Source of the DNA: a bacterium
Lineage (GTDB): Bacteria; ARS69
NCBI GenBank assembly: GCA_046330135.1
Contig: JAXLTI010000003.1
Location: forward strand, 387,913 to 451,912
Direction: 5' to 3'
DNA: 64,000 bases
Part shown: positions 1 through 64,000 of the stretch, piece after piece
How the letters are laid out: each line of letters opens with the position of its first letter
Numbering within the stretch: position 1 is the first letter of the stretch
Translations under genes and position numbers: made by a program
Notes under the pieces: model-generated
Seen by the model: only the letters and a program-made list of their open reading frames with translations
Databases searched by the model: none
What the model was told of the DNA's origin: nothing

Positions 1-911
1 TCGCCGACGAGGTCTTCGAGCTCGTCGTCGGAGGTCTCGGGCGCCACGAACTTCACCAGCTCCACTTTGTTGAACTGATGCACGCGATTGAGTCCGCGTA
101 CGTCGCGGCCGTGCGAGCCCGCCTCGCGGCGGAAGTTGGGCGTGTACGCCGCGTAGCGGATCGGCAACGCCTCGCGCGCGAGGATCTCGTCGCGATGCAG
201 ATTGGTCACCGGCACTTCCGCGGTGGGGACGAGATACAGGTCGTCACGGGTGACGACGTACATCTGGTCCTCCTTGTCCGGGAGCTGACCCGTGCCGGTG
301 GCGCTGTCCGCGTTCACGACGATCGGCGGGAAGATCTCCCGGTACTTGCCGTTCGCGGTGTGCCGGTCCAGGAAGAAGCTCACGAGCGAGCGCTCGAGGC
401 GCGCGCCGAAGCCCTTGTAGACCGGGAAGCCCGAGCCCGCCACCTTCACGCCTCGCTCGAAGTCCAGGATGTCGAGCGCCTCGCCCAGCTCCCAATGCGG
501 CCTCGGCTTGAAGGGGAAGGACGGCGCCGTGCCGCGCTCCCGCACGACGACGTTGTCGGCGGGCGTCTTCCCGAGCGGCACGGAGGCATCCGGCAGGTTC
601 GGGACCTGGAGCAGGGCGGCGTGCAGCCGCGCCTCCACGTCCTTGACCTCTCCCTCCAGCCGCTGGATGCGCTCGCCCACGGCGCGCACGTCGGCGGAGA
701 GCGCCGCGACGTCCTCCCCCGCCTTCTTTCGCGCGCCGATCTCCTTCGAGCGGACGTTGCGCTCTCGCTGGAGCTCCTCCGTTTCGCGGAGCAGCCGGCG
801 TCGCGACTCGTCCAGGGCGAGGATCGCGTCCAGGTCGACGGGGATCCCCTTCGCCTCGCAACCGGCGCGGACGCGCTCGGTCTCTTCACGGATGAGTCGG
901 ATGTCCAGCAC
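1..911 (-). CDS. serS: Seryl-tRNA synthetase, first ~303 codons (3' end lies beyond the window start)
   Basis: The minus-strand frame is open from GTG at 911 to the window edge. The translation starts MLDIRLIREETERVRAGCEAKG... (coiled-coil arm). It continues into the class-II core ...FLDRHTANGKYREIFPPIVVNADSATGTGQLPDKEDQMY...PTAEVPVTNLHRDEIL...YTPNFRREAGSHGRDVRGLNRVHQFNKVELV. It is missing from the ORF track only because it has no in-window stop. Confidence 0.9.
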   Translation of the reverse strand, partial: MLDIRLIREETERVRAGCEAKGIPVDLDAILALDESRRRLLRETEELQRERNVRSKEIGARKKAGEDVAALSADVRAVGERIQRLEGEVKDVEARLHAALLQVPNLPDASVPLGKTPADNVVVRERGTAPSFPFKPRPHWELGEALDILDFERGVKVAGSGFPVYKGFGARLERSLVSFFLDRHTANGKYREIFPPIVVNADSATGTGQLPDKEDQMYVVTRDDLYLVPTAEVPVTNLHRDEILAREALPIRYAAYTPNFRREAGSHGRDVRGLNRVHQFNKVELVKFVAPETSDDELEDLVG

Positions 912-1111
912 GGTTTCCGGTCCTCGGTGACGGGAGGGACGGAGAGTAACCCGGACCGCCCCCCCGGACAACGACACGGGACTCGCCGAGCGAACACCCG
1001 GCCGCGGGCCGGGGCCGGGGCGCCCGACCGCAGAGCGGGCCCCGACCCGAAGGCCGGGGCCCGCGTTCGCCGCCCGCGTGCGATCTCTCGCCGCGGGAAC
1101 GGTGCGTCGAG

Positions 1112-2335
1112 CTAGAACGAGCCCGAGGCCTGGAGGTAGCCCCAGGTCGCGCTCTGATCGGAGATCGTGGCTTGGATGAGATCGCCCTGGAGGAAGTAGC
1201 CCCCGCCCGCTTCCAGGACGATGCCGTCGGAGAGGCGGCTCCGGAGGATCACGTCCACCTCCTGGCCGAGGTCGTGGCCGTCGAAGCCGGAGCCGAGCGG
1301 CGTGGCGATGTCGGCACGGAAGACGCTGCCGACGCCGGTGAGGGTGACGCGGTCCCCGAGCTCGGTCCACGCCTTCGCGTGGTAGTCACGCAGGCCCACG
1401 CCGAGTCGGTTCGCGAACGAGTCGGCGATGTCCATGATCCCGAAGTAGCCGTGATCGTCGGCGTACAGCGGATCGTAGGCGCTGTCGTCGGGGTCCGCGG
1501 GGTCGTCTCCCGTGTACTTCGTGAACCCGACCGAGAGACCCTGGCCATGGTCCCGCTGCTTGGAGCAGTCCAGCGCGACGTCGGCGGCGACGAGGTACGC
1601 GTTCACGTCGTGGCCTTCGACCGTCCCCTTCTCGATCACGACGTCGCCCTGCACGGAGAAGCGGTCCTGGCTCCAGTCGCCGTATCCGCCGAACGCCGTC
1701 TCGAACAGGTTGGGGCCGCCGTTCTCCCGGTAGAGCACGAACGGCTCCACCTCGACGCTGGGATCCCGGAACTCGTGATGGAAGAACGTCGCGGCGGTGT
1801 TCTCGTCGATGCCGGTGTCGAGAAAGCCGGAGGTCTTGGACACCTTGCCGGCGAGGAAATCCCACCACCCGTCCGCGACGTCGGCGCGGAGGCGCACCGC
1901 GTCGAACGCCTGCCCGACGTTGTCGAAGTCGGCGTCCCCGAGGACGAATTCGCGACCGTAACGCAGCTCCTGACGACCGGCCTGAACCGTCACGGCGCTG
2001 CCGGGACGGAAGCGCAAGAAGCCCTGGTGGAGGTCGACGTTGTGGGTGTCGCCCAGCGGGCTGCCCTCGTCGCCCCAGATGCGGGAGTCTTGGACCTCGA
2101 TCACGCCTTCGGCGCCGTCGCCGTGCTTCGCGTCCAGGCGGACGCTCGTTCTCTGGAAGATGGTGTACTGGAAGGACCGGTCGTCCAGGAAAGTCCGGTC
2201 GCTCGCTTCGCCGCGCGTCCTCACCTGCGCCGAGACGTCGAACTGACTGTCGGCCGCAGCGCGCCCCAACGGCAGAAGCGGCAGCGCGGCCATCACCGTG
2301 AGCGCGACTCGCATCAAGCCTCGAGACATCTTCAC
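1112..2335 (-). CDS. Outer-membrane beta-barrel protein, alginate-export (AlgE-like) family candidate
   Basis: 407 aa with signal peptide MKMSRGLMRVALTVMAALPLLPLGRAAA. It shows alternating beta-strand patterning and is rich in Asp, Gly and aromatic residues. The C-terminus ...WGYLQASGSF ends in Phe, as in OMPs. The family call rests on the motif QELRYGREFVLGDADFDNVGQAFDAVRL. Confidence 0.6.
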   Translation of the reverse strand: MKMSRGLMRVALTVMAALPLLPLGRAAADSQFDVSAQVRTRGEASDRTFLDDRSFQYTIFQRTSVRLDAKHGDGAEGVIEVQDSRIWGDEGSPLGDTHNVDLHQGFLRFRPGSAVTVQAGRQELRYGREFVLGDADFDNVGQAFDAVRLRADVADGWWDFLAGKVSKTSGFLDTGIDENTAATFFHHEFRDPSVEVEPFVLYRENGGPNLFETAFGGYGDWSQDRFSVQGDVVIEKGTVEGHDVNAYLVAADVALDCSKQRDHGQGLSVGFTKYTGDDPADPDDSAYDPLYADDHGYFGIMDIADSFANRLGVGLRDYHAKAWTELGDRVTLTGVGSVFRADIATPLGSGFDGHDLGQEVDVILRSRLSDGIVLEAGGGYFLQGDLIQATISDQSATWGYLQASGSF

Positions 2336-2502
2336 CCTCCTTGCCTTGCACGAGCCTCCGATCGGAGCCGGACCGCCCGCCCGACCGGTTCAAGACGCCA
2401 CGGGGTTATCATGTTCTTCCGGAGTCGGCGAGCCAGAATTCCTGGTGCTGCACTCCGGATTCCCGGGAGACAGAGCCGGACCGGCTCGGACCGAGGGACG
2501 CG

Positions 2503-3543
2503 ATGCCGGAGCTGCCCGAGCTGGAGGTCGCTCGCGAGCGACTGGGCGAGGCGCTGGGCGGCCGCCGGATCGTGCGGGCGGCGGCGCTGGACCCTTTCCT
2601 GCTGCGCACCGTCGAGCCGCCGCTGTCGGCGGTCGTGGGCGCGCGGGTCACCGGCGCACGGCGGCGCGGAAAGCACCTCCTCCTCGACGTCGAGCGCGGG
2701 CTCTCGCTCGCCTTCCATCTCATGCGCGCCGGGCGGCTGCGCCTGAAGGACGCCCGGAAGTTCAAGCCGCACCGCAAGCGAACCCTCTTCGTCCTCGAGG
2801 TCGAAGGGGCGCTGCTGCTCGAGATGACCGAGGCCGGGACGGAGCGTCGAGCCACCCTCCGCGTGCTCCGCGCGGACGCGCTCCCGCCGGACCTGGACCG
2901 GGGAATCGAGCCGATGGGGGGCGAGCTGACGGTGGGCGCCCTGGGCGCGGCGCTGCGCGCCGAGAATCGACGCGTCAAGAACGCGCTCCGCTCGCCGGAC
3001 GTCGTCGCCGGAGTCGGGAACGCGTACTCGGACGAGATCCTGCACGCGGCGCGCCTCTCTCCCATGAGGGAGACCCGTCGCATGACGGACGAGGAGATGG
3101 CGCGGCTCGCCGGGGCGATCGTCGCGACGCTCGGGACGTGGATCGAGCGCGTGCGGGCCGCGTGCCCGCCGGGCACGCTTCCCGAGAAGCAGGATCTCTG
3201 GCGCAAGGACTTCCGCGTGCACGGCAAGGCCGGCCAGACCTGCCCGGTCTGCGGGGCGACGATCGAGCGGATTTCCTACGTGGACGCGGAGACCGACTAC
3301 TGCCCGACGTGCCAGACGGGCGGCCGCCTGCTCGCGGATCGTCGGCTGTCCCGGCTCGGCATTCGGCGGAGCGCGGGCTCCAGGACGCTTGCGGGCGACG
3401 GAGTTCCCTGCGAATCTTCCCCCCTCGATGCTGCGGGCTCTCCCCCGAAGGAGGATCGATGGGCGACCCCGAGACGACCGAAGCCACGAAAGCCGCGGGC
3501 GCGACCGAAGGGGCCGGACTCCTCGAGGGACGCCGGGGGCTGA
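2503..3543 (+). CDS. mutM: Formamidopyrimidine-DNA glycosylase (Fpg/MutM family)
   Basis: Starts with the canonical MPELPELEVARERL. Contains an H2TH region (RSPDVVAGVGNAYSDEILHAARLSP) and the zinc finger CPVCGATIERISYVDAETDYCPTCQ. The frame stays open for about 70 more codons and overlaps the fabI start. Confidence 0.85.
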   Translation: MPELPELEVARERLGEALGGRRIVRAAALDPFLLRTVEPPLSAVVGARVTGARRRGKHLLLDVERGLSLAFHLMRAGRLRLKDARKFKPHRKRTLFVLEVEGALLLEMTEAGTERRATLRVLRADALPPDLDRGIEPMGGELTVGALGAALRAENRRVKNALRSPDVVAGVGNAYSDEILHAARLSPMRETRRMTDEEMARLAGAIVATLGTWIERVRAACPPGTLPEKQDLWRKDFRVHGKAGQTCPVCGATIERISYVDAETDYCPTCQTGGRLLADRRLSRLGIRRSAGSRTLAGDGVPCESSPLDAAGSPPKEDRWATPRRPKPRKPRARPKGPDSSRDAGG

Positions 3544-4280
3544 TCGTCGGCGTCGCCAACGAGCGCTCCATCGCTTGGGGAATCGCCCGGCGCGCCCGTG
3601 CCGCGGGCGCCGAGCTGGGCTTCACCTACCAGGGCGAGGCGCTGCTCAAGCGCGTCACCCCGCTCGCCGCGGAAGTCGGCTCGGATCTCGTCGTCCCGAT
3701 GGACGCCACCGACGACGCGCAGATCGACGGGGCGCTCGCTACGGTCGCGAGCCGCTTCACCCGGCTCGACTTCCTCGTGCACTCGATCGCCTTCGCCGAG
3801 CGGCAGGACCTCTCGGGGCGCACGATCGACACCTCCCGCGCCGGATTCCTCAAAGCGCTCGAGATCAGCGCGTACTCGCTCCTCGCCCTCGCACGTCGCG
3901 TGGAGCCGCTCATGACCGAGGGCGGCTCGATCCTCACGCTGACCTACTACGGCTCCGTGAAGGCCGTGCCCAACTACAACGTGATGGGCATCGCGAAGGC
4001 GGCGCTGGAAGCGGCGGTGCGCTACCTCGCCGTGGATCTCGGTCCGAAGGCGATCCGCGTGAACGCGATCTCCGCCGGACCGATCAAGACGCTGGCCGCC
4101 TCCGGCGTCTCCGGCCTGCGCGACATGCTGGGCTCCGCCGCCGAGCGCGCCCCACTCAAGCGCAACGTCGACATCGACGACGTCGGCGCCGCCGGGCTGT
4201 ACTTCCTCTCGTCCCTCTCGAAGGGCGTCACCGGCGAGATCCACTACGTCGACGCGGGCTTCAGCGTCACGGCGATGTGA
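3459..4280 (+). CDS. fabI: Enoyl-[acyl-carrier-protein] reductase (NADH), FabI
   Basis: RBS gaaggagga lies upstream of ATG 3459. Motifs: GLIVGVANERSIAWGIA (Rossmann), YYGSVKAVPNYNVMGIAKAALEA (Tyr/Lys catalytic pair) and ISAGPIKTLAASG. Confidence 0.9.
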   Translation: MGDPETTEATKAAGATEGAGLLEGRRGLIVGVANERSIAWGIARRARAAGAELGFTYQGEALLKRVTPLAAEVGSDLVVPMDATDDAQIDGALATVASRFTRLDFLVHSIAFAERQDLSGRTIDTSRAGFLKALEISAYSLLALARRVEPLMTEGGSILTLTYYGSVKAVPNYNVMGIAKAALEAAVRYLAVDLGPKAIRVNAISAGPIKTLAASGVSGLRDMLGSAAERAPLKRNVDIDDVGAAGLYFLSSLSKGVTGEIHYVDAGFSVTAM

Positions 4281-4310
4281 GCCACCCGCGTCCTCGGCTC
4301 GGCGACTTCT

Positions 4311-4426
4311 ATCGCACGTGATGCCCGCGTCGTCGGCTCGTCGGCCGTTGCTTCCGCATCGGACGGTCGCCTCCGCCGTCCGGGCTCCGGCGCCCTCCCG
4401 CTCCGTCGCCTCCGCCATCCCTGGCT
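4311..4426. repeat. Distal part of palindromic intergenic repeat copy 1, cut off from its other half by the IS insertion
   Basis: The reverse complement aligns by eye with 44386-44497: agccagggatggcggaggcgacggagcgggagggcgcc...gaccgtccgatgcg.aagca...catca/cgtgcgat. Confidence 0.7.
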
Positions 4427-4681
4427 ACGTATCTGGACTCCTCCCACAAGGGGCTTTCATCGAGGCGGGGTGGGGCGGACCGGGATCGTGACTGCAGTCG
4501 TATCTCCGGCCTGTGGTGGGTGCTTGGGAACCCCTGGCCAAGATGGAGAGTCGCGCGCGGGGAGCCAATCGGCGGTTCACGACCCCAAGGGGTCAAGTAG
4601 CCAGACGGCTTTCCCCCGCGCCGGTCAGAGCCGGTTCGCCATCATCCCGTGTCTCGACGCAAGCCATTCGAGCGGGGGGAT
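4427..4681 (-). ncRNA. Candidate IS110-family bridge RNA in the 3' non-coding end of the IS (hypothesis)
   Basis: This 255-bp non-coding stretch has lower GC than its surroundings. It contains CCCTGGC (4533-4539, identical to left-flank 4419-4425) and GAGTCGC (4548-4554, the reverse complement of right-flank 5799-5805) within 26 nt. It also has a second copy of the terminal CGTATCT (4499-4505 versus 4428-4434). Confidence 0.3.
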
Positions 4682-5712
4682 CTACGATGCGGTGATCTCC
4701 TTGCGGTAAGTGGTCTCGTGGGTGCAGACGGCCCAGATCATCCGAGCCATCTTGTTGGCCAGTGCCACGGCAGCCTTGTTGGTTCCACGCCGCCGTTGGA
4801 CCTCCAGGGCCCAGCGAAGCACGCGGTCGGGGTCCTTCTTCGAGCGAGCTCTCCAGAGCATCGACTGCGCTCCCTGGATGAGGAGCATGCGCAGGTAGGG
4901 ATCACCGCGCCGGCTGATCGCTCCGAGTCGGCGGAACTTGCCGGTGGAGTCCTCCTTGGGAGTGATGCCGAGGTAGCTGGAGAAGCGACGAGCGGATGAG
5001 AAGCGCCGGAGATCGCCGACGAAGGCGGCGATGGCGGTGGAGATCATCGGACCGACTCCGGGGATGGAGCGCGAGCGTTCCACGTCGGGGTGGGTCTTCT
5101 CGACCGACACGAGATCCGCTCCGCGAGGTGGATGCGTCGCTCGATCTCCTCGAGCTCGTCGAGGGTCTGGGCGAGGAGCGGGCGGAGCAGCTCGGGGATC
5201 GGGGTCTGGGCGTCCTCCAAGACGAGACGCACGTGAGGCGCGACCTTGCGAGCGCCCAGAGGGATGAGGATGCCGAATTCTCGCAGGCAGCCGCGCAGGG
5301 CATTGAGGCGCGCGGTGCGCGTGGTGATCCATGCGGAGCGGAGCCGATGGATGGCGGCGAGGGCCTGCTGATCGGGGGACTTGATCGGGACGGGAAGGAT
5401 CTCCTCGTTGCGGAAGGCTTCCAGGATGCCCTTGGCGTCGGCGCGATCGGTCTTGTTGCGGGTGACGTAGGGACGCACCGCGTGAGGGGGCAGGAGCTGG
5501 ACCTCGTGTCCCAACGCCCGGATCTCACGCGCCCAGTAGTGGGCGGAACCGCAAGCTTCCATGAGGACCTTCGCGGGCTCTCGCTCGCGGAAGAACGAGA
5601 GCACGCGCTTGCGGGAGAGCCGATGACGCTCGTGGACGTGGCCGGGGTGGTTGGAGACGGCGACCTCGATGGTGGTGCTGGCGAGATCCAGGGCGATGGT
5701 CGTAGACTTCAT
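4682..5712 (-). pseudogene. IS110-family DEDD recombinase/transposase, disrupted by a single frameshift (or an assembly indel)
   Basis: The N-terminal frame (5044-5712) reads MKSTTIALDLASTTIEVAV...EACGSAHYWAREIRALGHEV...ELEEIERRIHLAE. The C-terminal frame (4682-~5120) reads ...LVSVEKTHPDVERSRSIPGVGPMISTAIAAFVGDLRRFSSARRFSSYLGITPKEDSTGKFRRLGAISRRGDPYLRMLL... The frames switch by one nt around 5105-5125. RBS GGAGGAG lies upstream of ATG 5712. Confidence 0.85.
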
Positions 5713-5798
5713 GGCGGACTCCTCCTTCCAGTCGACTACGGACTAGGCGACTCTGGCACTTGATGCCGCGCGAGTCGCGGGAGGAGTCCATTCCATCA

Positions 5799-6265
5799 GC
5801 GACTCCGCGAAGCCGCTGCGAAAGCACGCCACCGAGCCGCCGACGCATGCCTCGCCTCGCGCGGCCTGCGCCGACGCGCCGGGTGATCACGCGACGTCGG
5901 CCGCGATCACCGGCCGCAGCGCGTCGCCGACCGGACGTCCCGCGAGGACGCCGTGGTCGCCGAGCCGGCTCGCGACGGTCGGAGCGACGCGGCGCGGGCC
6001 GGTCTCTGCCGCCGCGACCCGGTACCCGTCTCGCCTCGGGGCCGGGCTCTTCGACGCGGCTTCGCGGAGGCGGCGCAGCCAGGATGGCGGAGCCGCCGAG
6101 CGGGAGGGCGCCGGAGCCGGGACGGCGGAGGCTGACCCGTCCGAGGCGAAGAGGCCGGCCCCGAGGCGAGACGAGCGAACCCTGACACGGCTCTGAGCCG
6201 ACGAGGCGAGCCCGAGGCGAGACGAGCGAACCCCGACACGGCTCCGGGGCCACGAGGCGAGCCCG
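5799..6265. repeat. Palindromic intergenic repeat copy 1 (main part), plus a local ~49-bp tandem duplication at about 6150-6260
   Basis: 5799-6203 aligns by eye, at roughly nine positions in ten, with the reverse complement of 43977-44385. It contains long hairpin arms (cgtctcgcctcggggccgggctcttcg / cgaagaggccggccccgaggcgagacg) and the hairpin ggtgatcacgcg...cgcgatcacc. All ORFs across it are Arg-rich nonsense. Confidence 0.75.
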
Positions 6266-6277
6266 GGCGGACGGCCG

Positions 6278-6727
6278 CTAGAGGTCGCCGTCGAAGAAGC
6301 GGCGGAGTTGGCGCGCGTGGCGGCCGGGGTGACACGTGGCGTGCTCGAGCATCTGCTCGCCGTCGTAGTCCTGGCCCCAGCGGCTCTTGAAGCGGCGCGC
6401 GAGCGCGGCGTCGTCGACGTTCGCGAGGACCTCGCGGGCGTACCGGCCGACGTCCAGCAGGGCCGCGACCCAGGACTCGGGGTCGTCCAGCAGCACCGGC
6501 GACGAGAAACGCCGCGCCGCTTCGACGCCGCCGACCGCCGGCGCCATCTGCGTGATGTGACCGTACCCCGCCTCCACGACGTGGCGGAGGATCGCGCGAA
6601 CGCTCCCCTCTTCGCCGGGAACGGCCACGTCGTACATCTCGCGCGGGATCTCGCGGGAGAAGTCCGCGAACTCGACGAACGCCCGGTCCAGCTCGTCGAT
6701 GAGGGCTCGCCGCTCTGCGTCTGCCAT
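6278..6727 (-). CDS. DinB-like (DinB_2) four-helix-bundle metalloprotein
   Basis: Start taken at MADAERRALIDELD (ATG 6727). His-containing helices (ILRHVVEAGYGH..., EQMLEHATCHPGRHARQL) are typical of the DinB/YfiT-like family. Confidence 0.6.
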   Translation of the reverse strand: MADAERRALIDELDRAFVEFADFSREIPREMYDVAVPGEEGSVRAILRHVVEAGYGHITQMAPAVGGVEAARRFSSPVLLDDPESWVAALLDVGRYAREVLANVDDAALARRFKSRWGQDYDGEQMLEHATCHPGRHARQLRRFFDGDL

Positions 6728-6789
6728 GGCAAACTCCCGTCCGTCGCGGGTTCTTCCCCGCCGCGACCTTCGCTTCGCGAGAATATCCG

Positions 6790-7485
6790 ATGCGTCCACC
6801 CACGTCTGCCCTCGCCGATCGCATCGTCGCGTGCCGCCGCTGCCCGCGATTGATCGCGCATTGCCGCCAGGTGGCGCGCGTGAAGCGTCGGGCCTACCGC
6901 GACGAGACGTACTGGGGAGAGCCCGTGCCGCCCTTCGGCCCGAAGAGCCCGCGGCTTCTCGTGGTGGGGCTCGCGCCCGGCGCCCACGGCGCGAACCGCA
7001 CCGGCCGGCTGTTCACGGGCGATTCGAGCGGAGACTGGCTCTACCGGGCTCTCTTCGCGCACGGCTTCGCGAACCGCGCGGAGTCCGTACGGGCGAACGA
7101 CGGGCTCCGTCTCCAGGACACCGTCGTGACGTGTGCGGTGCGTTGCGCGCCGCCGGCGAACCGGCCGAGCGCCGCCGAGGCCGACGCTTGCCGGCCCTTC
7201 CTCGTGGAGGAGCTGGCGGGGTATCGTGCGCTGCGGGTCGTCGTGGCGCTCGGCCGCTTCGCGTTCGACGCGGTGGTGCGCGCGCTCCCTTTGTCGGGGC
7301 GTGGGACCTGGCCCGGACGACCGGTGTTCGGACACGGAACAGTGACGCTCACGGAGGACGCAAAGATCGCACTCATCGCGAGCTACCATCCCAGCCGACA
7401 GAACACGCAAACGGGGCGGCTCACGAGGCCGATGTTCGATCGGCCCTTCGCCCGCGCGAAGGAGCTCCTGGAGGAACCGCGTTGA
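6790..7485 (+). CDS. Uracil-DNA glycosylase superfamily protein, family 4/5 (UdgB-like), Fe-S type
   Basis: Motifs: CRRCPRLIAHC (Fe-S cysteines), GLAPGAHGANRTGRLFTGDSSG (motif A) and ASYHPSRQNTQTG (motif B). Confidence 0.8.
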   Translation: MRPPTSALADRIVACRRCPRLIAHCRQVARVKRRAYRDETYWGEPVPPFGPKSPRLLVVGLAPGAHGANRTGRLFTGDSSGDWLYRALFAHGFANRAESVRANDGLRLQDTVVTCAVRCAPPANRPSAAEADACRPFLVEELAGYRALRVVVALGRFAFDAVVRALPLSGRGTWPGRPVFGHGTVTLTEDAKIALIASYHPSRQNTQTGRLTRPMFDRPFARAKELLEEPR

Positions 7486-8696
7486 CCAGCACCTCGATCG
7501 AGACGAAGGCGGCGTTCCAACCGAAGCGCTTCTACCGGGAGCTCGACCGTCTGCTCGGCGAGGTCGAGGGCGGCGGGCTGTACGCGGAGTGGTTCCCGTG
7601 GATCGTTTCGGAAATCGTGAAGCGCTTCGGTCCGGCGCTCTCCATCGAGAGCGGTCGCCTCTACGTGGAGCAGGAAGGGGAGTTCTTGGCGCGCGCGCTT
7701 CCGGGCGCGTCGCCGGCCGCCTTCGCCGTGGACGACCCGGCCATCCGCCTGCTGCGGCGCCACGGGGTGTACCTGTTCGACGGGGCCGTCGGACCCGGCA
7801 GCGCCCCCGAAGATCTGGGGCAGGCCGACACGGCGGGCCTCCTCATCGAGGGGGACCCTCGCCGCGTGTTCTCCTTCAAGCTCCGCAGCGGCTGGCTGCG
7901 GGACGACGTGGACTTCGCGCTGAACACGATTCGCAACGCCATCCACGACCGCATGTCGTTCCAGACGATGAAGGTGGACCTGGACCAGGCGGCGGAGATC
8001 CAGCGCAGCCTCCTGCCCGCCTCCCCGCCGCCCTTCCCGGGTTTCTCCATCGCCGCGCGCTCGATTCCGGCCGCCCGCGTGGGCGGGGACTTCTACGACT
8101 TCATCATCACCGAGCCGGACACGCTGCTCCTCGCGGTGGGCGACGCCAGCGGCCACGGCCTCGCCGCCGCGCTCCTCTCCCGCGACGTCGTCACGGGGCT
8201 GCGCATGGGCGCCGAGCGCGGACTGAAGATCACGAACATGGTGATCCAGCTGAACAAGGTCATCGGGCGGAGCATGCTCTCCACCCGGTTCGTGTCGCTC
8301 TTCTTCGCCGAGGTCGAGTCGAACGGGAACGTCTTCTACGTGAACGCCGGACATGCGGCGCCGTGGATCATCGGCGAGCGCGGCGTGCGGCGCCTGAACC
8401 GCGGAGGCACCATCCTCGGGCCGCTCGAGACGTCCACGTTCCAGCGGGGCTTCGCTCACATCGACCGCGGGGACTCGCTGGTCGTGGTGACGGACGGGTT
8501 CTTGGAGCGGATCAACGAGCAGGGCGACTACTTCGACGAAGAAGGCGTGGAGCGCGCGGTGGCGCCGCGGGCCGGCGAGGACGCGAAGGTGGTCCTGGAT
8601 GCGCTCTTCGCGGCCGCCGACGCGTACGGCGAGGGACGTCCCTGGGCCGACGACACCACGGCCGTCGTGGTCACCCGCGCGCGGCGCTCGTCGTAG
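7482..8696 (+). CDS. PP2C-family (SpoIIE/RsbU-like) serine phosphatase with an N-terminal domain of unknown type
   Basis: The C-terminal half reads AAEIQRSLLP...ARVGGDFYDFI...LLAVGDASGHGLAAALLS...FYVNAGHAAPW...LVVVTDGFLE. The start is inferred as TTG 7482, overlapping the upstream TGA (TTGA). There is no in-frame ATG until far downstream. Confidence 0.7.
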   Translation: MTSTSIETKAAFQPKRFYRELDRLLGEVEGGGLYAEWFPWIVSEIVKRFGPALSIESGRLYVEQEGEFLARALPGASPAAFAVDDPAIRLLRRHGVYLFDGAVGPGSAPEDLGQADTAGLLIEGDPRRVFSFKLRSGWLRDDVDFALNTIRNAIHDRMSFQTMKVDLDQAAEIQRSLLPASPPPFPGFSIAARSIPAARVGGDFYDFIITEPDTLLLAVGDASGHGLAAALLSRDVVTGLRMGAERGLKITNMVIQLNKVIGRSMLSTRFVSLFFAEVESNGNVFYVNAGHAAPWIIGERGVRRLNRGGTILGPLETSTFQRGFAHIDRGDSLVVVTDGFLERINEQGDYFDEEGVERAVAPRAGEDAKVVLDALFAAADAYGEGRPWADDTTAVVVTRARRSS

Positions 8697-9777
8697 CGTC
8701 GGCTCCGGCGCCGAGCTTGCCCAGGCGCTCCAGCACGGCTCCCGCCACCAGGGGCCACGCGATCGTGGCATCGGCGGGCACCTCGGCGAAGCGTCCGCCT
8801 TCCTCCGGCGGAACGAACTTCCCCCAGGACACGCCTTCCGAGTACGTGCATCCGGACAGTCCGCCCCAGTGGTCCGGCTCGGGGCAGATCCGCACGGCGT
8901 ACGTGAAGCGGACGAGCGCGCCGGTGCCGGGGATGCGCTTGTCGAGGATCTCCCAGAAGGGGCCCACCTGCTGTCCCCAGTTGCGCGGGACGCCGCCGCC
9001 GATCGTGAAGATGCCGAGCCGCTTCTTCGTCCGGCAGAGATCGGTGTAGTGGCGGAGGTCGAGGAACGGGTCGTACGCGAGGCGCTTCTTCCCTGCCATC
9101 TGGCGGCGTCGGTTCGTCACCTCGAAGTCCAACCCGAGCTCCGAGTCCGTGAACGCCGGCACGTAGACCGGAACCCCGAGCTTCCTCGCGGTGGGAAGGA
9201 TGCCGCGCGAGAGATTCTGCCCGAGGAGGACGTCGCCGAGCAGCTCGTGGATGCGACGGCTGCACAGAGCTTCCGACTCGTCCGCGCGGGAGAGCGCCTG
9301 CTCCACGATCTTCTGGACGTCGTCGAGGTTCGACTCCATCTCGAGCGTGTCGTATACGCGGTTGTAGCCCTTCGCGTAGAGCTCCTCGTCGTTCATGCGC
9401 GCGTCCCACTTGTAGTGCGTGAGGCCCGCCGCCTGCACGAAGCCGTGCGCCATGAGCGCGCCCGTGGAGATGACCGCGTCCAGGAAGCGAGCTTCCAGCA
9501 TGTCGCAGAGAAGATGGCCCATCATGCCGACGGTCATCGCGCCGGAGAACGTGCCGACGACGAGACAATCCTCGTCCTCCACCATCGCCTGGAGGACGTC
9601 GGCCGCCTCGCCGACGCGCCGCCCGCCGAAGGACGTGGAGCGCATCTCGTCCACCAGGGCGCCGATGGTGCGGCAGCGGTGGATCTCGAGGGGTCGGACC
9701 GCGGTCAGCCCGTCCGCGCGCCCGTCGTGGAGCCCGCGGTGCACCAGTTCTTTCCGGTCAGGGTGATGTCCGCTCAT
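8671..9777 (-). CDS. Deoxyhypusine synthase-like protein (DHS family)
   Basis: Motifs: MSGHHPDRKEL...GTFSGAMTVGMMG...FTIGGGVPRNW...SGCTYSEGVSWGKF, compared with eukaryotic DHS ...GGGV.KH...EAVSWGKI. Confidence 0.8.
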   Translation of the reverse strand: MSGHHPDRKELVHRGLHDGRADGLTAVRPLEIHRCRTIGALVDEMRSTSFGGRRVGEAADVLQAMVEDEDCLVVGTFSGAMTVGMMGHLLCDMLEARFLDAVISTGALMAHGFVQAAGLTHYKWDARMNDEELYAKGYNRVYDTLEMESNLDDVQKIVEQALSRADESEALCSRRIHELLGDVLLGQNLSRGILPTARKLGVPVYVPAFTDSELGLDFEVTNRRRQMAGKKRLAYDPFLDLRHYTDLCRTKKRLGIFTIGGGVPRNWGQQVGPFWEILDKRIPGTGALVRFTYAVRICPEPDHWGGLSGCTYSEGVSWGKFVPPEEGGRFAEVPADATIAWPLVAGAVLERLGKLGAGADATTSAARG

Positions 9778-9896
9778 CGCCGATTCCTCCCTGGAAGCCC
9801 GCGACCGTAGCACGAACCGCCGCTGCCCCGCGATGCTCAAGCCCGCGACGGATCCGGACGATCTATTCCAGAAGCCCCCGCCGGGAGGAGAACGTC

Positions 9897-10259
9897 GTGA
9901 GCGACGCCGTCCAGGTCACCACCGAGACCGCCGGTCCGGTCGTGATCCTCCGGGTCGACGAGACGCAGGTCCTCGCGGACCGCGCCGAGAGCTTCCGCAC
10001 GCGCATGCTCGCCGTGATCCCGCCCGTCGGAGGCCGTTTGGCCATCGATCTCCGGAAGGTCGACTTCCTGGACAGCTCGGGCCTCGGCGCTCTGGTGACG
10101 GTGCTCAAGGCGGTCCGCCCCGAGGGCGAGCTCGTGCTCTTCGGGCTCCGTCCGAGCGTCCGGGAGATCCTGCGCCTCACGCACCTGGACTCGGTCTTCC
10201 TGTGCGAGCCGGACGAAGCGAAGGCGATCGCGGTCCTCGCCGGGACGCCCACGCGCTGA
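9897..10259 (+). CDS. STAS-domain anti-sigma-factor antagonist (SpoIIAA/RsbV-like)
   Basis: 120 aa. DLRKVDFLDSSGLGALVTV carries the conserved phosphorylatable Ser in the DSSGL context. GTG start preceded by gggaggag. Confidence 0.8.
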   Translation: MSDAVQVTTETAGPVVILRVDETQVLADRAESFRTRMLAVIPPVGGRLAIDLRKVDFLDSSGLGALVTVLKAVRPEGELVLFGLRPSVREILRLTHLDSVFLCEPDEAKAIAVLAGTPTR

Positions 10260-10306
10260 TCCCGTCCCGCTCCGCCCGACCGGCGCTGCCGCGGCGCTGA
10301 TTCCCG

Positions 10307-12328
10307 TCAGCGCAGCAGCCGCTGCGCCCGCTGCGCCACCAGCGCCGGATCGAAGCCCAGCCGACGCGCCACCTCCGCGCCCGGCGCCGAGGCGCCGAAC
10401 CGCGAGAGGCGCACCACGTCGTCGATGTCGGCGCGCAGGATGTCGAGCGTGCGCGCGGTCCCCGCCTCCACGAAGAGCCTCGGCACGCCCCGGGGCAGCA
10501 GACGCTCGCGCGACATGGGGTCCGTTCCGAGGAACTCCTCCACGCACGGCAGCGAGACGACGCGCACGGCCACACCTTCGCTCTCCAGGAGCAGCGCCGC
10601 GTCGCGGCAGAGCGCGACCTCGGAGCCGGTCCCGACGAAGACGATGGCCGGCCTCGCTCCTGCCGTACGGTGCACGACGCCGGCGAGCCCGACCGGCGCG
10701 GGCACGTCAGCGCCCGGCGGGCGCTCGAACACGGGCAGCGGCTGGCGCGTGAGCAGGATCGCCGTGGGGCCCGCGGCGCGCCGCAGGGCGTAGCGCCACG
10801 CGTCCACGGTCTCGCGTGCGTCGGCGGGCCGCACGACGTGCAACCCCGGGATCTCGCGCAGGGCGTCCAGGTGCTCGACCGGCTCGTGCGTGGGCCCGTC
10901 CTCGCCCACCCAGATGCTGTCGTGCGTGAAGACGTGCACCACCGGCAGCTCCATGATCGCCGCGAGCCGGATGGACGGGCGCATGTAGTCCGAGAAGACG
11001 AGGAACGTGGAGCCCACCGGCCGCACGCCGCCGTGGAGCGCGAGCCCGTTCGTGATCGCGCCCATGCCGTGCTCGCGAATGCCGTAGTAGAGATTCCGCC
11101 CGGCGTAGCCGGGCTTCGCCACCGCCGCGGCCCCCTCCACATTCGTCAGATTCGACTCGAAGAGATCCGCGGAACCGCATACGAGAGAAGGGAGTTGCTC
11201 GGCCAGAAGCTGGACCACTTGCTGACCCGCCTTGCGCGTGGCCACGGCCGTCCCGGTGGGCCATTCCGGGGCCTTCGCGAGGAGGTCCGGGGGCAGCTCG
11301 CCCTCGAGCGCCGCCTCCCAGGCCCGGCACGCCGCGGGGTCGGCGGCGCGCCAGCGGGCGAGGCGCTCGCGCCACGCCGCCGACATCTTCGCGCGCGCCT
11401 CCCGCCACGCGGCGAAATACGACCGCACCTCTTCGGGCACGTGGAACTTCACCTCCGGATCGAAGCCGAGCCGCTCCTTGACGAGGCGGACCTCCTCCTC
11501 GCCGAGCGGAGCGCCGTGGGCCTTGTTCTTGCCTTCGAAGTTCGGGCTGCCGTGCGCGATGATCGACCGCCCCACCACCAGGCTCGGCCGCTCCTTCTCC
11601 GCGAAGCACGCGAGGAGCGCCGCCTCCACCGCGACGCGATCGTGCGCGTCCACCGGCCCCACGACGTGCCAGCCGTACGCGCGGAACCGCGCGCCCACGT
11701 CCTCCGTGAAGGCGAGGCTCGTGGGGCCGTCGATCGTGATGTGGTTCGAGTCGTACCAGACGGTCAGCCGCGAGAGGCCCCAGTGCCCGGCGAGCGACGC
11801 CGCCTCGCTGGCCACGCCTTCCATGAGGTCGCCGTCGCCGGCGAGGCAGAACGTGCGGTGGCCTTCGGGTCCGTCGGGGTTGCCGGGGAAGCGCGCGGCG
11901 ACGAGTCGCTCCGCGAGCGCCATCCCCACCGCGTTCCCGACGCCCTGACCGAGAGGCCCCGTGGTGGTCTCGACTCCCGCCGTCACCCCGTGCTCGGGAT
12001 GCCCGGGCGTGCGCGAGCCCCACTGCCGGAAGCGGCGCAGCTCGTCGAGTGGAAGATCGAAGCCGGAGAGATGCAGCATCGAGTAGAGGAGCATCGACCC
12101 GTGGCCGGCGGAGAGGACGAAGCGGTCGCGGCCGGGCCACTCGGGCCACGCCGGATCCACGCGCAGGTGACGCGACCAGAGCACGGCGGCGAAGTCTGCG
12201 CAGCCCATCGGCAAGCCGGGATGACCGGACTTCGCCTGCTGCACGGCGTCGAGCGAGAGCGTGCGGATCGTGTCGACGAGTCGCTGCTCGACGTCGGTCG
12301 AAGGCTTCACGGGCGCGGAAGGCGTCAT
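10307..12328 (-). CDS. tkt: Transketolase
   Basis: ATG 12328 with RBS gaggagga. Motifs: [61 protein letters not shown] and [19 protein letters not shown]. The 316 upstream codons of the track ORF are shadow. Confidence 0.93.
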
Positions 12329-12351
12329 CGGATTCCTCCTCGCGGCGGATC

Positions 12352-13524
12352 CTAGCGCGGATCCGGCGGAGCGCAAAGACACGCCACCCGCGCGCGCCCG
12401 CGCGGGAACAAGACGACGACGCGGATCGGGCCGTCGACTTCTCGCGGCAGGCCGCGACGCACGTCCGCCTCCGGGAGGCGCAGGCCCCGCTGCTTCACGA
12501 GGATCTCGCGCGGCGGATCCGAAGCGAGGCGCCGCGCCAGGTCCGAGGGGCGATACGGGAACACGTGGAGCACGGGGTAGGCGCGCGCCCACGTCGAGCG
12601 CGGGTCGACGTCGGCGAAGAGGTACGTGCTCTCGGGAGAGACGCGCGCGGCGCCGAGCTCGCGCGCCAGCGCGTCCACCCCGCCCGCCCGCCGCAGCGCC
12701 GGATCGGGATCGAGGAGGAAGGCGCCGTTCGCCGCGTCCCCGGCCGGCGGCCCGTCTTCCACCACGCGGGTCTCCCCCGTGGCCGCGAGCACCGCGGCCC
12801 GCCGCCCCGGCGTCTCCCCCGCGCCGAAGCGGAGCAGCGCTTCCTTGCACTCGCCGCCCTCGGAGAGGAACTCCACCGCGCATTCCGGCGGGATCTCGTC
12901 GTCCGCGAGCGCCGGCGGCGCCTTCACCAGCGCGCGCGCGAAGCGCGGCAGCAGCGCCGCGATCTCCGACCACGAGGGCGAGGACGTCGCGAGACTCGCC
13001 TGACGGCGGCCCGAGGCGCGTCGATCGGGGTCGAGAAAGAGCGCGTCGCCGCGCGCGGGAAGCCGCGCCGCTTCCCCCCGCGCCACCAGCGAGCGCGAGG
13101 ACTCGCCGGCGAGCACGCCGAGGTTGTGACGGGCGAGCTTCGCGCGGAAAGGATCCCGCTCGAGCGCGATCACGCGACAGCCGGCGCGCGCGAAGGCGTA
13201 CGAGTCCGCGCCGAGCCCGCAGCCCGCGTCGACGACCGCCGCGCCCGCCGGAACGCAGGCGGCGTGGCGGGCGGCGCATGCAGGCGACGTGGCCTGCTCG
13301 AGAGGCACGCGCTCGAAGAGGAGCCGTGCCGCCTCGGGCAGCTTCGCCCCCGCCCGGCCCTCCAGGAGGATCTGCTCGGCCAACGCCCGCGCCTGCGCGG
13401 GCGCGAGGCGCTTGCGGAGCGCGGCGGCGAGACGCAGGGGGTCCGCGGCAGCGTCCGTGCCGCGCAGCTCGTCGCGGAGCGCGAACGCTTCGGCGCTCGC
13501 GAGGAACGCGAAGAGGTCGCTCAA
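12352..13524 (-). CDS. Class I SAM-dependent methyltransferase with a THUMP-like C-terminal region
   Basis: Motif I is [19 protein letters not shown]. The start is uncertain. TTG 13524 overlaps the citF stop (TTGA); the track start at 13578 would overlap citF by 57 nt. Confidence 0.55.
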
Positions 13525-15104
13525 CCGCCGGCGGGGAGGACGCGGCGCACGGCGTCGATCACGGTGCCGTCCACCCACTGGATCGTGGCCACGAAGTCGT
13601 CGGCGAGAGCGGGCGCCTCCGGAGGTCCTCCGCAGAGGCGTTCCACGTCCGCCTTGATCTCACGGATGTCGCGGATGGGGAGATCCGAGCCGCGAAGCGC
13701 GTCCAGGAGGTCCTGCCGGCGCGGATTCACGGCGATGCCCCGCTCGGTGGCCACGACGTCGATCAGCTCGCCCGGACCGGTGAGCGTGGTCACGCGGTCC
13801 ACGAGCACGGGGATGCGGTCCCGCACCGACGGCAGGGCCAGCACCGTGCACTTCGCGAAGAGACAGTTCTGCCAGCCGCCGATCCCGTGCAGGAGCTTCC
13901 CGTCCGAGTGCGTGACGACGTTCGCGTTGAAGTCCACGTCCACCTCGGTGGCGCCGAGCACGGTGACGTCCACCATGGACGCGAAGTTGCCCTTGCCATG
14001 GTAGTTGTAGCTCGTGAAGGGGCTCGTGTTCTCGTGGCCCGTGTTCTCGCGCATCGAGCGCACGCCCTCGAGGTCGAACGTCTGGCCGTCCAGCAGCGCC
14101 GGCGAGAGACCTTCCTCCAGCATCTCCACGAGGTAGCGCGTGCTGCCGCCGCGCATGAACGAAGCCTGGATGCCGCGCTCGATCATCATGCGCTTCAGGT
14201 AGATGGCGAAGGCCAGCGCGATGCCGCCGGCGCCGGCCTGGAAGCTGAAGCCGTCCCGCAGAATGCCCGCGTCCCGGACGAAGCGCGCCACGTGCTCCGC
14301 GATGAGCAGACGGTCCGGGCTGCCGGTCACCCTCGTGGTGCCGGACACGATCTTCGAAGGATCGCCCACCTTGTCCACCACGACGACCTGGTCCACGTGG
14401 TTCCCCTGGATTTGCCAGGGCAAGCACGGGAACGCCACGAGGTTGTCCGTCACGACCAGCACGTGATCCGCGAACATGGAGTCCGCCAAGGCGAAGCCGA
14501 GCAGCCCGCACGCGGAGGGCCCGCGGTCCCCGGTGGCGTTGCCGAACGCGTCGGCGGTGGGCGCCGCGATCACCGCGAGGTCGAGGCGGAGGTCGCCGTC
14601 CTGGATCGCCTGCCAGCGCCCGCCGTGGGAGCGGAGGATCCCGGCGCCGCGCATCTTGCCGAGCGACGTGAAGTCCCCGAGCGGTCCGTTCATCGAGCCT
14701 TCGATGTGGTGGATCACGCCGGACTCGAGATGGCGCACGAGCGGGGCGTGGCACGGAAACGACGCGCTCGGCGCCCACACGAGATCCCGGAGCCCCATCT
14801 CGGCGCAGAGATCGAAGACCTGATTGGCGATGAGGTCGCCGTCCCGGAAGTGGTGGTGCGTGGAGATCACGCCGCCGCTCTTCAGTCCCGACCGCTCCAG
14901 CGCGGCGCGCAAGGTGGGCGTGCGCTTGTCCCCGTCCTCGGGATAGTCCGCGCAGCTCCGGATCGGCGGCCCGTAGCGACGTCCCGTGGGCCGGTGCTTC
15001 CCGACCCCTTGGAACGGCACGCGCGGTCGGCCGTTCACCGCGGTGGGAACCGTCCGCCCCGCGGCGTTCACGACCCGGCCTTCCGTGCGCGGCGTCTCAG
15101 CCAT
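13521..15104 (-). CDS. citF: Citrate lyase alpha subunit / citrate CoA-transferase (CitF family)
   Basis: 527 aa. Motifs: [64 protein letters not shown] and LHGIGGWQN. Confidence 0.85.
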
Positions 15105-16329
15105 GCTTCGCCTCGCTCGCCTGCGCCGGCTCGCTCGAGTTCGCCGCGCCGCCGAGGCGGCCCGAGCGCCGCGCGAGGTCGAGCACGCGACGGGCGCGCT
15201 TCGCCACGGGCGGATCGATCATCTTCGTGCCGAGCGAGACGACCGCCAGCCCGCGCGCGGCCGCGTCGTCGAAGGCCCGGACGATGGCGCTCGCCTTCTC
15301 GATCTCGGCGTCGGTCGGGGCGAACGCGTCATGCACGACCTGGATCTGGCGCGGATGGATGCAGCCCTTGCCTTCGAACCCCAGCGCCTTCGCCTCGCGC
15401 ACGGACGCGGCGAGGCCGTCCACGTCGGCGACGTCCGAGAAGACGGTGTCGATGGGCGGGATTCCCGCGGCGCGCGCCGCCGCCACGACCATGCTGCGCG
15501 CGAAGAAGCTCTCGCGCCCCTCGAGGGTGCGCTCCGCGCCGAGATCCGCCGTGAGGTCCTCGAGCCCGAGCGTGAGCGCGCAGACCGTGGGGTGCGCCTT
15601 CGCGATGCGCACAGCCTCCAGGATCCCCGACGCGCTCTCGAGGATCGGCATGATCCAGGGCGCCGGGCCCTTCCCCGCGAGGCGCGCGCACGCCTCGGCC
15701 ACCGCCACGACGTCCTCCGCGCGATCGACCTTCGGCACGAGGATCACCTGCGCGCCGTGACCCACCACGAACGGCAAGTCCGCGAGGCCGGCCGGCAGCT
15801 GGTTGATGCGCACCATGCGCTCCGCGTCGCCCCAGTCGAGGAAGCGGAGCGCGTTCCGCACGAGCACGCGAGCGGCCGGCTTGTCCGAGGGGGCGACCGA
15901 GTCCTCGAGGTCGAGGATCACGCCGTCCGGGCGGTGGACCGCCGCGTTGATCATGAACTTCGGCTGCGAGCCCGGGAGGTACAGCCGCGTGCGGCGCAGG
16001 CGCTCGCGCGGCGACGGCGCCGCGTTCGCGGGGAGCATCGGCGGAAGGAGCGCCCTCTCGCCGACGTCCCGGGCGGCGCGCACCGCCGCTTCCAGCCGCG
16101 CGGCCAGGACGAACGGCAGCGCGCCCTGATCCTCCACCTCCACGCGCGCGTCGCGGAGATCGAGCGCGGCGCAACCGTCCTCGATCTGCCGGCGGATCGA
16201 CGCGCCGTAGAGACCCTGGACCTTGCTGCGAACGTCGACGTGCAGGCCGCCCGCGGCCGACGGCTCCACGCGAACCCAGGCGTCCGAGCGGACGTCCTTC
16301 CCGCGCGGGCCGGCGACGCCTTCGGTCAC
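15097..16329 (-). CDS. Fusion of citrate lyase acyl-carrier (CitD-like, N-terminal ~97 aa) and citrate/citramalyl-CoA lyase beta subunit (CitE/HpcH family)
   Basis: GTG 16329 overlaps the upstream stop (GTGA). The N-terminus reads VTEGVAGPRGKDVRSDAWVRVEP...VEVEDQGALPFVLAARLEAAVRAA. This compares with Klebsiella CitD AVAGTLESGDVMIRIAP...DKGALDCILRARLEA, with the Ser conserved. It runs on with no stop into RTRLYLPGSQPKFMINAAV...DLEDSVAP...MPILESASG...LGLEDLTADLG...CIHPRQI. Confidence 0.8.
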   Translation of the reverse strand: MTEGVAGPRGKDVRSDAWVRVEPSAAGGLHVDVRSKVQGLYGASIRRQIEDGCAALDLRDARVEVEDQGALPFVLAARLEAAVRAARDVGERALLPPMLPANAAPSPRERLRRTRLYLPGSQPKFMINAAVHRPDGVILDLEDSVAPSDKPAARVLVRNALRFLDWGDAERMVRINQLPAGLADLPFVVGHGAQVILVPKVDRAEDVVAVAEACARLAGKGPAPWIMPILESASGILEAVRIAKAHPTVCALTLGLEDLTADLGAERTLEGRESFFARSMVVAAARAAGIPPIDTVFSDVADVDGLAASVREAKALGFEGKGCIHPRQIQVVHDAFAPTDAEIEKASAIVRAFDDAAARGLAVVSLGTKMIDPPVAKRARRVLDLARRSGRLGGAANSSEPAQASEAKHG

Positions 16330-18293
16330 GCGCTCCCTCCGGCCGCGAGCGCTTGGGCCACCCACGCCTCGGCGCCGCCGGCGACCACGAGCTGCTGCGC
16401 CACGGGTCCGAGCGGCAGGAACGCGAGCTCCCGCGCGTCGACGCCGGGACCCGTCAGCGCGAGCCTGGAGGTGCGGAAGTCGATCGCGGCGCGCCACCCG
16501 GTGCGGATCGTGGCCGGCGTCGCGCCGAAGCGCGCCCGCAGCAGCTCCACGAGGTCCGGACATTCCAGCAGCGGGAAGCCGTTGTTGAACGCGTTCCGCT
16601 TGTAGGTCTGCGAGAACGTGGCGGCGATCACGAGCGGAATTCCGAAGAACTTGATGGCGGTGGCGGCCTGCTCTCGACTGGAGCCGGAGCCGAAGTTCGC
16701 GCCCCCCACCACGAGGTCTCCCGCGTGCGCGATGCGGACGAACTCCGGGTCGTAGTTGCGGAACACGTGCTGCGCCATCTCCGCGGGCCCGAGGTCGTCC
16801 TTGTAGGTGACGTCCTTCCCGTAGATGCCGTCCGTGTTCATGTTGTCCTTCGGCAGCCACACGATCTCGCCCTCGAGGCGGGCCGGGAAGCCCTTCAGGA
16901 TCTCGATGTCCGCCGCGGACCGCGGCGCGCGCGCGCCGGGTCGGATGGACGACACGAGCGGCCGTCCCTCGAACGGGCGGTGCCCCGCGATGCGCCCTGC
17001 CACGGCGGAGGCGGCCACGACGCTCGGGCTCGCGAGGTAGCACTCCGCGTCCCGCGATCCCATCCGGCCCTTGAAGTTCCGGTTCGTGGCGGAGATCCCG
17101 ACCTCGCCGGCCTCGAGCGTGCCCGTGCCGAGCCCGATGCACGGCCCACATCCCGGCGGAAGCGGGATGGCGCCCGCCGCCAGGAGGTCGCCCCACGCGC
17201 CCACGCGCCTCGCCTCCTCCTCTACCGACGCGCTCGCGGCCGCGAGGTAGAACTTCACGCCCTCGGCGAACCGCTTTCCCCGCACCACGCGCGCCGCTTC
17301 CACGAGGTCTTCGAGGCGCGAGTTGACGCAGGAGATGAGGTACGCCTTCTGGATCCTGATCCCGCGCTTCTCCATCTCGGGGAGCGGCGTGATGGTCTTC
17401 ACCTCGTTCGGCCCCGCCACGTGCGGCACGACCGCCGAGAGATCCAGCGTGATGTCCAGCGCGTAGGCCGCCCCCGGATCGGCGATCACGCGCCGCGCCG
17501 CGAGCGCGTCCACGTCCGCGTCGGTGAGACGCGGCTGCGCGTCCCCCCGCTCGCGGAAGCGTCGCGCGCGAGCGCGGAGCCAGCTCGCGAGGACGTCGTC
17601 GAAGGGGAAGACGCCGACGAGCGCGCCCCATTCCGTGGTCATGTTCGCGATCGTCATGCGCTGATCCATCGTGAGCGACGCGACGCCCTCGCCCTCGAAC
17701 TCGATCGCGTGGTTCAGGACCTCGTCCTTCCGGAAGGTCCCGATGAGCGAGATGATGACGTCCTTGCCGACGACGCCGTCGGCGAGCTTGCCGACGAGCC
17801 GCACGCGGGAGACGGGTGGCACCTCCCACCACGTCTCGCCCGTGGCCCAGATGGCGGCCGCGTCCGTACGCACGACCGGGGTGCCCACCGCTCCCAGCGC
17901 CCCGTACAGATTCGAGTGGGAGTCCGAGCCCACGACGAAGGAGCCGGGCCGCACGAAGCCCTCCTCCGCCATGATCTGGTGCCCGATGCCCGACTTCGCG
18001 GGGAAGAACGCGATCCCGTTCTGCCGGGCGAAGTCCTCGATCTTCGCGTACTTCGCGAGGTTCTCGGGGGACTCGTTCTGGATCTCGTGATCGAGGACGA
18101 ACACGGGCTGGCGCGGGTCCTTCACGCGGGCGGCGCCGATCGAGCGGAACTTGGGGATGACCGCGCTGGTGTTGTCGTGGGTCATCACGTGGCGGGGGCG
18201 GATGCGCACGAGGTCCCCGGCGCGCACTTCCGTTCCCGGGGGCAGGCCCACCGAGAAGGCCTGCGTGATCTTCTCGACGACGTTCTGTGCCAC
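16326..18293 (-). CDS. Aconitase-superfamily dehydratase with large and small subunits fused (homoaconitase/isopropylmalate-isomerase-like)
   Basis: GTG 18293 with RBS aagggggag. Motifs: VMTHDNTS, GSDSHSNLYGALGA, LISCVNSRLEDL, PGCGPCIGLG and ATNRNFKGRMGS (Fe-S cluster Cys ligands). The swivel domain follows: GANFGSGSSREQAA. Confidence 0.8.
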   Translation of the reverse strand: MAQNVVEKITQAFSVGLPPGTEVRAGDLVRIRPRHVMTHDNTSAVIPKFRSIGAARVKDPRQPVFVLDHEIQNESPENLAKYAKIEDFARQNGIAFFPAKSGIGHQIMAEEGFVRPGSFVVGSDSHSNLYGALGAVGTPVVRTDAAAIWATGETWWEVPPVSRVRLVGKLADGVVGKDVIISLIGTFRKDEVLNHAIEFEGEGVASLTMDQRMTIANMTTEWGALVGVFPFDDVLASWLRARARRFRERGDAQPRLTDADVDALAARRVIADPGAAYALDITLDLSAVVPHVAGPNEVKTITPLPEMEKRGIRIQKAYLISCVNSRLEDLVEAARVVRGKRFAEGVKFYLAAASASVEEEARRVGAWGDLLAAGAIPLPPGCGPCIGLGTGTLEAGEVGISATNRNFKGRMGSRDAECYLASPSVVAASAVAGRIAGHRPFEGRPLVSSIRPGARAPRSAADIEILKGFPARLEGEIVWLPKDNMNTDGIYGKDVTYKDDLGPAEMAQHVFRNYDPEFVRIAHAGDLVVGGANFGSGSSREQAATAIKFFGIPLVIAATFSQTYKRNAFNNGFPLLECPDLVELLRARFGATPATIRTGWRAAIDFRTSRLALTGPGVDARELAFLPLGPVAQQLVVAGGAEAWVAQALAAGGSA

Positions 18294-18473
18294 GGCCGAC
18301 TCCCCCTTCGGGGCGGCGAATCTATCAGGGAGCGCGGAGTCGGGCAAGGCGCAGGCGAGCGCGCGAGTCGCCCGACCGTGCGGGCGTGGGCGAGCTTGCG
18401 AATCCGGGCGGGCGATCACGCGCCGGCGGAGCGCGCGGCGACGGGGCCGCGCGCCCGCCGAACGCCGGTCGCG

Positions 18474-19643
18474 TCAGTTCGCGTGCGAGGCCTCGAGCCC
18501 CCGGAAGCGCTCGAGCTGCTTCTTGTAGTAGTCGCTCGCGGGATTCTCGAGGATCGCGCGCCGCTCCAGATCCACCGCGCCGTCGACGTTCTTGCGCGCG
18601 TTACAGATCTCCGCGGCGGTGTCGAGCACCATGGCCCGCTCCGACCCCGCCGGCGCCAGCTCCGCGCCGTGCCGCGCGAGCGCTTCGGCCTCCTCGAGGT
18701 TCACGCCGTTCTCGAAGCACCACCACGCGAAACCGTTGAGCTGCGTCGAGTCTTCCTTCCATCCCTCCGGAAGGGTCTGCCGCTCGAGGCCGAGCGCCTT
18801 GTCCTTGTCCTGCTCGATGAACAGGGCGTGGTCCACGCTGAGCAGCTGGTGCTGCCGCATCAGCTCCGGATCCGTCGCCTTGTCCGTGGCATCCAGCGCC
18901 GGCCCGAGGTACGGCACGAGGATGTCCGTGCTGCCCAGCCTCCGGCCGAGATCCCGCATCGTGTTCGCGACCGACACGAGGTCCCACGGCTGCGCGGACT
19001 TCGACTTCACCACCGCGTTCGCCGCGTTCATCACGGCCTTCAGCCCGAACAGCTCCTTGCGCGTGAAGCCGCTGGAGACGCAGTCGAACTTGCGGTACGT
19101 GAAGTCCAGGCTCGGATCCAGCTCCATGGCGCGGTCCAGGTACTTCACGGCGTCCTCGTACTCGGCGCGCGTCTCGTGGTAGCTGGCGAGCGTGGCGGCG
19201 TCCTTCGCCGTGGGCGTCTTCTCGAACCGCGCCGTCTTCTGGTCGACCGTGGTGGGGTCCGCAATCCCGTCCGCCAGCCGCGTGAGGAAGTCCGCCTTGT
19301 CGAAGCCCCACCAGCGGCTGGTCGTGGCCCCGTTGGCGTCGAGGAGGACGAACGTGGGATACCCCTGGACCGTCATGTCCTTCGCCAGGGACACACCCTC
19401 CTTCTCCGCGTCGAGCTTGCAGAGCACGACCCCGCCGAGGGCCGCCTTGACGTCCGCATCGGACTCCGACGCCGCCGTGAAGCGCTTACACGGCCCGCAC
19501 CAGGTGGCGTAGAAGTCGATCAGGACCGGCTTGTGGTCGCGGGCGGCCACCTGCTTCGCCTCGTCGAAGCTCAGATGCTCGGCCGAAGCGGCGCCGCGCG
19601 CGAGAACGAGCAGAGCGGCAGCGACCAGGACGGCGACTCTCAT
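18474..19643 (-). CDS. Secreted thioredoxin-fold protein with a helical-repeat C-terminal domain
   Basis: Signal peptide MRVAVLVAAALLVLARGAASA, then DFYATWCGPCKRF (WCGPC active site). A roughly 250-aa helical region follows. Confidence 0.75.
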   Translation of the reverse strand: MRVAVLVAAALLVLARGAASAEHLSFDEAKQVAARDHKPVLIDFYATWCGPCKRFTAASESDADVKAALGGVVLCKLDAEKEGVSLAKDMTVQGYPTFVLLDANGATTSRWWGFDKADFLTRLADGIADPTTVDQKTARFEKTPTAKDAATLASYHETRAEYEDAVKYLDRAMELDPSLDFTYRKFDCVSSGFTRKELFGLKAVMNAANAVVKSKSAQPWDLVSVANTMRDLGRRLGSTDILVPYLGPALDATDKATDPELMRQHQLLSVDHALFIEQDKDKALGLERQTLPEGWKEDSTQLNGFAWWCFENGVNLEEAEALARHGAELAPAGSERAMVLDTAAEICNARKNVDGAVDLERRAILENPASDYYKKQLERFRGLEASHAN

Positions 19644-19787
19644 GGGTCATCCTCCGTCAGTCAGGGAAACCTCGACGACGGTCATCGTCGCCGATGCGGA
19701 GCGGCCGTTGGTAGCCCAAAGTGGCGGTCGGCGGCGCCCCGCGACGCCGGCCGGTGGGACGGGGCCTTCCGGCGAACGGGCCCCCGC

Positions 19788-20576
19788 TCACGCCGTGCCC
19801 GGACGCCGGTACCAGTACCGATAGGCCTCCCGGAAGCCGAAGGCGGCGTAGAGCGCCAGGGCCGGCGCGTTCGTCGCTTCCACCTGGAGGTACGCTCGCC
19901 GGGCGCCCTGCTCACGGCCCCAGTCCAGGAGGCCCCGGACGAGCACGCGGGCGAAACCCCGCCGGCGCGCCGCAGGATCCGTGACGATGTCGAAGAGTCC
20001 CACCCAGCCTTCGTCGGCGACCGCGAGCCCCACCGCCCGAGGGAGGCCGCGCTCGGAGACGACCGCGAAACCCCGCGCCGGCGCGTCGCGCTCGAGGATC
20101 GCGACGTGCCGAGCCCGAGGCTCCCCCCCGAGCCCGCGCCAGCGCGCGAACGGGTCGACCCAGGGCGGCTCGGGGCTTCGGAGGATGCGCACGTCGGCGC
20201 CGCGAGGCTCGGCGCTTCCCCCGATCCCCTCGAGATCCGCGACGTGCACGCACGCCTCCAGCTCGCGCTCCCAACCGGCGGCCGCCAGGGCGTCGTCGAG
20301 GCCGGTCGGGCACACGGCCGCGTGAAGGTGCAGGCGGGGGACGAGGCCGCGGAGCAGGTAGCGCCTCGTGCATTCCGCCAGCGCGGCGGTCACGTCCCGG
20401 ACGTCCCCGACGGGGTGAACGGAGTTCGACCGCCGCGTGGCGCCCGCCGCGAAGCGCAGCAGCCACCCTTCGAGGGACTCCTCCTCGAGCGCCGGCCACG
20501 CCCGCCGCGCGCGCTCCTCCGTGGCGCGCACGAAGGCGCGGCTCGCCGGGGAGAGCGCGGCGATCGGCGACGTCAC
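19788..20576 (-). CDS. GNAT-family N-acetyltransferase (start uncertain)
   Basis: The C-terminal domain reads VGLFDIVTDPAARRRGFARVLVRGLLDWGREQGARRAYLQVEATNAPALALYAAFGF (acetyl-CoA motif A). The start is placed at GTG 20576, downstream of the AT-rich patch at 20640-20730. The track ORF extends to 20795. Confidence 0.55.
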   Translation of the reverse strand: MTSPIAALSPASRAFVRATEERARRAWPALEEESLEGWLLRFAAGATRRSNSVHPVGDVRDVTAALAECTRRYLLRGLVPRLHLHAAVCPTGLDDALAAAGWERELEACVHVADLEGIGGSAEPRGADVRILRSPEPPWVDPFARWRGLGGEPRARHVAILERDAPARGFAVVSERGLPRAVGLAVADEGWVGLFDIVTDPAARRRGFARVLVRGLLDWGREQGARRAYLQVEATNAPALALYAAFGFREAYRYWYRRPGTA

Positions 20577-20861
20577 GACGATCTCGGCCGGGGGCGGCGC
20601 TCCGACGGAGGCGGAAGAGGCCGCGGGAAGGGGGTCGCTCGGGACTTCATGAATCTTCGGAGACAAGTCAATATAAACGATTGGGGAGATTGAAGATGAA
20701 ACATCATCCCATGTATCCTCCCGCATCGCCCGACCGGCGATCGGCCCGCCGCCACGGCGACGGCCGAGAATGGCGCCGGGGAGCGCCCCGCGCAAGTCGC
20801 GCGTTGCGCCCCCCGGGCCCTGCGAGAGGAGGCGCGGCCCGACGCGACCGCGCCCGCGCCC

Positions 20862-21563
20862 CTAGGACTCCTGCACCTGCACCCGCTCCACCATCGTCTT
20901 CTCGTCGATCTTGCCGTCGGAGTACGCGCGCACGTCGGCCATCTTCGCCTTGAGGACCAGCGAGTCGATGTCCTTGTCGTCGAAGTAGTCGTTGTTGCGG
21001 AGGTCGACGTCGATCGTGATGAACTCGGCGTCCGGGACCGCCTTCAGCAGCTCGGCGTCCTGGAGGATGGCGTCCACCAGCTCCGCCTTGCCGCGCTTGT
21101 AGAGGCGCTCCTGCCGCTTGAGCTCGTGGTCGATCCAGCTCTTCCGCAGCGCCCGCCGGTCGTCGCGATCGCTCTTCTTTTCGTCGCGCTCGGCCTTCTT
21201 GTCGTCCCGATCGGCCTTCTCGTCGTCGTCGTCGTCCCCGCGGATGATCACCACGCGATCGTCGTCGCGCCACAACCCCCGCCACCACTTCCCGTCCATC
21301 CAGCGATCGCCGCCGCTCGTGAGGGACGCGTCGAAGGAGAAGCGCACGCCCTCCCCCGCGTGGTAGCGACCCCGCGCCTCGTGGTGCCCTTGCACCAGCC
21401 AGTTCGGGCTCTCCACGAGCACGTCGTCGAGGATCCGCTCGAACAGCTCGATTTGGCGGTCCATCTTCCGGTCGCCGTCCGCCCGGGCGGTTCCGCTCGT
21501 GGCGAGGGCGATCGCGAGCACGCACCCGGCGGTCACCGTCGTGCCCTGCTTCCAGCTTCCCAT
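20862..21563 (-). CDS. Secreted hypothetical protein with a highly charged D/E/K/R central segment
   Basis: RBS ggaggga. The signal-like N-terminus reads GTTVTAGCVLAIALATSGTARA. The central run is RGDDDDDEKADRDDKKAERDEKKSDRDDRR. Codon usage is consistent with real coding. Confidence 0.6.
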   Translation of the reverse strand: MGSWKQGTTVTAGCVLAIALATSGTARADGDRKMDRQIELFERILDDVLVESPNWLVQGHHEARGRYHAGEGVRFSFDASLTSGGDRWMDGKWWRGLWRDDDRVVIIRGDDDDDEKADRDDKKAERDEKKSDRDDRRALRKSWIDHELKRQERLYKRGKAELVDAILQDAELLKAVPDAEFITIDVDLRNNDYFDDKDIDSLVLKAKMADVRAYSDGKIDEKTMVERVQVQES

Positions 21564-21823
21564 GACTCCAGTCCCTCCGTCTCGGCCCTCGGCTCTTCAG
21601 GGGCTCGTGCCTAAGACGGGAGGGGGCGCGCCAGCGTTCAACGCTAGCCCCGGATCACCAGGACGATCGAACGCGGGGGCGGAGTCGCCCATGGATCCAA
21701 GGCGCGCGAGGCCGTCGGGCCGAGGCGTAGTCCTGCACCACGTCGAGGCCCGATGGCCGAAGCGCAACGCCGGAGACGCGGGCGAATCCGCCTCCGCAGC
21801 CCGGTCGTCATGGATGATCCGGG

Positions 21824-22888
21824 CTAGAAGAAGAGCTTGAAGAACCCGAGGATGCCCTGCTTCCAGGGAACGCGGTGGGAGACCCCGGAGGCCCCGCGGA
21901 ACGAGTCGACGTTCGCCAGGTACCACTCGAAGTTGCGCAGCAGGGCGGCCTGGTTCGAGTACTTGGGGCGGAAGCCCAGGACGCGCTCCGCCTTCTCGAT
22001 GGAGACGAACGAGTCCTCGCAGGCGGTCTCGTACACCCACTTGTAGAGCGGCGAGACCTTGAGCGCCTCGAGCACGCGAAGCGTGCCGATCACCGGCCCC
22101 GCCGGGAAGGGGACGATCTTCTTGCCGAAGCCGGCGCGGTCCAGGACCGCCTGCCAGTCCTCCCCCATCGTGGCGAACTCCTTCGCCCCGATGTTGAAGA
22201 CGTCGTTCGCCTTCTCCGCGGGCAGGGTCAGGGCCAGCCAGATCGCGTCGCACAGGTCCTCGACATCCAGGAGCTGGTAGCGGTTCTTGCCGCTGCCGAT
22301 CATCGGGAAGCCGCGAGCGTCCTTCGCCCAGTCGTAGAGGAGCGCGAAGACGCCGAGCCGCTCCGGCCCGATGAAGGACTTCGGCCGGAGGATCGGGACG
22401 CACATCCCCCGCTGGCGGAAGCTCGCGCACACCTGCTCCGCCTCCACCTTCGCGATGCCGTACGGGCCCACGCCGTGCAGGCGATCGGTCTCGAGCAGCG
22501 GATGGTGATCGGGGATCCCGTAGACCGCGGTCGAGGAGACGTGGACGGCCCGCTTCACGCCGTGCGCGAGCGCGGACTCGTAGACGTTGCGCGTGCCGTC
22601 CACGTCCGTGCTGAGGATGTCCTCGCGGGAGTAGAGCGGAAGCGCCGCCGCCGTGTGGACGACCGCGTCCACGCCTTCCATCGCGCGGTCGCACGCCGCG
22701 CGGTCCCGGATGTCCCCCGTGACGATGCGGATGCGGTCCTTCTCCGGATAGTCGAACGGCGCGAAGTCCAGCGAGGTGACGTCCGTCCCGTGCGCGAGAA
22801 GGTGGCGGACGAGGTTGATGCCGAGGAAGCCCGCGCCTCCCGTCACGAGGGCGCGGCGCGGCGCGGAGGAATCAGGGGTGGCGTTCAC
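21824..22888 (-). CDS. NAD-dependent epimerase/dehydratase (extended SDR)
   Basis: Motifs: VTGGAGFLGINLVRHLL (GxxGxxG) and YGIAKVEAE (YxxxK). Confidence 0.85.
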   Translation of the reverse strand: MNATPDSSAPRRALVTGGAGFLGINLVRHLLAHGTDVTSLDFAPFDYPEKDRIRIVTGDIRDRAACDRAMEGVDAVVHTAAALPLYSREDILSTDVDGTRNVYESALAHGVKRAVHVSSTAVYGIPDHHPLLETDRLHGVGPYGIAKVEAEQVCASFRQRGMCVPILRPKSFIGPERLGVFALLYDWAKDARGFPMIGSGKNRYQLLDVEDLCDAIWLALTLPAEKANDVFNIGAKEFATMGEDWQAVLDRAGFGKKIVPFPAGPVIGTLRVLEALKVSPLYKWVYETACEDSFVSIEKAERVLGFRPKYSNQAALLRNFEWYLANVDSFRGASGVSHRVPWKQGILGFFKLFF

Positions 22889-22891
22889 GGC

Positions 22892-26355
<3,464 letters not shown>

Positions 26356-26356
<1 letters not shown>

Positions 26357-27495
26357 CAGGCGGTCTCGCCGAGCTGATCGAGGAAGACCTCCCAGAGGTA
26401 GCCCGCGTCGTGCGGACCGGGCGCCGCCTCGGGGTGGTACTGCACGGAGTACAGGCCGTATTCGGAGTGACGCATGCCTTGCACCGTCCCGTCGAAGAGG
26501 CTCCGGTGGGTGATCTCGAAGCCCGCAGCCCGCGCGCTCTCCGCGTCGACCGCGTAGTTGTGGTTCTGCGACGTGATCTCGATGCGCCCGTTCGCGAGGC
26601 GCTGGACCGGATGGTTCGCGCCGTGATGGCCGAACTTCAGCTTGTACGTGCGCGCGCCGAGGGCGAGGCCGAGCAGCTGGTGTCCGAGGCAGATGCCGAG
26701 AATCGGGAGCTTGCCGAGCAGCGCGCGAATCGTCTCGACGACGTAGGTGGTGGTGCGGGGATCGCCCGGTCCGTTCGAGACGAGAAGCGCGGCCGCCCCG
26801 CTGCGGAGGATCTCCTCGGCGGAAGCATCCGCCGGAAACACGACCGCGCGCACGCCGCGCTCCGCGAGGCGCCGCAGGATGTTCCGCTTCGACCCGCAGT
26901 CCAGGACCGCGATCGTGGGGCCGGGCCGCGACGTGGCGGAGGCGTCGTGCGCCGCGCCGTGGCCGTCCCCCCGCCACTCGAAGGAGCGGTGGACGGTGAC
27001 CGCGCGCACCGTGTCCTGGCCGAGCATCTCGGGAACCTCGCGCGCCGCCGCCACGAGATCCTCGCCGCTCTTTCCGGAAGCCGCCGGTCCGCTCGCGATC
27101 ACGCCCCGCTGGCAGCCCTTCTCCCGCAGGTGGCGCGTGAGCGCGCGCGTGTCGATCGCGTCGATGCCCACGATCCCGTGGCCCCGCATGTACTCCTGGA
27201 GGCTCCGCGTGGCGCGCCAGCTCGACGGGCGGCGCGAGAACTCGCGGGCGATGAACCCGCGCACGTGCGGCCGCGACGACTCCGGGTCCTCGTCGTTCAC
27301 CCCGGTGTTGCCGATGTGCGGGTACGTCATCGCGACGAGCTGGCCGTGGTACGAGGGGTCGGTCAGGATCTCCTGATACCCCGTCATCGCAGTGTGGAAG
27401 ACGACTTCACCGCCGGTGTGACCGAGGGCGCCGAACGCGCAGCCCTCGTAGACGGACCCGTCCTCGAGGGCGAGGACGGCGCGCTCGCTCGGCAT
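26356..27495 (-). CDS. carA: Carbamoyl-phosphate synthase small (glutaminase) subunit
   Basis: Motifs: [42 protein letters not shown] (catalytic Cys) and QYHPEA. Confidence 0.95.
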
Positions 27496-27732
27496 GGGGC
27501 CTCTCCGGAGTCAGGGAGGTGGGCTGCACTTCCGGAACGTGCAGGCTATCAGAGCGTCGCCGCTCGGTCAAGAATCGGAAGCCCGCGACGCGAAGGATCC
27601 GGAAGGCACATCCCACGCTCCGACACCGGAGGGTCGGGCGCGGTAGCCGACCGCGCGCTCCGGAAGGCGCGGACTCCGTGGCCCGGCGCCGCGCGATCCG
27701 GTACATTCGATCCATCGTCCGGCGGAGGATTC

Positions 27733-28002
27733 ATGGGCAAGAACTGCGATCTCCCCCTTCACGGCTTCACCGTCGTCGTCGAGACGACGGGGTCGACCGT
27801 CTACATCGGACGCTACCACTCGGAGAACGACGAGGAGCTGCTGCTCCTCGACGCCGACGTCCGGGACCTGCCGGACGCGCCAACGAGGGCCGAGCACCTC
27901 GCTCGCTCGGCCCGCATGGGCGTATTCAAGAACACGGATCGCGTCCGGGTGCCGAGGTCGGTGATCGCCTCCGTGCGGCGCCTGATCGAGTACTCAACCT
28001 GA
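27733..28002 (+). CDS. Small hypothetical protein (89 aa)
   Basis: RBS ggcggagga lies upstream of ATG 27733. The protein reads MGKNCDLPLHGFTVVVETTGSTVYIGRYHSENDEELLLLDADV... It sits in a short operon with the downstream bacilliredoxin. I recognise no family. Confidence 0.5.
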   Translation: MGKNCDLPLHGFTVVVETTGSTVYIGRYHSENDEELLLLDADVRDLPDAPTRAEHLARSARMGVFKNTDRVRVPRSVIASVRRLIEYST

Positions 28003-28018
28003 AGGAGGACATCGCCCG

Positions 28019-28432
28019 ATGCGCTATCCCGAAGAGATCGCCGCGCCGATGCGGCAAGAAGTCGTGCAGATGGGGTTCGAGGAGCTGCGGACGCCGGACG
28101 CGGTGCGGAAGGCCGTGGGCTCGCCCGGCACGGTGCTCCTGTTCGTGAACTCGGTGTGCGGATGCGCCGGCGGCATCGCGCGTCCGGGGCTCGCGCTCGC
28201 GCTCTCGCACGACCGCGTCCCGAAGCGCCTCACGACGACGTTCGCCGGCATGGACCTCGAGGCCACGGAGTGCGCGCGCAGCCTCTTCCCCGACTATCCG
28301 CCCAGCTCCCCGCAGGCGGCGCTCTTCAAGGACGGGAAGGTGGTGGAAGTGATCCAGCGCCACCAGATCGAAGGCACGAATCCCGAGGCCTTCGCGAACC
28401 TCCTCGTCAGAGCGTTCGACCGGCACTGCTGA
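28019..28432 (+). CDS. Bacilliredoxin-like thiol-disulfide oxidoreductase (BrxA/BrxB, DUF1094 family)
   Basis: 137 aa with the family-typical FVNSVCGCAGG (CGC active site), plus ...LFKDGKVV...IEG. Confidence 0.75.
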   Translation: MRYPEEIAAPMRQEVVQMGFEELRTPDAVRKAVGSPGTVLLFVNSVCGCAGGIARPGLALALSHDRVPKRLTTTFAGMDLEATECARSLFPDYPPSSPQAALFKDGKVVEVIQRHQIEGTNPEAFANLLVRAFDRHC

Positions 28433-28716
28433 CCTCCGCACCGGCCGACCTCCCGATCTGATCCATGGGCTCCGCGGCTCCCGCCTCCGCGGAGAGCGCC
28501 GAGTCGTGCCCGCCTCGCGGCGCGCGGACCGCGCGACCTCGCCGAGGATCGCCCCTCCACGACGGCGCCGATCGCCCGTCCTTTGAAGCGACCCTCACCG
28601 CCGCTTCACCGTCCGGATGGAACCTGTCCGCGTCGATCGTCACCCCACGGGGCCAGCCGAGGCAGACGAGCGACATCCTGTGCCCTGAGCCTTCATCCTG
28701 AAGAGGTGCGGACATA

Positions 28717-30402
28717 ATGAATCGCGCACTCCTGTCGCGTCCCACCGGCGCTCTCGCCGTCCTCGGTCTCCTGGCGCTCGCAGCCCCGGCGAGCGCGAAG
28801 GTCCTGCTCGACGGACTCATCACCTGGGGCAACGGCCTCGGCGATCTCCTGTACCAGTGCCCCGGGGTCCCCAATCCCGGCGTGATGAACGGACCGCACA
28901 ACGACCTCAGCGTCGCGCCGCTTCCGGGATTCAACGGCGTGTTCCCCAACACCGATTTCAAGCCGGCTCAAACGAGCATCGCGAACGGCGACGTCGACGA
29001 TGTCGCCACCCTCGCGTACCAGGACGCCGACCCCTGCAACCTCTGCGGCGCGCAGCGCCGCTTCACCAACGTCTGCTATCGCGGTGCGGTCGATCCCCAC
29101 GACGCCGCGCCGGACTGGACCCACGAGCCCTGGATCACGTACGGCAACTTCCCCGAGGTTCGCCCGGCGGGCTGGGAGACGCGGGCCATCAAGTTCTACT
29201 CCGGCCTGCAGCCCAGCTCCCACTGGACGGCGGACACGGTCCGCGTGTGCCAGGGTCGCGTCGGCTTCCCCGCCGGCACCACGCTGGTCGTCGATCCGGG
29301 CACGTTGATCGTCGGCGAGGGCGCCACCGGCCCGAGCTTCGTGGCGATCGAGCGCGGGGCCAAGGTCATCATGAACGGGACGCCGACCAATCCGATCACC
29401 GGGACGTGCGACGCCGATCCGCCCATCATCGGCGGTTGGGGCGGACTGGTCATGCACGGCCGCGCGGTGGCGAACTGCGCGGACTGCCTCGGCGGCGCGT
29501 CCTGCGCCAGCGAAGGCGACGTCGGCGCCCTGTTCTGCGGCACGGACGACTGCGACAGCAGCGGCAGCGTGACGTACACGCGCATCTGCTACTCGGGCAT
29601 CGAGATCAGCCCGAACAACGAGCTGAACACGTTCACCCAGAACGCCCTCGGCTCGCGGACGGTCATCTCCCACTGCGAGTCGATCCAGGGCTCGGACGAC
29701 GACTTCGAGTGGTTCGGCGGCCTGGTCAGCGACGACCACCTGATCGGAATCGGCGGCGGTGACGACGGTCTGGACTGGCAGATGGGCTGGCGCGGCGCGT
29801 GCCAGTTCGCGGTCATCCAGAAGTACGCGAACCAGGGCGACAAGGGCATCGAGGCGGACAACAACGAGTTCAACTTCGAGGCCCCCTGCCGCTCGAACCC
29901 GATCTTCGCGAACATCACGCTCGTCGGCATCCAGGACACGGGCTCCACGGACACCTGGGGCATCCACCTCCGCCGAGGCACGGACGGGCAGATCTTCAAC
30001 TCGATCATCACGAACTTCCCCCGGCAGGCCGTGAACGTCGAGCACAACGAGACGATGGAGCGCGGCCTGAACCCGTACACCGCGTCGTACGCCTGCGGCA
30101 CGCGGGTGGATGCGCCGGTCGTGGCGGCCTCGACCTTCGGCATGGACGTGCGCGCCTTCCCGAACCCGGTGTCGCGCGGCACGAGCTTCCAGTTCTCGCT
30201 GCCCTCCTCGGGTCCGGCGCGCCTCGACGTGTACGACGTCACGGGTCGTCGGGTCGCGAGCCTGATGGACGAGACGAACCTCTCGGCGGGAGCGCACAGC
30301 GTCGAGTGGACGCCGGAGACCTCCTTGCCGGCGGGCGCGTACTTCTATCGCCTCGAGACCGCTTCGCACCCGTCGCAGGGACGGTTGGTGCTGGTGCGCT
30401 GA
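28717..30402 (+). CDS. Secreted Cys-rich protein with a FlgD-Ig/T9SS-type C-terminal sorting domain
   Basis: Signal peptide ...LLALAAPASA and about 17 Cys. The core reads DDFEWFGGLVSDDHLIGIGGGDDGLDWQMGW...GIEADNNEF. The C-terminal ~85 aa read AFPNPVSRGTSFQFSLP...LDVYDVTGRRVASL...LPAGAYFYRLE. Confidence 0.7.
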   Translation: MNRALLSRPTGALAVLGLLALAAPASAKVLLDGLITWGNGLGDLLYQCPGVPNPGVMNGPHNDLSVAPLPGFNGVFPNTDFKPAQTSIANGDVDDVATLAYQDADPCNLCGAQRRFTNVCYRGAVDPHDAAPDWTHEPWITYGNFPEVRPAGWETRAIKFYSGLQPSSHWTADTVRVCQGRVGFPAGTTLVVDPGTLIVGEGATGPSFVAIERGAKVIMNGTPTNPITGTCDADPPIIGGWGGLVMHGRAVANCADCLGGASCASEGDVGALFCGTDDCDSSGSVTYTRICYSGIEISPNNELNTFTQNALGSRTVISHCESIQGSDDDFEWFGGLVSDDHLIGIGGGDDGLDWQMGWRGACQFAVIQKYANQGDKGIEADNNEFNFEAPCRSNPIFANITLVGIQDTGSTDTWGIHLRRGTDGQIFNSIITNFPRQAVNVEHNETMERGLNPYTASYACGTRVDAPVVAASTFGMDVRAFPNPVSRGTSFQFSLPSSGPARLDVYDVTGRRVASLMDETNLSAGAHSVEWTPETSLPAGAYFYRLETASHPSQGRLVLVR

Positions 30403-30510
30403 CGGGCGATCGTCCGCCCGCGATCATCCACCGAACGGCTCGGCGGGCCTGCGGGCCCGCCGGGTCGGAGGAAGACAACACGGGGTGTGCCGCCCCGCGG
30501 AGGTCACTCG

Positions 30511-33405
30511 ATGTTCAGCCGATTCTCCACGCTCGGGGCCCGGCGCCTGTCCGCGGCCGCCGGAGTCGCGGTTCTCGCCAGTGTCGCCTCGGCGGCGCTG
30601 GCGATCGCCGAAGAAGGCATCACCGGACGGGTCGTCAGCGCGGAAACGGGCCAGCCGGTGGGCTTCACCAGCATCGTCTACTCCCGCACGGCCCCGGACA
30701 CGACCGGCCCCCGGGGGGGCATCACCGCCCAGGGCGACGGGACGTTCCGCATCCGCGTCACGCCGGGAACGTACCAGCTGCAGCTCCAGCACATCGGCTT
30801 CGCCGTCGTGACCGTGTCCGACATCGTGGTGCAGGCGAACCGCATGACCGAGGTCAACCCTGCGCTCGGCTCCAAGACCGTGACGCTCGAGACCATCAAG
30901 GTGTCGGGGAAGGCCATCCGCAACACGGACATGGCCCTGATCGCGCGGCGCCAGCGCGCCGCCTCGGTCAGCGACGGCATCTCGGCCCAGCAGATCAAGG
31001 GCTCGACCGACGGCAATGCGGCGGAAGTGGTGACCCGCGTCACGGGCGTGTCGCTCGTGGACGGCAAGTACGTGTACGTGCGCGGCCTCGGCGAGCGCTA
31101 CAGCGCGGCCCAGGTGAACGGGACCCCGGTGGCGAGCCCCGAAGCGAACCGCAAGGTGCTGCCCTTCGACCTCTTCCCGTCCGGCCTCATCGACAACGTC
31201 GTGATCCAGAAGACCTACACGCCGGACCAGGCGGGGGAGTTCGGCGGCGGCGTCGTCAACGTGACGACCCTGGACTTCCCCGCGCAACGGGCCTGGAGCG
31301 TATCCGTCAGCTCGGGGTCGCAGAGCGAGACCACCGGGAAGGCGTTCGCCACGTACCCGGGCGGCCGCCGCGACTATCTCGGCTTCGACGACGGCACCCG
31401 CGCCCTCCCCTCGCTGATCACTGAGGTGGCCGGTGCCAAGCCGGTCCTGCCCAAGACGTTCACCTACCGCAACGGCTTCACGCCGGATCAGATCGCCGAG
31501 CTGGGGAAGTCGTTCAACAAGATCTGGTCGCCGACCTCCGAGAACGCTCGTCCCGCCTATGAAGGCGCCCTGTCCTACGGCGATCAGTTCGACATCCTGG
31601 GAATGCCGCTGGGCATCGTCGCGGCCGGCTCCCTGCGCAACACCTTCCACAACTACGACTACCACGTGACGGACTACGGGAGCCTGACCTCGAACGGGAC
31701 GCTCTCGAAGCTCAACGACTTCGCCGCCCGGCGCTCGCAGGCGGAGACCCTGCTGGGCGGACTGGTGAACATGGGGTGGCGGCTGAGCTCGTCGCACACG
31801 CTCAACCTGCGCGGCATGTACAACCGCTCGTCGGACGATCAGGTCCGCGTGGAGGAGGGACCCACGAGCGACCTGCCGATCCGCAGCAGACGGCTGCGTT
31901 ACGTGCAGCGCGGGCTGGTCACGGGCTCCGCGGGAATGACCCATCATCTCGCCCGGCTCGGGGCCAGCCAGCTCGACTGGCACGTGGACTACTCCCAGGC
32001 CGAGCAGGACGAGCCCGACCAGAGATCGTACACGTACGAGCTGCGCACCCGCGTCGACGCCGCGGGCGACACGACGAACGTGTACGAGCTGAGCCGCCGG
32101 ACCAAGAGCGCGGGCTTCGTGCGCATGTTCGGCCAGCTGCACGACTTCGACCGCAACTTCGCCGCCAACCTCGACGTCCCCTTCGAGCCGTGGGCGGGTC
32201 GGGAGAGCCACGCGAAGATCGGTTGGGCCATGCGCGACAAGGACCGCGTGGCGGAGACCCGCCGCCTCGCGTTCCGCAACCCGCAGATCCACCCCCCCGA
32301 CTACTCCCTGCCGCCCGACTCCCTCCTCACCGACGCGTCGATCGGAGGGACCAACTCGACGTTCCGCCTGGAGGAGGCGACGCGGCCGACCGACGGGTAC
32401 GTGGGCTCGCAGCTCGTGCAGGCCGGCTACGCCATGGTGGACCTGCCCCTCGGCTCGCGCACGCGGTTGATCGGCGGCGCGCGCGTCGAGGCGTGCCGGC
32501 AGGTCGTGAAGACCGGGAATCCCATCGTGGGCGCCCCCGCCGACAGCGTCGGCATCCTGGGCGGAGGGTTCGGCTACGTGACGGACGTGCTCCCCGCGGC
32601 CAACGTCCGCTTCGCCGTCACCGAGAAGGTGAATCTCCGAGGCGCGTACAGCCGTACCCTCAACCGGCCGGAGCTGCGCGAGATGAGCGGCGCCGAGTAC
32701 ACGGACTACGATCGGGACCGCGAGTACACCGGCAACACGAAGATCTCGGAAGCCACGATCGACGGCTGGGACCTTCGTTGCGAGGCGTTCCCCTCCGCGG
32801 ACGAGGTCCTCGCGGTCAGCGCCTTCCTGAAGAACATCCACGATCCCATCGAGTACAAGGTGGATCAGACGGCGTTGGGGACGGACTTCCTCCGCGTGCC
32901 GATCAACGGCACCCAGGGGTACGTGCGCGGCGTGGAGCTGGAGGCGCGCGTGGCCATGGCTCGCCTCGGGTCGGCCTTCCACCACTTCGGATTCAGCACC
33001 AACGTCACCTTCACCAAGTCGGAAGCCGAGCTCGCGATCGTTTCCACCCGGGGAGGACGTGTGAGACACCCGCTGACGGGGCAGTCGCCCTACATCGTGA
33101 ACGCCGGCATGGCCTACGCCGGGCACCGGTTGTCCGGAACGCTGCTCTACAACGTCTTCGGGAAGCGTCTGGAGGCATCCGGCCCCGTGGACGAGAACGG
33201 CAACCCCCTGATGCCGGACGTCTACGAGCAGCCGCGTCATACCCTGGACGTCGCCGGCACCGTCAGGTGGGGGGCGGCGAAGCTCAAGCTCTCCTTCGAG
33301 AACCTCCTCGACGCGAAGTACCGGACGGCGCAGGGGTCGCAGGACGGCGAGGTGCGGGACCTCGGCCGGTCGATCTCGCTCGCGCTCAGCATGGGGACCT
33401 CGTGA
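30511..33405 (+). CDS. TonB-dependent outer-membrane receptor with an N-terminal carboxypeptidase-regulatory-like domain
   Basis: MFSRFSTLG... carries the signal. The domain ITGRVVSAETGQPV...GTYQLQLQHIGF follows, then the plug (DGISAQQIKGSTDGNAAEVVTRVTGVSL..YVYVRGLGERY) and a long beta-barrel. Confidence 0.85.
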   Translation: MFSRFSTLGARRLSAAAGVAVLASVASAALAIAEEGITGRVVSAETGQPVGFTSIVYSRTAPDTTGPRGGITAQGDGTFRIRVTPGTYQLQLQHIGFAVVTVSDIVVQANRMTEVNPALGSKTVTLETIKVSGKAIRNTDMALIARRQRAASVSDGISAQQIKGSTDGNAAEVVTRVTGVSLVDGKYVYVRGLGERYSAAQVNGTPVASPEANRKVLPFDLFPSGLIDNVVIQKTYTPDQAGEFGGGVVNVTTLDFPAQRAWSVSVSSGSQSETTGKAFATYPGGRRDYLGFDDGTRALPSLITEVAGAKPVLPKTFTYRNGFTPDQIAELGKSFNKIWSPTSENARPAYEGALSYGDQFDILGMPLGIVAAGSLRNTFHNYDYHVTDYGSLTSNGTLSKLNDFAARRSQAETLLGGLVNMGWRLSSSHTLNLRGMYNRSSDDQVRVEEGPTSDLPIRSRRLRYVQRGLVTGSAGMTHHLARLGASQLDWHVDYSQAEQDEPDQRSYTYELRTRVDAAGDTTNVYELSRRTKSAGFVRMFGQLHDFDRNFAANLDVPFEPWAGRESHAKIGWAMRDKDRVAETRRLAFRNPQIHPPDYSLPPDSLLTDASIGGTNSTFRLEEATRPTDGYVGSQLVQAGYAMVDLPLGSRTRLIGGARVEACRQVVKTGNPIVGAPADSVGILGGGFGYVTDVLPAANVRFAVTEKVNLRGAYSRTLNRPELREMSGAEYTDYDRDREYTGNTKISEATIDGWDLRCEAFPSADEVLAVSAFLKNIHDPIEYKVDQTALGTDFLRVPINGTQGYVRGVELEARVAMARLGSAFHHFGFSTNVTFTKSEAELAIVSTRGGRVRHPLTGQSPYIVNAGMAYAGHRLSGTLLYNVFGKRLEASGPVDENGNPLMPDVYEQPRHTLDVAGTVRWGAAKLKLSFENLLDAKYRTAQGSQDGEVRDLGRSISLALSMGTS

Positions 33406-34322
33406 TGCGCCCGGCGAACTTGGCGACGGTCGTCCTCGCCGCATGCGCGCTCGGCGCGCACACGGGGTGCTCGTCGCGCGCCGGCGAGAGTGCCCGTTCG
33501 AAGTCGTCCACGTCCGGGGAGACGGCGGCCGCGACGTCCGCCCCGGCGATGGCCAGCACCTCCCCCGCGCCCTCGTCGACGCCGGCGGTCGCCGACCCGC
33601 TGGTCGCCACGAGCACGACGGCAGCGTCGGCCAATGCCCTCGCGGTCGCGGTCGCCGCGAGCGCCCCGGCCGACCCGACCCCGACGACCAGTGCCGCGTC
33701 CGCGGGCACGTCGATCTCCGTGCCGCCGGAGCTGCGTCGGCCGTATCGCAACGACATTCCCATGGCGCCCATGGGACAGCCCAAGCGCCGCTCGATGCTC
33801 GACGGCAAGACCGGCGTGGGCCGGACGGTGGACGAGGAGGCGGACGCCGTCGCGCGGGGCCGGCGCGCCGTTCCGCGCCGCGACGACTTCTCGCTGTCAC
33901 GCACCTTCGACACGCCGGAGGCGTGCGCGCAGGATCTGCTGGACGCCCTGCTGACGCGCGACCCGAAAGTGGTCCACGGCGTCCACGTGACCAAGGACGA
34001 GTACGAGAAGCTCCTGTGGCCGGAGTTTCCCCAGAGCCGGCCCATCGTGCACGAGCCGGTCGACGAGGCGTTCTTCTTCTACTGGTCCGACTGCAACAAG
34101 GGCGTCAACACGGGGCTCTCCACGTGGGGCGGCATTCCGCTTCACGTCGTCCGCGTGCGCTTCGACGAGGGCTTCGCGCCCTTCACGAACTTCAACCTCT
34201 ACGAAGGTGCGGTGATCGAGGCGACCGACGACAAGGGCCGGAAAGCCGAGGTGAACATCGCGCCGGTGTTCGTGGAGAGAAACGGGCACTGGAAGGTGTA
34301 CGTGATGAAGGACAAGGCCTGA
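33405..34322 (+). CDS. Lipoprotein of unknown function, co-transcribed with the TonB receptor
   Basis: The ATG overlaps the receptor stop (TGATG). It has a lipobox VVLAAC, a Ser/Thr/Ala/Pro-rich linker and a roughly 130-aa globular C-terminal domain. Confidence 0.65.
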   Translation: MRPANLATVVLAACALGAHTGCSSRAGESARSKSSTSGETAAATSAPAMASTSPAPSSTPAVADPLVATSTTAASANALAVAVAASAPADPTPTTSAASAGTSISVPPELRRPYRNDIPMAPMGQPKRRSMLDGKTGVGRTVDEEADAVARGRRAVPRRDDFSLSRTFDTPEACAQDLLDALLTRDPKVVHGVHVTKDEYEKLLWPEFPQSRPIVHEPVDEAFFFYWSDCNKGVNTGLSTWGGIPLHVVRVRFDEGFAPFTNFNLYEGAVIEATDDKGRKAEVNIAPVFVERNGHWKVYVMKDKA

Positions 34323-34351
34323 CGTCGTCGGAAGCCTCTCGCGACGTCGAC

Positions 34352-34385
34352 GCCCCCCGGACCTCGTGTCCGGGGGGCTTTCGCG
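34352..34385. terminator. Bidirectional stem-loop between convergent genes
   Basis: gccccccgg-acctcgtgt-ccggggggc followed by tttcgcg. Confidence 0.5.
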
Positions 34386-34408
34386 TGCGCGCCGACGGCC
34401 CGGAGGCG

Positions 34409-35191
34409 TCAGGCGCTCGTGAGGCGGATCACGGCGAAGATGGCGCCGCCCGGATCGGCGAGGAACGCCATGCGTCCCACGGTGGGCACGTCCATCGCCG
34501 GCGCGACGACCTTTCCGCCGAGGCGCTCCGCCTTCGCCACGGTGGCGTCGCAGTCCTCGACCGAGAAGTAGATCGTCCAGTGCGACGGGACCGCGTCGGC
34601 GCCTTCGGGACATTGCATGAGCCCGCCCACGGACAGCTCGCCGTTCTTGAAGATCGTGTAGTCCATGGCCCCGAGGAACGTCTCGAGCGTCCAGGAGAAG
34701 AGCGCCGCGTAGAACGCTCCCGCCTCGGCCTTGTCCGTCGACGTCAGCTCGTACCAGCACGGAGTGCCGATCTCCCCCATCGCGGCGGCGCCGGCGTGCT
34801 CGTGCGGCTCCCACATCGCGAACGTGCCGCCGGTGGGATCCTGCACCACCGCCATGCGGCCGGCGGTCATCACGTCGAAGGGACCCATGACCACGCGGCC
34901 GCCGAGCTCCGTGGCCTTCTGGGCCGCGTCGTCGACCTTCGCGACCTTCACGTACGCGAGCCAGTGCGGCGGCACGCCCCGGTCGAGCATGTCCCTCGAA
35001 AGCTCGTACAGCCCGCCGAGATTCCGGCCGTCGATCTCGAGCATGGTGTAGGCGCCCGCGTCGCCCGCCGGCATCTCGCGCGCGGTCCATCCGAAGAGAT
35101 CCCCGTAGAACTTCGTGGCGACGCGGGCGTTCGCCGTGCCGACCTCGCACCAGCAGAACGTTCCCGGCGCCAGGACCTTGGTATCCGTCAT
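34409..35191 (-). CDS. VOC-family (glyoxalase/bleomycin-resistance fold) protein, tandem domains
   Basis: ATG 35191 with RBS gaggagg. The protein starts MTDTKVLAPGTFCWCEVGT...FYGDLFGW. A second repeat reads CWYELTSTD...FYAALFSW. Confidence 0.8.
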   Translation of the reverse strand: MTDTKVLAPGTFCWCEVGTANARVATKFYGDLFGWTAREMPAGDAGAYTMLEIDGRNLGGLYELSRDMLDRGVPPHWLAYVKVAKVDDAAQKATELGGRVVMGPFDVMTAGRMAVVQDPTGGTFAMWEPHEHAGAAAMGEIGTPCWYELTSTDKAEAGAFYAALFSWTLETFLGAMDYTIFKNGELSVGGLMQCPEGADAVPSHWTIYFSVEDCDATVAKAERLGGKVVAPAMDVPTVGRMAFLADPGGAIFAVIRLTSA

Positions 35192-35359
35192 CTTCGCCTC
35201 CTCGCGATCCGGGGGGGTCGTCCTCGAGCGCACTCCCGAAGGAGGGGGAAGCGGACGACGCGGGCATTCTAGCGGATGGGAAGGCGCGGGCGGAGGTAGA
35301 GTGCACCGTGGAGTCCTCGTCGCGGGAAGCGGGCGCCTCCGAGCGGCACGAAGGGGTCG

Positions 35360-36088
35360 ATGTCGATGCGCTGGTTCGTCGGTGACGTCCACGGGTGTGC
35401 CCGCGAGCTGGACGCGTTGCTGGCGGGCGTCCGCTTCGACCCCGCCCGCGACCAGCTCTGGACGGTCGGGGACCTCGTGAACCGCGGGCCGGACTCGGCC
35501 GCCGCTCTGCGACTCTGGCGCGATCTCGGCGGGCGCGGCGTCGTTGGGAATCACGACCTCTACGCGCTGCGCGCCTGGGAGGGCGCGATCCCCCGCGAAG
35601 CCGACGACACGCTCGCGGACCTGTTCGCCGCGCCCGACGCGCCGGAGCTGGTCGCGAGGCTGGCGAGGCTCCCCGGGCTCGTCCTCTTGCCGGGCCCGCC
35701 CGAGGGCGGAATCTGCCTCGTGCACGCGGGACTCCATCCGCAGTGGACCGATCTGGCGGCCGTGGCGCGCCGCCTCGGCGAGGGCGCCGCACAGGCGGGA
35801 CGCCGCGACGACGACGCGCTCCGCTTCGCGACGCTCGTGCGCTGCTGTACGAAGGACGGCGCGCGCTCGAGGTGGGCGGGCGCCCCCGAGGAGTGCCCCC
35901 CGCCGGCGCGGCCCTGGGACGAGCACTATTCGGGCGACCGCTTCGTCGTCCACGGGCACTGGGCGAAGCGCGGCGTGCACCGGACGTCGCGCGTGCTGGG
36001 CCTCGACTCCGCGTGCGCGTGGGGCGGGCCGCTCACGGCGTGGTGCGCGGAGGAGGACCGCCTGGTCCAGGTGCCGGCGAAGGGGTGA
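35360..36088 (+). CDS. apaH: Metallophosphoesterase, symmetrical bis(5'-nucleosyl)-tetraphosphatase (ApaH)-like
   Basis: Motifs: RWFVGDVHGC, VGDLVNRGPDS, GNHD, HAG and HGH. Confidence 0.7.
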   Translation: MSMRWFVGDVHGCARELDALLAGVRFDPARDQLWTVGDLVNRGPDSAAALRLWRDLGGRGVVGNHDLYALRAWEGAIPREADDTLADLFAAPDAPELVARLARLPGLVLLPGPPEGGICLVHAGLHPQWTDLAAVARRLGEGAAQAGRRDDDALRFATLVRCCTKDGARSRWAGAPEECPPPARPWDEHYSGDRFVVHGHWAKRGVHRTSRVLGLDSACAWGGPLTAWCAEEDRLVQVPAKG

Positions 36089-37562
36089 CGGCGGCCGCTC
36101 GGCGCGCGGACTCGAGCGCCTGCCGCATCGGCTCGGAGTCCGGGCGCAGCGCGACCGCGCGCTCCAGGGCCGGAATCGCCTCCCGCGCGCGACCCATCGC
36201 CACGAGCGTCACCCCGAAGTTCAGCTGCGCCTCGGCCAGCTCGGGATCGAGCCGTGCCGCCTGCGCGAACTCGAGGAGCGCCTCCGGCCGCCGCCCGAGC
36301 GTGCGCAGCGCCACGCCGAGGTTGTGGTGCGCCTCCGCGAGGCGCGGATCTTCCGCCAGCGCGCGCCCGTAGACGTCCACGGCGTCCTGCGTGCGGCCCT
36401 TCTGCAGGAGCATGTTGCCGAGGTTCACGAGCCGCCGCGTGTCGGGCACGGCGCTCGCCCCGAGCGCGCGCGCCGCCGCCACCGCGGCGTCGTCGAGGTG
36501 CCCGGGCGCGCCCGGTCGCCACTCCCCCGCGACCCGCGGCACCTCTTCCTTCAGAGCCTGCGCGGCGAGGCGGCATCCCTCGGGGTTCGGGTGGATCCGA
36601 TCCCCGATGGTGTACAGCTTCCGCGGCGTGACGCCCCCACCGCGCGCCGCGAAGTCCTTCGCGAAGTACGGGGAGAACCGGAACGAAGGAATCGCGAGCG
36701 AGCGGCAGAGCGCCTCCTCCACCAGCTCGTCCGGCCGGCCCGGCATGGGCGGAGAGTCCTCGAGGCCGTCGTCCGCGAAGCGCGGCCAGATCGCGACGAT
36801 CGGAACGAAGCCGTGCGCGCGCGCGAGGTCCGCGAAGAGCGAGAGCCCGTCCACGACGTTGTCGTCGCCGATCGCCTCGGCGTTCCAGCGTCCGGGATCC
36901 ACCTGCGCGCGATAGCCGAAGAGATCGAGGCGCGTGGCGAGCGCGCGGAACGCGTGCGATCGCGGGAAGAGCCACTCGACCGCCGCCGGCCGCTTCGACG
37001 CGGCCGCCAGCTGGAACGCCTGCCGGTTGAAGTTGTCGAAGTCGGCGCGGGAGAAGACGAGCACCACCACGTCGGGCTGGAAGGCGAGACCCTTCACGCG
37101 CAGCAGCTCCACCTTGGCCCGCGTGCAATAAGCGCTCACGCCGAAGTTCAGCACCTCCGTGCCGTCGCCGAGCGCGCGCTCGTATTGCCGGGACATCGTG
37201 TCGTCGAGGTCGCGGATGCCGACCCCCTCGACCACGGATGCCCCGAGCAGGAGGATGCGCTTCACGCCCGGCGGCTTGGCGAGCGTGCGCTCGACGTCGC
37301 GCTGGCCCTGCGCGTTCGTGGAAGGGTAGCTGCGCACGAGATCCGCGTTCGGATCGCGCCAATTCGCCTTCAGCTCGAAGCCGAGGATGGGATTGGTCGA
37401 GCGGCGGTAGACCGTGTCGTCGCTGGTGACGTCGATGAAGCGGACGTCGGGCGCGAGGTGGAGCAGGCGCACCGCCACCTCCGCGAGCGGAAGGGCGAAG
37501 ACCAGCGCGAGCCCCGCCACCGCGGCGGCGCCGCGCCCGGAGGACGAAGCGCCGCGCGTCAC
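36033..37562 (-). CDS. Membrane-anchored SGNH/GDSL-like hydrolase fused to C-terminal TPR repeats
   Basis: An N-terminal TM segment, then ILLLGASVVEG, ...DRIHPNPEG, and then TPR repeats (NLGNMLLQKGRTQDAVDVYGRALAEDPRLAEAHHNLGVAL...). Confidence 0.7.
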   Translation of the reverse strand: MTRGASSSGRGAAAVAGLALVFALPLAEVAVRLLHLAPDVRFIDVTSDDTVYRRSTNPILGFELKANWRDPNADLVRSYPSTNAQGQRDVERTLAKPPGVKRILLLGASVVEGVGIRDLDDTMSRQYERALGDGTEVLNFGVSAYCTRAKVELLRVKGLAFQPDVVVLVFSRADFDNFNRQAFQLAAASKRPAAVEWLFPRSHAFRALATRLDLFGYRAQVDPGRWNAEAIGDDNVVDGLSLFADLARAHGFVPIVAIWPRFADDGLEDSPPMPGRPDELVEEALCRSLAIPSFRFSPYFAKDFAARGGGVTPRKLYTIGDRIHPNPEGCRLAAQALKEEVPRVAGEWRPGAPGHLDDAAVAAARALGASAVPDTRRLVNLGNMLLQKGRTQDAVDVYGRALAEDPRLAEAHHNLGVALRTLGRRPEALLEFAQAARLDPELAEAQLNFGVTLVAMGRAREAIPALERAVALRPDSEPMRQALESARRAAAVTPSPAPGPGGPPPRTTP

Positions 37563-37587
37563 GCGAGGGGCCTCCGCTCCACGGGGG

Positions 37588-37731
37588 TCAGTGGAGGAGG
37601 TACTGGAACGGCTGCGGCTGCGAGCCGAAGAAGTCCAGCAGCACGATGACGAGAAGCAGGACCGCGGCGATCACGACGGCCGCGATCGCCGCCCGCACGA
37701 CCAGACGCCTGGGACCTTGCGCTGCGGTCAC
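37588..37731 (-). CDS. Possible 47-aa single-pass membrane micro-protein
   Basis: The GTG overlaps the upstream stop (GTGA). It reads VTAAQGPRRLVVRAAIAAVVIAAVLLLVIVLLDFFGSQPQPFQYLLH. It is too short for the ORF track, and the only support is coupling plus a clean TM helix. Confidence 0.35.
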   Translation of the reverse strand: MTAAQGPRRLVVRAAIAAVVIAAVLLLVIVLLDFFGSQPQPFQYLLH

Positions 37732-38789
37732 GGCCGGCGCTCCTCCCCCGCTCCGCTCGGCAGCACGTGCCGGAGGAAGATCCTCGGATCGATCGCGTGA
37801 CGGATCGCGTCGGCGATGATCGCGTGGCCTTTCGCGTTCGGGTGCACGTCATTATAGGCGACGCGGATGGAGGCGGGGTCCACGTCGAGGAACGCGGCGG
37901 TCGCGTCGACGACGATGGCGCCCTCGTCCTGCGCCTTCCGCGACACCTCGCGGTAGATGGCGTCGAAGGGGCCGCCGCGCCCGAAGCCGTGGAACTCCGG
38001 GAGAACCACGAAGACCCACGGCACGCCGTGCGCGCGCGTCCACTCGCCGACCCCGCGCAGCGCGTCGTCGAAACCCGCGAGGCCCGCGGCGCCGGGCCGG
38101 TACAGCCCGCGGTAGTAGTCCACGTAGGTGGCGCGCTCGCCCGCGCGCCGGCGCAGGAGGTCGGTCTTCGCCCAGAAGAACACGGCGGTCTGGAAGCGGC
38201 CGTACCACGGCAGGTCCCGGTGGGGCGGCGTGGGCTCGGCGTCGTTCACGTACCAGACCTGGATCACGCCGTCGATCCGCTCGTCGGCGAAGTTCTCGAC
38301 GAGGAGCGCGCGCTCCTGCGCCGAGTTGTAGTTCCCGTGGCCGGTGTTGATGAGGTCGACCGACCGCCCGAGGTCCTTCGACCAGTCGTTCTCGAGGATC
38401 TCCGAGAAGCGCTTGCCGTACGGCACGCCCCATCCGAACGTGATCGAGTCGCCGATCAGCGCCACGCGCACGGCCGCGCTCTGCGGAACGTCGCGGTAGC
38501 CGCGCCCGTCGATGGCGACGTCCACGCCCATGAGCCGCGCGTGCGCGCGTGGCGCGTGCCGGAAGCTCGTGGCGGAGCCGGGCGCGGCCTTCTTCATGAG
38601 CTGGGCGTAGCGCACGAACTCCACGTCGGCGTTCGGCGTGATCCGCGAGTAGAGGCGCAGTCCGCCTTCCAGGAGCGCGAAGGCGAGGCCCAGGCCGACC
38701 ACGACCGCGAGCACGCCCGAGAGGATTCGCCGCCCGGCAAGGGCGCGGCCGGCGCTTCCTCCGGTCGGTCCGGGCTCGCTTGGCGGCAA
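37728..38789 (-). CDS. Membrane-anchored SGNH/GDSL-family hydrolase
   Basis: TM anchor, then VALIGDSITFGWG (block I GDS), NTGHGNYNS and NDVHPNAKGH (block V DxxH). Confidence 0.75.
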   Translation of the reverse strand: MPPSEPGPTGGSAGRALAGRRILSGVLAVVVGLGLAFALLEGGLRLYSRITPNADVEFVRYAQLMKKAAPGSATSFRHAPRAHARLMGVDVAIDGRGYRDVPQSAAVRVALIGDSITFGWGVPYGKRFSEILENDWSKDLGRSVDLINTGHGNYNSAQERALLVENFADERIDGVIQVWYVNDAEPTPPHRDLPWYGRFQTAVFFWAKTDLLRRRAGERATYVDYYRGLYRPGAAGLAGFDDALRGVGEWTRAHGVPWVFVVLPEFHGFGRGGPFDAIYREVSRKAQDEGAIVVDATAAFLDVDPASIRVAYNDVHPNAKGHAIIADAIRHAIDPRIFLRHVLPSGAGEERRP

Positions 38790-38992
38790 CGTCGCACTCC
38801 TCTTCCCGGCGCCCCGAGCGCTCGGCGCGCGAGCCTAGGTTCGCCGCCGAGATGCCGTCAAGCGAGGCACGGGGTCTCGAGCCGCACCCGTGCCTGCTGC
38901 GGGGCGGCCTTCCGCGCTCGGGCGACGCTCGGGTATGATCCTCGCCCGCCGAACGCCGCACCGACGCGGCACCGGCGTCCCGCGAGGCAGCC

Positions 38993-40390
38993 GTGACCTC
39001 TCCCGTCTCCCGACCGCTCCGTTCCGTCAACCCCTCCACCGGCCGCACGATCCGTGACTGGCCGGAGACCTCCGCCGAGGGCGTGGACGCCATCCTCGCG
39101 TCGACCGAGCGCGCGTCCCGCGCGTGGGCCGAGACCACGTTCGCCGAGCGCGCGGCACCCGTTCGCGCCGCGGCGCGTCTCCTGCGCCAGCGCGCGGACG
39201 ATCTCGCGCGGCTCATGGCCGAGGAGATGGGCAAGCCGATCCCTCAGGGGCGCGCGGAGGCGCAGAAGTCGGCGGCCGCGTGCGACCACTTCGCGGAGCA
39301 CGCGGAGGCCTTCCTCGCTCCGGAGCCCGCCGCGGGCTCTCCGCCCGGCTGGCGGGAGAGCGTCGTCTTCCGGCCGCTCGGGCCGGTGCTCGCGATCATG
39401 CCGTGGAACTTCCCCTTCTGGCAGGTCTTCCGGTGCGCCGCGCCGGCGCTGATGGCCGGCAACGCCGTGGTCCTCAAGCACGCGGAGACCGTCCAGGGCT
39501 GCGCCCAGGCGATCGAGGAGCTGATGCACGCGACCGGCCTGCCGGAGGCGCTCTTCCGGGTCGTGCGCGTGGCGGTCGAGCGGATCCCCGACGTCGTGCG
39601 GCACCCGGCGATCCGGGCCGTCTCGTTCACGGGCTCCACGCGGGCGGGTCGATCCGTCGCCGAGGCAGCCGGCTCGGCGCTCAAGCGGACGGTGCTCGAG
39701 CTGGGCGGGAGCGATCCGTACGTGGTGCTGTCGGACGCGGACGTCGACCGCGCCGTCGACGCGTGCGTGACGGCGCGCCTCCTGAACGGGGGCCAGTCGT
39801 GCATCTCGGGCAAGCGCTTCGTCGTGTCGCGGGCCGCGCTCGCGCCCTTCACGGAGGGAGTCGTGGAGACGATGCGGACGAAGCGCTGGGGCGATCCGCT
39901 GGCCGACGAGACCGTCGACCTCGGGCCGCTCGCGCGCCGCGACCTCCGCGACGTCTTGCACGCGCAGGTTCGCGGCAGCGTCGCGCGCGGCGCGCGTCTC
40001 CTGCTCGGCGGCGAGGTGCCGGACTCGCCCGGCTTCTTCTACCCGCCCACCGTCCTCGCCGACGTCGCCCCGGGCATGCCTGCCTACGACGAGGAGACGT
40101 TCGGCCCGGCGGCCGCGATCCTCCCGGCGGAAGACGACGAGGCCGCCCTGGCGATCGCGAACGACACGGCCTACGGCCTCGGCGCGGCGATCTTCACGCG
40201 CGACGTCGCGCGGGGCGAGCGCCTCGCGCGCGAGCGCCTGGAGGCCGGCAGCTGCTTCGTGAACGACTTCGTGCGCTCCGACCCGCGGCTCCCCTTCGGC
40301 GGCGTGAAGGAATCCGGCTGGGGCCGCGAGCTGTCCGCGTGGGGCATTCGGGAGTTCGTGTACGCGAAGTCGCTCGTCATCACCGGGTAG
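38993..40390 (+). CDS. NAD(P)-dependent aldehyde dehydrogenase, succinate-semialdehyde dehydrogenase-like
   Basis: Motifs: MPWNFPFWQ, VSFTGSTRAG, LELGGSDP (catalytic Glu), GQSCISGKR (catalytic Cys) and EETFGP. Confidence 0.85.
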   Translation: MTSPVSRPLRSVNPSTGRTIRDWPETSAEGVDAILASTERASRAWAETTFAERAAPVRAAARLLRQRADDLARLMAEEMGKPIPQGRAEAQKSAAACDHFAEHAEAFLAPEPAAGSPPGWRESVVFRPLGPVLAIMPWNFPFWQVFRCAAPALMAGNAVVLKHAETVQGCAQAIEELMHATGLPEALFRVVRVAVERIPDVVRHPAIRAVSFTGSTRAGRSVAEAAGSALKRTVLELGGSDPYVVLSDADVDRAVDACVTARLLNGGQSCISGKRFVVSRAALAPFTEGVVETMRTKRWGDPLADETVDLGPLARRDLRDVLHAQVRGSVARGARLLLGGEVPDSPGFFYPPTVLADVAPGMPAYDEETFGPAAAILPAEDDEAALAIANDTAYGLGAAIFTRDVARGERLARERLEAGSCFVNDFVRSDPRLPFGGVKESGWGRELSAWGIREFVYAKSLVITG

Positions 40391-40471
40391 CTGCAGGCCG
40401 CGCGCAACGCGCACCGCCGGGCCGGTCGAGCCCGGATCTCCGAGCGTTCGCACGCCGAGCGTTCGCGGGGG

Positions 40472-42373
40472 TCAGATCGTTCCCTGCGGCGCGCCCCCCG
40501 CGACGTCCCCGCCCGGCGGAGCCTCCGCCCCGTGCTCGTGCTCGTGCATCTCGACGGGCATGGTCCCGGTGATCCACGACGGATTCCCCGGGTAGACCGA
40601 CGGGCTCAGCACCGTGGAGTACATGTGCCATACCGCGATCGCGAGCGTGGCCAGCACCGCTTCGTAGAAGTGGATGACGAGCATCACTTCGAGGAAGCCC
40701 TTCGGCACCAGGCGCACGAGCGCGTTGTCGAACCAGAGGCAGGCGCCGGTCACCAGCATCACCACCGCGCCCCAGATCAGCGCCCAGTACTCCGCCTTCT
40801 CGACGTAGCTGAAGCGCGGAAAACGCGGACGCTCCTGACTGCGGCCCAGGTTGTAGAGCATCATCTTGCCGAGATGCCCGACGTCCGCGGGCCGGGGCAG
40901 CATGTCCAGGAGGAAGCGCCGCCCTTCCTTCGTGCGCAGGAACGCGAGGTGCCACAGGCAGCTCAGGACGAAGATGACGGCGGCCACCCGGTGCGCCGTC
41001 CCGCGCACGCGCGATCCGCCGTCCCAGCCGAAGATCACGTGGAACGGCCACCGCTCGGAGTAGCGCAGCGCGAAGCCCGTGATCACGAGCAGCACGAAGG
41101 ACACGGCGAGAAGCGTGTGTTGCGCCACCGCGTTCGAGCTCATGCGGCGGACCTGCGCGCCCTCGCGCACGCGATGCGATTGCCGCAGGAAGTCGATGAG
41201 GACGTAGCTCAGCATGCCGCCGATGATCGCCACGATGAGCACGAGGTAGATGCGCGTGAAGAGACGCGCCAGATGCGTGCGCGTGCCCGGCGCCGTCTCG
41301 TGGATCTTCGTCGTGGCCAGCGCGGCGTCGATTCCCGGATGGCAACCGCCGCAGGTGTGCGGCAGATTCGCCGGGTTGATCGACGAGCGCGGGTCCGAGC
41401 TCGGGAGGATCCGGTGACCGCCGTGGCAGGACGCGCAGTTCGCCACGCGCGTGTCCCCGGCCCGGCTCTTCAACCCGTGATACGAGTCCACGAACGACGC
41501 GAGGCGTCCCGCGGGGAGGCCGTACTTCTCGTTCAGCATCGCGGACTCGTGGCAGGGCGCGCAGGTGGCCTCGGCCACTTGCGTGGGGCTCACGCGGGCG
41601 CGCGGATCGCTCGGCGGCAGGATGCCGTGCTCGCCGTGGCACGTGGTGCAGACCGGCGTGTCCGTCTCTCCCCGCACCGTGAGCTGGCCGTGGATCCCTT
41701 CGAGGTACTCCTGCTCGATCGCCTGGTGGCAGCGCCCGCACGTCTTCGGGATGTTGAAGTGGTTGATGGTGGAGCGGGAGTCCCCCGGGCCGAGGATCTG
41801 GTGCGCGGTGCCTCCCGTGGAGTGGCAGTCGTTGCACGTGGCCGCGAAGTCGACGCCGCCCTTCAGGGTGGCGCGGCCATGCACGCTGGCCTCGTACACC
41901 TCCACGGGGTGCTTGAGCTGGATGTCGTGGGCCTTCGCGAGGTTCGTGTCGCGGTGGCACTTCCCGCAGGTATCGGGGAGGTTCCGCGGGTTCACCCGTG
42001 AGCGCTCGTCCGAGGCCGGGAAGATGTCGTGCGTGCCGTGACAGCTCGCGCACTTCGGAATGTCCGGATCGACGCCCACCTCGGACCGGCCGTGCTGCAC
42101 GTAGACGGCGGTCTCGTCGCCGTGGCACGAGCCGCACGCGACCTTCGCCAGATGATCCTCGTGGGGGAGATCCGCGACGTCCGTGTGGCAGTCGACGCAC
42201 TCGAGCCCGCCGTGAACGGAAGCGGCCAGGTCCGCCGCCACGACGGCCGGGACGCCTTCGTCCGGCTTCGCGTGACACTCCAGGCATTCCGTGGAGGTCA
42301 CCGCCGCCGAAGCCGCGCCGGCCGCCAGCAGGACGGCGAAGGCACTCGCCACGAGTCCGTTCCGGCTCACCAC
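40472..42373 (-). CDS. Fusion of a periplasmic 11-haem cytochrome c and a C-terminal dihaem cytochrome b (FdnI/HydC-type); CbcL-like quinol oxidoreductase
   Basis: GTG at 42373 or 42370 follows ggagg. After a signal/anchor come 11 CxxCH motifs: CLECH, CVDCH, CGSCH, CASCH, CGKCH, CNDCH, CGRCH, CTTCH, CAPCH, CASCH, CGGCH. Five TM helices follow, carrying conserved His (AQHTLLAV, GTAHRVAAV..LWHLAF, VIHFYEAV...VWHMY). Confidence 0.85.
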   Translation of the reverse strand: MVSRNGLVASAFAVLLAAGAASAAVTSTECLECHAKPDEGVPAVVAADLAASVHGGLECVDCHTDVADLPHEDHLAKVACGSCHGDETAVYVQHGRSEVGVDPDIPKCASCHGTHDIFPASDERSRVNPRNLPDTCGKCHRDTNLAKAHDIQLKHPVEVYEASVHGRATLKGGVDFAATCNDCHSTGGTAHQILGPGDSRSTINHFNIPKTCGRCHQAIEQEYLEGIHGQLTVRGETDTPVCTTCHGEHGILPPSDPRARVSPTQVAEATCAPCHESAMLNEKYGLPAGRLASFVDSYHGLKSRAGDTRVANCASCHGGHRILPSSDPRSSINPANLPHTCGGCHPGIDAALATTKIHETAPGTRTHLARLFTRIYLVLIVAIIGGMLSYVLIDFLRQSHRVREGAQVRRMSSNAVAQHTLLAVSFVLLVITGFALRYSERWPFHVIFGWDGGSRVRGTAHRVAAVIFVLSCLWHLAFLRTKEGRRFLLDMLPRPADVGHLGKMMLYNLGRSQERPRFPRFSYVEKAEYWALIWGAVVMLVTGACLWFDNALVRLVPKGFLEVMLVIHFYEAVLATLAIAVWHMYSTVLSPSVYPGNPSWITGTMPVEMHEHEHGAEAPPGGDVAGGAPQGTI

Positions 42374-42470
42374 GACCTCCGTTTGCGCGCCCGGTCCGAT
42401 TCCCCGCGACGAATCCCGCCGTATATTACGGGACCCTGATAGGCCCAACCAGTCGTAGGAGGCCCCCCCG

Positions 42471-43907
42471 ATGTGGAAACCGAGAGAAGCGCTCGTCTGG
42501 CTGCGTGAAGTCTCGCTCGATCCCCTGGGCGGACTCGGCGTCCTGCTCGCCACGCTCGGCGGCGGGCTGTTCGTCTTCTTCGTGGCCCTGAGCCTTCTCG
42601 GTTTCTTCCCGCTGTCGCCTTATCTCGGGATCTTCATCTACCTCGGGTTGCCGATCGTCCTCGTCGTCGGGCTCGCGCTGCTGCCCGTCGCGCACTTCCG
42701 CCTGACGAAGCGCAGCACCGGAGGCCGCCTCCCCACCTTCGACTTCGAGAACCCGCGCCACCTCCGCCGTCTGGGCATCTTCGCCGCCCTCACGGTCGTG
42801 AACGTCGTCATCTTCAGCTTCGCCGGTTACGGCGCCTACCACGTCTCCGAGACGAACGAGTTTTGCGGGAAGCTCTGTCACACCGTGATGAAGCCGGAGT
42901 GGACGGCCTACCAGCTCTCGCCGCACGCGCGCGTGAAGTGCGTGGAGTGCCACATCGGCCCCGGCGCGGATTGGTTCGTGCGCTCGAAGATCTCCGGGGC
43001 GCGCCAGGTGCTGGCGGTGGCCACCGGCCGCTACCATCGCCCCGTGCAGACGCCGATCCACAACCTGCGTCCCGCCCGGGAGACGTGCGAGCAGTGCCAC
43101 TGGCCGGAGAAGTTCCACGGCGACGCCCTGCGCGTCCTGCACCACTTTCAGCCGGACAGCGCGAACACGCCGCTCACGACCGTGCTCCTCCTCAAGGTGC
43201 GGGGCGGCGAGCAGGCTGACGCCGGCGCCGGACACCGCGGCATCCACTGGCACACCAGCCGCGCCACCCGCCTTACTTACGTCGCCACCGACGAGCGCCG
43301 GGAGAAGATCCCGTACGTGCGCCTGCAGCGCGGAAACGGGGCGCCCCTCGAGTTCTTCGCCGGCGATCCGGACAGCGTCAAGGCGCAGATCCAAGGTCAC
43401 GAGCAGCGGGTGATGGACTGCATGGACTGCCACAACCGCCCCACCCACGCCTTCGAGATGCCGGAGGAGGCGGTGGATCACGCGCTCGCGGACGGCCGTC
43501 TCGACCCCTCGATCCCCTGGCTCAGGCGCGAGGCGGTCCGCGTGCTGCGCGAGGACCTCCCCGCCGGCACCGATCCCGTCACGGCGCTCCGAGCGAAGCT
43601 CGACGCGTTCTACGCTCACGACGCCTCCGTGGCCGGCCTCGTGCCGGCGGCCGCGCTGGACGGCGCCGCGAAGGAGCTGAGCGCCATCCGCGGCCGCAAC
43701 GTCTTCCCCGAGATGGCCATCACCTGGGGCACCTACCCCGTCTTCCTGGGCCACCGCAACGACCAGGGCGGCTGCTTCCGCTGCCACGACGGCGAGCACA
43801 CCACGAAGGACGGCGAGACCATCGACAACGACTGCGAGCTCTGCCACAGCCTGATCGCCCAGGACGAGCCGAAGCCGCCGATCCTCACGACGCTCTACCC
43901 GAACTAG
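42471..43907 (+). CDS. Membrane-anchored NapC/NirT-family multihaem cytochrome (3 TM; 5 CxxCH + 1 CX3CH), ImcH-like architecture
   Basis: RBS taggagg. Three N-terminal TM helices are followed by ETNEFCGKLCHTVM. This is the NapC/NirT first-haem context with a one-residue insertion. Then come CVECH, CEQCH, CMDCH, CFRCH and CELCH. Confidence 0.85.
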   Translation: MWKPREALVWLREVSLDPLGGLGVLLATLGGGLFVFFVALSLLGFFPLSPYLGIFIYLGLPIVLVVGLALLPVAHFRLTKRSTGGRLPTFDFENPRHLRRLGIFAALTVVNVVIFSFAGYGAYHVSETNEFCGKLCHTVMKPEWTAYQLSPHARVKCVECHIGPGADWFVRSKISGARQVLAVATGRYHRPVQTPIHNLRPARETCEQCHWPEKFHGDALRVLHHFQPDSANTPLTTVLLLKVRGGEQADAGAGHRGIHWHTSRATRLTYVATDERREKIPYVRLQRGNGAPLEFFAGDPDSVKAQIQGHEQRVMDCMDCHNRPTHAFEMPEEAVDHALADGRLDPSIPWLRREAVRVLREDLPAGTDPVTALRAKLDAFYAHDASVAGLVPAAALDGAAKELSAIRGRNVFPEMAITWGTYPVFLGHRNDQGGCFRCHDGEHTTKDGETIDNDCELCHSLIAQDEPKPPILTTLYPN

Positions 43908-43976
43908 CACGCGCCGCAGGCCGGCTCTTCGTCTGCACCCGGTTCGTGCGTCTCACGTCGGCCGGCCGCGGGCCGC

Positions 43977-44700
43977 GGGCTCGGAGCCGTTTCAGGGTTC
44001 GCCCGTCTCGCCTCGGGGCCGGCCTCTTCGCCCCGGACGGGTCAGCCTCCGCCGTCCCGGCTCCGGCGCCCTCCCGCTCCGGCGGCTCCGCCATCCATGG
44101 CTCCGCCGCCTGCGCGAAGCCGCGTCGAAGAGGCCGGCCCCGAGGCGAGACTGACACCCGGGTCGTGGCGGTCGAGACCTGCCGGCGCCGCGTCGCTCCG
44201 AGGCCCGTCGCGAGTCGGCCGACCACCACGGCGTCCTCGCGGGACGTCCGTGCCGTCGGTGACGCGCGGCCGGTGATCGCGGCCGAGGTCGCGCGATCAC
44301 CCGGCGCGTCGCGCAGACCGCGCGAGGCGAGGCAGGCGTCGGCGGCTCGGTGGCGTGCTTTCGCAGCGGCTTCGCGGAGTCGCCGGAGCCAGGGATGGCG
44401 GAGGCGACGGAGCGGGAGGGCGCCGAAGCCAGGATGGCGTAGGCGACCGTCCGATGCGAAAGCACGACGCCGAGCCGACGGCGCGTTCATCGCGTGCGAT
44501 CACCGCCGACGAACGCCGCGCGAGGCGAGGCACGCGTCGGCGGCTCGGTGGCGTTGCTTCCGCGGCGACTTCGCGGAGGCGGCGCAGCCAGGATGGCGGA
44601 GCCGCCGGAGCGGGAGGGCGGCCGTAGCCCGGACGGCGGAGGCCGCCCGTTCGTCGCGGAAGCAACGCCAGCGAGCCGACGACGCGCTCATCACGTGCAA
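43977..44700. repeat. Palindromic intergenic repeat copy 2 (intact, 43977-44497) plus a ~205-bp tandem duplicate (44498-44700)
   Basis: A perfect 26-bp stem joins 44005-44030 and 44126-44151. A 10-bp hairpin reads ggtgatcgcg...cgcgatcacc (about 44270-44302). The ~80-bp core module gcttcgcggag.cg.cg.agccagg.atggcggag.cg.cggagcgggagggcg occurs 3 times here and 2 more times at 4.3-6.2 kb. The element fills an 823-bp convergent intergenic gap. Confidence 0.8.
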
Positions 44701-44730
44701 CCCCCCGCCGACGCGACGAGCGCCGCGCGG

Positions 44731-45840
44731 CTAGGAGCCGAAGCCGCGCTTCGGGTCCCAGACGCGGCCGTCGTCGTGGCAGCCGGCGCAGGAGGGCGCT
44801 TTGCCGGGGCCGTGACCGTCGACGTGGCAGTCCTTGCAGTCCGCTTCGCGATGGACGTCGTCGAGGACGACGGCGGTGACGGCGTGGTCGAACTTCTTCG
44901 GGTCGAAGCCCTCCGCGTGGCACGACTCGCAGCGCGGATCCAGCTTCGCCGGCGTGGTCCACGGCGGGTGGCACGCGCGGCATCCGAGGTCCTTGTGGTA
45001 CCGCGCGAGCGGCCAACCGGTCGCCTCGTGGGAGAAGAGATCGGTTCCGGCCCGCCCGTGGCAGCTCTTGCAGTCCGCCTGGGGGTGGGACGAGGTCTTC
45101 TCGGCCCGATGGCACCGGAAGCACGCGTCGTGCAGGTTCACCTGCGCGAGGTCCCCCATCGGGTGCGGCTCACGCCCTTGGACGTGACAGCGCTTGCACC
45201 CCTGGTCCTCGTGGCAGACCACGCAGTCGTTCTCGTACCGGGCCGAGTGGTTCTTGTGGTGGAAGGTCACGCTGTCCCCGGCAGCGAACTTCGTCTTGAA
45301 GACGATGACGTCGCGCATCGTGAGCGGCGCGTGGGCCGAGTGGAAGGACTGCGTCGCCGCGGCTTCGCCCTTCTTCGCGTGACAGATCACGCACGAGGTC
45401 TCGCCCTCCCACTCGCGGTGGCAGCCGAGACACTGGCGATGGTACGCGCCCTTGAGATCCGGCTGCTCGAGGTGCTCGCGCGGGACCTCCACCGGATGAC
45501 ACTGGCGGCACGCCGGATGCTCGTTGCCCTGCGGCGTGTGGTGGTGGCAAAGGGTGCAGTTGCCCTGGAATCGCGTCATGCTGCTGTGCGCCTTGTGATC
45601 GAAGCGCACGCCCTCGTACAGCTTGGCCAAGTCGTCCAGCACGACGACGTCGGGACCGCGCGCCGTCCGCGTCGCCTGCGGGCGCGGGCAACTCCTCAGG
45701 CACGGATCCGCCTTCGTGGGCACCTTGCACGAGTGGCACGACGCGCAGTCGCTCCCGTTCTTCTCGCTCGCCCGCGACGTCGGGGGCGCGAGCAGCGCCG
45801 TCCCGGCGAAGAAGGCGACCAGGACCGCGAACCGCCTCAC
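44731..45840 (-). CDS. Periplasmic 13-haem cytochrome c
   Basis: The GTG overlaps the upstream stop (GTGA). Signal VRRFAVLVAFFAGTALLAPP. There are 13 CxxCH in 369 aa: CASCH, CTLCH, CRQCH, CLGCH, CVICH, CVVCH, CKRCH, CFRCH, CKSCH, CRACH, CESCH, CKDCH, CAGCH. Confidence 0.85.
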   Translation of the reverse strand: MRRFAVLVAFFAGTALLAPPTSRASEKNGSDCASCHSCKVPTKADPCLRSCPRPQATRTARGPDVVVLDDLAKLYEGVRFDHKAHSSMTRFQGNCTLCHHHTPQGNEHPACRQCHPVEVPREHLEQPDLKGAYHRQCLGCHREWEGETSCVICHAKKGEAAATQSFHSAHAPLTMRDVIVFKTKFAAGDSVTFHHKNHSARYENDCVVCHEDQGCKRCHVQGREPHPMGDLAQVNLHDACFRCHRAEKTSSHPQADCKSCHGRAGTDLFSHEATGWPLARYHKDLGCRACHPPWTTPAKLDPRCESCHAEGFDPKKFDHAVTAVVLDDVHREADCKDCHVDGHGPGKAPSCAGCHDDGRVWDPKRGFGS

Positions 45841-47948
45841 GACGCTTCCCCGGCGCCCGCCGCCGGGAGCACCGGCAGCCGCGTCACGAGCCAGCGATAG
45901 ACGACGGCGAGCGTCGCGAAGAGGCCCACCGTCACGCCGATCTCGCCGACGCTCGGGAAGTACGGCTTCTGCGCGTACGGCGGAGCGTAGGCCACGAGGA
46001 ACACGTCGATGCGGTTCAGCGCGACCCCGCCGATCACGAGCAGCGCGGCCGCCAGCAGCGCCTGCGGCGACCGTCGCCGGCGCGCGGAAGCGAGGATCAC
46101 GATCGGCGCGAGCAGTCCGAAGAGCATCTCCACGAGGAGAACGCGCGACGCCAGGTCGAAGCGGAAGACGGCACCCCATTGGTCCCGGATCGTCAGGTCC
46201 GCGACCTTCGAGATGAAGTACACGCCCACGAGCACCGGAACGATGCGCGCGAGCCGCTCGAGGAGATGGATCTCCGGCGGCCGCCGGAAGGCGCGCGCCG
46301 ACAGCAGGGACTCGAGGATGACGACGGGGTAGCCCACCATGATCGCCGACAGGAGGAAGAGGAGCGGGAGCACGGGCGTGTACCAGAGCGCGTTCATCTT
46401 GCTGGGAACGACGAGCATCAACGCGCCGAGCGACGACTGGTGCAGGCACGACAGCACCACGCCCGCCACGAGGAGGAACGGCATGAGAGCGCGCAGGACC
46501 CCGTCGGCGCGGGTCAGGACGGTCTCGACGGGCTTCTCGAACGGGCGCAAGGGACCCGGAAGGCGCACTCGACCGCGCAAGCGCTCGATCACGACCGGCA
46601 GGAACTCGAGGTACAGCACGGTCAGATACACCATGACGCACATGCCGACCTCGAAGAGCACGGAGTGCCCGGACCACATCCACGGCATGGCGGGGTGCCA
46701 GAGGCGGTAGGGTCGCCCGAGGTCGACGGCCAGCCCCAGGACCACGAAGGTGTAGCCGAGCAGCGCCGACAGCAGCGCCGGCCGTGCGATGGGCTCGAAG
46801 TCCTCGCGGTGGAAGATGTGCGCGAGCGCGGCGGTGGTGAACCCGCCGGCGGCCAGCGCCACTCCGCCCGCCACGTCGATGGCGATCCAGATCCCCCAGG
46901 GATAACGGTCATCCAGGTGCGTGACGCCGGCGAGACCCAGGACGAAGCGGGCGACCGTGAACACGAACGCCACGACGGCGAGCCCCAGAAGGGTCATCGC
47001 TGCCGGCGTGCGGAAGCTGCCCTGGACCGGGGCGGGCGACGGCGAAGGCGCGTGCGCTTGCGCGCCGCCGTGCTCCTCCCGGCGCCGGAACAGCCAGGAG
47101 ATCCCGTACAGGAGCCCGTAGAGCCCGAGCGGCGGCACGAAGTTCTTGAACACCGCGTGCTGGAGGCGCTCGGTGCGGCGCGGCGGCGCCACGGACGAGA
47201 GCGCCGGGAAGCCGAGCTGATCGAACGGCACGCCGGCCACGTACATCCACGACGTCCCCCCCACCTCGTGCTCGCCGTAGACGTGGTCCACGTAGCGGCC
47301 GGCGTGGGTCTCCCGCTTGCGGCTCGCCAACTCAAGGAGTTGCGAACGCTTGCCGAAAGTGAGGCACTGCGGCGGGCAGATCTCGACACAGGCGGGAACG
47401 GCCGTCGCATCCTCGAGCACTCGATTCGCGCACATGGAGCACTTCCGGACCCGCGGAGTCAGGGGACTCTGGTACTCGTATCCCGGGATCTGGAACGGGC
47501 ACGCGACCATGCAGTACCGGCAGCCGATGCAGCGGCCGGCATCGTAGGTCACCGGTCCCCTCTCGTTCCTCTCCAGCGCCGACACGATGCACGCCGACGC
47601 GCACGCGGGCTCGAGGCAGTGCATGCACTGCACCTTGACCCACGTGGGGTTAGCGGCGCCCTCGGGACGGAACTCGTTCACGACCGTGAAGGCCGACGCG
47701 TCCGGCCGACGCTTTTCGGCGTAGACCGAGCGGGTCTCGAACTCCGGCATCGGCCGGGCGGGCAGGCCCTGCGCCTGGTTGCACGCCCACTCGCACTTCC
47801 GGCAGCCGACGCAGAGCGTCAGGTCGCAGAGGACGCCGAAGCCGTCCGTGGGCGGCGCGGCTTCCTTCGCCTCCGCCGGCGTGGTGCCGGGCGCGGCGGC
47901 CAGGGCGCCGATCGCTCCGCAGGTTCGGAAGAATTCGCGTCGTTCCAT
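45837..47948 (-). CDS. Fusion of a Tat-exported 4x[4Fe-4S] ferredoxin subunit (NrfC/PsrB/HmcB-like) and a polytopic NrfD/PsrC-like quinol-interacting membrane subunit
   Basis: Twin-arginine signal MERREFFRTCGAIGALAAAPG. Cys clusters: CVGCRKCEWAC, CMHCLEPACASAC, CIGCRYCMVACP and CSMCANR...CVEICP. A TM anchor, a short cytoplasmic linker and about 8-10 TM helices follow (...YPWGIWIAIDVAGG...). Confidence 0.85.
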   Translation of the reverse strand: MERREFFRTCGAIGALAAAPGTTPAEAKEAAPPTDGFGVLCDLTLCVGCRKCEWACNQAQGLPARPMPEFETRSVYAEKRRPDASAFTVVNEFRPEGAANPTWVKVQCMHCLEPACASACIVSALERNERGPVTYDAGRCIGCRYCMVACPFQIPGYEYQSPLTPRVRKCSMCANRVLEDATAVPACVEICPPQCLTFGKRSQLLELASRKRETHAGRYVDHVYGEHEVGGTSWMYVAGVPFDQLGFPALSSVAPPRRTERLQHAVFKNFVPPLGLYGLLYGISWLFRRREEHGGAQAHAPSPSPAPVQGSFRTPAAMTLLGLAVVAFVFTVARFVLGLAGVTHLDDRYPWGIWIAIDVAGGVALAAGGFTTAALAHIFHREDFEPIARPALLSALLGYTFVVLGLAVDLGRPYRLWHPAMPWMWSGHSVLFEVGMCVMVYLTVLYLEFLPVVIERLRGRVRLPGPLRPFEKPVETVLTRADGVLRALMPFLLVAGVVLSCLHQSSLGALMLVVPSKMNALWYTPVLPLLFLLSAIMVGYPVVILESLLSARAFRRPPEIHLLERLARIVPVLVGVYFISKVADLTIRDQWGAVFRFDLASRVLLVEMLFGLLAPIVILASARRRRSPQALLAAALLVIGGVALNRIDVFLVAYAPPYAQKPYFPSVGEIGVTVGLFATLAVVYRWLVTRLPVLPAAGAGEAS

Positions 47949-48113
47949 CGCCTCGCGGCCTCGGAAGGGCTGCTGGAGCGAATCTACCCCCTATTCAGGA
48001 GTTGGCAATCCTCTTATCCCGATCCAGGCCCCCCGAAGGCATCACGTAACGCGTTGAAATCAAAGCGACTAGTAGGCTGCGAAAAAATCTGTCACGAAAC
48101 GGTCATGGCCCAC

Positions 48114-48142
48114 TTGAAAGTGATTCTCAGGTCCACTATTAT
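48114..48142 (+). promoter_or_regulatory. Near-consensus sigma-70-type promoter upstream of the NHL/cytochrome operon
   Basis: TTGAAA (48114-48119), a 17-nt spacer, then TATTAT (48137-48142). It lies in the most AT-rich stretch of the window, about 50 nt upstream of the ATG at 48195. Confidence 0.4.
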
Positions 48143-48194
48143 ATGGGGGACGCGCTGGGAAGGTGGGGCCGACCCAGACGTCCAGAGGAAGGCG

Positions 48195-49202
48195 ATGCGC
48201 AGCTGGATTCAGGCCGGAGTCGTCGCAGCTTGGGGGGTGGGAGCAGGCACTGCTCACGCTCTGTCACCCCGGATCGACCACGTCGACGCGACCATCAACG
48301 GTCCCTCGGCCTTCGACAGCTTCCGCCGTCCCGCCTCGCTGGCCGTCTCCCAGGACGGCCGGCTGTTCCTCGTGGGGGACACCGGCAACCACCGCATCGT
48401 GGTCTTCGACCAGTCCGGAAGGTGCCGCGGGGCCTTCCCGCTCTCTCCCTCGGACCCCGCCTCGGCCGGCGTCGAGCCGCAGTCCCTGGCCCTCGACTCC
48501 CGCGGCCGGATCTACGTGGTGGACGGTCTGGACCACCTCCTCACCGTGCTCAGCGCCCGCGGCGCCTTCGTCGCGTCGCAGACGGTGCCCACCGAGCTCG
48601 CGCCGCAGGGCGGCGAGTGGGTGCGCTCGGTGGCGGTGGCGCCGAGTGGACGGATCTACGTGCTCCACACCGGCCCGGCCGCCGGGCTCTTCAGCGAGCT
48701 CCCCGGCGGCCGCGCCAGCACGGCGCACGACATTCGCTCGGGTCTCAAGTCCCTCGTCGCGCCGGTGGCGGTGGCGGTGAGCGCGGACGAGACCCAGGTG
48801 GCGGTGCTCGATCCGGAAGCGCGGACTCAAGTGCAGGTCCGTGCGCTCGACGGGACGCTGCTGGCGTCCTTCGGACGGCACGGAGAGGGCGAAGGAACGA
48901 TGTCCCTGGCGGTGCACGTGACCTGGGGACCTTCCGACACGCTGTGGATCACGGACACTCTTCGTCACTTCATTCACGTCTTCGATGCGCACGGGGCTTA
49001 TCTCGGGCGCGTCGGCGGCTTCGGCTCTTCACCCGGGCAGCTTTCGTATCCGGTGGCCTGCGGGTTCCTCGAGGACGGTCGTCTCGTGGTTCTCGAACGC
49101 GCCGGACGCTGCCAGATCCTGGAGGTGACTCTCTCGGACTCTACGAATGGGACGCTCTCCGGAGCGTCTGTGCGTCGCTCGGCCCCAACGGTCCTGTCAT
49201 GA
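48195..49202 (+). CDS. Secreted NHL-repeat beta-propeller protein
   Basis: RBS gaggaagg. Signal MRSWIQAGVVAAWGVGAGTAHA. Repeated NHL-type blades: RPASLAVSQDGRLFLVGDTGNHRIVVFD, PQSLALDSRGRIYVVDGLDHLLTVL, ...LWITDTLRHFIHVFD, LSYPVACGFLEDGRLVVLERAGRCQIL. Confidence 0.8.
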   Translation: MRSWIQAGVVAAWGVGAGTAHALSPRIDHVDATINGPSAFDSFRRPASLAVSQDGRLFLVGDTGNHRIVVFDQSGRCRGAFPLSPSDPASAGVEPQSLALDSRGRIYVVDGLDHLLTVLSARGAFVASQTVPTELAPQGGEWVRSVAVAPSGRIYVLHTGPAAGLFSELPGGRASTAHDIRSGLKSLVAPVAVAVSADETQVAVLDPEARTQVQVRALDGTLLASFGRHGEGEGTMSLAVHVTWGPSDTLWITDTLRHFIHVFDAHGAYLGRVGGFGSSPGQLSYPVACGFLEDGRLVVLERAGRCQILEVTLSDSTNGTLSGASVRRSAPTVLS

Positions 49203-49215
49203 TGGAGGTGTAGCA

Positions 49216-50253
49216 ATGTCGGTCAAGAAGTCCCTCGCCCTGGCCGGCGTACTCGCGTTGTTGGCTCTGCCGGCATACGCAGGCGACTACCATAAGGGCG
49301 TCAACCTGGTCTGCTCCGACTGCCACGTGATGCACTACAGCCAGCAGCACGGCTACAACCCGAACGGCGGCGGCATCTACACGCCGCTCGCGAACGGGCC
49401 GGTCACGTTCCTGCTGCGCAACGACGTGAACGACCTCTGCTTGAGCTGCCACGACGGGCAGTCCTTCGCGCCGGACGTCCTCGGGGCGCACGGCAACGGG
49501 TACATCCGTCAGGCCGGCGGGCTCAACGAAGTGGGCTCCACCGGTCCGTACTTCGAAGCGGACGGCCACACGCTCGGCTCCACGGATACGGCTCCGGGCA
49601 GCAACCCCGCCTGGAACAACGCCTCCGGCCTCGAGTGCGTGGATTGCCACGCTCCGCACGGCCGAACGAGCTCCGGCGTCACGAACGGCTACCGGAACCT
49701 CTACCCGAACAGCATCACGTACTCGCGCGGTGACGTGGACGGCAGCAATGACCTCACCAAGTGGGTTTACGAAGATGTGTCGTCGGGCGTGTCCGCGAGC
49801 CACTACGGCTACGACCACCTGACGTTCAACGAGCCCGTCACCACGGCCTCGCAGTACGCGACGTTCTGCAAGGGCTGCCACACGAACTTCCACGGCGACG
49901 TGGGCGGTCCGGAAATCGGCGGCTCGGGCACGCCTCCGATCGACTTCGTCCGTCACCCGGCCGCCACCGTCAACATCGGCGCGGCGGGCGCGGGTCACTC
50001 GAGCCTGACGCAGTTCGTCGGGCACACGAACCAGATGCAGGTCATGTCCCCCACCGGCAAGCGTGCCGGCACGTTCGACGCGACCGACACGGGTCTCACG
50101 CCGTCGTGCTTCTCCTGCCACAAGGGGCATGGCAACCAGAACGCGTTCGGGCTCATCTACCTGTCCGGCACGGGCACGGTCACGGAGGAAGGCGACGATC
50201 CGACGCCGACCTACCGCGAGATGTGCCGTCAGTGCCACACGATGGGCAGCTGA
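49216..50253 (+). CDS. Secreted hexahaem cytochrome c, OmcS-like (family call from memory-based alignment)
   Basis: RBS gatggagg. Signal ...LALPAYA. Six CxxCH: CSDCH, CLSCH, CVDCH, CKGCH, CFSCH, CRQCH. The contexts are collinear with G. sulfurreducens OmcS as I recall it. Ours YHKGVNLVCSDCHVMHYS matches OmcS FHSGGVAECEGCHTMHNS. Ours FCKGCHTNFH...RHPA matches OmcS WCANCHTDIH...RHPA. The last haem lies within the final ~10 residues. The protein is rich in Gly, Thr, Ser and Asn and is loop-rich. Confidence 0.8.
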   Translation: MSVKKSLALAGVLALLALPAYAGDYHKGVNLVCSDCHVMHYSQQHGYNPNGGGIYTPLANGPVTFLLRNDVNDLCLSCHDGQSFAPDVLGAHGNGYIRQAGGLNEVGSTGPYFEADGHTLGSTDTAPGSNPAWNNASGLECVDCHAPHGRTSSGVTNGYRNLYPNSITYSRGDVDGSNDLTKWVYEDVSSGVSASHYGYDHLTFNEPVTTASQYATFCKGCHTNFHGDVGGPEIGGSGTPPIDFVRHPAATVNIGAAGAGHSSLTQFVGHTNQMQVMSPTGKRAGTFDATDTGLTPSCFSCHKGHGNQNAFGLIYLSGTGTVTEEGDDPTPTYREMCRQCHTMGS

Positions 50254-50279
50254 TCGCGTAGTCTGACCGACTCCGTCTC

Positions 50280-50309
50280 GGGCCCGGCGAACCGGCCTCC
50301 GCCGGGCCC
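50280..50309 (+). promoter_or_regulatory. Strong intercistronic stem-loop after the OmcS-like gene (no U-tract)
   Basis: gggcccggcg-aaccggcctc-cgccgggccc: a perfect 10-bp GC stem, 27 nt after the stop, inside a 112-bp gap within an otherwise tightly packed operon. Confidence 0.4.
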
Positions 50310-50365
50310 TGACGGGGCTCCTCTCCGCGACCCGAGTCGTCCCCGAGGCCGCTAGGGACGTCCGC

Positions 50366-51517
50366 GTGAGAAGTCGAGTGGTGGTGGCGGTGGCGGCGGG
50401 CTGCGCCCTCGTGCCGGCAGTGCCGTCCAGCGATCCCCTTCCGGACCCGCACGGCGATGCGTCCTCCGGCGTGCTGCGCGAAGCGACGCAGCCGTCCACG
50501 CAGGGCGCCTGCGTCCAGTGCCATCCCGCGCACGGCGTCGACGCCGGCACGGCGAAGCCCATCCTCCTCTTCACCGACAACACGAACGAGCTCGCGTTCT
50601 TCTCTCAGGGCGCCGCCGCTTGCCACGCGAACCTGCCGCTGAACTACCCGCTCGCCGAGAGCGACCGCCTCCCCGAAGGACAGCCGGACGCCGGCTACTT
50701 CGAGGCGAACGACGGAGGCACTCGGCGCGTCGGCGTCGAGTGGCGCGGGCGCTGGCCCGGCCGCCAGACGTACACGGACGGTCGCGTCGTCGGGAACGGG
50801 CACTTCGTGTCGCCGCACGCGCTCGACCCCGACATGCCGCGCAAGGATCTCCTGGGCGAAGGGCTCTGCTTCAACTGCCACGATCCGCACCCCACGCAGA
50901 ACCCCTTCGATCTCCTCGTCCACGAGTACCGATCGATCGGCGGCGCCTCCTCCCTGGGTCCGCCCCAGGAGTACGAGCTGTGCTTCTCGTGCCACGGCCA
51001 CGGCGGCCCGGCGGGGATGGATGTGGAGAACACGCGCATCGAGGACTTCTACGACAACTCCCTCAACGGACTGACGGCGGGGCACGCCATCCGTCGCAAC
51101 CCGAACGTCGCGATCTCGTGGCCGAGCTCCGTGCGGCAGGGCGACATGCTGTCCTGCTCGGACTGTCACGACGCGCACGGCTCCCGCGGGAACGACGGCG
51201 TGAGCCCCAACGCCTTCGTGCTGAGCGACGAGCGAACGGGCTGGAGCGGGCTCACCGACACGCAAAACGACCCCACGCAGTGCCGCCGCTTCTGCTTCGG
51301 CTGCCACATCCCTTCGGACGGTATCGCCGGGACCCAGACGGTGCGCGGCATCGTGATGAACACCCTGACCGACCAGGCCGGCGTGCACGCCTCCACGAAC
51401 GGCCAGAGCTGCTACGACTGCCACGGGCGGGACTACGGATCGGCCACCGGCTTCAACGTCCACCACCCGGATCCCGCCGGCGGAGTCCCCGACCCGTTCG
51501 GCCGGCAGCGGGGCTGA
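50366..51517 (+). CDS. Hexahaem cytochrome c, probable lipoprotein
   Basis: GTG start. MRSRVVVAVAAGC carries a short signal and a possible lipobox. Six CxxCH: CVQCH, CFNCH, CFSCH, CSDCH, CFGCH, CYDCH. Confidence 0.8.
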   Translation: MRSRVVVAVAAGCALVPAVPSSDPLPDPHGDASSGVLREATQPSTQGACVQCHPAHGVDAGTAKPILLFTDNTNELAFFSQGAAACHANLPLNYPLAESDRLPEGQPDAGYFEANDGGTRRVGVEWRGRWPGRQTYTDGRVVGNGHFVSPHALDPDMPRKDLLGEGLCFNCHDPHPTQNPFDLLVHEYRSIGGASSLGPPQEYELCFSCHGHGGPAGMDVENTRIEDFYDNSLNGLTAGHAIRRNPNVAISWPSSVRQGDMLSCSDCHDAHGSRGNDGVSPNAFVLSDERTGWSGLTDTQNDPTQCRRFCFGCHIPSDGIAGTQTVRGIVMNTLTDQAGVHASTNGQSCYDCHGRDYGSATGFNVHHPDPAGGVPDPFGRQRG

Positions 51518-51523
51518 TCGATC

Positions 51524-53146
51524 ATGCGGGGTGCGCGCCACGCCCGCTCCTGGCGGCGTTCGAGCCCTTGGGCGCTCGGCGGGATCCTCGGCGCACTCGC
51601 GCTCGCGAGCCCCGCGGTGGCGATCGACGGCCGCTACCTGGGCACGTACCAGGAGACGAACGGAGGCGACGACTTCCGCGCGTTCGAGCACCGCACCGAC
51701 CTCGAGGGCCGACGTCTCCTCGCCCCCGGCGTGGACGGCCTGTTCGGGGCGTCGCTCCGCTACACGACCGAGCCCGGGGTGGACAACGCCGACCTGCTCC
51801 GCAGCCGTCTCTTCGGCGAGGCGCGCGGAGCGGCCTGGCGGTTCCACGGACAGTGGCTGCCCTGGCAGGACCAAGCGCCCGGCCCCACGCCGCCGCGCCA
51901 GCGGGAGCTGGAGCTCGGAGGCGACGCTCGGCTGCTCGGGGGAGCGAACCTGGCTGCGGATTGGACGCGATCCGACCACGACTTCGTCGAAGGCGTCTCC
52001 TCCTCGGACAGCAAGCGGATCCAGGTCGCGCGCGAGTGGAACGACGTCCGGACGAGCGCCTCGTGGCGGCGCATCGAGACGGAGCCGTCCGCGTTCTCGA
52101 TCGCGGCACCCACGAGGACCACCGAGTGGCGTGGAGCGGCCGGGTGGCAGCGATCCTCGCGCACGGTCTCCCTCTCCCTCGACTCGGACGCGCTCATGAG
52201 CCGTTACACCGAACGCGAGCGGAAGCGAGACTTCCACGCGGAGACCGTGGAGAGCGAGGCCGGCTGGCGCATCGGGCGTCGCACCTCCGTGGGCGCGTCG
52301 GGGCTCTTCCGCACCGGAGCGACGGACGACAACGCCCTTCCCTCCATCCAGGACCTCGACGAGCGCGCGGTCTCCCTCCACGCCGAGCACCATCCCTTCC
52401 AGTGCCTCGTCTTCGAGGGCAGCCGGGAGTACCGCAAGCGCCAGGACTTCAACGGCGACGTGCACACGGACTACTTCCGGCTCGGAACCCGCTTCTCGCG
52501 AGAGGTCGTCCGCGCGACGACGCTCCTGTCGGGCTACCAGCATTCCGTGGAGGTCGGCGGGAACGGCGACGAGGTTCCGAACAACGACGCTTGGGTGACC
52601 CTCGAGTCCCGGGTCCGGCGGGGCGTCGTCGCCCGCGCCGACGTGCGCACGCAGGACCCGCCCGCCGGCGACGAGAACCGTCTTTGGCGGTACCTCGGCC
52701 AGGTGACGCTGGATCCCACACCCAACACGAAGCTCGACGTCGCGTGGACCCGCCAGGTCCTGCCCCGGATCGACGGCCTCGCCCAGCACGACGGCGACTG
52801 GACCTTCACGGGGTCCTGGAATCCGGGCCGGGCGAGCCTCGTGTCGTCGTTGCGCGTTCTCCGCGGGGTTGGCAGAATCGACCGCTCGGAAAAGACCTGG
52901 ACGCTCGCCACCAGCGTCCCTCTCCCTCGTGGAGGCGACGTGCATTTCGACGCTCTCCACCGCGACAACGAGTCCGCCGGCATCGCCAGCGTGGAGAACA
53001 CGTGGGGCGTGGCCATGACCGCGCAGTTGCCGCAGGAGGCGCGTTTGATGGGTGCGTTTCGTCGCACCGCGAGGACCGATCGGCCGCGCGTTCTCAGCGG
53101 CACGGTCACATTGGAGCTCAAATTCGGAATGGGAGGACGGTCATGA
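51524..53146 (+). CDS. Putative outer-membrane beta-barrel (porin-like) protein
   Basis: 540 aa with signal ...LALASPAVA and no Cys-haem motifs. Long runs of alternating polar and aromatic residues are punctuated by G/D/N turns (e.g. AWRFHGQWLPW, TEWRGAAGWQRSS, TKLDVAWTRQV, DWTFTGSWNPG). It ends ...TVTLELKFGMGGRS. Confidence 0.6.
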   Translation: MRGARHARSWRRSSPWALGGILGALALASPAVAIDGRYLGTYQETNGGDDFRAFEHRTDLEGRRLLAPGVDGLFGASLRYTTEPGVDNADLLRSRLFGEARGAAWRFHGQWLPWQDQAPGPTPPRQRELELGGDARLLGGANLAADWTRSDHDFVEGVSSSDSKRIQVAREWNDVRTSASWRRIETEPSAFSIAAPTRTTEWRGAAGWQRSSRTVSLSLDSDALMSRYTERERKRDFHAETVESEAGWRIGRRTSVGASGLFRTGATDDNALPSIQDLDERAVSLHAEHHPFQCLVFEGSREYRKRQDFNGDVHTDYFRLGTRFSREVVRATTLLSGYQHSVEVGGNGDEVPNNDAWVTLESRVRRGVVARADVRTQDPPAGDENRLWRYLGQVTLDPTPNTKLDVAWTRQVLPRIDGLAQHDGDWTFTGSWNPGRASLVSSLRVLRGVGRIDRSEKTWTLATSVPLPRGGDVHFDALHRDNESAGIASVENTWGVAMTAQLPQEARLMGAFRRTARTDRPRVLSGTVTLELKFGMGGRS

Positions 53147-53715
53147 CGCAGCCACGCCGAAGGGGGTTCTTGGTGGCGCTCGGCACGATCGTCCTCGGCG
53201 GCTGCGCCAGCCCCGCGAAGTTCCTCGATCCCCAGGCGGACCTGGGCTACTACGAGCGCGTGGCCGTCCTCCCCTTCTCGTCCCTGGCGGCCGACCGCGT
53301 GGCGGGCGACAAGGTCGCCAGCGTCTTCTTCACCGAGCTCCTCGAGTCCCACGTTGCGGCGGCGGTCGATCCCGGCCAGCTCGCTGCGGCCATGGTGCAG
53401 GCGCGCGGCGGCACGCCTCCCACGACCCCTTGGTCGGCGGCGGAGCTCGCGAAGCTCGCGGAGTCGGTGAAGGCGCAGGGCATGTTCGAGGGCGTCGTGC
53501 GCGAGTACTCCCTCGAGCGGTCCGGGCGGGACTCCTTCCCCCTGGTCTCGCTCGAGCTGCGCCTCGTCGACCCGGGAAGCGGCCGGGTGATCTGGACCTG
53601 GAGCGACACGCGACGCGGCGGGCCGGCGTTCCCCCTGTGGCCGTGGCGCGAGACTCGAACCCTGGGCGAGCTCACCGCGGACATGTGCCGCGACGCGCTC
53701 GCGACGTTGCGTTGA
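53143..53715 (+). CDS. Lipoprotein, LpoB/CsgG/TolB-N-like fold candidate (paralog 1)
   Basis: The ATG overlaps the upstream stop (ATGA). Lipobox IVLGGC. YYERVAVLPFSSLA is followed by the amphipathic ...VASVFFTELLES. Confidence 0.6.
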   Translation: MTQPRRRGFLVALGTIVLGGCASPAKFLDPQADLGYYERVAVLPFSSLAADRVAGDKVASVFFTELLESHVAAAVDPGQLAAAMVQARGGTPPTTPWSAAELAKLAESVKAQGMFEGVVREYSLERSGRDSFPLVSLELRLVDPGSGRVIWTWSDTRRGGPAFPLWPWRETRTLGELTADMCRDALATLR

Positions 53716-53726
53716 GGGGGGCCGAC

Positions 53727-54353
53727 GTGGCGCGGTGGAGCATCCTCGTGGGGCTCGCGATCTCGGGCGCGACGGCCGGCTGCGCCAGCCCCGTGCCGCA
53801 CGCCTTCGAGGGACCGGGGCTGCCGGAAGGCGCCCGCGTGGCCATCCTCCCGCTCGTCAACTACACCACCAGCCGCGACGCCCCGGATCGGGTCACGCCC
53901 GCGCTCGGCGTCGCTCTGCGGACGCGCAAGCACCTCGACGTGGTGGACCCGGGCATCGTGGAGCAGGCGCTCGCCACGAACCCGTGGCTCTCGCCCGAGC
54001 GGATGCCTCCGGACGTCGTGGACAGCCTCGGCGTCGCCACCGGGGCGAACGCGCTCCTCGTGGGGAGTGTGCTCGCGTACGGGTACCGCGCGGGCGAGGC
54101 GCCGCAGGTTCCGGAGGTCTCGTTCGCCGTGAAGGTCGTGGAGACGCCGGGCGGCCGATGCCTCTGGAGCGCCGTGTTCTCGCGCGACGGCGCGGACCGC
54201 GAGCGCGTCTTCGGCATCGGCCGGATCGAGAGCCTCGAGAAGCTCGCCGACGAGGCCATCACGGAGCTCGTCGATACCCTCCCCGTGAGGTCGCGCACCG
54301 CCGCCGACGTCGCGGCGCCGACAGCCACCCCTGCGGAAGGAACGTCCCGATGA
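53727..54353 (+). CDS. Lipoprotein, LpoB/CsgG/TolB-N-like fold candidate (paralog 2)
   Basis: GTG 53727 follows gagggggg. Lipobox ATAGC. ARVAILPLVNYTTSRDAPDRVTPALGVAL and ...ALLVGSVLAYGY are present. It has the same architecture as the preceding gene. Confidence 0.6.
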   Translation: MARWSILVGLAISGATAGCASPVPHAFEGPGLPEGARVAILPLVNYTTSRDAPDRVTPALGVALRTRKHLDVVDPGIVEQALATNPWLSPERMPPDVVDSLGVATGANALLVGSVLAYGYRAGEAPQVPEVSFAVKVVETPGGRCLWSAVFSRDGADRERVFGIGRIESLEKLADEAITELVDTLPVRSRTAADVAAPTATPAEGTSR

Positions 54354-54964
54354 AGCGCGCCCGCCTCGCCACGCTCGCCGCCCTGTCGGCACTCGTCGCC
54401 GCCGCCGCCCTGGCGGGGCCGAGCGCGGATTCCGCCCCCTCGCCTCCGGACTCCACGAAGGTCGCGGGCTCCCCACCTGCCGCGCCGTCCACGACCCCGT
54501 CGTCTGCGGGCCCGTCGTCCGCGACCGCTGCGTCCACGGGCCCCTTTCGCGTTCGCATCGGGAGCCGGCTCTATCCGGACTGGTCCGAGGAGCGCGTGAT
54601 CGGCCTCGACGAGCCGTTCTATCTGGGGGACACGGACCTCAGGGCAACGGCGAAGCGGCACCTCCAGGACTTCAAGATCAAGAACGGCGTGGTGTACGAG
54701 GCCTCGAAGGAGCCGAACAACCCGGCGCTCTTCATCGTCGTGACTCGCGACACCTCCATCGTGGACAGCACCTGGGCTTTCCGGAACTTCCCGCCTCATG
54801 CGTCGCCCACGTCGTTCTTCACCTTCCAGCTCCTGGACCTCGCGGACTCCTCCAAAGCCACGAGCCGAGCCGCGCCGTCCGGGTCGGGCGCCGGGAAGGC
54901 CAAGGCGAAGCACCCGCACGCCGTCGCGGACTCCGCGAAGGCGAAGAAGGGCGAGGGGAGCTGA
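54350..54964 (+). CDS. Secreted protein of unknown function (low-complexity N-terminus, ~110-aa globular core, Lys/Ala-rich tail)
   Basis: The ATG overlaps the upstream stop (ATGA). Signal MKRARLATLAALSALVAAAALA. I recognise no family. Confidence 0.55.
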   Translation: MKRARLATLAALSALVAAAALAGPSADSAPSPPDSTKVAGSPPAAPSTTPSSAGPSSATAASTGPFRVRIGSRLYPDWSEERVIGLDEPFYLGDTDLRATAKRHLQDFKIKNGVVYEASKEPNNPALFIVVTRDTSIVDSTWAFRNFPPHASPTSFFTFQLLDLADSSKATSRAAPSGSGAGKAKAKHPHAVADSAKAKKGEGS

Positions 54965-54965
54965 C

Positions 54966-57900
54966 GTGACACGCTCGCGGGTCGTCGCTCTCGGTCTCGT
55001 CGTCGCGGCGGTCGCGACGTGGCTCGCCTTCACGCTGGGCGACCGCCCGGCGCTCGCCGCCCCGGAGCAGCCGCGGGCCCGCCCGTGCTACGACTGCCAC
55101 CAGCCGGCGAAGCAGAAGTTCGAGAAGGCGTCCTTCGTCCACGCGCCCGTGGCGAAGCAGGACTGCGAGGCGTGTCACAAGCGGCACGGCTTCGCACAGT
55201 CCCTGGTGCTGGCGCGCGACTTCCCCGCGCTGTGCGTGGAGTGCCACAAGGACGTCGTGAAGTCGCCCACCGCGGGCTCCTCGCACCTGGACATCAAGGG
55301 CACGAACTGCATCTCGTGCCACGACCCGCACGCTTCGAACACGAAGGGGCTGCTGCGCGGGACGCTCATCGAGACGTGCGCGTCTTGCCATCCGCGCCTC
55401 GCCGTGTCCGTCGAGTCCAGGAAGCCGCACGCGCCCTTCAAGGAAGGTCGCTGCGAAGCGTGCCATTCGTTCCACGACGCGGCCAAGCCGGGCCTCTTGA
55501 TCGCGGACGAGAAGGAGTTGTGCGCCCGCTGCCACGGAGACGCATCGAAGTTGCCGGATCTTCATGCGCGACCGGAGGTGGCGGGCGCCGCCTGCACGTC
55601 TTGCCACGATCCCCACGGCGAGCCGCCGGCCGAGCGCGGGCAGTTCATCCACCAGCCGTACGCGGCCGCGAAGTGCGACGCGTGCCATACGAAGCTGCCC
55701 GGCGACCCCGCGGCCCTGGTCGCTCCGGCGGAGCAGCTCTGCCTCACCTGCCACACGAAGACCAAGACGGATCTCACGAAGAGCACCACCCATCCACCCG
55801 CGGCGCAGGGGAAGTGTCTCCAGTGCCACGATCCGCACCGCTCCGATCTGCCGCGCCTCGTGCGCGGGAAGGCGGACGAGCTGTGCGGCGTCTGCCACGC
55901 TCCGCAGCGCGAGCAGATGAAGCTCGCGAGCGTTCATGCGCCGTTCGCCATCCAGGACTGCACGGCCTGCCACAACCCCCACGCGAGCGACCAGGCGAAG
56001 CTCCTGCAGAAGCCCCCCGAGGCGCTGTGCCGGGAGTGTCATCAGGCCGTGGTGGCCGCCGCGGACTCCGCCGCCGTTCCGCACCCCGCGATGGACGGGG
56101 ACTGCCTTGCGTGCCACGCGCCGCACGCGTCGAAGCGCGAGCCGCTGCTCGCAGGACCGCCGGACTCGCTCTGCTTCTCGTGCCACGAGGAAGTCGAGGC
56201 GGAGCGCTCCCGCCCCGTCGTTCACGAGCCGTTCCAGGGCGGCGAGTGCGTCTCCTGCCACGCCCCGCACGGCTCCGCGCACGCCGCGATCCTCCGCGAG
56301 GAGGACCCGAAGCTCTGCCTCCAGTGCCACCGCGCGCAGGCGGACGACCGCCGCAAGGCGAACGTCCACAAGCCGTTCGCGGAGGAGCGCTGCGAGAAGT
56401 GCCATGCGCCGCACGCGTCGGCCACGCCGGCGCTCCTCGTGAAGCCGCAGGGGGAGCTCTGCGCCCAGTGCCACGCCGCCGTCGCCACGGCACAGCCCGC
56501 GGCGGAGCTCCATCCGCCGGTCGCGAAGGGCCAGTGCAGCGCGTGCCATTCCCCGCACGCCTCCGACAGCGCGGGTCCGCTCCTCAAGACGCAGCCCCCG
56601 GATCTCTGCTGGAGCTGCCACTCGGATCTTCGCGACCGCCTGGAGGGCGCGAAGGTCCACAAGCCGGTCGCCGAAGGGCAGTGCAACACCTGCCACGACG
56701 GCCACCACGTCCGCGGCCCCGACGGGAAGGTCGCGCTCCTCAAGACGTGCACGTCGTGTCACGACCCGGCATCGGAGAAGCTGCGCGCGGCGCACGACGA
56801 CTTCCGCCCCGACGATGCGGCCTGCCTCTCGTGTCACGATCCCCACGGATCGACCGAGAAGGGGCTGCTGCGCCCCGTGCGCCACGAGCCGTTCGGCAAG
56901 GGCTCCTGCACCACGTGCCACGAGCCGCCGGCGCCCGGACGCAAGCCCGTGCTCGTGGAGCAGGTGCCCGCCCTCTGCGAGACGTGTCACGACCCGATCA
57001 AGGCCGGCCCGGGCCGGGAGCTTCACCCTCCCGTGGAGGCCGGGGAGTGCGTGGACTGCCACGCGCCGCACACGGCGTCGGCGCCTTATCTGGCGAAGGC
57101 GGAAGGGAAGGCGCTCTGCCTCACCTGCCACGACGACCCCACGGCGGGCCCCGACAGCACGCTCGTGCACGCGCCCGCACGGGCGGGGCTTTGCCTCACG
57201 TGCCATGGCGCGCACGAAGGCACCTCGCCCGGACTCCTGAAGACGGGCGGCGTGGCGCTGTGCGCATCCTGTCACGCCGACGTGGCGAAGCGCGCGCAGG
57301 GGCCGAACGCGCACGCTCCGGCCCGCGAGGGCCGTTGCACGGAGTGTCACGACCCGCATCAGGGCAAGCAGCGCGGGCTCCTCAAGGCGGCCATGCCGGA
57401 GCTCTGCGTGCGCTGCCACGACCTGACGAAGCCGGCCATCGTCGCCGCCCACGGCGGACGCCCGGTCACGGGCGGGCACTGCATCGATTGCCACGACCCG
57501 CACGGAACCGGAAAGAAGGGGCTCGTCTACCCGAGCGCGCACCAGCCCTACGCCCAGGGCAAGTGCGACTCCTGCCACAATCCGGGCTCCAATACGCTGA
57601 AGGCGGAAGGGGCGGCGCTCTGCGTGACCTGTCACGGCGACCACGCCGGCGACGCCACGCTGGCCGCGCCGCACGCCGCGGTCACTCAGGGGAGCGCTTG
57701 CCTCTCCTGCCACAGCCCGCATGCCGGGAGGACCGCGACGCTGCTGCGCCGGGACAGCCCTGCCGCGATGTGCTTCGCGTGCCACGACCGGTCGAAGTTC
57801 GAAGGCAAGGTCCGGCACAAGGTCGTCGACGACTGCACGACCTGCCACGCGCCGCACGGGAGCGCCAACGAGGGCCTGCTCCTCGAGCCGCAGGCGGAGC

Positions 57901-58118
57901 TGTGCGCCAGCTGCCACGACGCGGAGAAGACCCACGCCCACGTCACCGGGGCCCCGGCGATCGATCCGCGAACGGGGAAGACGCTCCGGTGCACGTCCTG
58001 CCACTCACCGCACGCGTCGGACCACGAAAGCTTGCTCAGGCAAGAAAAAGAGAGGAAGCTCTGCATTCAGTGCCACGTAGGACCCGATCTCGATGTGCCG
58101 ACGAGGGGGCCTCGCTGA
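54966..58118 (+). CDS. Giant multihaem cytochrome c with 42 CxxCH motifs (doubled-CXXCH / c7-polymer-like repeats)
   Basis: GTG 54966 lies 1 nt after the upstream stop. N-terminal signal/anchor VTRSRVVALGLVVAAVATWLAF. I counted 42 CxxCH by hand in 1050 aa. They are organised as roughly 48-aa dihaem units H-x-P-[FV]-x3-4-C-x2-CH-x-PH-x-S-x5-LL-x6-8-LC-x2-CH. Confidence 0.9.
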   Translation: MTRSRVVALGLVVAAVATWLAFTLGDRPALAAPEQPRARPCYDCHQPAKQKFEKASFVHAPVAKQDCEACHKRHGFAQSLVLARDFPALCVECHKDVVKSPTAGSSHLDIKGTNCISCHDPHASNTKGLLRGTLIETCASCHPRLAVSVESRKPHAPFKEGRCEACHSFHDAAKPGLLIADEKELCARCHGDASKLPDLHARPEVAGAACTSCHDPHGEPPAERGQFIHQPYAAAKCDACHTKLPGDPAALVAPAEQLCLTCHTKTKTDLTKSTTHPPAAQGKCLQCHDPHRSDLPRLVRGKADELCGVCHAPQREQMKLASVHAPFAIQDCTACHNPHASDQAKLLQKPPEALCRECHQAVVAAADSAAVPHPAMDGDCLACHAPHASKREPLLAGPPDSLCFSCHEEVEAERSRPVVHEPFQGGECVSCHAPHGSAHAAILREEDPKLCLQCHRAQADDRRKANVHKPFAEERCEKCHAPHASATPALLVKPQGELCAQCHAAVATAQPAAELHPPVAKGQCSACHSPHASDSAGPLLKTQPPDLCWSCHSDLRDRLEGAKVHKPVAEGQCNTCHDGHHVRGPDGKVALLKTCTSCHDPASEKLRAAHDDFRPDDAACLSCHDPHGSTEKGLLRPVRHEPFGKGSCTTCHEPPAPGRKPVLVEQVPALCETCHDPIKAGPGRELHPPVEAGECVDCHAPHTASAPYLAKAEGKALCLTCHDDPTAGPDSTLVHAPARAGLCLTCHGAHEGTSPGLLKTGGVALCASCHADVAKRAQGPNAHAPAREGRCTECHDPHQGKQRGLLKAAMPELCVRCHDLTKPAIVAAHGGRPVTGGHCIDCHDPHGTGKKGLVYPSAHQPYAQGKCDSCHNPGSNTLKAEGAALCVTCHGDHAGDATLAAPHAAVTQGSACLSCHSPHAGRTATLLRRDSPAAMCFACHDRSKFEGKVRHKVVDDCTTCHAPHGSANEGLLLEPQAELCASCHDAEKTHAHVTGAPAIDPRTGKTLRCTSCHSPHASDHESLLRQEKERKLCIQCHVGPDLDVPTRGPR

Positions 58119-58191
58119 CCTTCGAGCGGGAACGGCCTGCCCCAGGCCGGTGTTGGAGTGGGGAGTCAGGGATATCGGGAAGGAGGATTCG

Positions 58192-58848
58192 ATGAGAGCT
58201 TCGATCATCTCCGTCGCGGCAGCCGTGTTCGTGTTCACGGCGGCCACGGTCCATGCGCAGGCCGCGCAGAGCGCACCCGCCAAGCCGGCGACGCCCGCGG
58301 CCCAGACGGCTCCGGCCGCCGCGGCGAGCCCGGCGACTCCGGCAGCCGGTGAGGGCCCCGGCAAGTACGTCGGCGTGGCGAAGTGCAAGATGTGCCACAA
58401 GAAGGCGGAAGACGGCGACCAGTACGACGTGTGGCTCAAGAGCGGCCACGCGAAGGCGTTCGCCACCCTCGCCAGCGAGAAGGCGAAGGCCGAGGCGACG
58501 AAGGAAGGCATCGCGGATCCTCAGAAGGACCCGAAGTGCCTGAAGTGCCACACGACCGCGGCCATGGTGGCGGACCCCGCTACCGAGAAGGTCACGATGG
58601 AAGAGGGCGTCTCTTGCGAGAGCTGCCACGGCGCGGGAAGCGGCTACTACAAGAAGAAGGTGATGGAGGATCTCCGGGCGGGCAAGGTGGACGCCAAGAC
58701 CGTCGGCTTCGTGAAGCCCACGAAGGAGACGTGCGTGAAGTGCCACACGGCGGAAGGCAACGCCTTCTTCAAGCCGTTCGTGTTCGAGGAGCGCGTGAAG
58801 GTGATCGCGCACCCGATCCCGAAGAAGGCTGCTCCGGCCGCCGGCTAG
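58192..58848 (+). CDS. Periplasmic tetrahaem cytochrome c, cytochrome c554-like family
   Basis: RBS gaaggagga. A signal peptide is followed by an Ala/Pro-rich linker. Four CxxCH: CKMCH, CLKCH, CESCH, CVKCH. The family-typical context is KYVGVAKCKMCHKK...YDVWLKSGHAKAF. Confidence 0.85.
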   Translation: MRASIISVAAAVFVFTAATVHAQAAQSAPAKPATPAAQTAPAAAASPATPAAGEGPGKYVGVAKCKMCHKKAEDGDQYDVWLKSGHAKAFATLASEKAKAEATKEGIADPQKDPKCLKCHTTAAMVADPATEKVTMEEGVSCESCHGAGSGYYKKKVMEDLRAGKVDAKTVGFVKPTKETCVKCHTAEGNAFFKPFVFEERVKVIAHPIPKKAAPAAG

Positions 58849-58899
58849 TCTCGCTCGACGAACGCGTCGAATCCGCGTTCCCGCGGTGCGACGCAGAGC

Positions 58900-58939
58900 G
58901 GCCGGCTCCCCTCGCGGGGGGCCGGCCTTCGCCTTTCTC
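58900..58939 (+). terminator. Rho-independent terminator of the cytochrome operon
   Basis: ggccggctcccc-tcgc-ggggggccggcc (12-bp stem with one G.U) followed by ttcgcctttctc. Confidence 0.6.
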
Positions 58940-59003
58940 AGCCCGGGTCGCTCAGCCGGAGTCGCTCAGCCGGAGTCGCTCAGCCGGAGCCGCTCAGCCC
59001 GGG
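58934..59003. repeat. Tandem repeat, 14 bp x 5 (tcgctcagccggag; outer units degenerate)
   Basis: Units at 58934, 58948, 58962, 58976 and 58990. The three central units are identical. Confidence 0.85.
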
Positions 59004-59010
59004 CCGCCGC

Positions 59011-59050
59011 CGGCCCGAAAGGAAAGCCCCCGGGGCAGGCCCCGGGGGCT
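59011..59050 (-). terminator. Stem-loop terminator downstream of tRNA-Asp
   Basis: agcccccgggg-cagg-ccccgggggct (perfect 11-bp stem, 59025-59050). On the minus strand it is followed by ttcctttcggg. Confidence 0.5.
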
Positions 59051-59056
59051 CGAGGA

Positions 59057-59133
<77 letters not shown>

Positions 59134-59229
59134 GCCTCTTCCGGCCTCTTCCCCGCCCTTCGCAGGGCCGGAAAGAAGCCCGAGGAAGATAGCATCGAGC
59201 CTCCACCGCATCAACGGCGTTCCGGGCGA

Positions 59230-60561
59230 TCAGGACGCCGCGCCGCGCCCGGGCGGGAGGTCGGACCCGCGCAGGGGTCGGACCTCGGTGCCGGGGTAGT
59301 AGGCTTGCAGGATCTCGCGGAAGCTCGCCCCGGCGCGCGCCCGGCCTTTCGCGCCGGTCTGGCACATCCCCACGCCGTGGCCGTTGCCGCCGCCCGTGGC
59401 GATCACCTGTTCGACCCGCCCGCCCGACGCCCGCACGTCGAGGGTGATGCGCGTGCTGCGCAGGATGCTGCCGTCGGGACGACGCAGGACCCAGCGATTG
59501 CGGTCGCCGGGGACGGTCCAGGAGCCGGCGTCCGTCACGTACTCGATCTCCTCCGCTCGGCCCGACGCATCGTGGCGGGTGATGCGGACGTCGCGCAGCT
59601 CGCCGCGGACGCTGCCGGCGGGCAGCTCCAGGAGGGCCGGCACCTGCGCGCGCACGAGCGCCGAGAGGGTCTCGCCCGACCAGCGCTCTTCCCAGGAGAA
59701 GTGCTTCGAGTCCCGGCACCACTCGGCGCCCGGGTCCCCGTCCGGCCCGCCGCGAAGCGCGGAATGCACCGGCCGCCACGGCCAGGCCGTCGCGATGTCC
59801 GCGCGATAGCCGCCGCACGTCGACGAGTAGTACGCCTCGAGGAGCCCGTCCCGGTCGGCGATGACGAGTCCGCGCGTCTCGCGGATGGCCTCGTCGGCCA
59901 GGGCTTCTTCCCCCGCCGCGCCTTCGTAGAGCTGGTCCTGCACGCTCGCGTAGACGTCGAAGGGCAGCGAGCCGTACTGGCCGAAGCGCTTCACGGTGTA
60001 CGTGCGCGCCGCGACGGCCTGCGCGGCCACCGCCTCGCGCTCCTCGGGAACGCGAGCGCCGATCTCGCCGGGGACGACGCCGCGCAGGTAGTCCTCCAGC
60101 GGCACGACGTTCACGACGAAGAGCGAGTCCGCGCGGGCGGTGATCTCGAGGGCGCCGCGGAAGGCACGGCCCTGGACGGCGATCCGGGCGTCGCCGGCCG
60201 CCTCGACGCGCAGCAGGGTCGTCCCGGGCTGGACGACCTCGCCGTCGACCCGTGCGGTCACTTCGTCCCGGCTCGTGCCGATCTCGACCGCCGCCACGCG
60301 GGTGGAGTCCGGACCCGTGCAGAGCAGGAGGCCGCCCGGCGCCTCCAGGCGAACGGTCCCCGGCTCCCAGTGCAGCCCGACGCGCACGAGGGCATCGCCG
60401 CCGAGCGGTCGCTCGTCGCGCGGGGGCGCGGGCATGGGGGCGTGCGAGACGGGTGCCCCGGGCGGCGCCCCGTAGCGAGGCGGCCCGCCCGCGCAACCGG
60501 CGAGCGCGACGAGGGCGATCGCCCCGAGCGCGGCTGGGAAGTTGCGCACGCCAGCGGTCAC
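59230..60561 (-). CDS. SpoIID/LytB-domain lipoprotein (peptidoglycan-remodelling)
   Basis: The GTG overlaps the anmK stop (GTGA). Lipobox LVALAGC. Motifs: LEDYLRGVVPGEIG...EAVAAQAVAARTY...YYSSTCGG. Confidence 0.8.
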   Translation of the reverse strand: MTAGVRNFPAALGAIALVALAGCAGGPPRYGAPPGAPVSHAPMPAPPRDERPLGGDALVRVGLHWEPGTVRLEAPGGLLLCTGPDSTRVAAVEIGTSRDEVTARVDGEVVQPGTTLLRVEAAGDARIAVQGRAFRGALEITARADSLFVVNVVPLEDYLRGVVPGEIGARVPEEREAVAAQAVAARTYTVKRFGQYGSLPFDVYASVQDQLYEGAAGEEALADEAIRETRGLVIADRDGLLEAYYSSTCGGYRADIATAWPWRPVHSALRGGPDGDPGAEWCRDSKHFSWEERWSGETLSALVRAQVPALLELPAGSVRGELRDVRITRHDASGRAEEIEYVTDAGSWTVPGDRNRWVLRRPDGSILRSTRITLDVRASGGRVEQVIATGGGNGHGVGMCQTGAKGRARAGASFREILQAYYPGTEVRPLRGSDLPPGRGAAS

Positions 60562-61736
60562 TCCGGAGGGGCTGCGGTCACCACGCCCAGCACGGCGGGC
60601 CGGCGCGCGCCGGTCGCTCCCGGCACGTTCCCGGCTCGCCCGCAGACGGTCTCGCGCGCGAGCAGCGCGAAGGCCAGCGCCTCCTTCGCGTCCGGCGAGA
60701 AGCCCACGGTCTCGAGCGACTCGACGGCCATCCCGTCCATCTCCTCGCGCAACCGACGGAACAGGGTCTCGTTGTGCACGCCGCCCCCGGAGACCAGCAT
60801 CTCCTGGACCTTCGCTCGCGGCAGCACGTACTCCTTCACCGAGGCGGCGATCGAGATGGCGGTGAACTCCGTCAGCGTGGCCACGATGTCTTCGAGGTGC
60901 TCGCCGCGACGCCCCCACTCCCCGAGCGTGAGCGCCACGAACGGCGCGCCGAACACCTCTCGTCCGGTCGTCTTCGGCGGCTTCTCGAAGAAGTACGGAT
61001 GCTCGAGGAATCCCGCCAGCAGGTCCTCGTCCACGGTGCCGCGCGCCGCCAGCTGCCCGCGATCGTCGTAGCGCATGCGACCCTCGGTGGCGTGCGTGAG
61101 GAACTCGTCGATGAGCACGTTGCCCGGCCCGGTGTCGAACGCGAACACGCCCTCGCTCCCATGCCCCTTCGGGAGCACGGTGACGTTCGCGATGCCGCCG
61201 ATGTTGAGGAGGATCCGCCCGCGATCCGGGCGGCGGAAGAGCAGCGCGTCGAAGAGCGGCACGAGGGGGGCGCCGTGGCCGCCCGCCGCCTGATCCGCGC
61301 GGCGGAAGTCCGAGACCACCGGCGCGCCCACGGCCGCCGCGATCCGCGACGGCTCCCCGATCTGCCACGTCTCGCGACGCTCGGCGTCGTGGAAGATGGT
61401 CTGTCCGTGCGAGCCCACGAGGTCCACGTCGTGCGGCGCCACTCCGGCTTCCTGGAGCACGCGTCGCGCGGCCTCGCCGAACGCCTCGCCGACCGCGTGA
61501 TCGAGCCGGCAGAGCCGAGCCGCACCGCAGGCGTCGCCGCTCGCCACGGACCGGATCTCCGCGCGGAGCTCCACCGGATACGGCATCGTGAGGAAGGCCA
61601 CCTGCGTCACGACGGGTCGGTCCGCCGGCCCTTCGATCTCCGCCAGGGCGGCGTCCACTCCGTCCATCGACGTGCCGGAGATGAGCCCGATCACCCGCAG
61701 CCTGGGCTTGGCCGCCAGCGCAGCGAGACGATTCAC
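60558..61736 (-). CDS. anmK: Anhydro-N-acetylmuramic acid kinase
   Basis: Motifs: GLISGTSMDGVDAAL, VGSHGQTIFH, NIGGIANVT, FDTGPGNVLID and SGGGVHN. Confidence 0.9.
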   Translation of the reverse strand: MNRLAALAAKPRLRVIGLISGTSMDGVDAALAEIEGPADRPVVTQVAFLTMPYPVELRAEIRSVASGDACGAARLCRLDHAVGEAFGEAARRVLQEAGVAPHDVDLVGSHGQTIFHDAERRETWQIGEPSRIAAAVGAPVVSDFRRADQAAGGHGAPLVPLFDALLFRRPDRGRILLNIGGIANVTVLPKGHGSEGVFAFDTGPGNVLIDEFLTHATEGRMRYDDRGQLAARGTVDEDLLAGFLEHPYFFEKPPKTTGREVFGAPFVALTLGEWGRRGEHLEDIVATLTEFTAISIAASVKEYVLPRAKVQEMLVSGGGVHNETLFRRLREEMDGMAVESLETVGFSPDAKEALAFALLARETVCGRAGNVPGATGARRPAVLGVVTAAPPE

Positions 61737-61815
61737 CCGTTCACTCCCGTTCGAGCGGACGCCGTGCCGGCCGTGAGCCGCATCGTGAGGATCGTGGCCA
61801 CCGCCCCGGGCGCGG

Positions 61816-62763
61816 TCAAGGAGACTCTCGGGGCCGCTCGAGGGCGCGCCGGACGAAGCCGTCGGAGGCGCGAAGCAGCCGATCGGCCTCCGCGGCGTCG
61901 ACGGAGCGCACGCCCATCACGAGCGCGGTCTTCACCCGGCCGCCCGCCGCGTCCAGTAGCGCCACGGCGCGCGCGTACTCCACGCCCGCCGCCTTCATGA
62001 CGATCCGGCGACCCCGCTCGACCAGCTTCGCGCTCCCGGGGCGCAGGTCCACCATGAGGTTGCCGAGGGTCTTCCCGCGACGCACCATGGCTGCGGTGGT
62101 GATCATGTTGAGCACCATCTTCTGGGCGGAGCCGGCCTTCATGCGCGTGGAGCCCGCCACCACTTCCGGCCCCACGACCGGCGCGACGACGACGTCGGCG
62201 GCGCCCTCATCCTCCTCGACGCGCGTCTTCCCGGGGTTGCACGTGACGAGCGCCGTGAAGGCGCCGACCTCCCGCGCCCGCGCCAGACCGGCCTGGACGA
62301 AGGGCGTGCGCCGGCTCGCGGCGACGCCGACGACGCAGTCCTTCGCGCTCACCCCCTGCTCGTCGATGGCGCGGCGACCGGCCTCCGCGTCGTCCTCCGC
62401 GCCCTCCTTCGCCCGGAAGACCGACTCCGCCCCGCCCGCGATCACCGCGACGACCTCGGAGGGATCGGTCCCGAAGGTCGGCGGGCACTCGGCCGCATCC
62501 AGGACGCCCAGCCGCCCCGACGTGCCCGCACCGAGGTAGAGGAGCCGCCCCCCCTCTCGGAAGCCCCTCGTCACGGCCTCGACGACCTTCGCGATCTCGG
62601 GAAGGCACGCGCCCACGGCGGGGGCCACGCGAAGATCCTGCTCGTGGATGACCTGCAGGATCGACCTCGTGTCGAGCGTATCGAGATCGCGGGATTCCGG
62701 AAGGAACCCTTCGGTGACGAGCGAGGCGAGCTCTTCGAAGAGAGCCGAACGGGGATCGGGCAT
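61816..62763 (-). CDS. murQ: N-acetylmuramic acid 6-phosphate etherase
   Basis: SIS domain: LLYLGAGTSGRLGVLDAAECPPTFG. Also GSTRMKAGSAQKMVLNMITT and NLMVDL. Confidence 0.9.
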   Translation of the reverse strand: MPDPRSALFEELASLVTEGFLPESRDLDTLDTRSILQVIHEQDLRVAPAVGACLPEIAKVVEAVTRGFREGGRLLYLGAGTSGRLGVLDAAECPPTFGTDPSEVVAVIAGGAESVFRAKEGAEDDAEAGRRAIDEQGVSAKDCVVGVAASRRTPFVQAGLARAREVGAFTALVTCNPGKTRVEEDEGAADVVVAPVVGPEVVAGSTRMKAGSAQKMVLNMITTAAMVRRGKTLGNLMVDLRPGSAKLVERGRRIVMKAAGVEYARAVALLDAAGGRVKTALVMGVRSVDAAEADRLLRASDGFVRRALERPRESP

Positions 62764-62851
62764 CGTGCGCGCAGTGTAGCGCGGGGCCTGCGACCGGCCT
62801 AGAGGCCCTCGCTCCCGGGGCGCGGGCGTCCGACTCCCCCGCCTCGGCCCG

Positions 62852-64000
62852 CTACTGGATCCGGACGACCGGCAGGTTGTCGGTGAGGGAGCCCGCGTTG
62901 GTCGACAGGAGGACGTGGAGCAGGTACGTGCCGTTCGCGACGGGCAGCCCGCGGTCGTCCCGCCCGTCCCACTCGAGACGGTGCTGGAAGTTCGCCCCGA
63001 GGCCCTGATCGCGGATCTCGCGGATCTTCCGCCCCGTCACCGTGAACACGCCGAGCGTGGCGTGATCGATGGCGCCCGTGGTCTTGAACGCCACGGAAGT
63101 TCCGCTCGAGAACGGGTTCGGGAAGGCCACGGGGCGGTCCAGGAACCGGAACGTCGTGTCGGTGCGCAGGACGAAGCTGCTCGTCTTGCCGGTCCCGTCC
63201 ACCGCCTCGAAGCGCACGTCGTACGACTCGTTGGCCCGGAGCGTGAACGAGCGCGTCAACGTGACGATCTGGTTGACGCCGTCCGTGGTCTGACGGTCCA
63301 CGTGCGTCGTGTAGTCGGTCGCGGGGATCTCGCCGCGCTCGGTGTCGACGATGCGCGTGGACACGATCCCGCGCCCGTCCGAGGCCGTGACCTGCACCGT
63401 GATCTCGCCCGGGAACTCCCGGGCGCTGGCGAAGTACGGGTCCGTGACGTCCTCCACGTCCGCGCCGTTCACCTTCGCGGTGAGCGTGGGGCTCCCGAGA
63501 TCGGGGGACAGCGCCGGATCGCCGAGCAGGATGAAGCGCTGCGCCGCCTGGCGGAACTGGCCGTCGAAGGGCTGCACCGCCTGGTACTCCAGGCGGGCGC
63601 GGGTCGTCGACTCGCCGAGCGTCCAGACGTATGCGCCGGGCACGCCGTCGTCCGGCAGCGGGCTGCCGACGAGGGCGCGCTCCGGCCGGAAGAAGGAGTC
63701 GAGAACGAAGTCGTTGAGCTGCGTGTTCGGCGTCAGGAACTCGAACCCGGAGCTGGCGAAGGCGCCGATGCTCCCGGCGGGACGGTTCTGTTCCGGCGTG
63801 CGGACGTTCATCATCTTCTCCGACAGGCAGTCCTCCGCCGCCAGCTCGTCGTCGCGGGCGAACTCGGCGAGGTGACACGCGAAGCCCAGGAAGATGAAGG
63901 GCCGGTCCACGTTCGTCAGCGTCTGGACATCGTGGCGTTCGAGCGTGTCGTCGCGCCAGATGACCTCGTGCGTCAGGAAGTACTTGTTCGCGTGGCCCTC
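62852..64000 (-). CDS. Peptidase C25 (gingipain)-like protein, C-terminal part, with a FlgD-Ig/T9SS-type C-terminal domain (5' end beyond the window)
   Basis: The frame is open to the window edge (...NKYFLTHEVIWRDDTLERHDVQTLTNVDRPFIFLGFACHLAEFA). Ig-like middle domains follow. The C-terminus AFPNPFSSGTSVAFKT...GVFTVTGRKIREI...VANGTYLLHV matches the CTD of the 28717 gene. Confidence 0.55.
   Translation of the reverse strand, partial: EGHANKYFLTHEVIWRDDTLERHDVQTLTNVDRPFIFLGFACHLAEFARDDELAAEDCLSEKMMNVRTPEQNRPAGSIGAFASSGFEFLTPNTQLNDFVLDSFFRPERALVGSPLPDDGVPGAYVWTLGESTTRARLEYQAVQPFDGQFRQAAQRFILLGDPALSPDLGSPTLTAKVNGADVEDVTDPYFASAREFPGEITVQVTASDGRGIVSTRIVDTERGEIPATDYTTHVDRQTTDGVNQIVTLTRSFTLRANESYDVRFEAVDGTGKTSSFVLRTDTTFRFLDRPVAFPNPFSSGTSVAFKTTGAIDHATLGVFTVTGRKIREIRDQGLGANFQHRLEWDGRDDRGLPVANGTYLLHVLLSTNAGSLTDNLPVVRIQ

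Follow-up and report, generated by a model that had tools for sequence, protein, structure and literature searches.

A distant OmcS relative encoded in a compact osc-like operon is a putative cytochrome filament subunit in an uncultured bacterium

The 64-kb stretch of DNA analysed here (the window) contains an operon (48195-58848, + strand, 10.7 kb) that is a collinear and reduced version of the Geobacter osc cluster, the companion cluster of omcS. On balance, we consider that it probably represents a compact, divergent omcS/osc cluster that makes OmcS-type filaments by the pathway proposed below. Judged by their sequences, the putative subunit and five companion proteins are homologous to the Geobacter system, the twelve ligand histidines are kept and the module is spread over many phyla. 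The first-pass annotation had suggested that the 345-aa cytochrome of this operon forms filaments, and this suggestion is now better founded because the twelve conserved histidines are retained and the operon also encodes homologues of OscE, OscF and OscG and of OscI and OscJ.

The putative filament subunit (49216..50253, + strand) is an OmcS-family hexahaem c-type cytochrome of 345 aa. As described in the first-pass annotation, it is a secreted protein, with a Sec-type signal peptide (cleavage predicted from the sequence between AYA and GDYH) and no lipobox or anchor, and it has exactly six CxxCH motifs (C33, C75, C141, C218, C298 and C337), the last of which lies near the C-terminus as in OmcS, ending 4 residues before the end here and 2 in OmcS. 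The OmcS fragments that had been quoted for comparison are correct, since all of them lie inside a mature OmcS sequence that agrees with chain A of PDB 6EF8 at each of its 407 residues. The motif order is also collinear with that of OmcS, as had been proposed: pairwise BLASTP against OmcS aligned haem motifs 1-5 (24% identity, 379 columns, E 2e-7 for this single comparison), and BLASTP against the Geobacter OmcS precursor matched residues 3-341 with 5-431, covering six of six motifs. Identity to OmcS was 23-24% by BLASTP, and in a combined window-plus-OmcS alignment of 146 sequences the Cys and His columns of the six motifs were invariant or nearly so. Profiles were needed to see the homology, since a phmmer search of PDB with the single 345-aa sequence gave no OmcS match at E<=10. 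The family profile retrieved OmcS (6EF8) as the sole significant chain in PDB (E 3.5e-7), another multihaem cytochrome, 6qvm, being a non-significant fold match only, and hhalign of the window family against the OmcS family gave 99.5% probability and an E value of 2.8e-23 over 274 columns, which include non-motif positions (RHPA, PHG and GH(T/N)). The comparison with GSU2504 and its family thus yielded the significant similarity that had been presumed. Additionally, Geobacter OmcS used as a tblastn query matched 43 of the 80 family loci at E<1e-5, so that intermediates bridge the window family and OmcS. All these data point to the 345-aa protein as a distant but genuine OmcS relative, which by BLASTP is equally near OscC and OmcS (43.5 versus 42.7 bits).

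In the OmcS family exactly 12 histidines are invariant, the six of the CxxCH motifs plus H2, H16, H110, H147, H257 and H335 (mature numbering), and all 12 are aligned with invariant histidines of the window family, the non-motif ones being H26, H40, H118, H148, H247 and H305. OmcS uses 12 histidines as axial ligands, 11 in cis and one, for haem 5, from the neighbouring subunit (PMC6584659; PMC9473688), and the six non-motif histidines are identified here as the OmcS distal ligands from the 12-ligand count in PMC6584659, not from coordinates. On this alignment the six distal ligands are conserved, which predicts bis-His ligation of all haems. The histidine three residues after the first motif (CH-V-M-H, H40), to which the first-pass annotation had drawn attention, does not vary in any of the 32 family members or of the 146 sequences in the combined alignment, where it corresponds to OmcS His16, which binds a haem in the next subunit; this donor is also kept in OmcT and OscC, paralogues not proven as wires. 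Furthermore, the window family has a seventh invariant non-motif histidine, H226, which could in principle replace the trans ligand. The best-conserved segments of the subunit, residues 31-50 (the donor arm with H40) and 301-320 (just after the haem-5 motif), fall in the two stretches of lowest confidence in the AlphaFold monomer model (pLDDT 37-57 in blocks 21-70 and 52-62 in 301-320, against 85-94 in 171-300), a combination of conservation and poor placement that is weakly suggestive of trans contacts. An AlphaFold2 run from the 32-sequence alignment was unusable (pLDDT 39).

The first gene of the operon (48195..49202, + strand) encodes a secreted NHL-repeat beta-propeller of 335 aa (Pfam NHL, E 1.5e-15) and lies 13 bp upstream of the cytochrome gene on the same strand. 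The adjacency noticed in the first-pass annotation is therefore real, but the two genes are not a unit of their own, the unit being the whole 10.7-kb operon. The NHL-omcS linkage suggested for Geobacter proved true as well: the gene directly 5' of omcS has the signature of an NHL or 6-bladed propeller (NHL 20.7 bits, together with DUF5128 and SGL) and is the top Geobacter match of the window NHL family HMM (112 bits), followed by the NHL gene that closes the osc cluster (86 bits) and, weakly, by OscD (29 bits). The propeller is indeed a conserved companion: 73 of the 80 related loci have it directly upstream of the cytochrome gene, in the same orientation. NHL is also mentioned in two transcriptome papers on Geobacter, which were set aside as they concern the unrelated GSU0989, not the omcS neighbour.

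Downstream of the subunit gene, the operon encodes a second secreted multihaem cytochrome, MHC2 (50366..51517, + strand, 383 aa, six CxxCH), which may serve the system as a periplasmic or base cytochrome. Its gene adjoins the subunit gene or sits within the cluster in 65 of the 80 loci, and in P0463 a natural fusion has MHC2 C-terminal to an OmcS-like module. Similarity of MHC2 to the OmcS families was local, confined to two short stretches of 50 and 41 columns, which makes it at most a tentative candidate for a diverged OscC/OmcS paralogue. The following gene (51524..53146, + strand) encodes U540, a putative outer-membrane barrel of 540 aa without a Pfam or NCBIfam match, whose homology to OscE is visible solely with family profiles: BLASTP was negative (E 0.23), and hhalign of the U540 family (49 orthologues from the loci) against the OscE family gave 99.5%, E 3.3e-22 and 518 columns. 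Most U540 orthologues end in an aromatic OMP-type C-terminus, and PF13505 (OMP_b-brl) is present in two OscE homologues. Two lipoprotein genes come next on the same strand. Lipo1 (53143..53715, 190 aa, lipobox LGGC) is LpoB/GNA1162-like and homologous to Geobacter OscF (37% over 154 aa, E 4e-26 by BLASTP; family HMM 147 bits), and Lipo2 (53727..54353, 208 aa, lipobox TAGC) is OscG-like and corresponds to the C-terminal domain of OscG (family HMM 177 bits for OscG and 126 for OscF; BLASTP E 1.7e-4 to OscG residues 188-384). OscE, OscF and OscG have been proposed to secrete the OmcS wires (Shen et al. 2025, as reported in PMC13194489).

The small secreted protein S204 (54350..54964, + strand) occupies the position held by OscH in Geobacter and is unrelated to it: family searches gave no match, S204 had no similarity to any Osc protein, and the idea that it replaces OscH was rejected on that ground. 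It is followed by a 42-haem cytochrome (54966..58118, + strand, 1050 aa, 42 CxxCH, GTG start at 54966) that joins counterparts of OscI (26 haems) and OscJ (16 haems) collinearly in one chain: residues 22-654 match OscI 22-655 (32%, E 8e-103) and residues 672-1039 match OscJ 42-421 (36%, E 3e-59). The run of same-strand genes ends with a tetrahaem c554-like cytochrome (58192..58848, + strand, four CxxCH, Pfam Cytochrome_C554 E 5e-17), which is probably accessory to the module because only 12 of the 80 loci have one. As to regulation, a candidate sigma-70-like promoter (TTGAAA-17-TATTAT, 48114..48142, + strand) lies 52 bp 5' of the NHL start in the AT-richer divergent spacer; it has 10 of 12 consensus matches and is a promoter by consensus match only, with 3 such sites per 11.7 kb against 0.1 expected from shuffles. 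The sole sizeable spacer within the operon (112 bp) holds a GC-rich hairpin with a 10-bp perfect stem and no U tract (50280..50309, + strand), 27 nt 3' of the cytochrome stop. The hairpin belongs to the MFE fold of the spacer and is a weak candidate because the whole-spacer z-score is only -1.4, a fold that is not unusual; that it acts as a partial terminator or stabilises the mRNA would be a guess.

The module is found again in no fewer than 64 of the 80 related loci, all of uncultured phyla, among them Eisenbacteria, Krumholzibacteriota, Zixibacteria, Gemmatimonadota, Ignavibacteria, Latescibacterota and Acidobacteriota. Besides the propeller and MHC2, these loci hold OscF-like (67), OscG-like (64) and OscIJ-like (64) genes in two fixed gene orders, and S204 in 41 loci of arrangement A only. 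By tblastn, OscB, OscD and OscH had no homologue in the 64-kb window (OscH could be elsewhere in the genome), and over the 80 loci OscH was found in only 5, OscD in 6 and OscB in none. Next to the operon, on mixed strands (40472..47948), Pfam matches and haem counts point to genes for a CbcL-like fusion of multihaem c and dihaem b (about 40472-42370, - strand), a NapC/NirT-type cytochrome (42471-43907, + strand), a 13-haem c3-type cytochrome (about 44731-45840, - strand) and a 4Fe-4S and NrfD fusion (45837-47948, - strand). From their domain content these genes would provide a quinol-oxidising electron input, one that is loosely linked to the nanowire module (NapC-like in 9 of 80 loci, FeS-NrfD in 2).

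From this gene set we infer surface export, polymerisation and the path and direction of the electrons as follows. The 345-aa protein would be exported by Sec and have six c-type haems attached in the periplasm. Together, the OscE-like barrel and the pair of OscF/OscG-like lipoproteins would form an outer-membrane complex through which, or at which, the protein is handed on to the cell surface. Subunits would then polymerise head to tail as in OmcS, with the six haems of each running on into the next and H40 acting as the missing axial ligand of haem 5 in the neighbouring subunit. The neighbouring genes would supply electrons through quinol-oxidising complexes in the inner membrane, and the OscI-OscJ fusion would carry these electrons across the periplasm to the filament, possibly via MHC2 at its base. 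The NHL propeller may be a tightly linked helper, either periplasmic or at the surface. More tentatively, and with some doubt on our part, the NHL propeller, the short OmcS-like subunit, MHC2, the OscE/F/G-like complex and the fused OscIJ could form a self-sufficient minimal nanowire machine that works without OscH, OscD and OscB. MHC2 would be its base adaptor, as suggested by the natural OmcS-like::MHC2 fusion, and would dock on the haem-6 end of the first subunit.

Several observations count against filaments. OscH (a PPIase chaperone), OscD and OscB are missing from the window and also from the majority of the related loci, the subunit is as near OscC as OmcS, it carries the extra invariant H226, and OmcS is the only proven wire. 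The absence of the chaperone OscH and the presence of H226 would also suit a non-polymerising OmcS paralogue that serves a porin-cytochrome conduit as its monomeric or terminal cytochrome at the outer surface, without a long filament. In such a conduit, which would resemble MtrCAB or the Geobacter Pcc complexes, MHC2 would sit within or beneath the OscE-like barrel and the OmcS-like protein on its outer side. The set of a secreted cytochrome, a second cytochrome and a barrel is triad-like, the fusion in P0463 shows that one family member or more cannot act as a free repeating subunit, and wires are undemonstrated for OmcS paralogues (bioRxiv 10.1101/2025.11.06.686851). Against this, haem 5 of the OmcS fold has no cis distal ligand (PMC6584659) and the trans-donor histidine is invariant in the window family, so that a monomer would be left with one five-coordinate haem and one invariant histidine without a job; furthermore, the companion genes are homologous to the osc set and not to Mtr or Pcc. 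We therefore regard the conduit as unlikely, although it deserves to be kept in view.

A soluble carrier that shares only ancestry with OmcS and stays in the periplasm is far less probable. It would agree with the signal peptide and the missing lipobox or anchor, but in many phyla the gene is tightly linked to genes for an outer-membrane barrel and for lipoproteins homologous to proposed OmcS secretion components, and the operon already has an OscIJ-type cytochrome of 42 haems, OscI and OscJ being listed as periplasmic in Geobacter (PMC13194489). Lastly, the idea that any six-haem protein could be aligned with OmcS through its CxxCH motifs, which the low identity and the negative phmmer search might have encouraged, deserves practically no credence and was refuted by a profile-profile match that takes in non-motif positions, by OmcS being the only significant PDB match although other multihaem cytochromes are in PDB, and by five neighbouring genes that are independently homologous and ordered as in Geobacter; the resemblance, with synteny conserved in 73 of 80 loci, is beyond chance.

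If the proteins do polymerise into filaments, conductive cytochrome filaments would not be special to Geobacter and its relatives and would be encoded by all the phyla named above and others. Few if any members of these phyla are in culture, and what they do in iron, manganese and humic redox cycling is guessed from genomes. The NHL propeller, OscE/F/G and OscI/J are the best candidates for an indispensable assembly core because they are kept over evolutionary distance, and OscB, OscD and OscH are likely accessory. Should the minimal-machine reading be true, wire-based extracellular electron transfer would be common to at least 10 largely uncultured soil and sediment phyla, and the comparison would define the real core of the assembly system. 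In this regard, specialists caution that homology alone is insufficient for naming nanowires, and it has misled nanowire annotation before (bioRxiv 10.1101/2025.11.06.686851).

Compared with OmcS (GSU2504 of G. sulfurreducens; PDB 6EF8 and 6NEF), the window protein has the same succession of six CxxCH, ending at the extreme C-terminus, and likewise a histidine very close to the mature N-terminus. It also shares the six aligned non-motif ligand histidines, among them the counterpart of His16, as well as an NHL gene immediately 5' of its own and profile-level homology. It differs in its mature length, about 85 residues shorter (323 versus 407 aa) with deletions mostly between haems 3-4 and 5-6, in the low identity and the added H226 of its family, in its uncultured and probably Eisenbacteria-like host, which is not a member of the Desulfuromonadota, and in that filament formation is here a prediction from the genes. 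OmcS itself is the sole proven wire, its paralogues OmcT, OmcJ and GSU2501/OscC having the same motifs and no known function (bioRxiv 10.1101/2025.11.06.686851). The osc cluster GSU2505-GSU2493, which includes GSU2501/OscC (Shen et al. 2025, as cited in PMC13194489 and bioRxiv 10.1101/2025.11.06.686851), is collinear with the window for the NHL, OmcS-like, OscE, OscF, OscG, OscI and OscJ genes. In contrast to Geobacter, the window lacks OscB (spermine-synthase-like), OscD (a YncE-type propeller with one CxxCH) and OscH, its OscI and OscJ are fused into one protein, its OscE homologue has no insert of about 190 aa, its OscG homologue is half as long, and MHC2 and S204 have no Geobacter counterpart.

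The OmcE clusters of Desulfuromonadia (bioRxiv 10.1101/2025.10.22.684050) also combine a filament subunit, one or more beta-propellers, extra multihaem cytochromes and a large outer-membrane barrel, but OmcE is a tetrahaem protein without sequence similarity to OmcS, and we saw no homology between these clusters and the window locus. MtrCAB of Shewanella and Pcc/Ext of Geobacter likewise have a barrel gene beside genes for periplasmic and surface multihaem cytochromes; the window barrel differs in being OscE-like, and searches for the Mtr/Pcc families gave no match above cut-off, with Pfam MtrC/MtrF_II-IV and the NCBIfam decahaem family far below theirs. Earlier work already describes OmcS homologues and the osc cluster as widespread (Shen et al. 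2025, as relayed in PMC13194489; PMC10954620), and OmcS-type genes had been pointed out for Krumholzibacteria as early as 2021 (PMC7914226). Of the proposal of a nanowire-type cytochrome outside Geobacter, the OmcS homology thus stands and the novelty of the spread does not (PMC10954620; PMC7914226): the kind of system is not new, and the locus extends a recently described one to new phyla.

Alignment identifies the 345-aa hexahaem cytochrome of the window (49216-50253, plus strand) as a member of the family of OmcS, the nanowire subunit of Geobacter sulfurreducens (GSU2504), with a complete set of conserved candidate ligands. The first-pass annotation had proposed this kinship from quoted OmcS fragments, all of which occur in the 407-residue mature OmcS sequence of PDB 6EF8_A; the window protein indeed has the six CxxCH motifs in matching contexts, the last of them at the C-terminal end, and the CH-V-M-H stretch. 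Similarity was significant by pairwise BLASTP against OmcS (collinear, 24% identity, E 2e-7), with a 32-member family profile, for which OmcS was the sole significant solved structure in the PDB (E 3.5e-7), and by profile-profile comparison with 34 OmcS-family sequences (99.5% probability, E 2.8e-23, 274 columns covering haem motifs 1-5). A single-sequence PDB search with the window protein missed OmcS. Among the cautions are that its similarity to OscC of the Geobacter cluster equals that to OmcS and that fold comparison for the 345-aa protein was without success. Geobacter OmcS directly matched 43 of the 80 related loci (the best 80 of 216 relatives), so intermediates join the two groups.

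The most telling result on this kinship came from the aligned histidines. Exactly twelve histidines are invariant in the OmcS family, six within the motifs and six outside them (H2, H16, H110, H147, H257 and H335, mature numbering), and all twelve align with invariant histidines of the window family, the non-motif counterparts being H26, H40, H118, H148, H247 and H305 and the rest motif histidines. H40 corresponds to OmcS His16, which Wang et al. reportedly described in 2019 as the trans ligand. An extra invariant histidine of the window family, H226, is counted as a caution. In OmcS cryo-EM structures twelve histidines are axial ligands; the subunit itself provides eleven, and its neighbour the one at haem 5 (PMC6584659; PMC9473688).

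The subunit gene is second in a run of nine plus-strand genes (48195-58848), whose spacers measure -4 to 13 bp, apart from 112 bp behind gene 2 and 73 bp ahead of the last one. Judged by homology and gene order, this operon represents a reduced version of the omcS-companion (osc) cluster, one that many phyla have conserved. A good match to a sigma-70-like site is predicted 52 bp upstream of the NHL gene start, within the divergent spacer. A 10-bp GC hairpin with a perfect stem and no U tract (50280-50309) lies just behind the subunit gene, in the one long spacer of the operon; the 112-bp spacer as a whole is not unusual in its folding (z -1.4). G+C is about 70% across the entire window; elsewhere on it the genes are ordinary chromosomal ones (carbamoyl-phosphate synthase, aconitase, citrate lyase, TonB-dependent receptor).

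The Geobacter locus (L081, L083) reads NHL-like gene, omcS, omcT, oscB, oscC, oscD, oscE, oscF, oscG, oscH, oscI, oscJ, NHL gene. This confirms the NHL-omcS linkage named in the first-pass annotation, an NHL-like gene directly preceding omcS; the gene upstream of the window hexahaem also encodes an NHL-repeat protein (48195-49202, +), whose family profile has its best Geobacter match in the gene upstream of omcS (112 bits). The window genes match their Geobacter counterparts in the same order. The 540-aa protein (51524-53146, +), which had no family hit, aligned with OscE by hhalign (99.5%, E 3.3e-22, 518 columns) but lacks the insert of about 190 aa of Geobacter OscE. Small lipoprotein 1 (53143-53715, +) resembles OscF (37% identity, E 4e-26), and small lipoprotein 2 (53727-54353, +) matches the C-terminal domain of OscG (177 bits). 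The 1050-aa cytochrome with 42 CxxCH (54966-58118, +) matches OscI (26 haems) in its N-part (E 8e-103) and OscJ (16 haems) in its C-part (E 3e-59), and is thus a fusion of OscI followed by OscJ. Forty-two haems is among the larger counts for a single bacterial polypeptide. A c554-like tetrahaem (58192-58848, +) ends the run. Searches found no counterparts of OscB, OscD and OscH in the window, and none in Geobacter of MHC2, the second cytochrome (383 aa, six CxxCH; 50366-51517, +), or S204, a 204-aa secreted protein (54350-54964, +). S204, a Pro/Ser/Ala-rich linker plus a conserved C-terminal domain of about 130 aa without a family match, occupies the place that the PPIase OscH holds in Geobacter, without being related to it. 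Geobacter OscD (L083, 8532-9980), a propeller of the YncE/lactonase type, has one CxxCH close to the N-terminus. The window NHL propeller has no haem motif. PMC13194489 relates a proposal, credited to Shen et al. 2025, in which OscE/F/G secrete the OmcS wires, OscH folds the subunit and OscD gives the wire its shape.

Scanning one genome per species turned up 216 relatives; locus counts use the best 80, all of them metagenome-assembled genomes, which span Eisenbacteria, Krumholzibacteriota, Zixibacteria, Gemmatimonadota, Latescibacterota, Ignavibacteria, Acidobacteriota, Armatimonadota, Planctomycetota and others. Since Eisenbacteria supply the closest named relatives, the window probably belongs to their lineage. 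The NHL linkage is conserved among the 80 loci, the gene lying directly upstream on the same strand in 73. OscF-like genes occur in 67, MHC2 in 65, OscG-like genes and the giant cytochrome in 64 each and S204 in 41, in two fixed gene orders, and OscE-like proteins were recovered from 49. OscB was found in 0/80, and OscD and OscH in only 5-6 (Acidobacteriota, Planctomycetota, one deltaproteobacterium). Six loci from these lineages (L023, L035, L037, L041, L048, L080) combine a short OmcS-like gene with OscD and OscH homologues, and such loci appear transitional between the compact cluster and that of the Geobacter type. In all, the family falls into 795 clusters at 50% identity (E<=1e-3), 193 of them at E<=1e-30.

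We favour, with some reserve, the reading that the window protein forms filaments. The subunit would cross the outer membrane at the OscE/F/G-like complex and polymerise head to tail, with H40 filling the vacant ligand position at haem 5 in the adjoining subunit. Electrons would come from inner-membrane quinol oxidoreductases via the periplasmic 42-haem protein, for reduction of external acceptors or in uptake, a direction that sequence alone does not tell. The upstream island (40472-47948) has a gene content suited to quinol oxidation: a CbcL-like fusion of an 11-CxxCH multihaem c and a dihaem cytochrome b, a NapC/NirT-type cytochrome, a 13-haem c3-type cytochrome and a 703-aa fused 4Fe-4S/NrfD protein. 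This electron-input island adjoins the operon, and few of the related loci have these genes as neighbours. Weaker hints also fit polymerisation: the most conserved subunit stretches (residues 31-50 and 301-320) fall inside the blocks of lowest confidence (21-70 and 301-320) in the monomer AlphaFold model, and a long spacer with a GC hairpin follows the subunit gene. Among such proteins OmcS alone is a proven wire, OmcT, OmcJ and GSU2501/OscC having the same motifs, and specialists caution against functional calls by homology (bioRxiv 10.1101/2025.11.06.686851).

That the protein is instead a non-polymerising component of a conduit seems to us rather doubtful, and could be favoured by P0463, a metagenomic protein of 1879 aa from outside the window. 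In this natural fusion the OmcS-like module (10-325), joined via its C-terminus, runs straight into an MHC2 module (327-922), followed by further haem domains and a C-terminal F5/8 type C domain (24 CxxCH in total). As a Rosetta-stone fusion, P0463 ties together the two cytochromes that are neighbours in the window and argues for end-to-end contact between the OmcS-like unit and MHC2. It also shows that this copy, at least, is not a free repeating subunit; for a filament, the OmcS-like unit in P0463 could be a base unit. MHC2 orthologues (L002-L080) share LF(T/A)xNxN followed by a haem-type motif CX2-8CH, mostly CX8CH, located around residues 70-89 of window MHC2. There and in the eight closest relatives (L003-L008, L010, L012) its first Cys is Ala (LAFFSQGAAACH), a substitution which implies that this haem is either held by one thioether or lost.

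The osc cluster is said to have been called 'widespread and ancient' by Shen et al. in 2025. OmcS homologues beyond Geobacter have been reported in Geoalkalibacter and Anaeromyxobacter (PMC10954620) and in a Coriobacteriales genome (PMC7399161); HMM annotation has also placed OmcS-type genes in Krumholzibacteria (PMC7914226). The window operon is therefore a divergent addition to a known system, in which the novel features may be its compact architecture, the fused OscI and OscJ, MHC2, S204 and how strongly the NHL gene is linked across uncultured phyla.

Follow-up and report, generated by a model that had tools for sequence, protein, structure and literature searches.

A barrel with twin PelC-like lipoproteins in an OmcS-type cytochrome cluster: a candidate osc-like export module

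Gene layout and conserved order

The window (the whole 64,000-nucleotide stretch analysed, from contig JAXLTI010000003.1) contains a cluster of nine genes on the + strand (Table 1). The five genes between 50366 and 54964, described by the initial annotation as a putative porin-cytochrome module, are real: their third-position GC was 0.89-0.93 on the + strand, compared with 0.81 for the antisense ORF. From the gene at 50366 onward, neighbouring genes are in turn separated by 6 nt, overlapping by 4 nt, separated by 11 nt and overlapping by 4 nt, and 1 nt lies between the last of the five and the 42-haem cytochrome gene. The promoter match agrees at 10 of 12 consensus positions and is a consensus match only; three promoter-like sites were observed in the region when 0.2 were expected from shuffles. 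No terminator-like site was found on the + strand between 48195 and 58118, and a tRNA-Asp gene (59057-59133, - strand) marks the cluster boundary. Quinol-oxidising modules are encoded just upstream of the cluster, within the window.

Table 1. Features of the cluster, with coordinates in the window
Feature	Position	Strand	Remarks
Sigma-70-like promoter match	48114..48142	+	just upstream of the cluster's first gene; TTGAAA-17-TATTAT
NHL-repeat beta-propeller protein, 335 aa, signal peptide	48195..49202	+	Pfam NHL E 1.5e-15; OscD-like position
OmcS-family hexahaem cytochrome, 345 aa	49216..50253	+	6 CxxCH
Second secreted cytochrome, 383 aa	50366..51517	+	6 CxxCH and an invariant lone Cys-His
Outer-membrane beta-barrel, 540 aa	51524..53146	+	28 predicted strands, no plug domain
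PelC-like outer-membrane lipoprotein 1, 190 aa	53143..53715	+	lipobox Cys21
PelC-like outer-membrane lipoprotein 2, 208 aa	53727..54353	+	lipobox Cys19; paralogue of lipoprotein 1
Small secreted protein, 204 aa	54350..54964	+	signal peptide, Ser/Pro linker, beta-sandwich core, Lys/Ala tail
42-haem cytochrome, 1050 aa	54966..58118	+	42 CxxCH; MtrA/DmsE-like repeats
Cytochrome c554-like tetrahaem protein, 218 aa	58192..58848	+	Pfam Cytochrome_C554 E 2.4e-17; 4 CxxCH

Gene order was compared across all 11 public loci, from Eisenbacteria and Krumholzibacteriia, in which the 204-aa protein has a relative. The shared order runs from the NHL propeller through the OmcS-like cytochrome, the second cytochrome and the barrel to the two lipoproteins, the small secreted protein and the 42-haem cytochrome. 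Both lipoproteins and the 42-haem cytochrome were present in this order at all 11 loci, in agreement with the expected co-conservation with cytochromes. The OmcS-like gene, whose co-occurrence had been proposed as a check, and the propeller at the matching position were each found at 10 of the 11 loci, the eleventh contig being cut. The barrel family was likewise found at 10 loci, and the eleventh has a 574-aa signal-peptide ORF in that slot. A lipoprotein match was obtained in 13 of 60 other genomes, and a gene with at least six CxxCH motifs lies nearby in 9 of the 12 whose context was examined.

A related type of cluster (L014, L015, L017-L020) combines an OmcS-like cytochrome, a large barrel and one to three PelC-like domains with a SurA-like 2xPpiC prolyl isomerase and a 42-haem or split cytochrome; a beta-propeller is present in all except L019. 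No prolyl isomerase was found in the window's cluster, and the slot of its 204-aa gene is the one taken by the isomerase gene in these related clusters. Their barrels measure 710-792 aa, some with an inserted galactose-binding-like domain. When the HMM of the window's barrel family was run over loci L013-L020, the G003 barrel was the sole match, and hhalign joined the two families over the C-terminal half only (probability 87%, E 3.9e-6). By these profile comparisons, the window barrel belongs to a sequence family separate from that of the isomerase-type clusters.

Cytochromes, barrel, lipoproteins and small secreted protein

The orthologue profile of the 49216..50253 cytochrome (A6, nine sequences) matched OmcS (PDB 6EF8, chain 6ef8_A) with an E of 1.6e-36. 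The alignment spans positions 26-347 of the 348 in the profile and all 407 residues of the chain (1-407), and places this protein in the OmcS family on profile evidence. The cytochrome at 50366..51517 has the six CxxCH motifs first counted in it, and its C86-H87 is invariant in all 12 aligned sequences. It had also been read as a probable lipoprotein; its AAGC, however, is not conserved, and a canonical lipobox was found in none of 10 orthologues. Nine of these lack any Cys ahead of the conserved DPHGD motif, and the tenth has one within a longer hydrophobic stretch ending ALG|Q, so that the protein is probably not a lipoprotein. It has no close solved relative, the best being the MtrA chain of 6r2q (E 8.6e-4). 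The 42-haem cytochrome matches the DmsE/MtrA family TIGR03508 (E 8e-129) and Paired_CXXCH_1 (E 2.6e-213); its counterpart in L015 is split into two genes of 675 aa and 434 aa.

The signal peptide and barrel patterning noted in the 540-aa protein were borne out. An AF2 model built on a 37-sequence alignment is an all-beta, plug-less barrel, not a soluble fold, with a mean pLDDT of 92.9; DSSP counts 28 strands in it from residue 33 to residue 536. Its top Foldseek match was MtrB (6r2q_B, E 2.3e-8, TMq 0.49), and VIA aligned 416 residues of MtrB with a Z of 15.9, although generic barrels tie within 1 Z. The best fold matches by either method were all large outer-membrane barrels. The family comprises 57 representative clusters, and its members end in ...LEKxF.

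Both lipoproteins have the lipobox Cys, which all 12 orthologues examined for each protein share, and the strand motif first noted (RVAVLPF and RVAILPL) about 18 residues past it. Their paralogy was confirmed (27% identity, E 1e-10; hhalign probability 99.2%). The lipoprotein 1 profile (40 sequences) matched PelC (9h80_C) over nearly the whole chain with an E of 2.7e-11, followed by 5t11 (E 8e-8) and GNA1162 (4hrv, E 6.8e-5); that of lipoprotein 2 (12 sequences) matched PelC with an E of 1.8e-11, 5t11 with 1.1e-10 and CsgG with 0.23. PelC is thus, at the profile level, the closest solved relative of both, and the CsgG/LpoB-like assignment of the initial annotation gives way to it. PelC Asp-119 aligns with Asp-130 of lipoprotein 1, and hhalign placed no Asp of lipoprotein 2 opposite it. 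Twelve PelC subunits assemble into a ring on PelB, a 16-strand barrel, and Asp-119 contacts PelB (Benedens et al., 2025; PMC12141448). Relatives of the lipoproteins sit within a Wza/Wzz-type polysaccharide export cluster in G021, and G004 encodes a fusion between a related lipoprotein and a SPOR (peptidoglycan-binding) domain.

Two roles apart from the cytochromes were considered. The lipoproteins could be housekeeping envelope proteins, either activators of peptidoglycan synthesis of the LpoB kind or GNA1162-like proteins, as the weak Pfam and NCBIfam matches to both families and the SPOR fusion would allow. We consider this extremely improbable: scores fell far under the curated cut-offs (16.9 vs. 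110.55 bits for TIGR02722), the junctions within the cytochrome cluster are overlapping or translationally coupled, and the lipoproteins are kept in that cluster at 11 of 11 loci. Alternatively, a PelBC-type exopolysaccharide exporter could lie by chance among cytochrome genes and build the matrix that houses the cytochromes. The PelC matches of both families and the G021 context speak for it; against it stand the 28 strands of the barrel vs. 16 in PelB, the strict synteny with cytochromes at all 11 loci, and the absence of any match to a glycosyltransferase, PelA, PelB-TPR or Wza domain among the nine genes of the cluster. It is very unlikely to be correct.

The signal peptide, Ser/Pro-rich linker and Lys/Ala-rich tail of the 204-aa protein are all present as described, but it is no orphan, having at least 78 relatives at E <= 0.01. 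Its core (residues about 63-169) is a conserved beta-sandwich with an AF2 pLDDT above 95. Structural matches all fell within the range of chance: ESM Atlas models (TM by query 0.73-0.80 over 105-109 residues), CcsBA by Foldseek (rank 2, probability 0.60), and CcsBA and CcmF by VIA (Z 5.0 and 5.1). By hhalign the family matched the genome's own ResB over 72 columns (E 1.1e-4), with the common motif NPA(V/L)...AF..FP, and none of 42 members matched Pfam DUF2155 or ResB. The modelled core weakly recalls the ResB periplasmic domain and DUF2155.

Export module or electron conduit

These data establish (i) the fold classes of the proteins and the paralogy of the lipoproteins; and (ii) the PelC and OmcS profile matches and the strict synteny. 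We propose, with a probability of roughly 0.6, that the five genes make up the central part of an Eisenbacteria/Krumholzibacteriia-type osc (OetI-type) cluster and form an OscEFG-like export or anchoring module. Clusters of the osc/OetI type occur in Geobacter and in syntrophic sulfate reducers. The equation with OscE/F/G is by analogy and draws on synteny, the citing text and background knowledge.

In this proposal, the inner leaflet of the outer membrane would hold the lipid anchors of both lipoproteins, which are predicted to assemble into a mixed ring at the barrel's periplasmic opening, as twelve PelC do on PelB. Since the barrel has 28 strands and PelB 16, a PelC-type 12-mer may fit differently. 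A folded haem protein could pass through the wide, plug-less barrel or sit inside it, and the OmcS-like filament subunit would be what the module exports or anchors, which is the function suggested for OscE/F/G. The small secreted protein would take the place of the prolyl isomerase that acts as chaperone in other clusters, and may handle cytochrome cargo in the periplasm.

The top match to MtrB and the MtrA-like 42-haem gene downstream count against export, as they fit an electron conduit too. The separate sequence family of the barrel, the missing prolyl isomerase, the published conduit reading of such cassettes and the dispensability of OmcS nanowires for some electron transfer in Geobacter also speak against the proposal. 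In an Mtr/Pcc/OetABI-type conduit, the barrel would sheathe one end of the 42-haem cytochrome between periplasm and surface, an OmcS-like filament or second cytochrome would make the surface contact, and the PelC-like lipoproteins would merely seal or steady the periplasmic mouth. MtrB ranks first by both Foldseek and VIA and is plug-less like the modelled barrel, the TIGR03508-matching cytochrome is co-conserved at 11 of 11 loci, the quinol-oxidising modules lie directly upstream, and this cassette type has been named an OetABI conduit by Murali et al. (2023; PMC10553843). We nevertheless regard the conduit as somewhat unlikely, though a serious rival. Unrelated barrels tie with MtrB within 1 Z, the only solved complex of the lipoprotein family is an export machine, and OscE/F/G are assigned to OmcS secretion in PMC13194489. 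The initial annotation had joined barrel and lipoprotein cytochrome in such a conduit; the barrel is real, with MtrB as its (tied) top match, and the lipoprotein-cytochrome leg is unsupported because the lipobox is not conserved. PelC-like lipoproteins are also not known from Mtr and Pcc conduits.

Comparison with known systems

The function suggested for the lipoproteins and small protein, in assembly or secretion, is in line with how the osc cluster has been read in the literature; the accompanying view that such a role had not been described for extracellular electron transfer does not hold, as OscE/F/G secretion and an OetABI conduit had already been proposed. Shen et al. (2025; Cell Chem Biol 32:239), as cited in PMC13194489, proposed OscE/F/G for OmcS secretion; the citing text assigns OscH to folding, OscE/F/G to secretion and OscD to morphology, and notes that Geobacter can carry out some types of electron transfer without OmcS nanowires. 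In the omcS region, the annotation lists GSU2497 as a lipoprotein and both GSU2494 and GSU2495 as cytochromes (PMC3495685). The window module shares with osc an outer-membrane barrel with lipoproteins, a proposed role in nanowire-cytochrome secretion, and adjoining genes for an OmcS-family cytochrome, a beta-propeller and a very large multihaem cytochrome. OscE, OscF and OscG we take to be about GSU2499-GSU2497 of the Geobacter sulfurreducens osc cluster. Loci L014, L015 and L017-L020 are collinear with osc as described in PMC13194489. The window's cluster differs in that (i) its barrel, of about 540 aa, is from another sequence family than the 710-792-aa barrels of isomerase-type clusters; (ii) it has exactly two single-domain lipoproteins; (iii) a ResB/DUF2155-like small protein occupies the slot of the prolyl isomerase; and (iv) a single 42-haem protein combines, as a fusion, the 26-haem and 16-haem cytochromes. 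The module is a compact version of the known barrel and lipoprotein set beside nanowire cytochromes, and is therefore a variant of a published system, not a new one.

Murali et al. (2023; PMC10553843) place omcS-like genes of the oet cassette in positions analogous to omcS and omcT. With OetABI and MtrCAB (PDB 6R2Q) the module shares a large plug-less barrel near MtrA-like multihaem repeats, with MtrB as the barrel's top structural match. It differs from both in lacking a conserved lipoprotein cytochrome, in having PelC-like lipoproteins, and in a periplasmic cytochrome of 42 haems, not 10. The window barrel has 28 predicted strands, whereas MtrB has 26.

The weak likeness of the beta-sandwich core of the 204-aa protein is to DUF2155 (PF09923) and to the periplasmic domain of ResB/CcsB, the cytochrome c synthase of System II. 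The 204-aa protein differs from these in being free and secreted, with no transmembrane helices, and in its long disordered flanks.

As in PelBC of Pseudomonas aeruginosa (PDB 9H80), lipid-anchored proteins are encoded beside an outer-membrane barrel; both lipoprotein families match nearly full-length PelC, and lipoprotein 1 retains the Asp aligned with PelC Asp-119. In contrast to PelBC, there are two paralogues and not one PelC, the 28-strand barrel has no TPR whereas PelB has 16 strands and TPR, and the cluster is without pel biosynthesis genes. The likely cargo here is a haem protein, whereas that of PelBC is a cationic polysaccharide.

Gene layout and cytochromes

Because the G+C content of the window is ~71%, long spurious ORFs are frequent in it. 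Third-position GC was 0.89–0.93 in the five plus-strand genes of the module versus 0.81 in the overlapping antisense ORF. Within the module, 6 nt separate the gene of the second cytochrome from that of the barrel, which overlaps the lipoprotein 1 gene by 4 nt; the two lipoprotein genes are 11 nt apart, and the lipoprotein 2 gene overlaps that of the 204-aa protein by 4 nt. A 1-nt gap separates the gene of the 204-aa protein from that of the 1050-aa cytochrome. By consensus matching only, a promoter-like site was observed ahead of the NHL propeller gene, and no plus-strand terminator-like site was found up to position 58118. A tRNA-Asp gene on the opposite strand bounds the cluster. The listing of sequencing runs showed three DNA holders, from two studies, and no RNA holder.

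Features of the cluster and its flanks, with their occurrence in the 11 loci that encode a relative of the small secreted protein
Feature	Position	Strand	Product	Occurrence
11-CxxCH ORF	40472-42553	-
5-CxxCH ORF	42471-43907	+
Multihaem ORF (inside this interval)	44731-46683	-
Twin-arginine protein	45837-47948	-	703 aa
Promoter-like site	48114-48142
OmcS-family hexahaem	49216-50253			10/11; 11th contig cut
Second cytochrome	50366-51517	+	383 aa	10/11; 11th contig cut
Barrel	51524-53146	+	540 aa	10/11; 11th has a 574-aa ORF at that position (signal peptide, ...YTYRF end)
Lipoprotein 1	53143-53715	+	190 aa	11/11, in the window's order
Lipoprotein 2	53727-54353	+	208 aa	11/11, in the window's order
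Small secreted protein	54350-54964	+	204 aa	11/11, in the window's order
42-haem cytochrome	54966-58118		1050 aa	11/11, in the window's order
tRNA-Asp	59057-59133	opposite

The profile (A6) of the hexahaem protein that precedes the module matched OmcS (6ef8_A) over its full length (E 1.6e-36). The profile of the 383-aa cytochrome found neither a filament cytochrome nor a close solved relative in the PDB, the best match being the MtrA chain of 6r2q (E 8.6e-4), and single-sequence PDB searches with both hexahaem proteins and the barrel returned nothing useful. In addition to its six CxxCH motifs, the 383-aa protein carries a lone Cys-His pair (C86-H87, ..AAACH..), invariant in 12/12 aligned sequences, which could point to a seventh haem bound through a single thioether, or else to an unusual motif with long spacing.

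The initial annotation had taken this cytochrome for a probable lipoprotein, and this did not hold. A canonical lipobox was present in 0/10 orthologues at the place of its AAGC; nine of the 10 orthologue N-termini have no Cys ahead of the conserved DPHGD, and in the tenth the Cys lies within a longer hydrophobic stretch. Since AAGC is unconserved among orthologues, the lipoprotein assignment was rejected and we read the protein as Sec-secreted.

Further multihaem genes lie upstream of the cluster, within positions 40472-47948. The 703-aa protein of that region has a twin-arginine signal and by eye resembles an FeS/NrfD-type fusion. These upstream genes probably make up the part of the pathway at the inner membrane.

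The twin lipoproteins and the barrel

Judged by sequence, the two lipoproteins are paralogues (27% identity over 146 residues, E 1e-10; hhalign probability 99.2%), and the lipobox Cys is present in 12/12 orthologues of each. Lipoprotein 1 has 41 relatives, and its family profile (40 sequences) matched the PelC chain 9h80_C of PelBC (E 2.7e-11, chain residues 5–165 of 172); E values were about 1e-7 for 5t11 and 5t10, and 6.8e-5 for GNA1162 (4hrv). The orthologue profile of lipoprotein 2 (12 sequences) yielded E values of 1.8e-11 for PelC, 1.1e-10 for 5t11, 1.9e-5 for 5t0z and 0.23 for CsgG. We take 5t11 and 5t10, which the match table lists as 'uncharacterized protein', to be PelC crystal structures. 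These profile matches place both lipoproteins in the PelC fold/sequence family, with PelC as the closest relative. The initial proposal of an LpoB/CsgG/TolB-N-like fold class was broadly right.

Pfam matched the 40-member family of lipoprotein 1 weakly (GNA1162-like in 26, LpoB in 16, CsgG in nine, DUF4136 in nine and TolB_N in one), and the window's own two lipoproteins fell below every Pfam/NCBIfam cut-off. CsgG was rejected as the closest family: PelC scored about ten orders of magnitude better, Pfam CsgG matched neither window lipoprotein at E ≤ 1, and its best E in the nine family members was 0.0019. No csg (curli) genes were found in the cluster. LpoB was rejected with TIGR02722 at 16.9 bits, where the cut-off is 110.55; the Pfam LpoB model gave E 0.37 on a window lipoprotein (11.1 bits, cut-off 22.3).

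In PelBC, twelve copies of PelC are described as a ring at the periplasmic edge of PelB, a 16-strand barrel that the conserved Asp-119 of the PelC D-loop contacts (PMC12141448). The Asp-119 column is occupied by Asp-130 in lipoprotein 1, and by Pro in lipoprotein 2 with a Glu two residues earlier.

Pfam, NCBIfam and PDB sequence searches gave no match for the barrel. A word-indexed search recovered five relatives, and the profile built from them reached 57 representative clusters at E ≤ 0.001, 39 of them at E ≤ 1e-30, so that by sequence the barrel family is small but real. Its distant members end in ...LEKxF, as outer-membrane proteins usually do in their last strand. The AlphaFold2 model (37-sequence alignment, mean pLDDT 92.9) contains 28 DSSP strands, which span residues 33–536 and are joined by short loops; it has neither a plug domain nor TPR and confirms the beta-barrel predicted from the sequence.

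Foldseek ranked MtrB (6r2q_B) first for the barrel model (E 2.3e-8, TMq 0.49); ushers, BtuB and LptD came next. VIA also placed MtrB on top (Z 15.9, rmsd 8.4, 416 residues aligned), with many unrelated barrels within 1 Z, and the likeness of the model to MtrB is therefore taken as a lead and not as an assignment. This lead bears on the reading of the module as an Mtr-like electron conduit. The downstream 1050-aa protein combines 42 CxxCH motifs with repeats of the MtrA/DmsE type (TIGR03508, E 8e-129); the 383-aa cytochrome does not qualify as the outer-face lipoprotein cytochrome that is part of such conduits (lipobox in 0/10 orthologues). We consider such a conduit possible but rather unlikely.

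Conservation, cluster types and the small secreted protein

Species-representative genomes were scanned with the family of the 204-aa protein. Among the 129 stretches that matched, 11 encode a relative; three of these loci are from Candidatus Eisenbacteria and one from Candidatus Krumholzibacteriia, and one is the same contig as that of G003, a genome of our other sample. The propeller (NHL repeats, Pfam E 1.5e-15) is kept in 10/11 loci, the contig of the 11th being cut. The module is a real, well-conserved form of a published kind of cluster. In L027, a Candidatus Eisenbacteria locus, the barrel match at 6956-8346 is split (query residues 16–207 and 222–476) and no single open frame crosses it, which may reflect a frameshift or an assembly error.

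In a second sample of 60 other genomes, a lipoprotein match was found in 13, and its context was examined for 12, leaving out G010 (a 2757-base contig). A gene with at least six CxxCH motifs lies near the match in nine of the 12 (G001, G002, G003, G004, G007, G011, G018, G050 and G058). The other three are G021, where the match falls in a Wza/Wzz polysaccharide export cluster, and G035 and G060, where no cytochrome genes were found near it. Two further alternatives were weighed. The first, that the module exports a polysaccharide, has the PelC relationship and G021 on its side; the synteny with cytochrome genes in 11/11 loci, the 28 strands of the barrel and the lack of pel genes among the cluster proteins (Pfam/NCBIfam) speak against it, and we hold it to be very improbable. 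The second, that the lipoproteins are housekeeping proteins, could draw on the weak LpoB and GNA1162-like matches; set against the sub-threshold scores, the tight gene junctions and the 11 conserved loci, it is the most improbable of the readings weighed here.

Several arrangements differ from that of the window. In G021 (L016:7789-13234) the lipoprotein relatives, of which one is a fusion with a LytR_C domain, sit beside a Wza-like exporter (Poly_export + SLBB) and a Wzz/tyrosine-kinase-like protein, in a polysaccharide context without cytochromes. A 560-aa protein of G004 (L014:4447-6129) combines PelC-like regions with a C-terminal peptidoglycan-binding SPOR domain (PF05036, E 9.3e-12). In the rearranged cluster L035 (G050:C30:120500-140400) the 42-haem, c554-like, OmcS-like and PelC-like lipoprotein genes lie on the opposite strand in a different order, and a 9-CxxCH cytochrome accompanies them.

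Six loci (L014, L015, L017, L018, L019 and L020) define a second, isomerase-containing type of cluster. They encode an OmcS-like cytochrome, a 710-792-aa barrel, between one and three PelC-like domains, a SurA-like protein carrying two PpiC domains and a 42-haem cytochrome, which in L015 is replaced by a split pair of 675 + 434 aa; the propeller was observed in all but L019. The window lipoproteins are 24–29% identical to those of L015. Within loci L013-L020, an HMM built on the barrel family of the window matched the G003 barrel alone and none of the larger barrels. Aligned with hhalign, the window's family and the larger barrels gave a probability of 87% (E 3.9e-6) across 272 columns at the C-terminal end, so that the two barrel families are distantly related at best. 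The 710-aa barrels (L020:2008-4140, L015:4384-6516) have an inserted domain that is missing from the window's barrel; in L020 it matches the NedA-like galactose-binding (F5/8 type C) domain PF22633 (E 3.4e-6).

The two types also differ in their accessory protein. None of the six isomerase-type loci encodes a relative of the 204-aa protein. No rotamase domain was found among the nine cluster proteins of the window, whose genome has SurA-like genes only outside the cluster, and an isomerase was present inside the cluster in 0 of 11 window-type loci; in one locus, L026, an isomerase-like match lies ~4.5 kb past the cluster on the other strand. The 204-aa relative and the isomerase are thus mutually absent from each other's cluster type, which argues that both fill the same slot.

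The window's genome has the compact type only, and two genomes of the same genus, G001 (L018) and G002 (L019), have the isomerase type. Their clusters encode a 792-aa barrel, one lipoprotein and a SurA-like isomerase, with no 204-aa relative, and their OmcS-like protein begins FHSAGVAECAGCHTMHNS. The distribution suggests that the whole cluster was replaced or transferred within the genus.

The 204-aa protein had been regarded as an orphan; 78 relatives were found at E ≤ 0.01. They have in common a core of ~100 residues (GSRLYPDW...LGDT...NPAV...WAFxNFPPH...FFTFQL), which AlphaFold2 modeled as a beta-sandwich (residues 63–169, pLDDT above 95) with disordered flanks. The protein has no Pfam or NCBIfam family, its family profile gave 0 matches to PDB sequences at E ≤ 10, and Foldseek with the model gave none at E ≤ 0.001. 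The top match of a wide VIA search was a secretin at Z 6.4; because this is under the usual chance level of 7–8, we name no fold from it.

Three weak lines point one way, toward ResB/DUF2155, and we treat them as a lead only. CcsBA ranked second in Foldseek (probability 0.60), and its VIA score (Z 5.0), like that of CcmF (Z 5.1), does not reach the usual chance level. With DUF2155 and ResB cluster models from the ESM Atlas, TM by query was 0.73–0.80 over 105–109 residues. The family aligned with the genome's own ResB at an hhalign probability of 56% (E 1.1e-4, 72 columns), with NPA(V/L)...AF..FP as the common motif. By Pfam, DUF2155 (PF09923) or ResB (PF05140) matched 0/42 family members at E ≤ 1.

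Proposed mechanism and comparison with known systems

The field has yet to agree on the route by which cytochrome "nanowires" exit the cell and on their wiring to the periplasm, and published readings of this kind of cassette differ: a secretion machine (osc, the omcS-companion cluster of Geobacter) versus an electron conduit (Oet). Murali et al. 2023 read the cassette as an OetABI conduit made of periplasmic OetA, the porin OetI and the lipoprotein cytochrome OetB (PMC10553843). The initial annotation had offered both secretion and a conduit, calling the former role undescribed for EET systems; the two ideas were already in print, since the osc and Oet groups had each published one.

We favor, with a probability of roughly 0.6, an OscEFG-like module that serves export or anchoring and has a PelC-like ring; the formation of a ring, the cargo and what the 204-aa protein does are inferred. 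Export or anchoring is compatible with an Mtr-like conduit and does not exclude it, because a filament might have its base inside the barrel, in contact with the 42-haem wire. We regard as doubtful a further joint proposal in two parts. In the first, the barrel and twin lipoproteins would be a PelBC-like machine moving or holding folded multihaem proteins, with a mixed lipoprotein ring, e.g. 6+6, on the 28-strand barrel; the PelC-like domains number one to three per cluster in the clusters seen here, and every count divides twelve. In the second, the 204-aa protein would be a stand-alone relative of the periplasmic domain of ResB/CcsB, the cytochrome c synthase subunit, and would have replaced the prolyl-isomerase chaperone as periplasmic handler of nanowire cytochromes.

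The new points are modest: (i) a distinct 28-strand barrel family; (ii) an isomerase swapped for a possibly ResB-like small protein; (iii) an unconserved lipobox; and (iv) an invariant lone Cys-His in the second cytochrome. The cluster kind is extended to Eisenbacteria and Krumholzibacteriia, and the weak tie of the 204-aa protein to haem-attachment machinery (ResB/CcsB), if true, is a new lead. With a small plug-less 28-strand barrel, two lipoproteins only and a small beta-sandwich protein where others have a large chaperone, the compact form may be a simpler structural target for deciding between the osc and Oet readings.

The window lipoproteins resemble PelC in their profile match and lipobox, whereas the window barrel has 28 strands and no TPR and PelB has 16 strands with TPR. 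With Pcc, Mtr and OetABI the cluster shares a large barrel (28 strands) near an MtrA-like 42-haem cytochrome, located downstream. The isomerase-type clusters match the described content of the Geobacter osc operon. Shen et al., in 2025, reportedly found that OscH contains a prolyl isomerase, that OscEFG is 'channel-like' and that OscD is propeller-like.

As described, the Geobacter osc operon comprises omcS, omcT and oscC, with OscH in folding, OscE/F/G in secretion and OscD in morphology (PMC13194489). In two further sources, GSU2494 and GSU2495 are cytochromes of the omcS region, GSU2497 is annotated as a lipoprotein, GSU2499 as hypothetical and GSU3586 as a YVTN propeller (PMC3495685, PMC10599522); these annotations support an osc-like layout. 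An OscH-type prolyl isomerase is absent from the window cluster, but the cluster is like osc in its adjoining OmcS-family gene (6ef8_A, E 1.6e-36) and its OscD-like propeller (NHL, E 1.5e-15).

Follow-up and report, generated by a model that had tools for sequence, protein, structure and literature searches.

Giant multihaem cytochromes are already on record in genome surveys, and the closest described relatives of the protein reported here are a pair of cytochromes with 26 and 16 haems. The pair is encoded in the "large multiheme cytochrome" operon of SEEP-SRB1, Geobacter, Anaeromyxobacter and Desulfurivibrio, and both proteins were predicted to be periplasmic and unattached and are without known physiological function (Skennerton et al. 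2017, PMC5539420). The homologues in Geobacter, Anaeromyxobacter and Desulfuromonas were reported not to be expressed in metal respiration (PMC5539420), and the pair has been proposed to act in extracellular electron uptake in the partners of methane-oxidising archaea (PMC5539420; PMC10553843). In the MtrA-MtrB conduit an 80-Å chain of 10 bis-His haems lies inside the 26-strand barrel of MtrB (PMC7198977). In the PelBC exporter, twelve PelC subunits form a ring around a 3.2-nm pore at the periplasmic rim of the barrel, and an elongated PelB domain threads the ring (PMC12141448).

The window, the whole 64,000-nucleotide stretch of DNA that was analysed, contains a gene for a 42-haem c-type cytochrome together with the operon and neighbouring genes listed in Table 1. 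The gene starts with a GTG codon with GAGGGGAG just before it, and the stop codon of the upstream gene is 1 nt away. The product contains exactly 42 CxxCH motifs, as the sequence-only reading had counted by hand, compared with a mean of 0.56 and a maximum of 4 in shuffled versions of the protein, and the remaining five frames of the gene contain none. All 84 cysteines fall within these motifs, the histidines total 89, and the variants CxxxCH, CxxxxCH and CxxCK are absent from the protein. Its hydrophobic segment, which that reading had also described as single and N-terminal, spans residues 4–26 with none elsewhere, and AF2 predicts a helix at residues 3–25. The segment belongs to a Sec-type signal peptide that lacks a lipobox and, by the AxA rule, is likely cleaved by SPase I between PALA and AP; most 42-haem homologues have no cysteine ahead of the first CxxCH. 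The predicted mature protein has 1019 residues (~108 kDa apo, ~134 kDa holo), equivalent to 24 residues per haem.

Table 1. Features of the 42-haem cytochrome gene, its operon and the neighbouring electron-transfer genes (positions in the window)
Feature	Position	Strand	Remarks
11-haem cytochrome fused to cytochrome b (CbcL-like)	40472-42553	-	
NapC/NirT-like 5-haem protein	42471-43907	+	
Multihaem c3-type protein	about 44731-45900	-	
4Fe-4S plus NrfD fusion	45837-47948	-	
NHL-repeat beta-propeller protein	48195..49202	+	GC3 frame analysis, translation, NHL-type match
Hexahaem cytochrome hexA	49216..50253	+	signal peptide
Hexahaem cytochrome hexB	50366..51517	+	probable lipoprotein (AAGC)
540-aa MtrB-like barrel, predicted 28 strands	51524..53146	+	AF2, Foldseek
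PelC-like outer-membrane lipoprotein 1	53143..53715	+	lipobox LGGC; phmmer
PelC-like outer-membrane lipoprotein 2	53727..54353	+	lipobox TAGC; phmmer
Secreted 204-aa protein	54350..54964	+	without family assignment
42-haem c-type cytochrome	54966..58118	+	1050 aa
Sec-type signal peptide, residues 1-31	54966..55058	+	hydrophobicity, AF2 helix, AxA rule
Module 1, haems 1-9	55086..55688	+	haem-type code oABABABAT
Module 2, haems 10-26	55740..56921	+	haem-type code oABABABABABABABAT
Linker between haems 26 and 27	56922..56975	+	18 aa, EPPAPGRKPVLVEQVPAL
Module 3, haems 27-35	56976..57578	+	haem-type code oABABABAT
Module 4, haems 36-42	57621..58076	+	haem-type code, family consensus oABABoB
Tetrahaem cytochrome c554-like	58192..58848	+	last gene ahead of tRNA-Asp

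The haems are arranged in pairs along the chain. Pfam Paired_CXXCH_1 (PF09699) matches 21 times (E 2.6e-213; 690 bits, cut-off 20.6) and TIGR01905 matches 21 stretches with 642.6 bits (cut-off 25.2), placing the product above the curated thresholds of both profiles as a doubled-CXXCH domain protein. The earlier description of about 21 dihaem repeats agrees with these paired matches, but the layout read from the haem-type codes is one of four modules of 9, 17, 9 and 7 haems rather than of 21 plain and equal repeats. The dihaem unit itself is real when its core is relaxed to H-x6-9-CxxCH-xxH-x14-18-CxxCH, which matches 14 pairs, whereas the consensus as literally proposed matches only once. The occasional extension by a third haem is found in three cases, at haems 8–10, 25–27 and 34–36.

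The module codes are shared with the 26- and 16-haem pair, the 9+17+9+7 arrangement of the 42-haem family appearing as 9+17 in the 26-haem family and as 9+7 in the majority of adjacent 16-haem proteins. Modules 1 and 2 match the 26-haem family, including GSU2495 of G. sulfurreducens (~70 kDa, 26 haems), and modules 3 and 4 match the 16-haem cytochrome. In all 27 split loci the 16-haem gene lies directly downstream of the 26-haem gene, and the best BLASTP segments of all 27 align the 26-haem protein with residues ~39–652 and the 16-haem protein with residues ~670–1037. This colinearity identifies the 42-haem protein as the fused form of the pair, that is, a single-chain variant of a known but uncharacterised system. 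A literature search for a 42-haem cytochrome returned nothing relevant, which is no proof that none exists. A look-up of the 42-haem protein encoded in the window found no entry for it. The split proteins end 1–5 residues past the last CxxCH, and in the split systems the site of the linker contains a stop codon and the 16-haem gene's signal peptide, with the two genes slightly apart or overlapping; here, in contrast to the two genes of the pair, there is one open reading frame with one signal peptide, an 18-residue linker and no internal signal peptide. One fused junction (locus L023) looks as if the stop codon and signal peptide had been deleted, and the linkers of the fused forms are short and variable with no signal-peptide remnant. 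Fused forms occupy at least three positions in a crude neighbour-joining tree, and the fusion seems to have occurred more than once. The arrangement points to the 26- and 16-haem cytochromes working end to end as a single 42-haem unit.

The fused form is represented by 69 protein clusters and 15 species genomes, at least 84 sequences in all, from Eisenbacteria, Krumholzibacteriia, Latescibacterota, Zixibacteria, GN15, Ignavibacteria and some Acidobacteriota, whereas the hosts of the pair are Desulfobacterota and Myxococcota. For the window itself, a tentative placement at phylum level comes from the best homologues of the operon proteins and from a T9SS-type domain. Exactly 42 motifs are present in 69 of the 71 full-length homologues (33–39% identity, several phyla), and the haem number of the 26-haem class peaks as sharply as that of the 42-haem class. 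All 42 CxxCH positions are invariant over 70 aligned homologues, as are 38 further histidines; His-200, His-903, His-990 and His-1016 are conserved at 76–99%, giving 42 candidate distal ligands, and every haem is probably bis-His ligated.

Among solved structures the similarity is to MtrA. The MtrA chain 6r2q_A is the sole significant match in a phmmer search of the PDB (7.3e-17) and also the sole significant fold match in a Foldseek search with the AF2 model (E 1.8e-6, TM 0.55 on the target), for which the pLDDT is 82.5 and the pTM only 0.59. TIGR03508 (MtrA/DmsE) scores 428.6 bits against a cut-off of 192.2, a total built up from 9 partial matches along a repetitive chain. An MtrA-like fold is predicted on this modelling, and the paired CxxCH units and probable bis-His haems are features in common with the systems of MtrA, DmsE, PioA and MtoA with MtrB-type barrels (PDB 6R2Q). 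The difference is in size, MtrA having 10 haems in 333 residues and the protein here 42 in 1050, and the decahaem pattern associated with TIGR03508 (10 CxxCH in ~300–350 residues) is not found in it.

The operon also encodes a protein predicted to be a large barrel. AF2 modelling of the 540-residue protein, with 5 database homologues added to the input (6 sequences), gave one confident model of five, with 28 strands and a pLDDT of 83.4, and the best PDB match of this predicted structure in Foldseek is MtrB (6r2q_B, E 7.2e-10). The structural match is not mirrored in the sequence, which has no Pfam match of any kind and thus none to the MtrB_PioB family. A tblastn search of related loci with the barrel gave no matches, proteins at the same operon position in those loci are 11–16% identical to it, and BLASTP detects no similarity to the 775-residue protein of Geobacter sp. 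AOG1. A further difference from MtrAB systems is the presence of PelC-like lipoproteins and the absence of an MtrC-type decahaem cytochrome. Lipoprotein 1 matches PelC (9h80_C, E 5.8e-5) over nearly its full length in phmmer and has weak GNA1162/LpoB Pfam matches; lipoprotein 2 matches 5t11_A (E 6.5e-6) and 9h80_C (E 5.8e-5) and is linked to giant cytochromes in most loci. By analogy with the PelBC exporter (PDB 9H80 and 5T11), to whose PelC both are homologous over nearly the full length, the two lipoproteins may form a collar or ring. The PelBC barrel has 16 strands compared with the 28 predicted here, and no Pel synthesis genes are present.

The gene context resembles that of the 26+16 pair in the adjacent gene for a (six-bladed) NHL propeller and in the upstream PelC-like lipoproteins and large protein without a Pfam hit (possibly a barrel). 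The accessory hexahaem cytochromes are not alike, and the SurA-like PPIase of the pair is absent, with no rotamase domain in any operon protein. Its place is taken by the 204-residue protein. BLASTP detects no resemblance between this protein and the Geobacter sp. AOG1 PPIase, and in 11 fused loci, where tblastn could detect it, it lies directly 5' of the giant gene. In sequence searches of the PDB, hexA and the 204-residue protein had no useful match, and hexB matched only weakly (9yuq_N, a putative multihaem cytochrome, E 0.003). The same operon partners are met again in different phyla, even where the gene order differs; in one Zixibacteria locus (L001) the giant is accompanied by the small protein, and the barrel and hexahaem genes are absent within 10 kb. 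In the window the operon adjoins modules that are, by their sequences, of the inner-membrane quinol-oxidoreductase type (40472..47948).

Since the operon includes a predicted MtrB-like outer-membrane barrel, the 42-haem protein is probably a long wire through the cell envelope. We assign a probability of roughly 0.6 to the reading that it is a static electron wire of fixed length in a porin-cytochrome conduit, an exported MtrA-like fusion of the 26- and 16-haem cytochromes. The protein would be exported by the Sec route as a c-type cytochrome in an MtrA-like fold, its 42 haems covalently attached and probably all bis-His ligated, and electrons would hop from haem to haem through one continuous chain. 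At the pitch of MtrA (80 Å per 10 haems) the chain would measure ~36 nm if straight, enough to span the periplasm from the inner-membrane face and to enter or pass through the barrel. The upstream CbcL-like, NapC/NirT-like and NrfD/FeS modules also fit this reading. A wire between inner-membrane modules and an outer-membrane conduit had been proposed in the sequence-only reading, and the relation to MtrA and the MtrB-like barrel agree with it; its length and topology, and the direction of electron flow along the chain, are what we infer. Threading of the chain through the barrel is suggested by analogy, and the barrel could instead be occupied by one or the other of the hexahaem cytochromes and not by the giant.

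The cleavable signal peptide, with neither a lipobox nor a membrane segment in the protein, would also suit a soluble periplasmic reservoir that stores up to 42 electrons, buffers respiration at times of scarce acceptors and is neither threaded through nor docked at the barrel. The predicted unattached state of the 26- and 16-haem proteins (PMC5539420) and the L001 locus without a nearby barrel are consistent with such a store. It is nevertheless unlikely, as the counts of 42 and 26 hold across phyla although a store has no obvious use for a fixed number of haems; the repeated end-to-end fusion of two chains points to linear contact, and the linkage with a barrel and PelC-like lipoproteins is consistent. 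Doubtful too is a chain that is anchored at the barrel but lies mostly on the outside of the cell, extending ~20–30 nm towards minerals or partner cells. The surface cytochromes MtrC and OmcB have a lipobox, and a lipobox-like N terminus is present in about half of the 26-haem homologues, but 76 of the 84 members of the 42-haem class have none. The electron uptake proposed for the split pair in the partners of methane-oxidising archaea (PMC5539420; PMC10553843) would favour an external chain; against it, the operon encodes no export route for a 134-kDa holo-cytochrome, and the filament cytochromes in the PDB are not similar to the 42-haem protein. Such a chain would be a one-molecule alternative to polymerised OmcS-/OmcZ-type filaments.

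That the linker is rich in Pro and Gly and that the same two parts are separate proteins in other lineages would be compatible with a precursor that is processed into smaller cytochromes once exported, for instance by a cut in the 26/16 linker. This is very improbable given the fused state of at least 84 sequences and linkers that are short, variable and free of signal-peptide remnants, and cleavage would leave the function unchanged if the halves remained associated.

The c7 polymers are built of triheme domains that include one His-Met haem. The comparison with the polymer GSU1996 made at the outset is not borne out: Pfam Cytochrome_C7 does score 169.7 bits, summed over nine stretches, but GSU1996 (3OV0) gives no match at E<=1e-3 and is absent among the Foldseek fold matches, there is no conserved Met for a c7-type His-Met haem, and the repeat unit is two haems, not three. 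Sequence, fold, the missing Met and the two-haem unit leave next to no chance of membership among the c7 polymers (GSU1996, GSU0592, GSU2210). The likeness to GSU1996-type polymers and to OmcS, OmcE and OmcZ is one of general purpose, namely close-packed haem chains for long-range electron transfer. The solved filaments of OmcS, OmcE and OmcZ have neither a sequence (phmmer) nor a fold (Foldseek) match to the 42-haem protein, and they gain their length by polymerisation of small subunits, whereas here length is set by one gene.

At the DNA level the periodicity described earlier is present, with repeat spacings at multiples of ~144 nt and 10 copies in the gene of the recurrent 15-mer when as many as 2 mismatches are allowed (the expectation for the whole window is 0.5), but it is weak, the copies being just 60–87% identical; the 15-mer is found exactly in 2 copies, and Tandem Repeats Finder reports no 144-nt array in the gene, only four short unrelated rows. 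Periodicity had also been held to generate the long shadow reading frames, an explanation that fails because equally long ones (46179..49202, 50180..52960 and 50518..53715) cover non-repetitive neighbours; they are due instead to the G+C content, which is 70% in the window. The concern that the internal 144-nt repetition had led to collapse or expansion of the repeats in assembly is answered by the divergence of the copies, the lack of long exact repeats and the same 42 motifs kept in register in independent assemblies from several phyla, and mis-assembly is ruled out with near certainty.

The fixed haem number (42, or 26+16) over distant phyla suggests that length itself may be under selection, which bears on how electrons cross a periplasm of 20–30 nm. 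It is a tentative possibility that the strictly conserved count of 42, whether in a single chain or split 26+16, serves as a molecular ruler, with a rigid MtrA-like rod, held by a ring of the PelC-like lipoproteins under the 28-strand MtrB-like barrel, wiring the inner-membrane quinol oxidoreductases directly to the exterior. If this were true, periplasmic electron transfer would be static rather than diffusive, and a new porin-cytochrome architecture would be present in FCB-group phyla, Geobacter, Anaeromyxobacter and the sulfate-reducing partners of methane-oxidising archaea. The fusion provides a concrete hypothesis for the 26- and 16-haem pair that is testable in cultured carriers. The constant PelC-like lipoproteins and the large MtrB-like barrel point to an outer-membrane cytochrome complex of a kind not yet described, and with the locus as a whole a complete set of candidate genes for extracellular electron transfer is placed in little-known lineages of the FCB group.

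The 42-haem cytochrome gene begins at a GTG codon with a GAGGGGAG stretch ahead of it and an upstream stop 1 base away, and in GC3 analysis the coding frame changes immediately ahead of this start. The GTG is preferred because starting from the ATG at position 54798 would make the gene overlap with the preceding one. The 1050-amino acid product contains exactly 42 CxxCH motifs, the number counted in the sequence-only reading, with 84 of 84 cysteines inside motifs, 89 histidines, and no CxxxCH, CxxxxCH or CxxCK variants. Shuffled versions of the protein have a mean of 0.56 CxxCH (maximum 4), and the other five frames of the gene contain none. The dihaem unit proposed earlier is recovered as 21 matches to Pfam Paired_CXXCH_1 (E 2.6e-213) and likewise 21 to TIGR01905. 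The single N-terminal hydrophobic segment also holds, with residues 4-26 forming the sole hydrophobic stretch of the protein, followed by PALA/AP, a plausible signal peptidase I site. The consensus written for the repeat fits less closely, matching once in its literal form and 14 pairs when relaxed to its core. Similarly, the 15-mer described as recurrent in the DNA has two exact occurrences; allowing up to 2 mismatches raises the number in the gene to 10, compared with 0.5 expected for the whole window. The long shadow ORFs, which had been attributed to the repeat periodicity, are a property of the 70% G+C window, as equally long ones cover non-repetitive neighbour genes.

Copies of the DNA repeat within the gene are only 60-87% identical, and Tandem Repeats Finder reports no array at a 144-nt period, so that an assembler would find no repeat to collapse. 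Among 5.8 billion proteins searched there are ~70 full-length homologues (986-1100 amino acids, 33-39% identity over 95-99% of the query), and exactly 42 CxxCH are present in 69 of 71, which more decisively excludes the repeat collapse or misassembly that the sequence-only reading had asked to be checked. This is not a rare family: 69 protein clusters and 15 species genomes contain the fused form at full length. Database names of the homologues are generic ("cytochrome c3 family protein," "Doubled CXXCH motif"), and the papers available to a literature search contain no mention of a 42-haem cytochrome. An exhaustive scan at E ≤ 1e-30 gives 645 proteins, mostly shorter paired-CXXCH cytochromes. 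Two distant relatives from public metagenomes, P0142 (3592 amino acids) and P0259 (3274 amino acids), contain 131 and 129 CxxCH, respectively, in a different repeat with one haem per ~25-27-amino acid unit, and thus the 42-haem protein is not the largest of its kind. In two further proteins from the searches (P0093 and P0112), SurA/rotamase domains are fused N-terminally to a 22-26-haem cytochrome, suggesting a dedicated chaperone for very long apo-cytochromes.

All 42 motifs and 38 further histidines are invariant in a 70-sequence alignment, and His-200, His-903, His-990 and His-1016 are kept in 76-99% of the sequences. Because the conserved non-motif histidines number 42, matching the 42 haems, and no methionine is conserved in this alignment, the natural reading is that all haems are bis-His ligated, as in MtrA. 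Each haem can be coded by the conserved histidine nearby: A, a histidine 8 residues before the motif; B, a histidine 3 residues after the previous motif; T, both; and o, neither. The family consensus reads oABABABAT, oABABABABABABABAT, oABABABAT and oABABoB, giving four modules of 9, 17, 9 and 7 haems. The third haem that was seen to extend some dihaem units corresponds to the three A-T-o junctions (haems 8-10, 25-27 and 34-36).

The AlphaFold2 model built from the family alignment has a mean pLDDT of 82.5 and a pTM of 0.59 with little regular secondary structure. The only solved structure with a significant match is MtrA (6r2q_A), both in sequence (E 7.3e-17) and in fold (E 1.8e-6, TM 0.55 on target). 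In MtrA, 10 bis-His haems form an 80 Å chain that lies within MtrB, a barrel of 26 strands (PMC7198977). A straight chain at the MtrA pitch would measure ~36 nm for 42 haems, ~22 nm for 26 and ~13 nm for 16. The proposed working of the protein is likened to that of MtrA, but its size and haem count place it outside the MtrA/decahaem family.

The same searches show a second size class of ~650-690 amino acids with exactly 26 CxxCH and a 9+17 code. This class is the 26-haem cytochrome that Skennerton et al. (2017) reported from SEEP-SRB1, Geobacter, Anaeromyxobacter and Desulfurivibrio, where its gene adjoins those for a 16-haem cytochrome, an NHL propeller and a PPIase (PMC5539420); GSU2495 of G. 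sulfurreducens has 26 haems and ~70 kDa (PMC12977616). A 25- or 26-haem protein is encoded in 46 GTDB loci, of which 27 have a readable multihaem gene directly downstream, encoding a cytochrome of 16 haems (15 in one) with the 9+7 code in most. By BLASTP, the best segments of the 26-haem and 16-haem proteins align with residues ~39-652 and ~670-1037 of the window protein, respectively, in 27 of 27 loci. Cultured bacteria with the split form include Geobacter sp. AOG1, Anaeromyxobacter oryzisoli SG63 and G. sulfurreducens (GSU2495 and its neighbour). Since 26 and 16 haems make 42 and the segments are colinear, the window protein is, on these alignments, a colinear fusion of the pair. The fused halves are joined by an 18-amino acid linker. 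The split 26-haem proteins examined stop 1-5 residues past the last CxxCH, and the mature 16-haem proteins start a few residues ahead of the first, which fits end-to-end haem contact. Fused forms occupy at least three positions in a crude neighbor-joining tree without support values, and the junction in one fused locus (L023) resembles a simple loss of the stop codon and signal peptide compared with its split neighbors L040 and L070. Such recurrent fusion argues that the 26-haem and 16-haem proteins work as one unit. In homology and architecture the 42-haem protein belongs with this pair; the window system differs in being fused, in having no PPIase and in its hosts. In another fused locus (L018), positions 1-5600 hold a lipoprotein ORF with 25 CxxCH and more CxxCH-rich sequence just downstream. 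This possible split 26+16 copy is located a few kb before the fused gene of the same genome. There, a 532-amino acid protein with an N terminus that looks SurA-like by eye precedes the fused gene.

The 42-haem gene belongs to a run of nine tightly packed or overlapping genes, the last of which is followed by tRNA-Asp.

Genes of the operon containing the 42-haem cytochrome (window positions)
Feature	Position	Strand
NHL propeller	48195-49202	+
Hexahaem cytochrome hexA	49216-50253	+
Hexahaem lipoprotein hexB	50366-51517	+
540-amino acid protein, predicted barrel	51524-53146	+
Lipoprotein 1 (PelC-like)	53143-53715	+
Lipoprotein 2 (PelC-like)	53727-54353	+
204-amino acid secreted protein	54350-54964	+
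42-haem cytochrome	54966-58118	+
c554-like tetrahaem cytochrome	58192-58848	+

Inner-membrane modules are encoded directly upstream. They are a CbcL-like fusion of an 11-haem cytochrome with cytochrome b, a NapC/NirT-like protein with 5 haems, and a 4Fe-4S and NrfD fusion with a multihaem c3-type partner. In Latescibacterota, Krumholzibacteriia and Eisenbacteria the 42-haem gene has the operon partners in unchanged order; in GN15, Zixibacteria and Ignavibacteria they accompany it reordered. In four Eisenbacteria loci (L004, L005, L006 and L009) a 9-haem cytochrome of ~500-560 amino acids takes the hexB position, and therefore the accessory cytochromes are interchangeable and the 42-haem protein constant. 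Elsewhere in the window, three repeat units of ~150-200 nt lie at 43910-44730 between two convergent cytochrome genes, two of them in direct orientation (44318-44505 and 44516-44705, with segments 78-97% identical) and the third inverted (44005-44151). Each forms a long hairpin with 32-43-nt arms and an ~82-nt loop, and none matches an Rfam family at gathering score. The C-terminal region of the protein encoded at 62852-63910 on the reverse strand resembles the model of PorU, the type IX secretion sortase, well under cut-off. This likeness weakly hints at an FCB-group host, in line with the taxa to which the best operon homologues belong.

The 540-amino acid protein has no Pfam hit and is predicted by AlphaFold2, from a shallow alignment, to form a 28-strand all-β barrel (best model pLDDT 83.4), for which Foldseek ranks MtrB (6r2q_B, E 7.2e-10) first among PDB structures. 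Just 5 homologues are detectable among 5.8 billion proteins, and public run SRR26348416, in which the same organism is probably present, has a fragment with 100% identity across 60% of the query. Identity to the same-position operon proteins of other phyla is 11-16%, so the barrel evolves much faster than the cytochrome. The two adjacent lipoproteins are paralogues that align with PelC along almost their whole length (E 5.8e-5 and 6.5e-6). PelC-like lipoproteins accompany 42-haem and 26-haem cytochromes across phyla in most of the loci examined (L002-L076); where split loci have sufficient flank, they are in most cases encoded upstream of the 26-haem gene. In Geobacter sp. AOG1 they come after a 775-amino acid protein with no Pfam hit and before a SurA-like PPIase. 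No described porin-cytochrome system is known to have a PelC-like lipoprotein component. PelC itself assembles into a 12-mer ring around a 3.2-nm pore, positioned where the barrel of PelB has its periplasmic rim (PMC12141448).

The 42-haem protein is Sec-exported and MtrA-like, with a conserved haem number and equivalence to the 26+16 pair, and its operon links it to the MtrB-like predicted barrel, PelC-like lipoproteins, smaller cytochromes and inner-membrane modules; its identity is nearly certain. Functionally, the 42 haems would form one continuous chain, one segment of which would sit in the barrel in the way that MtrA does in MtrB, perhaps threaded through a PelC-like collar, and the remainder would span the periplasm or project outward. 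Electrons would hop along this chain between the inner-membrane or periplasmic cytochromes and the outside. Homologues are reported not to have been expressed during metal respiration, and electron uptake was proposed instead (Skennerton et al., PMC5539420). As a whole this conduit is given a probability of roughly 0.6; threading through the barrel taken alone is less likely, and the full ruler-and-collar version is improbable.

The alternative carrying most weight is a soluble periplasmic electron store, followed by a mostly extracellular surface wire and then by cleavage after export at the linker. A c7 polymer ranks fourth: the likeness to GSU1996 drawn in the earlier reading is not supported, as neither GSU1996 (3OV0) nor the filament cytochromes appear among the sequence and fold matches to solved structures and MtrA alone is significant. 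An assembly artefact comes last, set against the haem count kept across homologues. The 42-haem cytochrome is real and conserved, a variant of a system that has been described before but is functionally uncharacterised, and its chief interest lies in the evidence for fusion, the fixed haem number, and the PelC-like and MtrB-like context.
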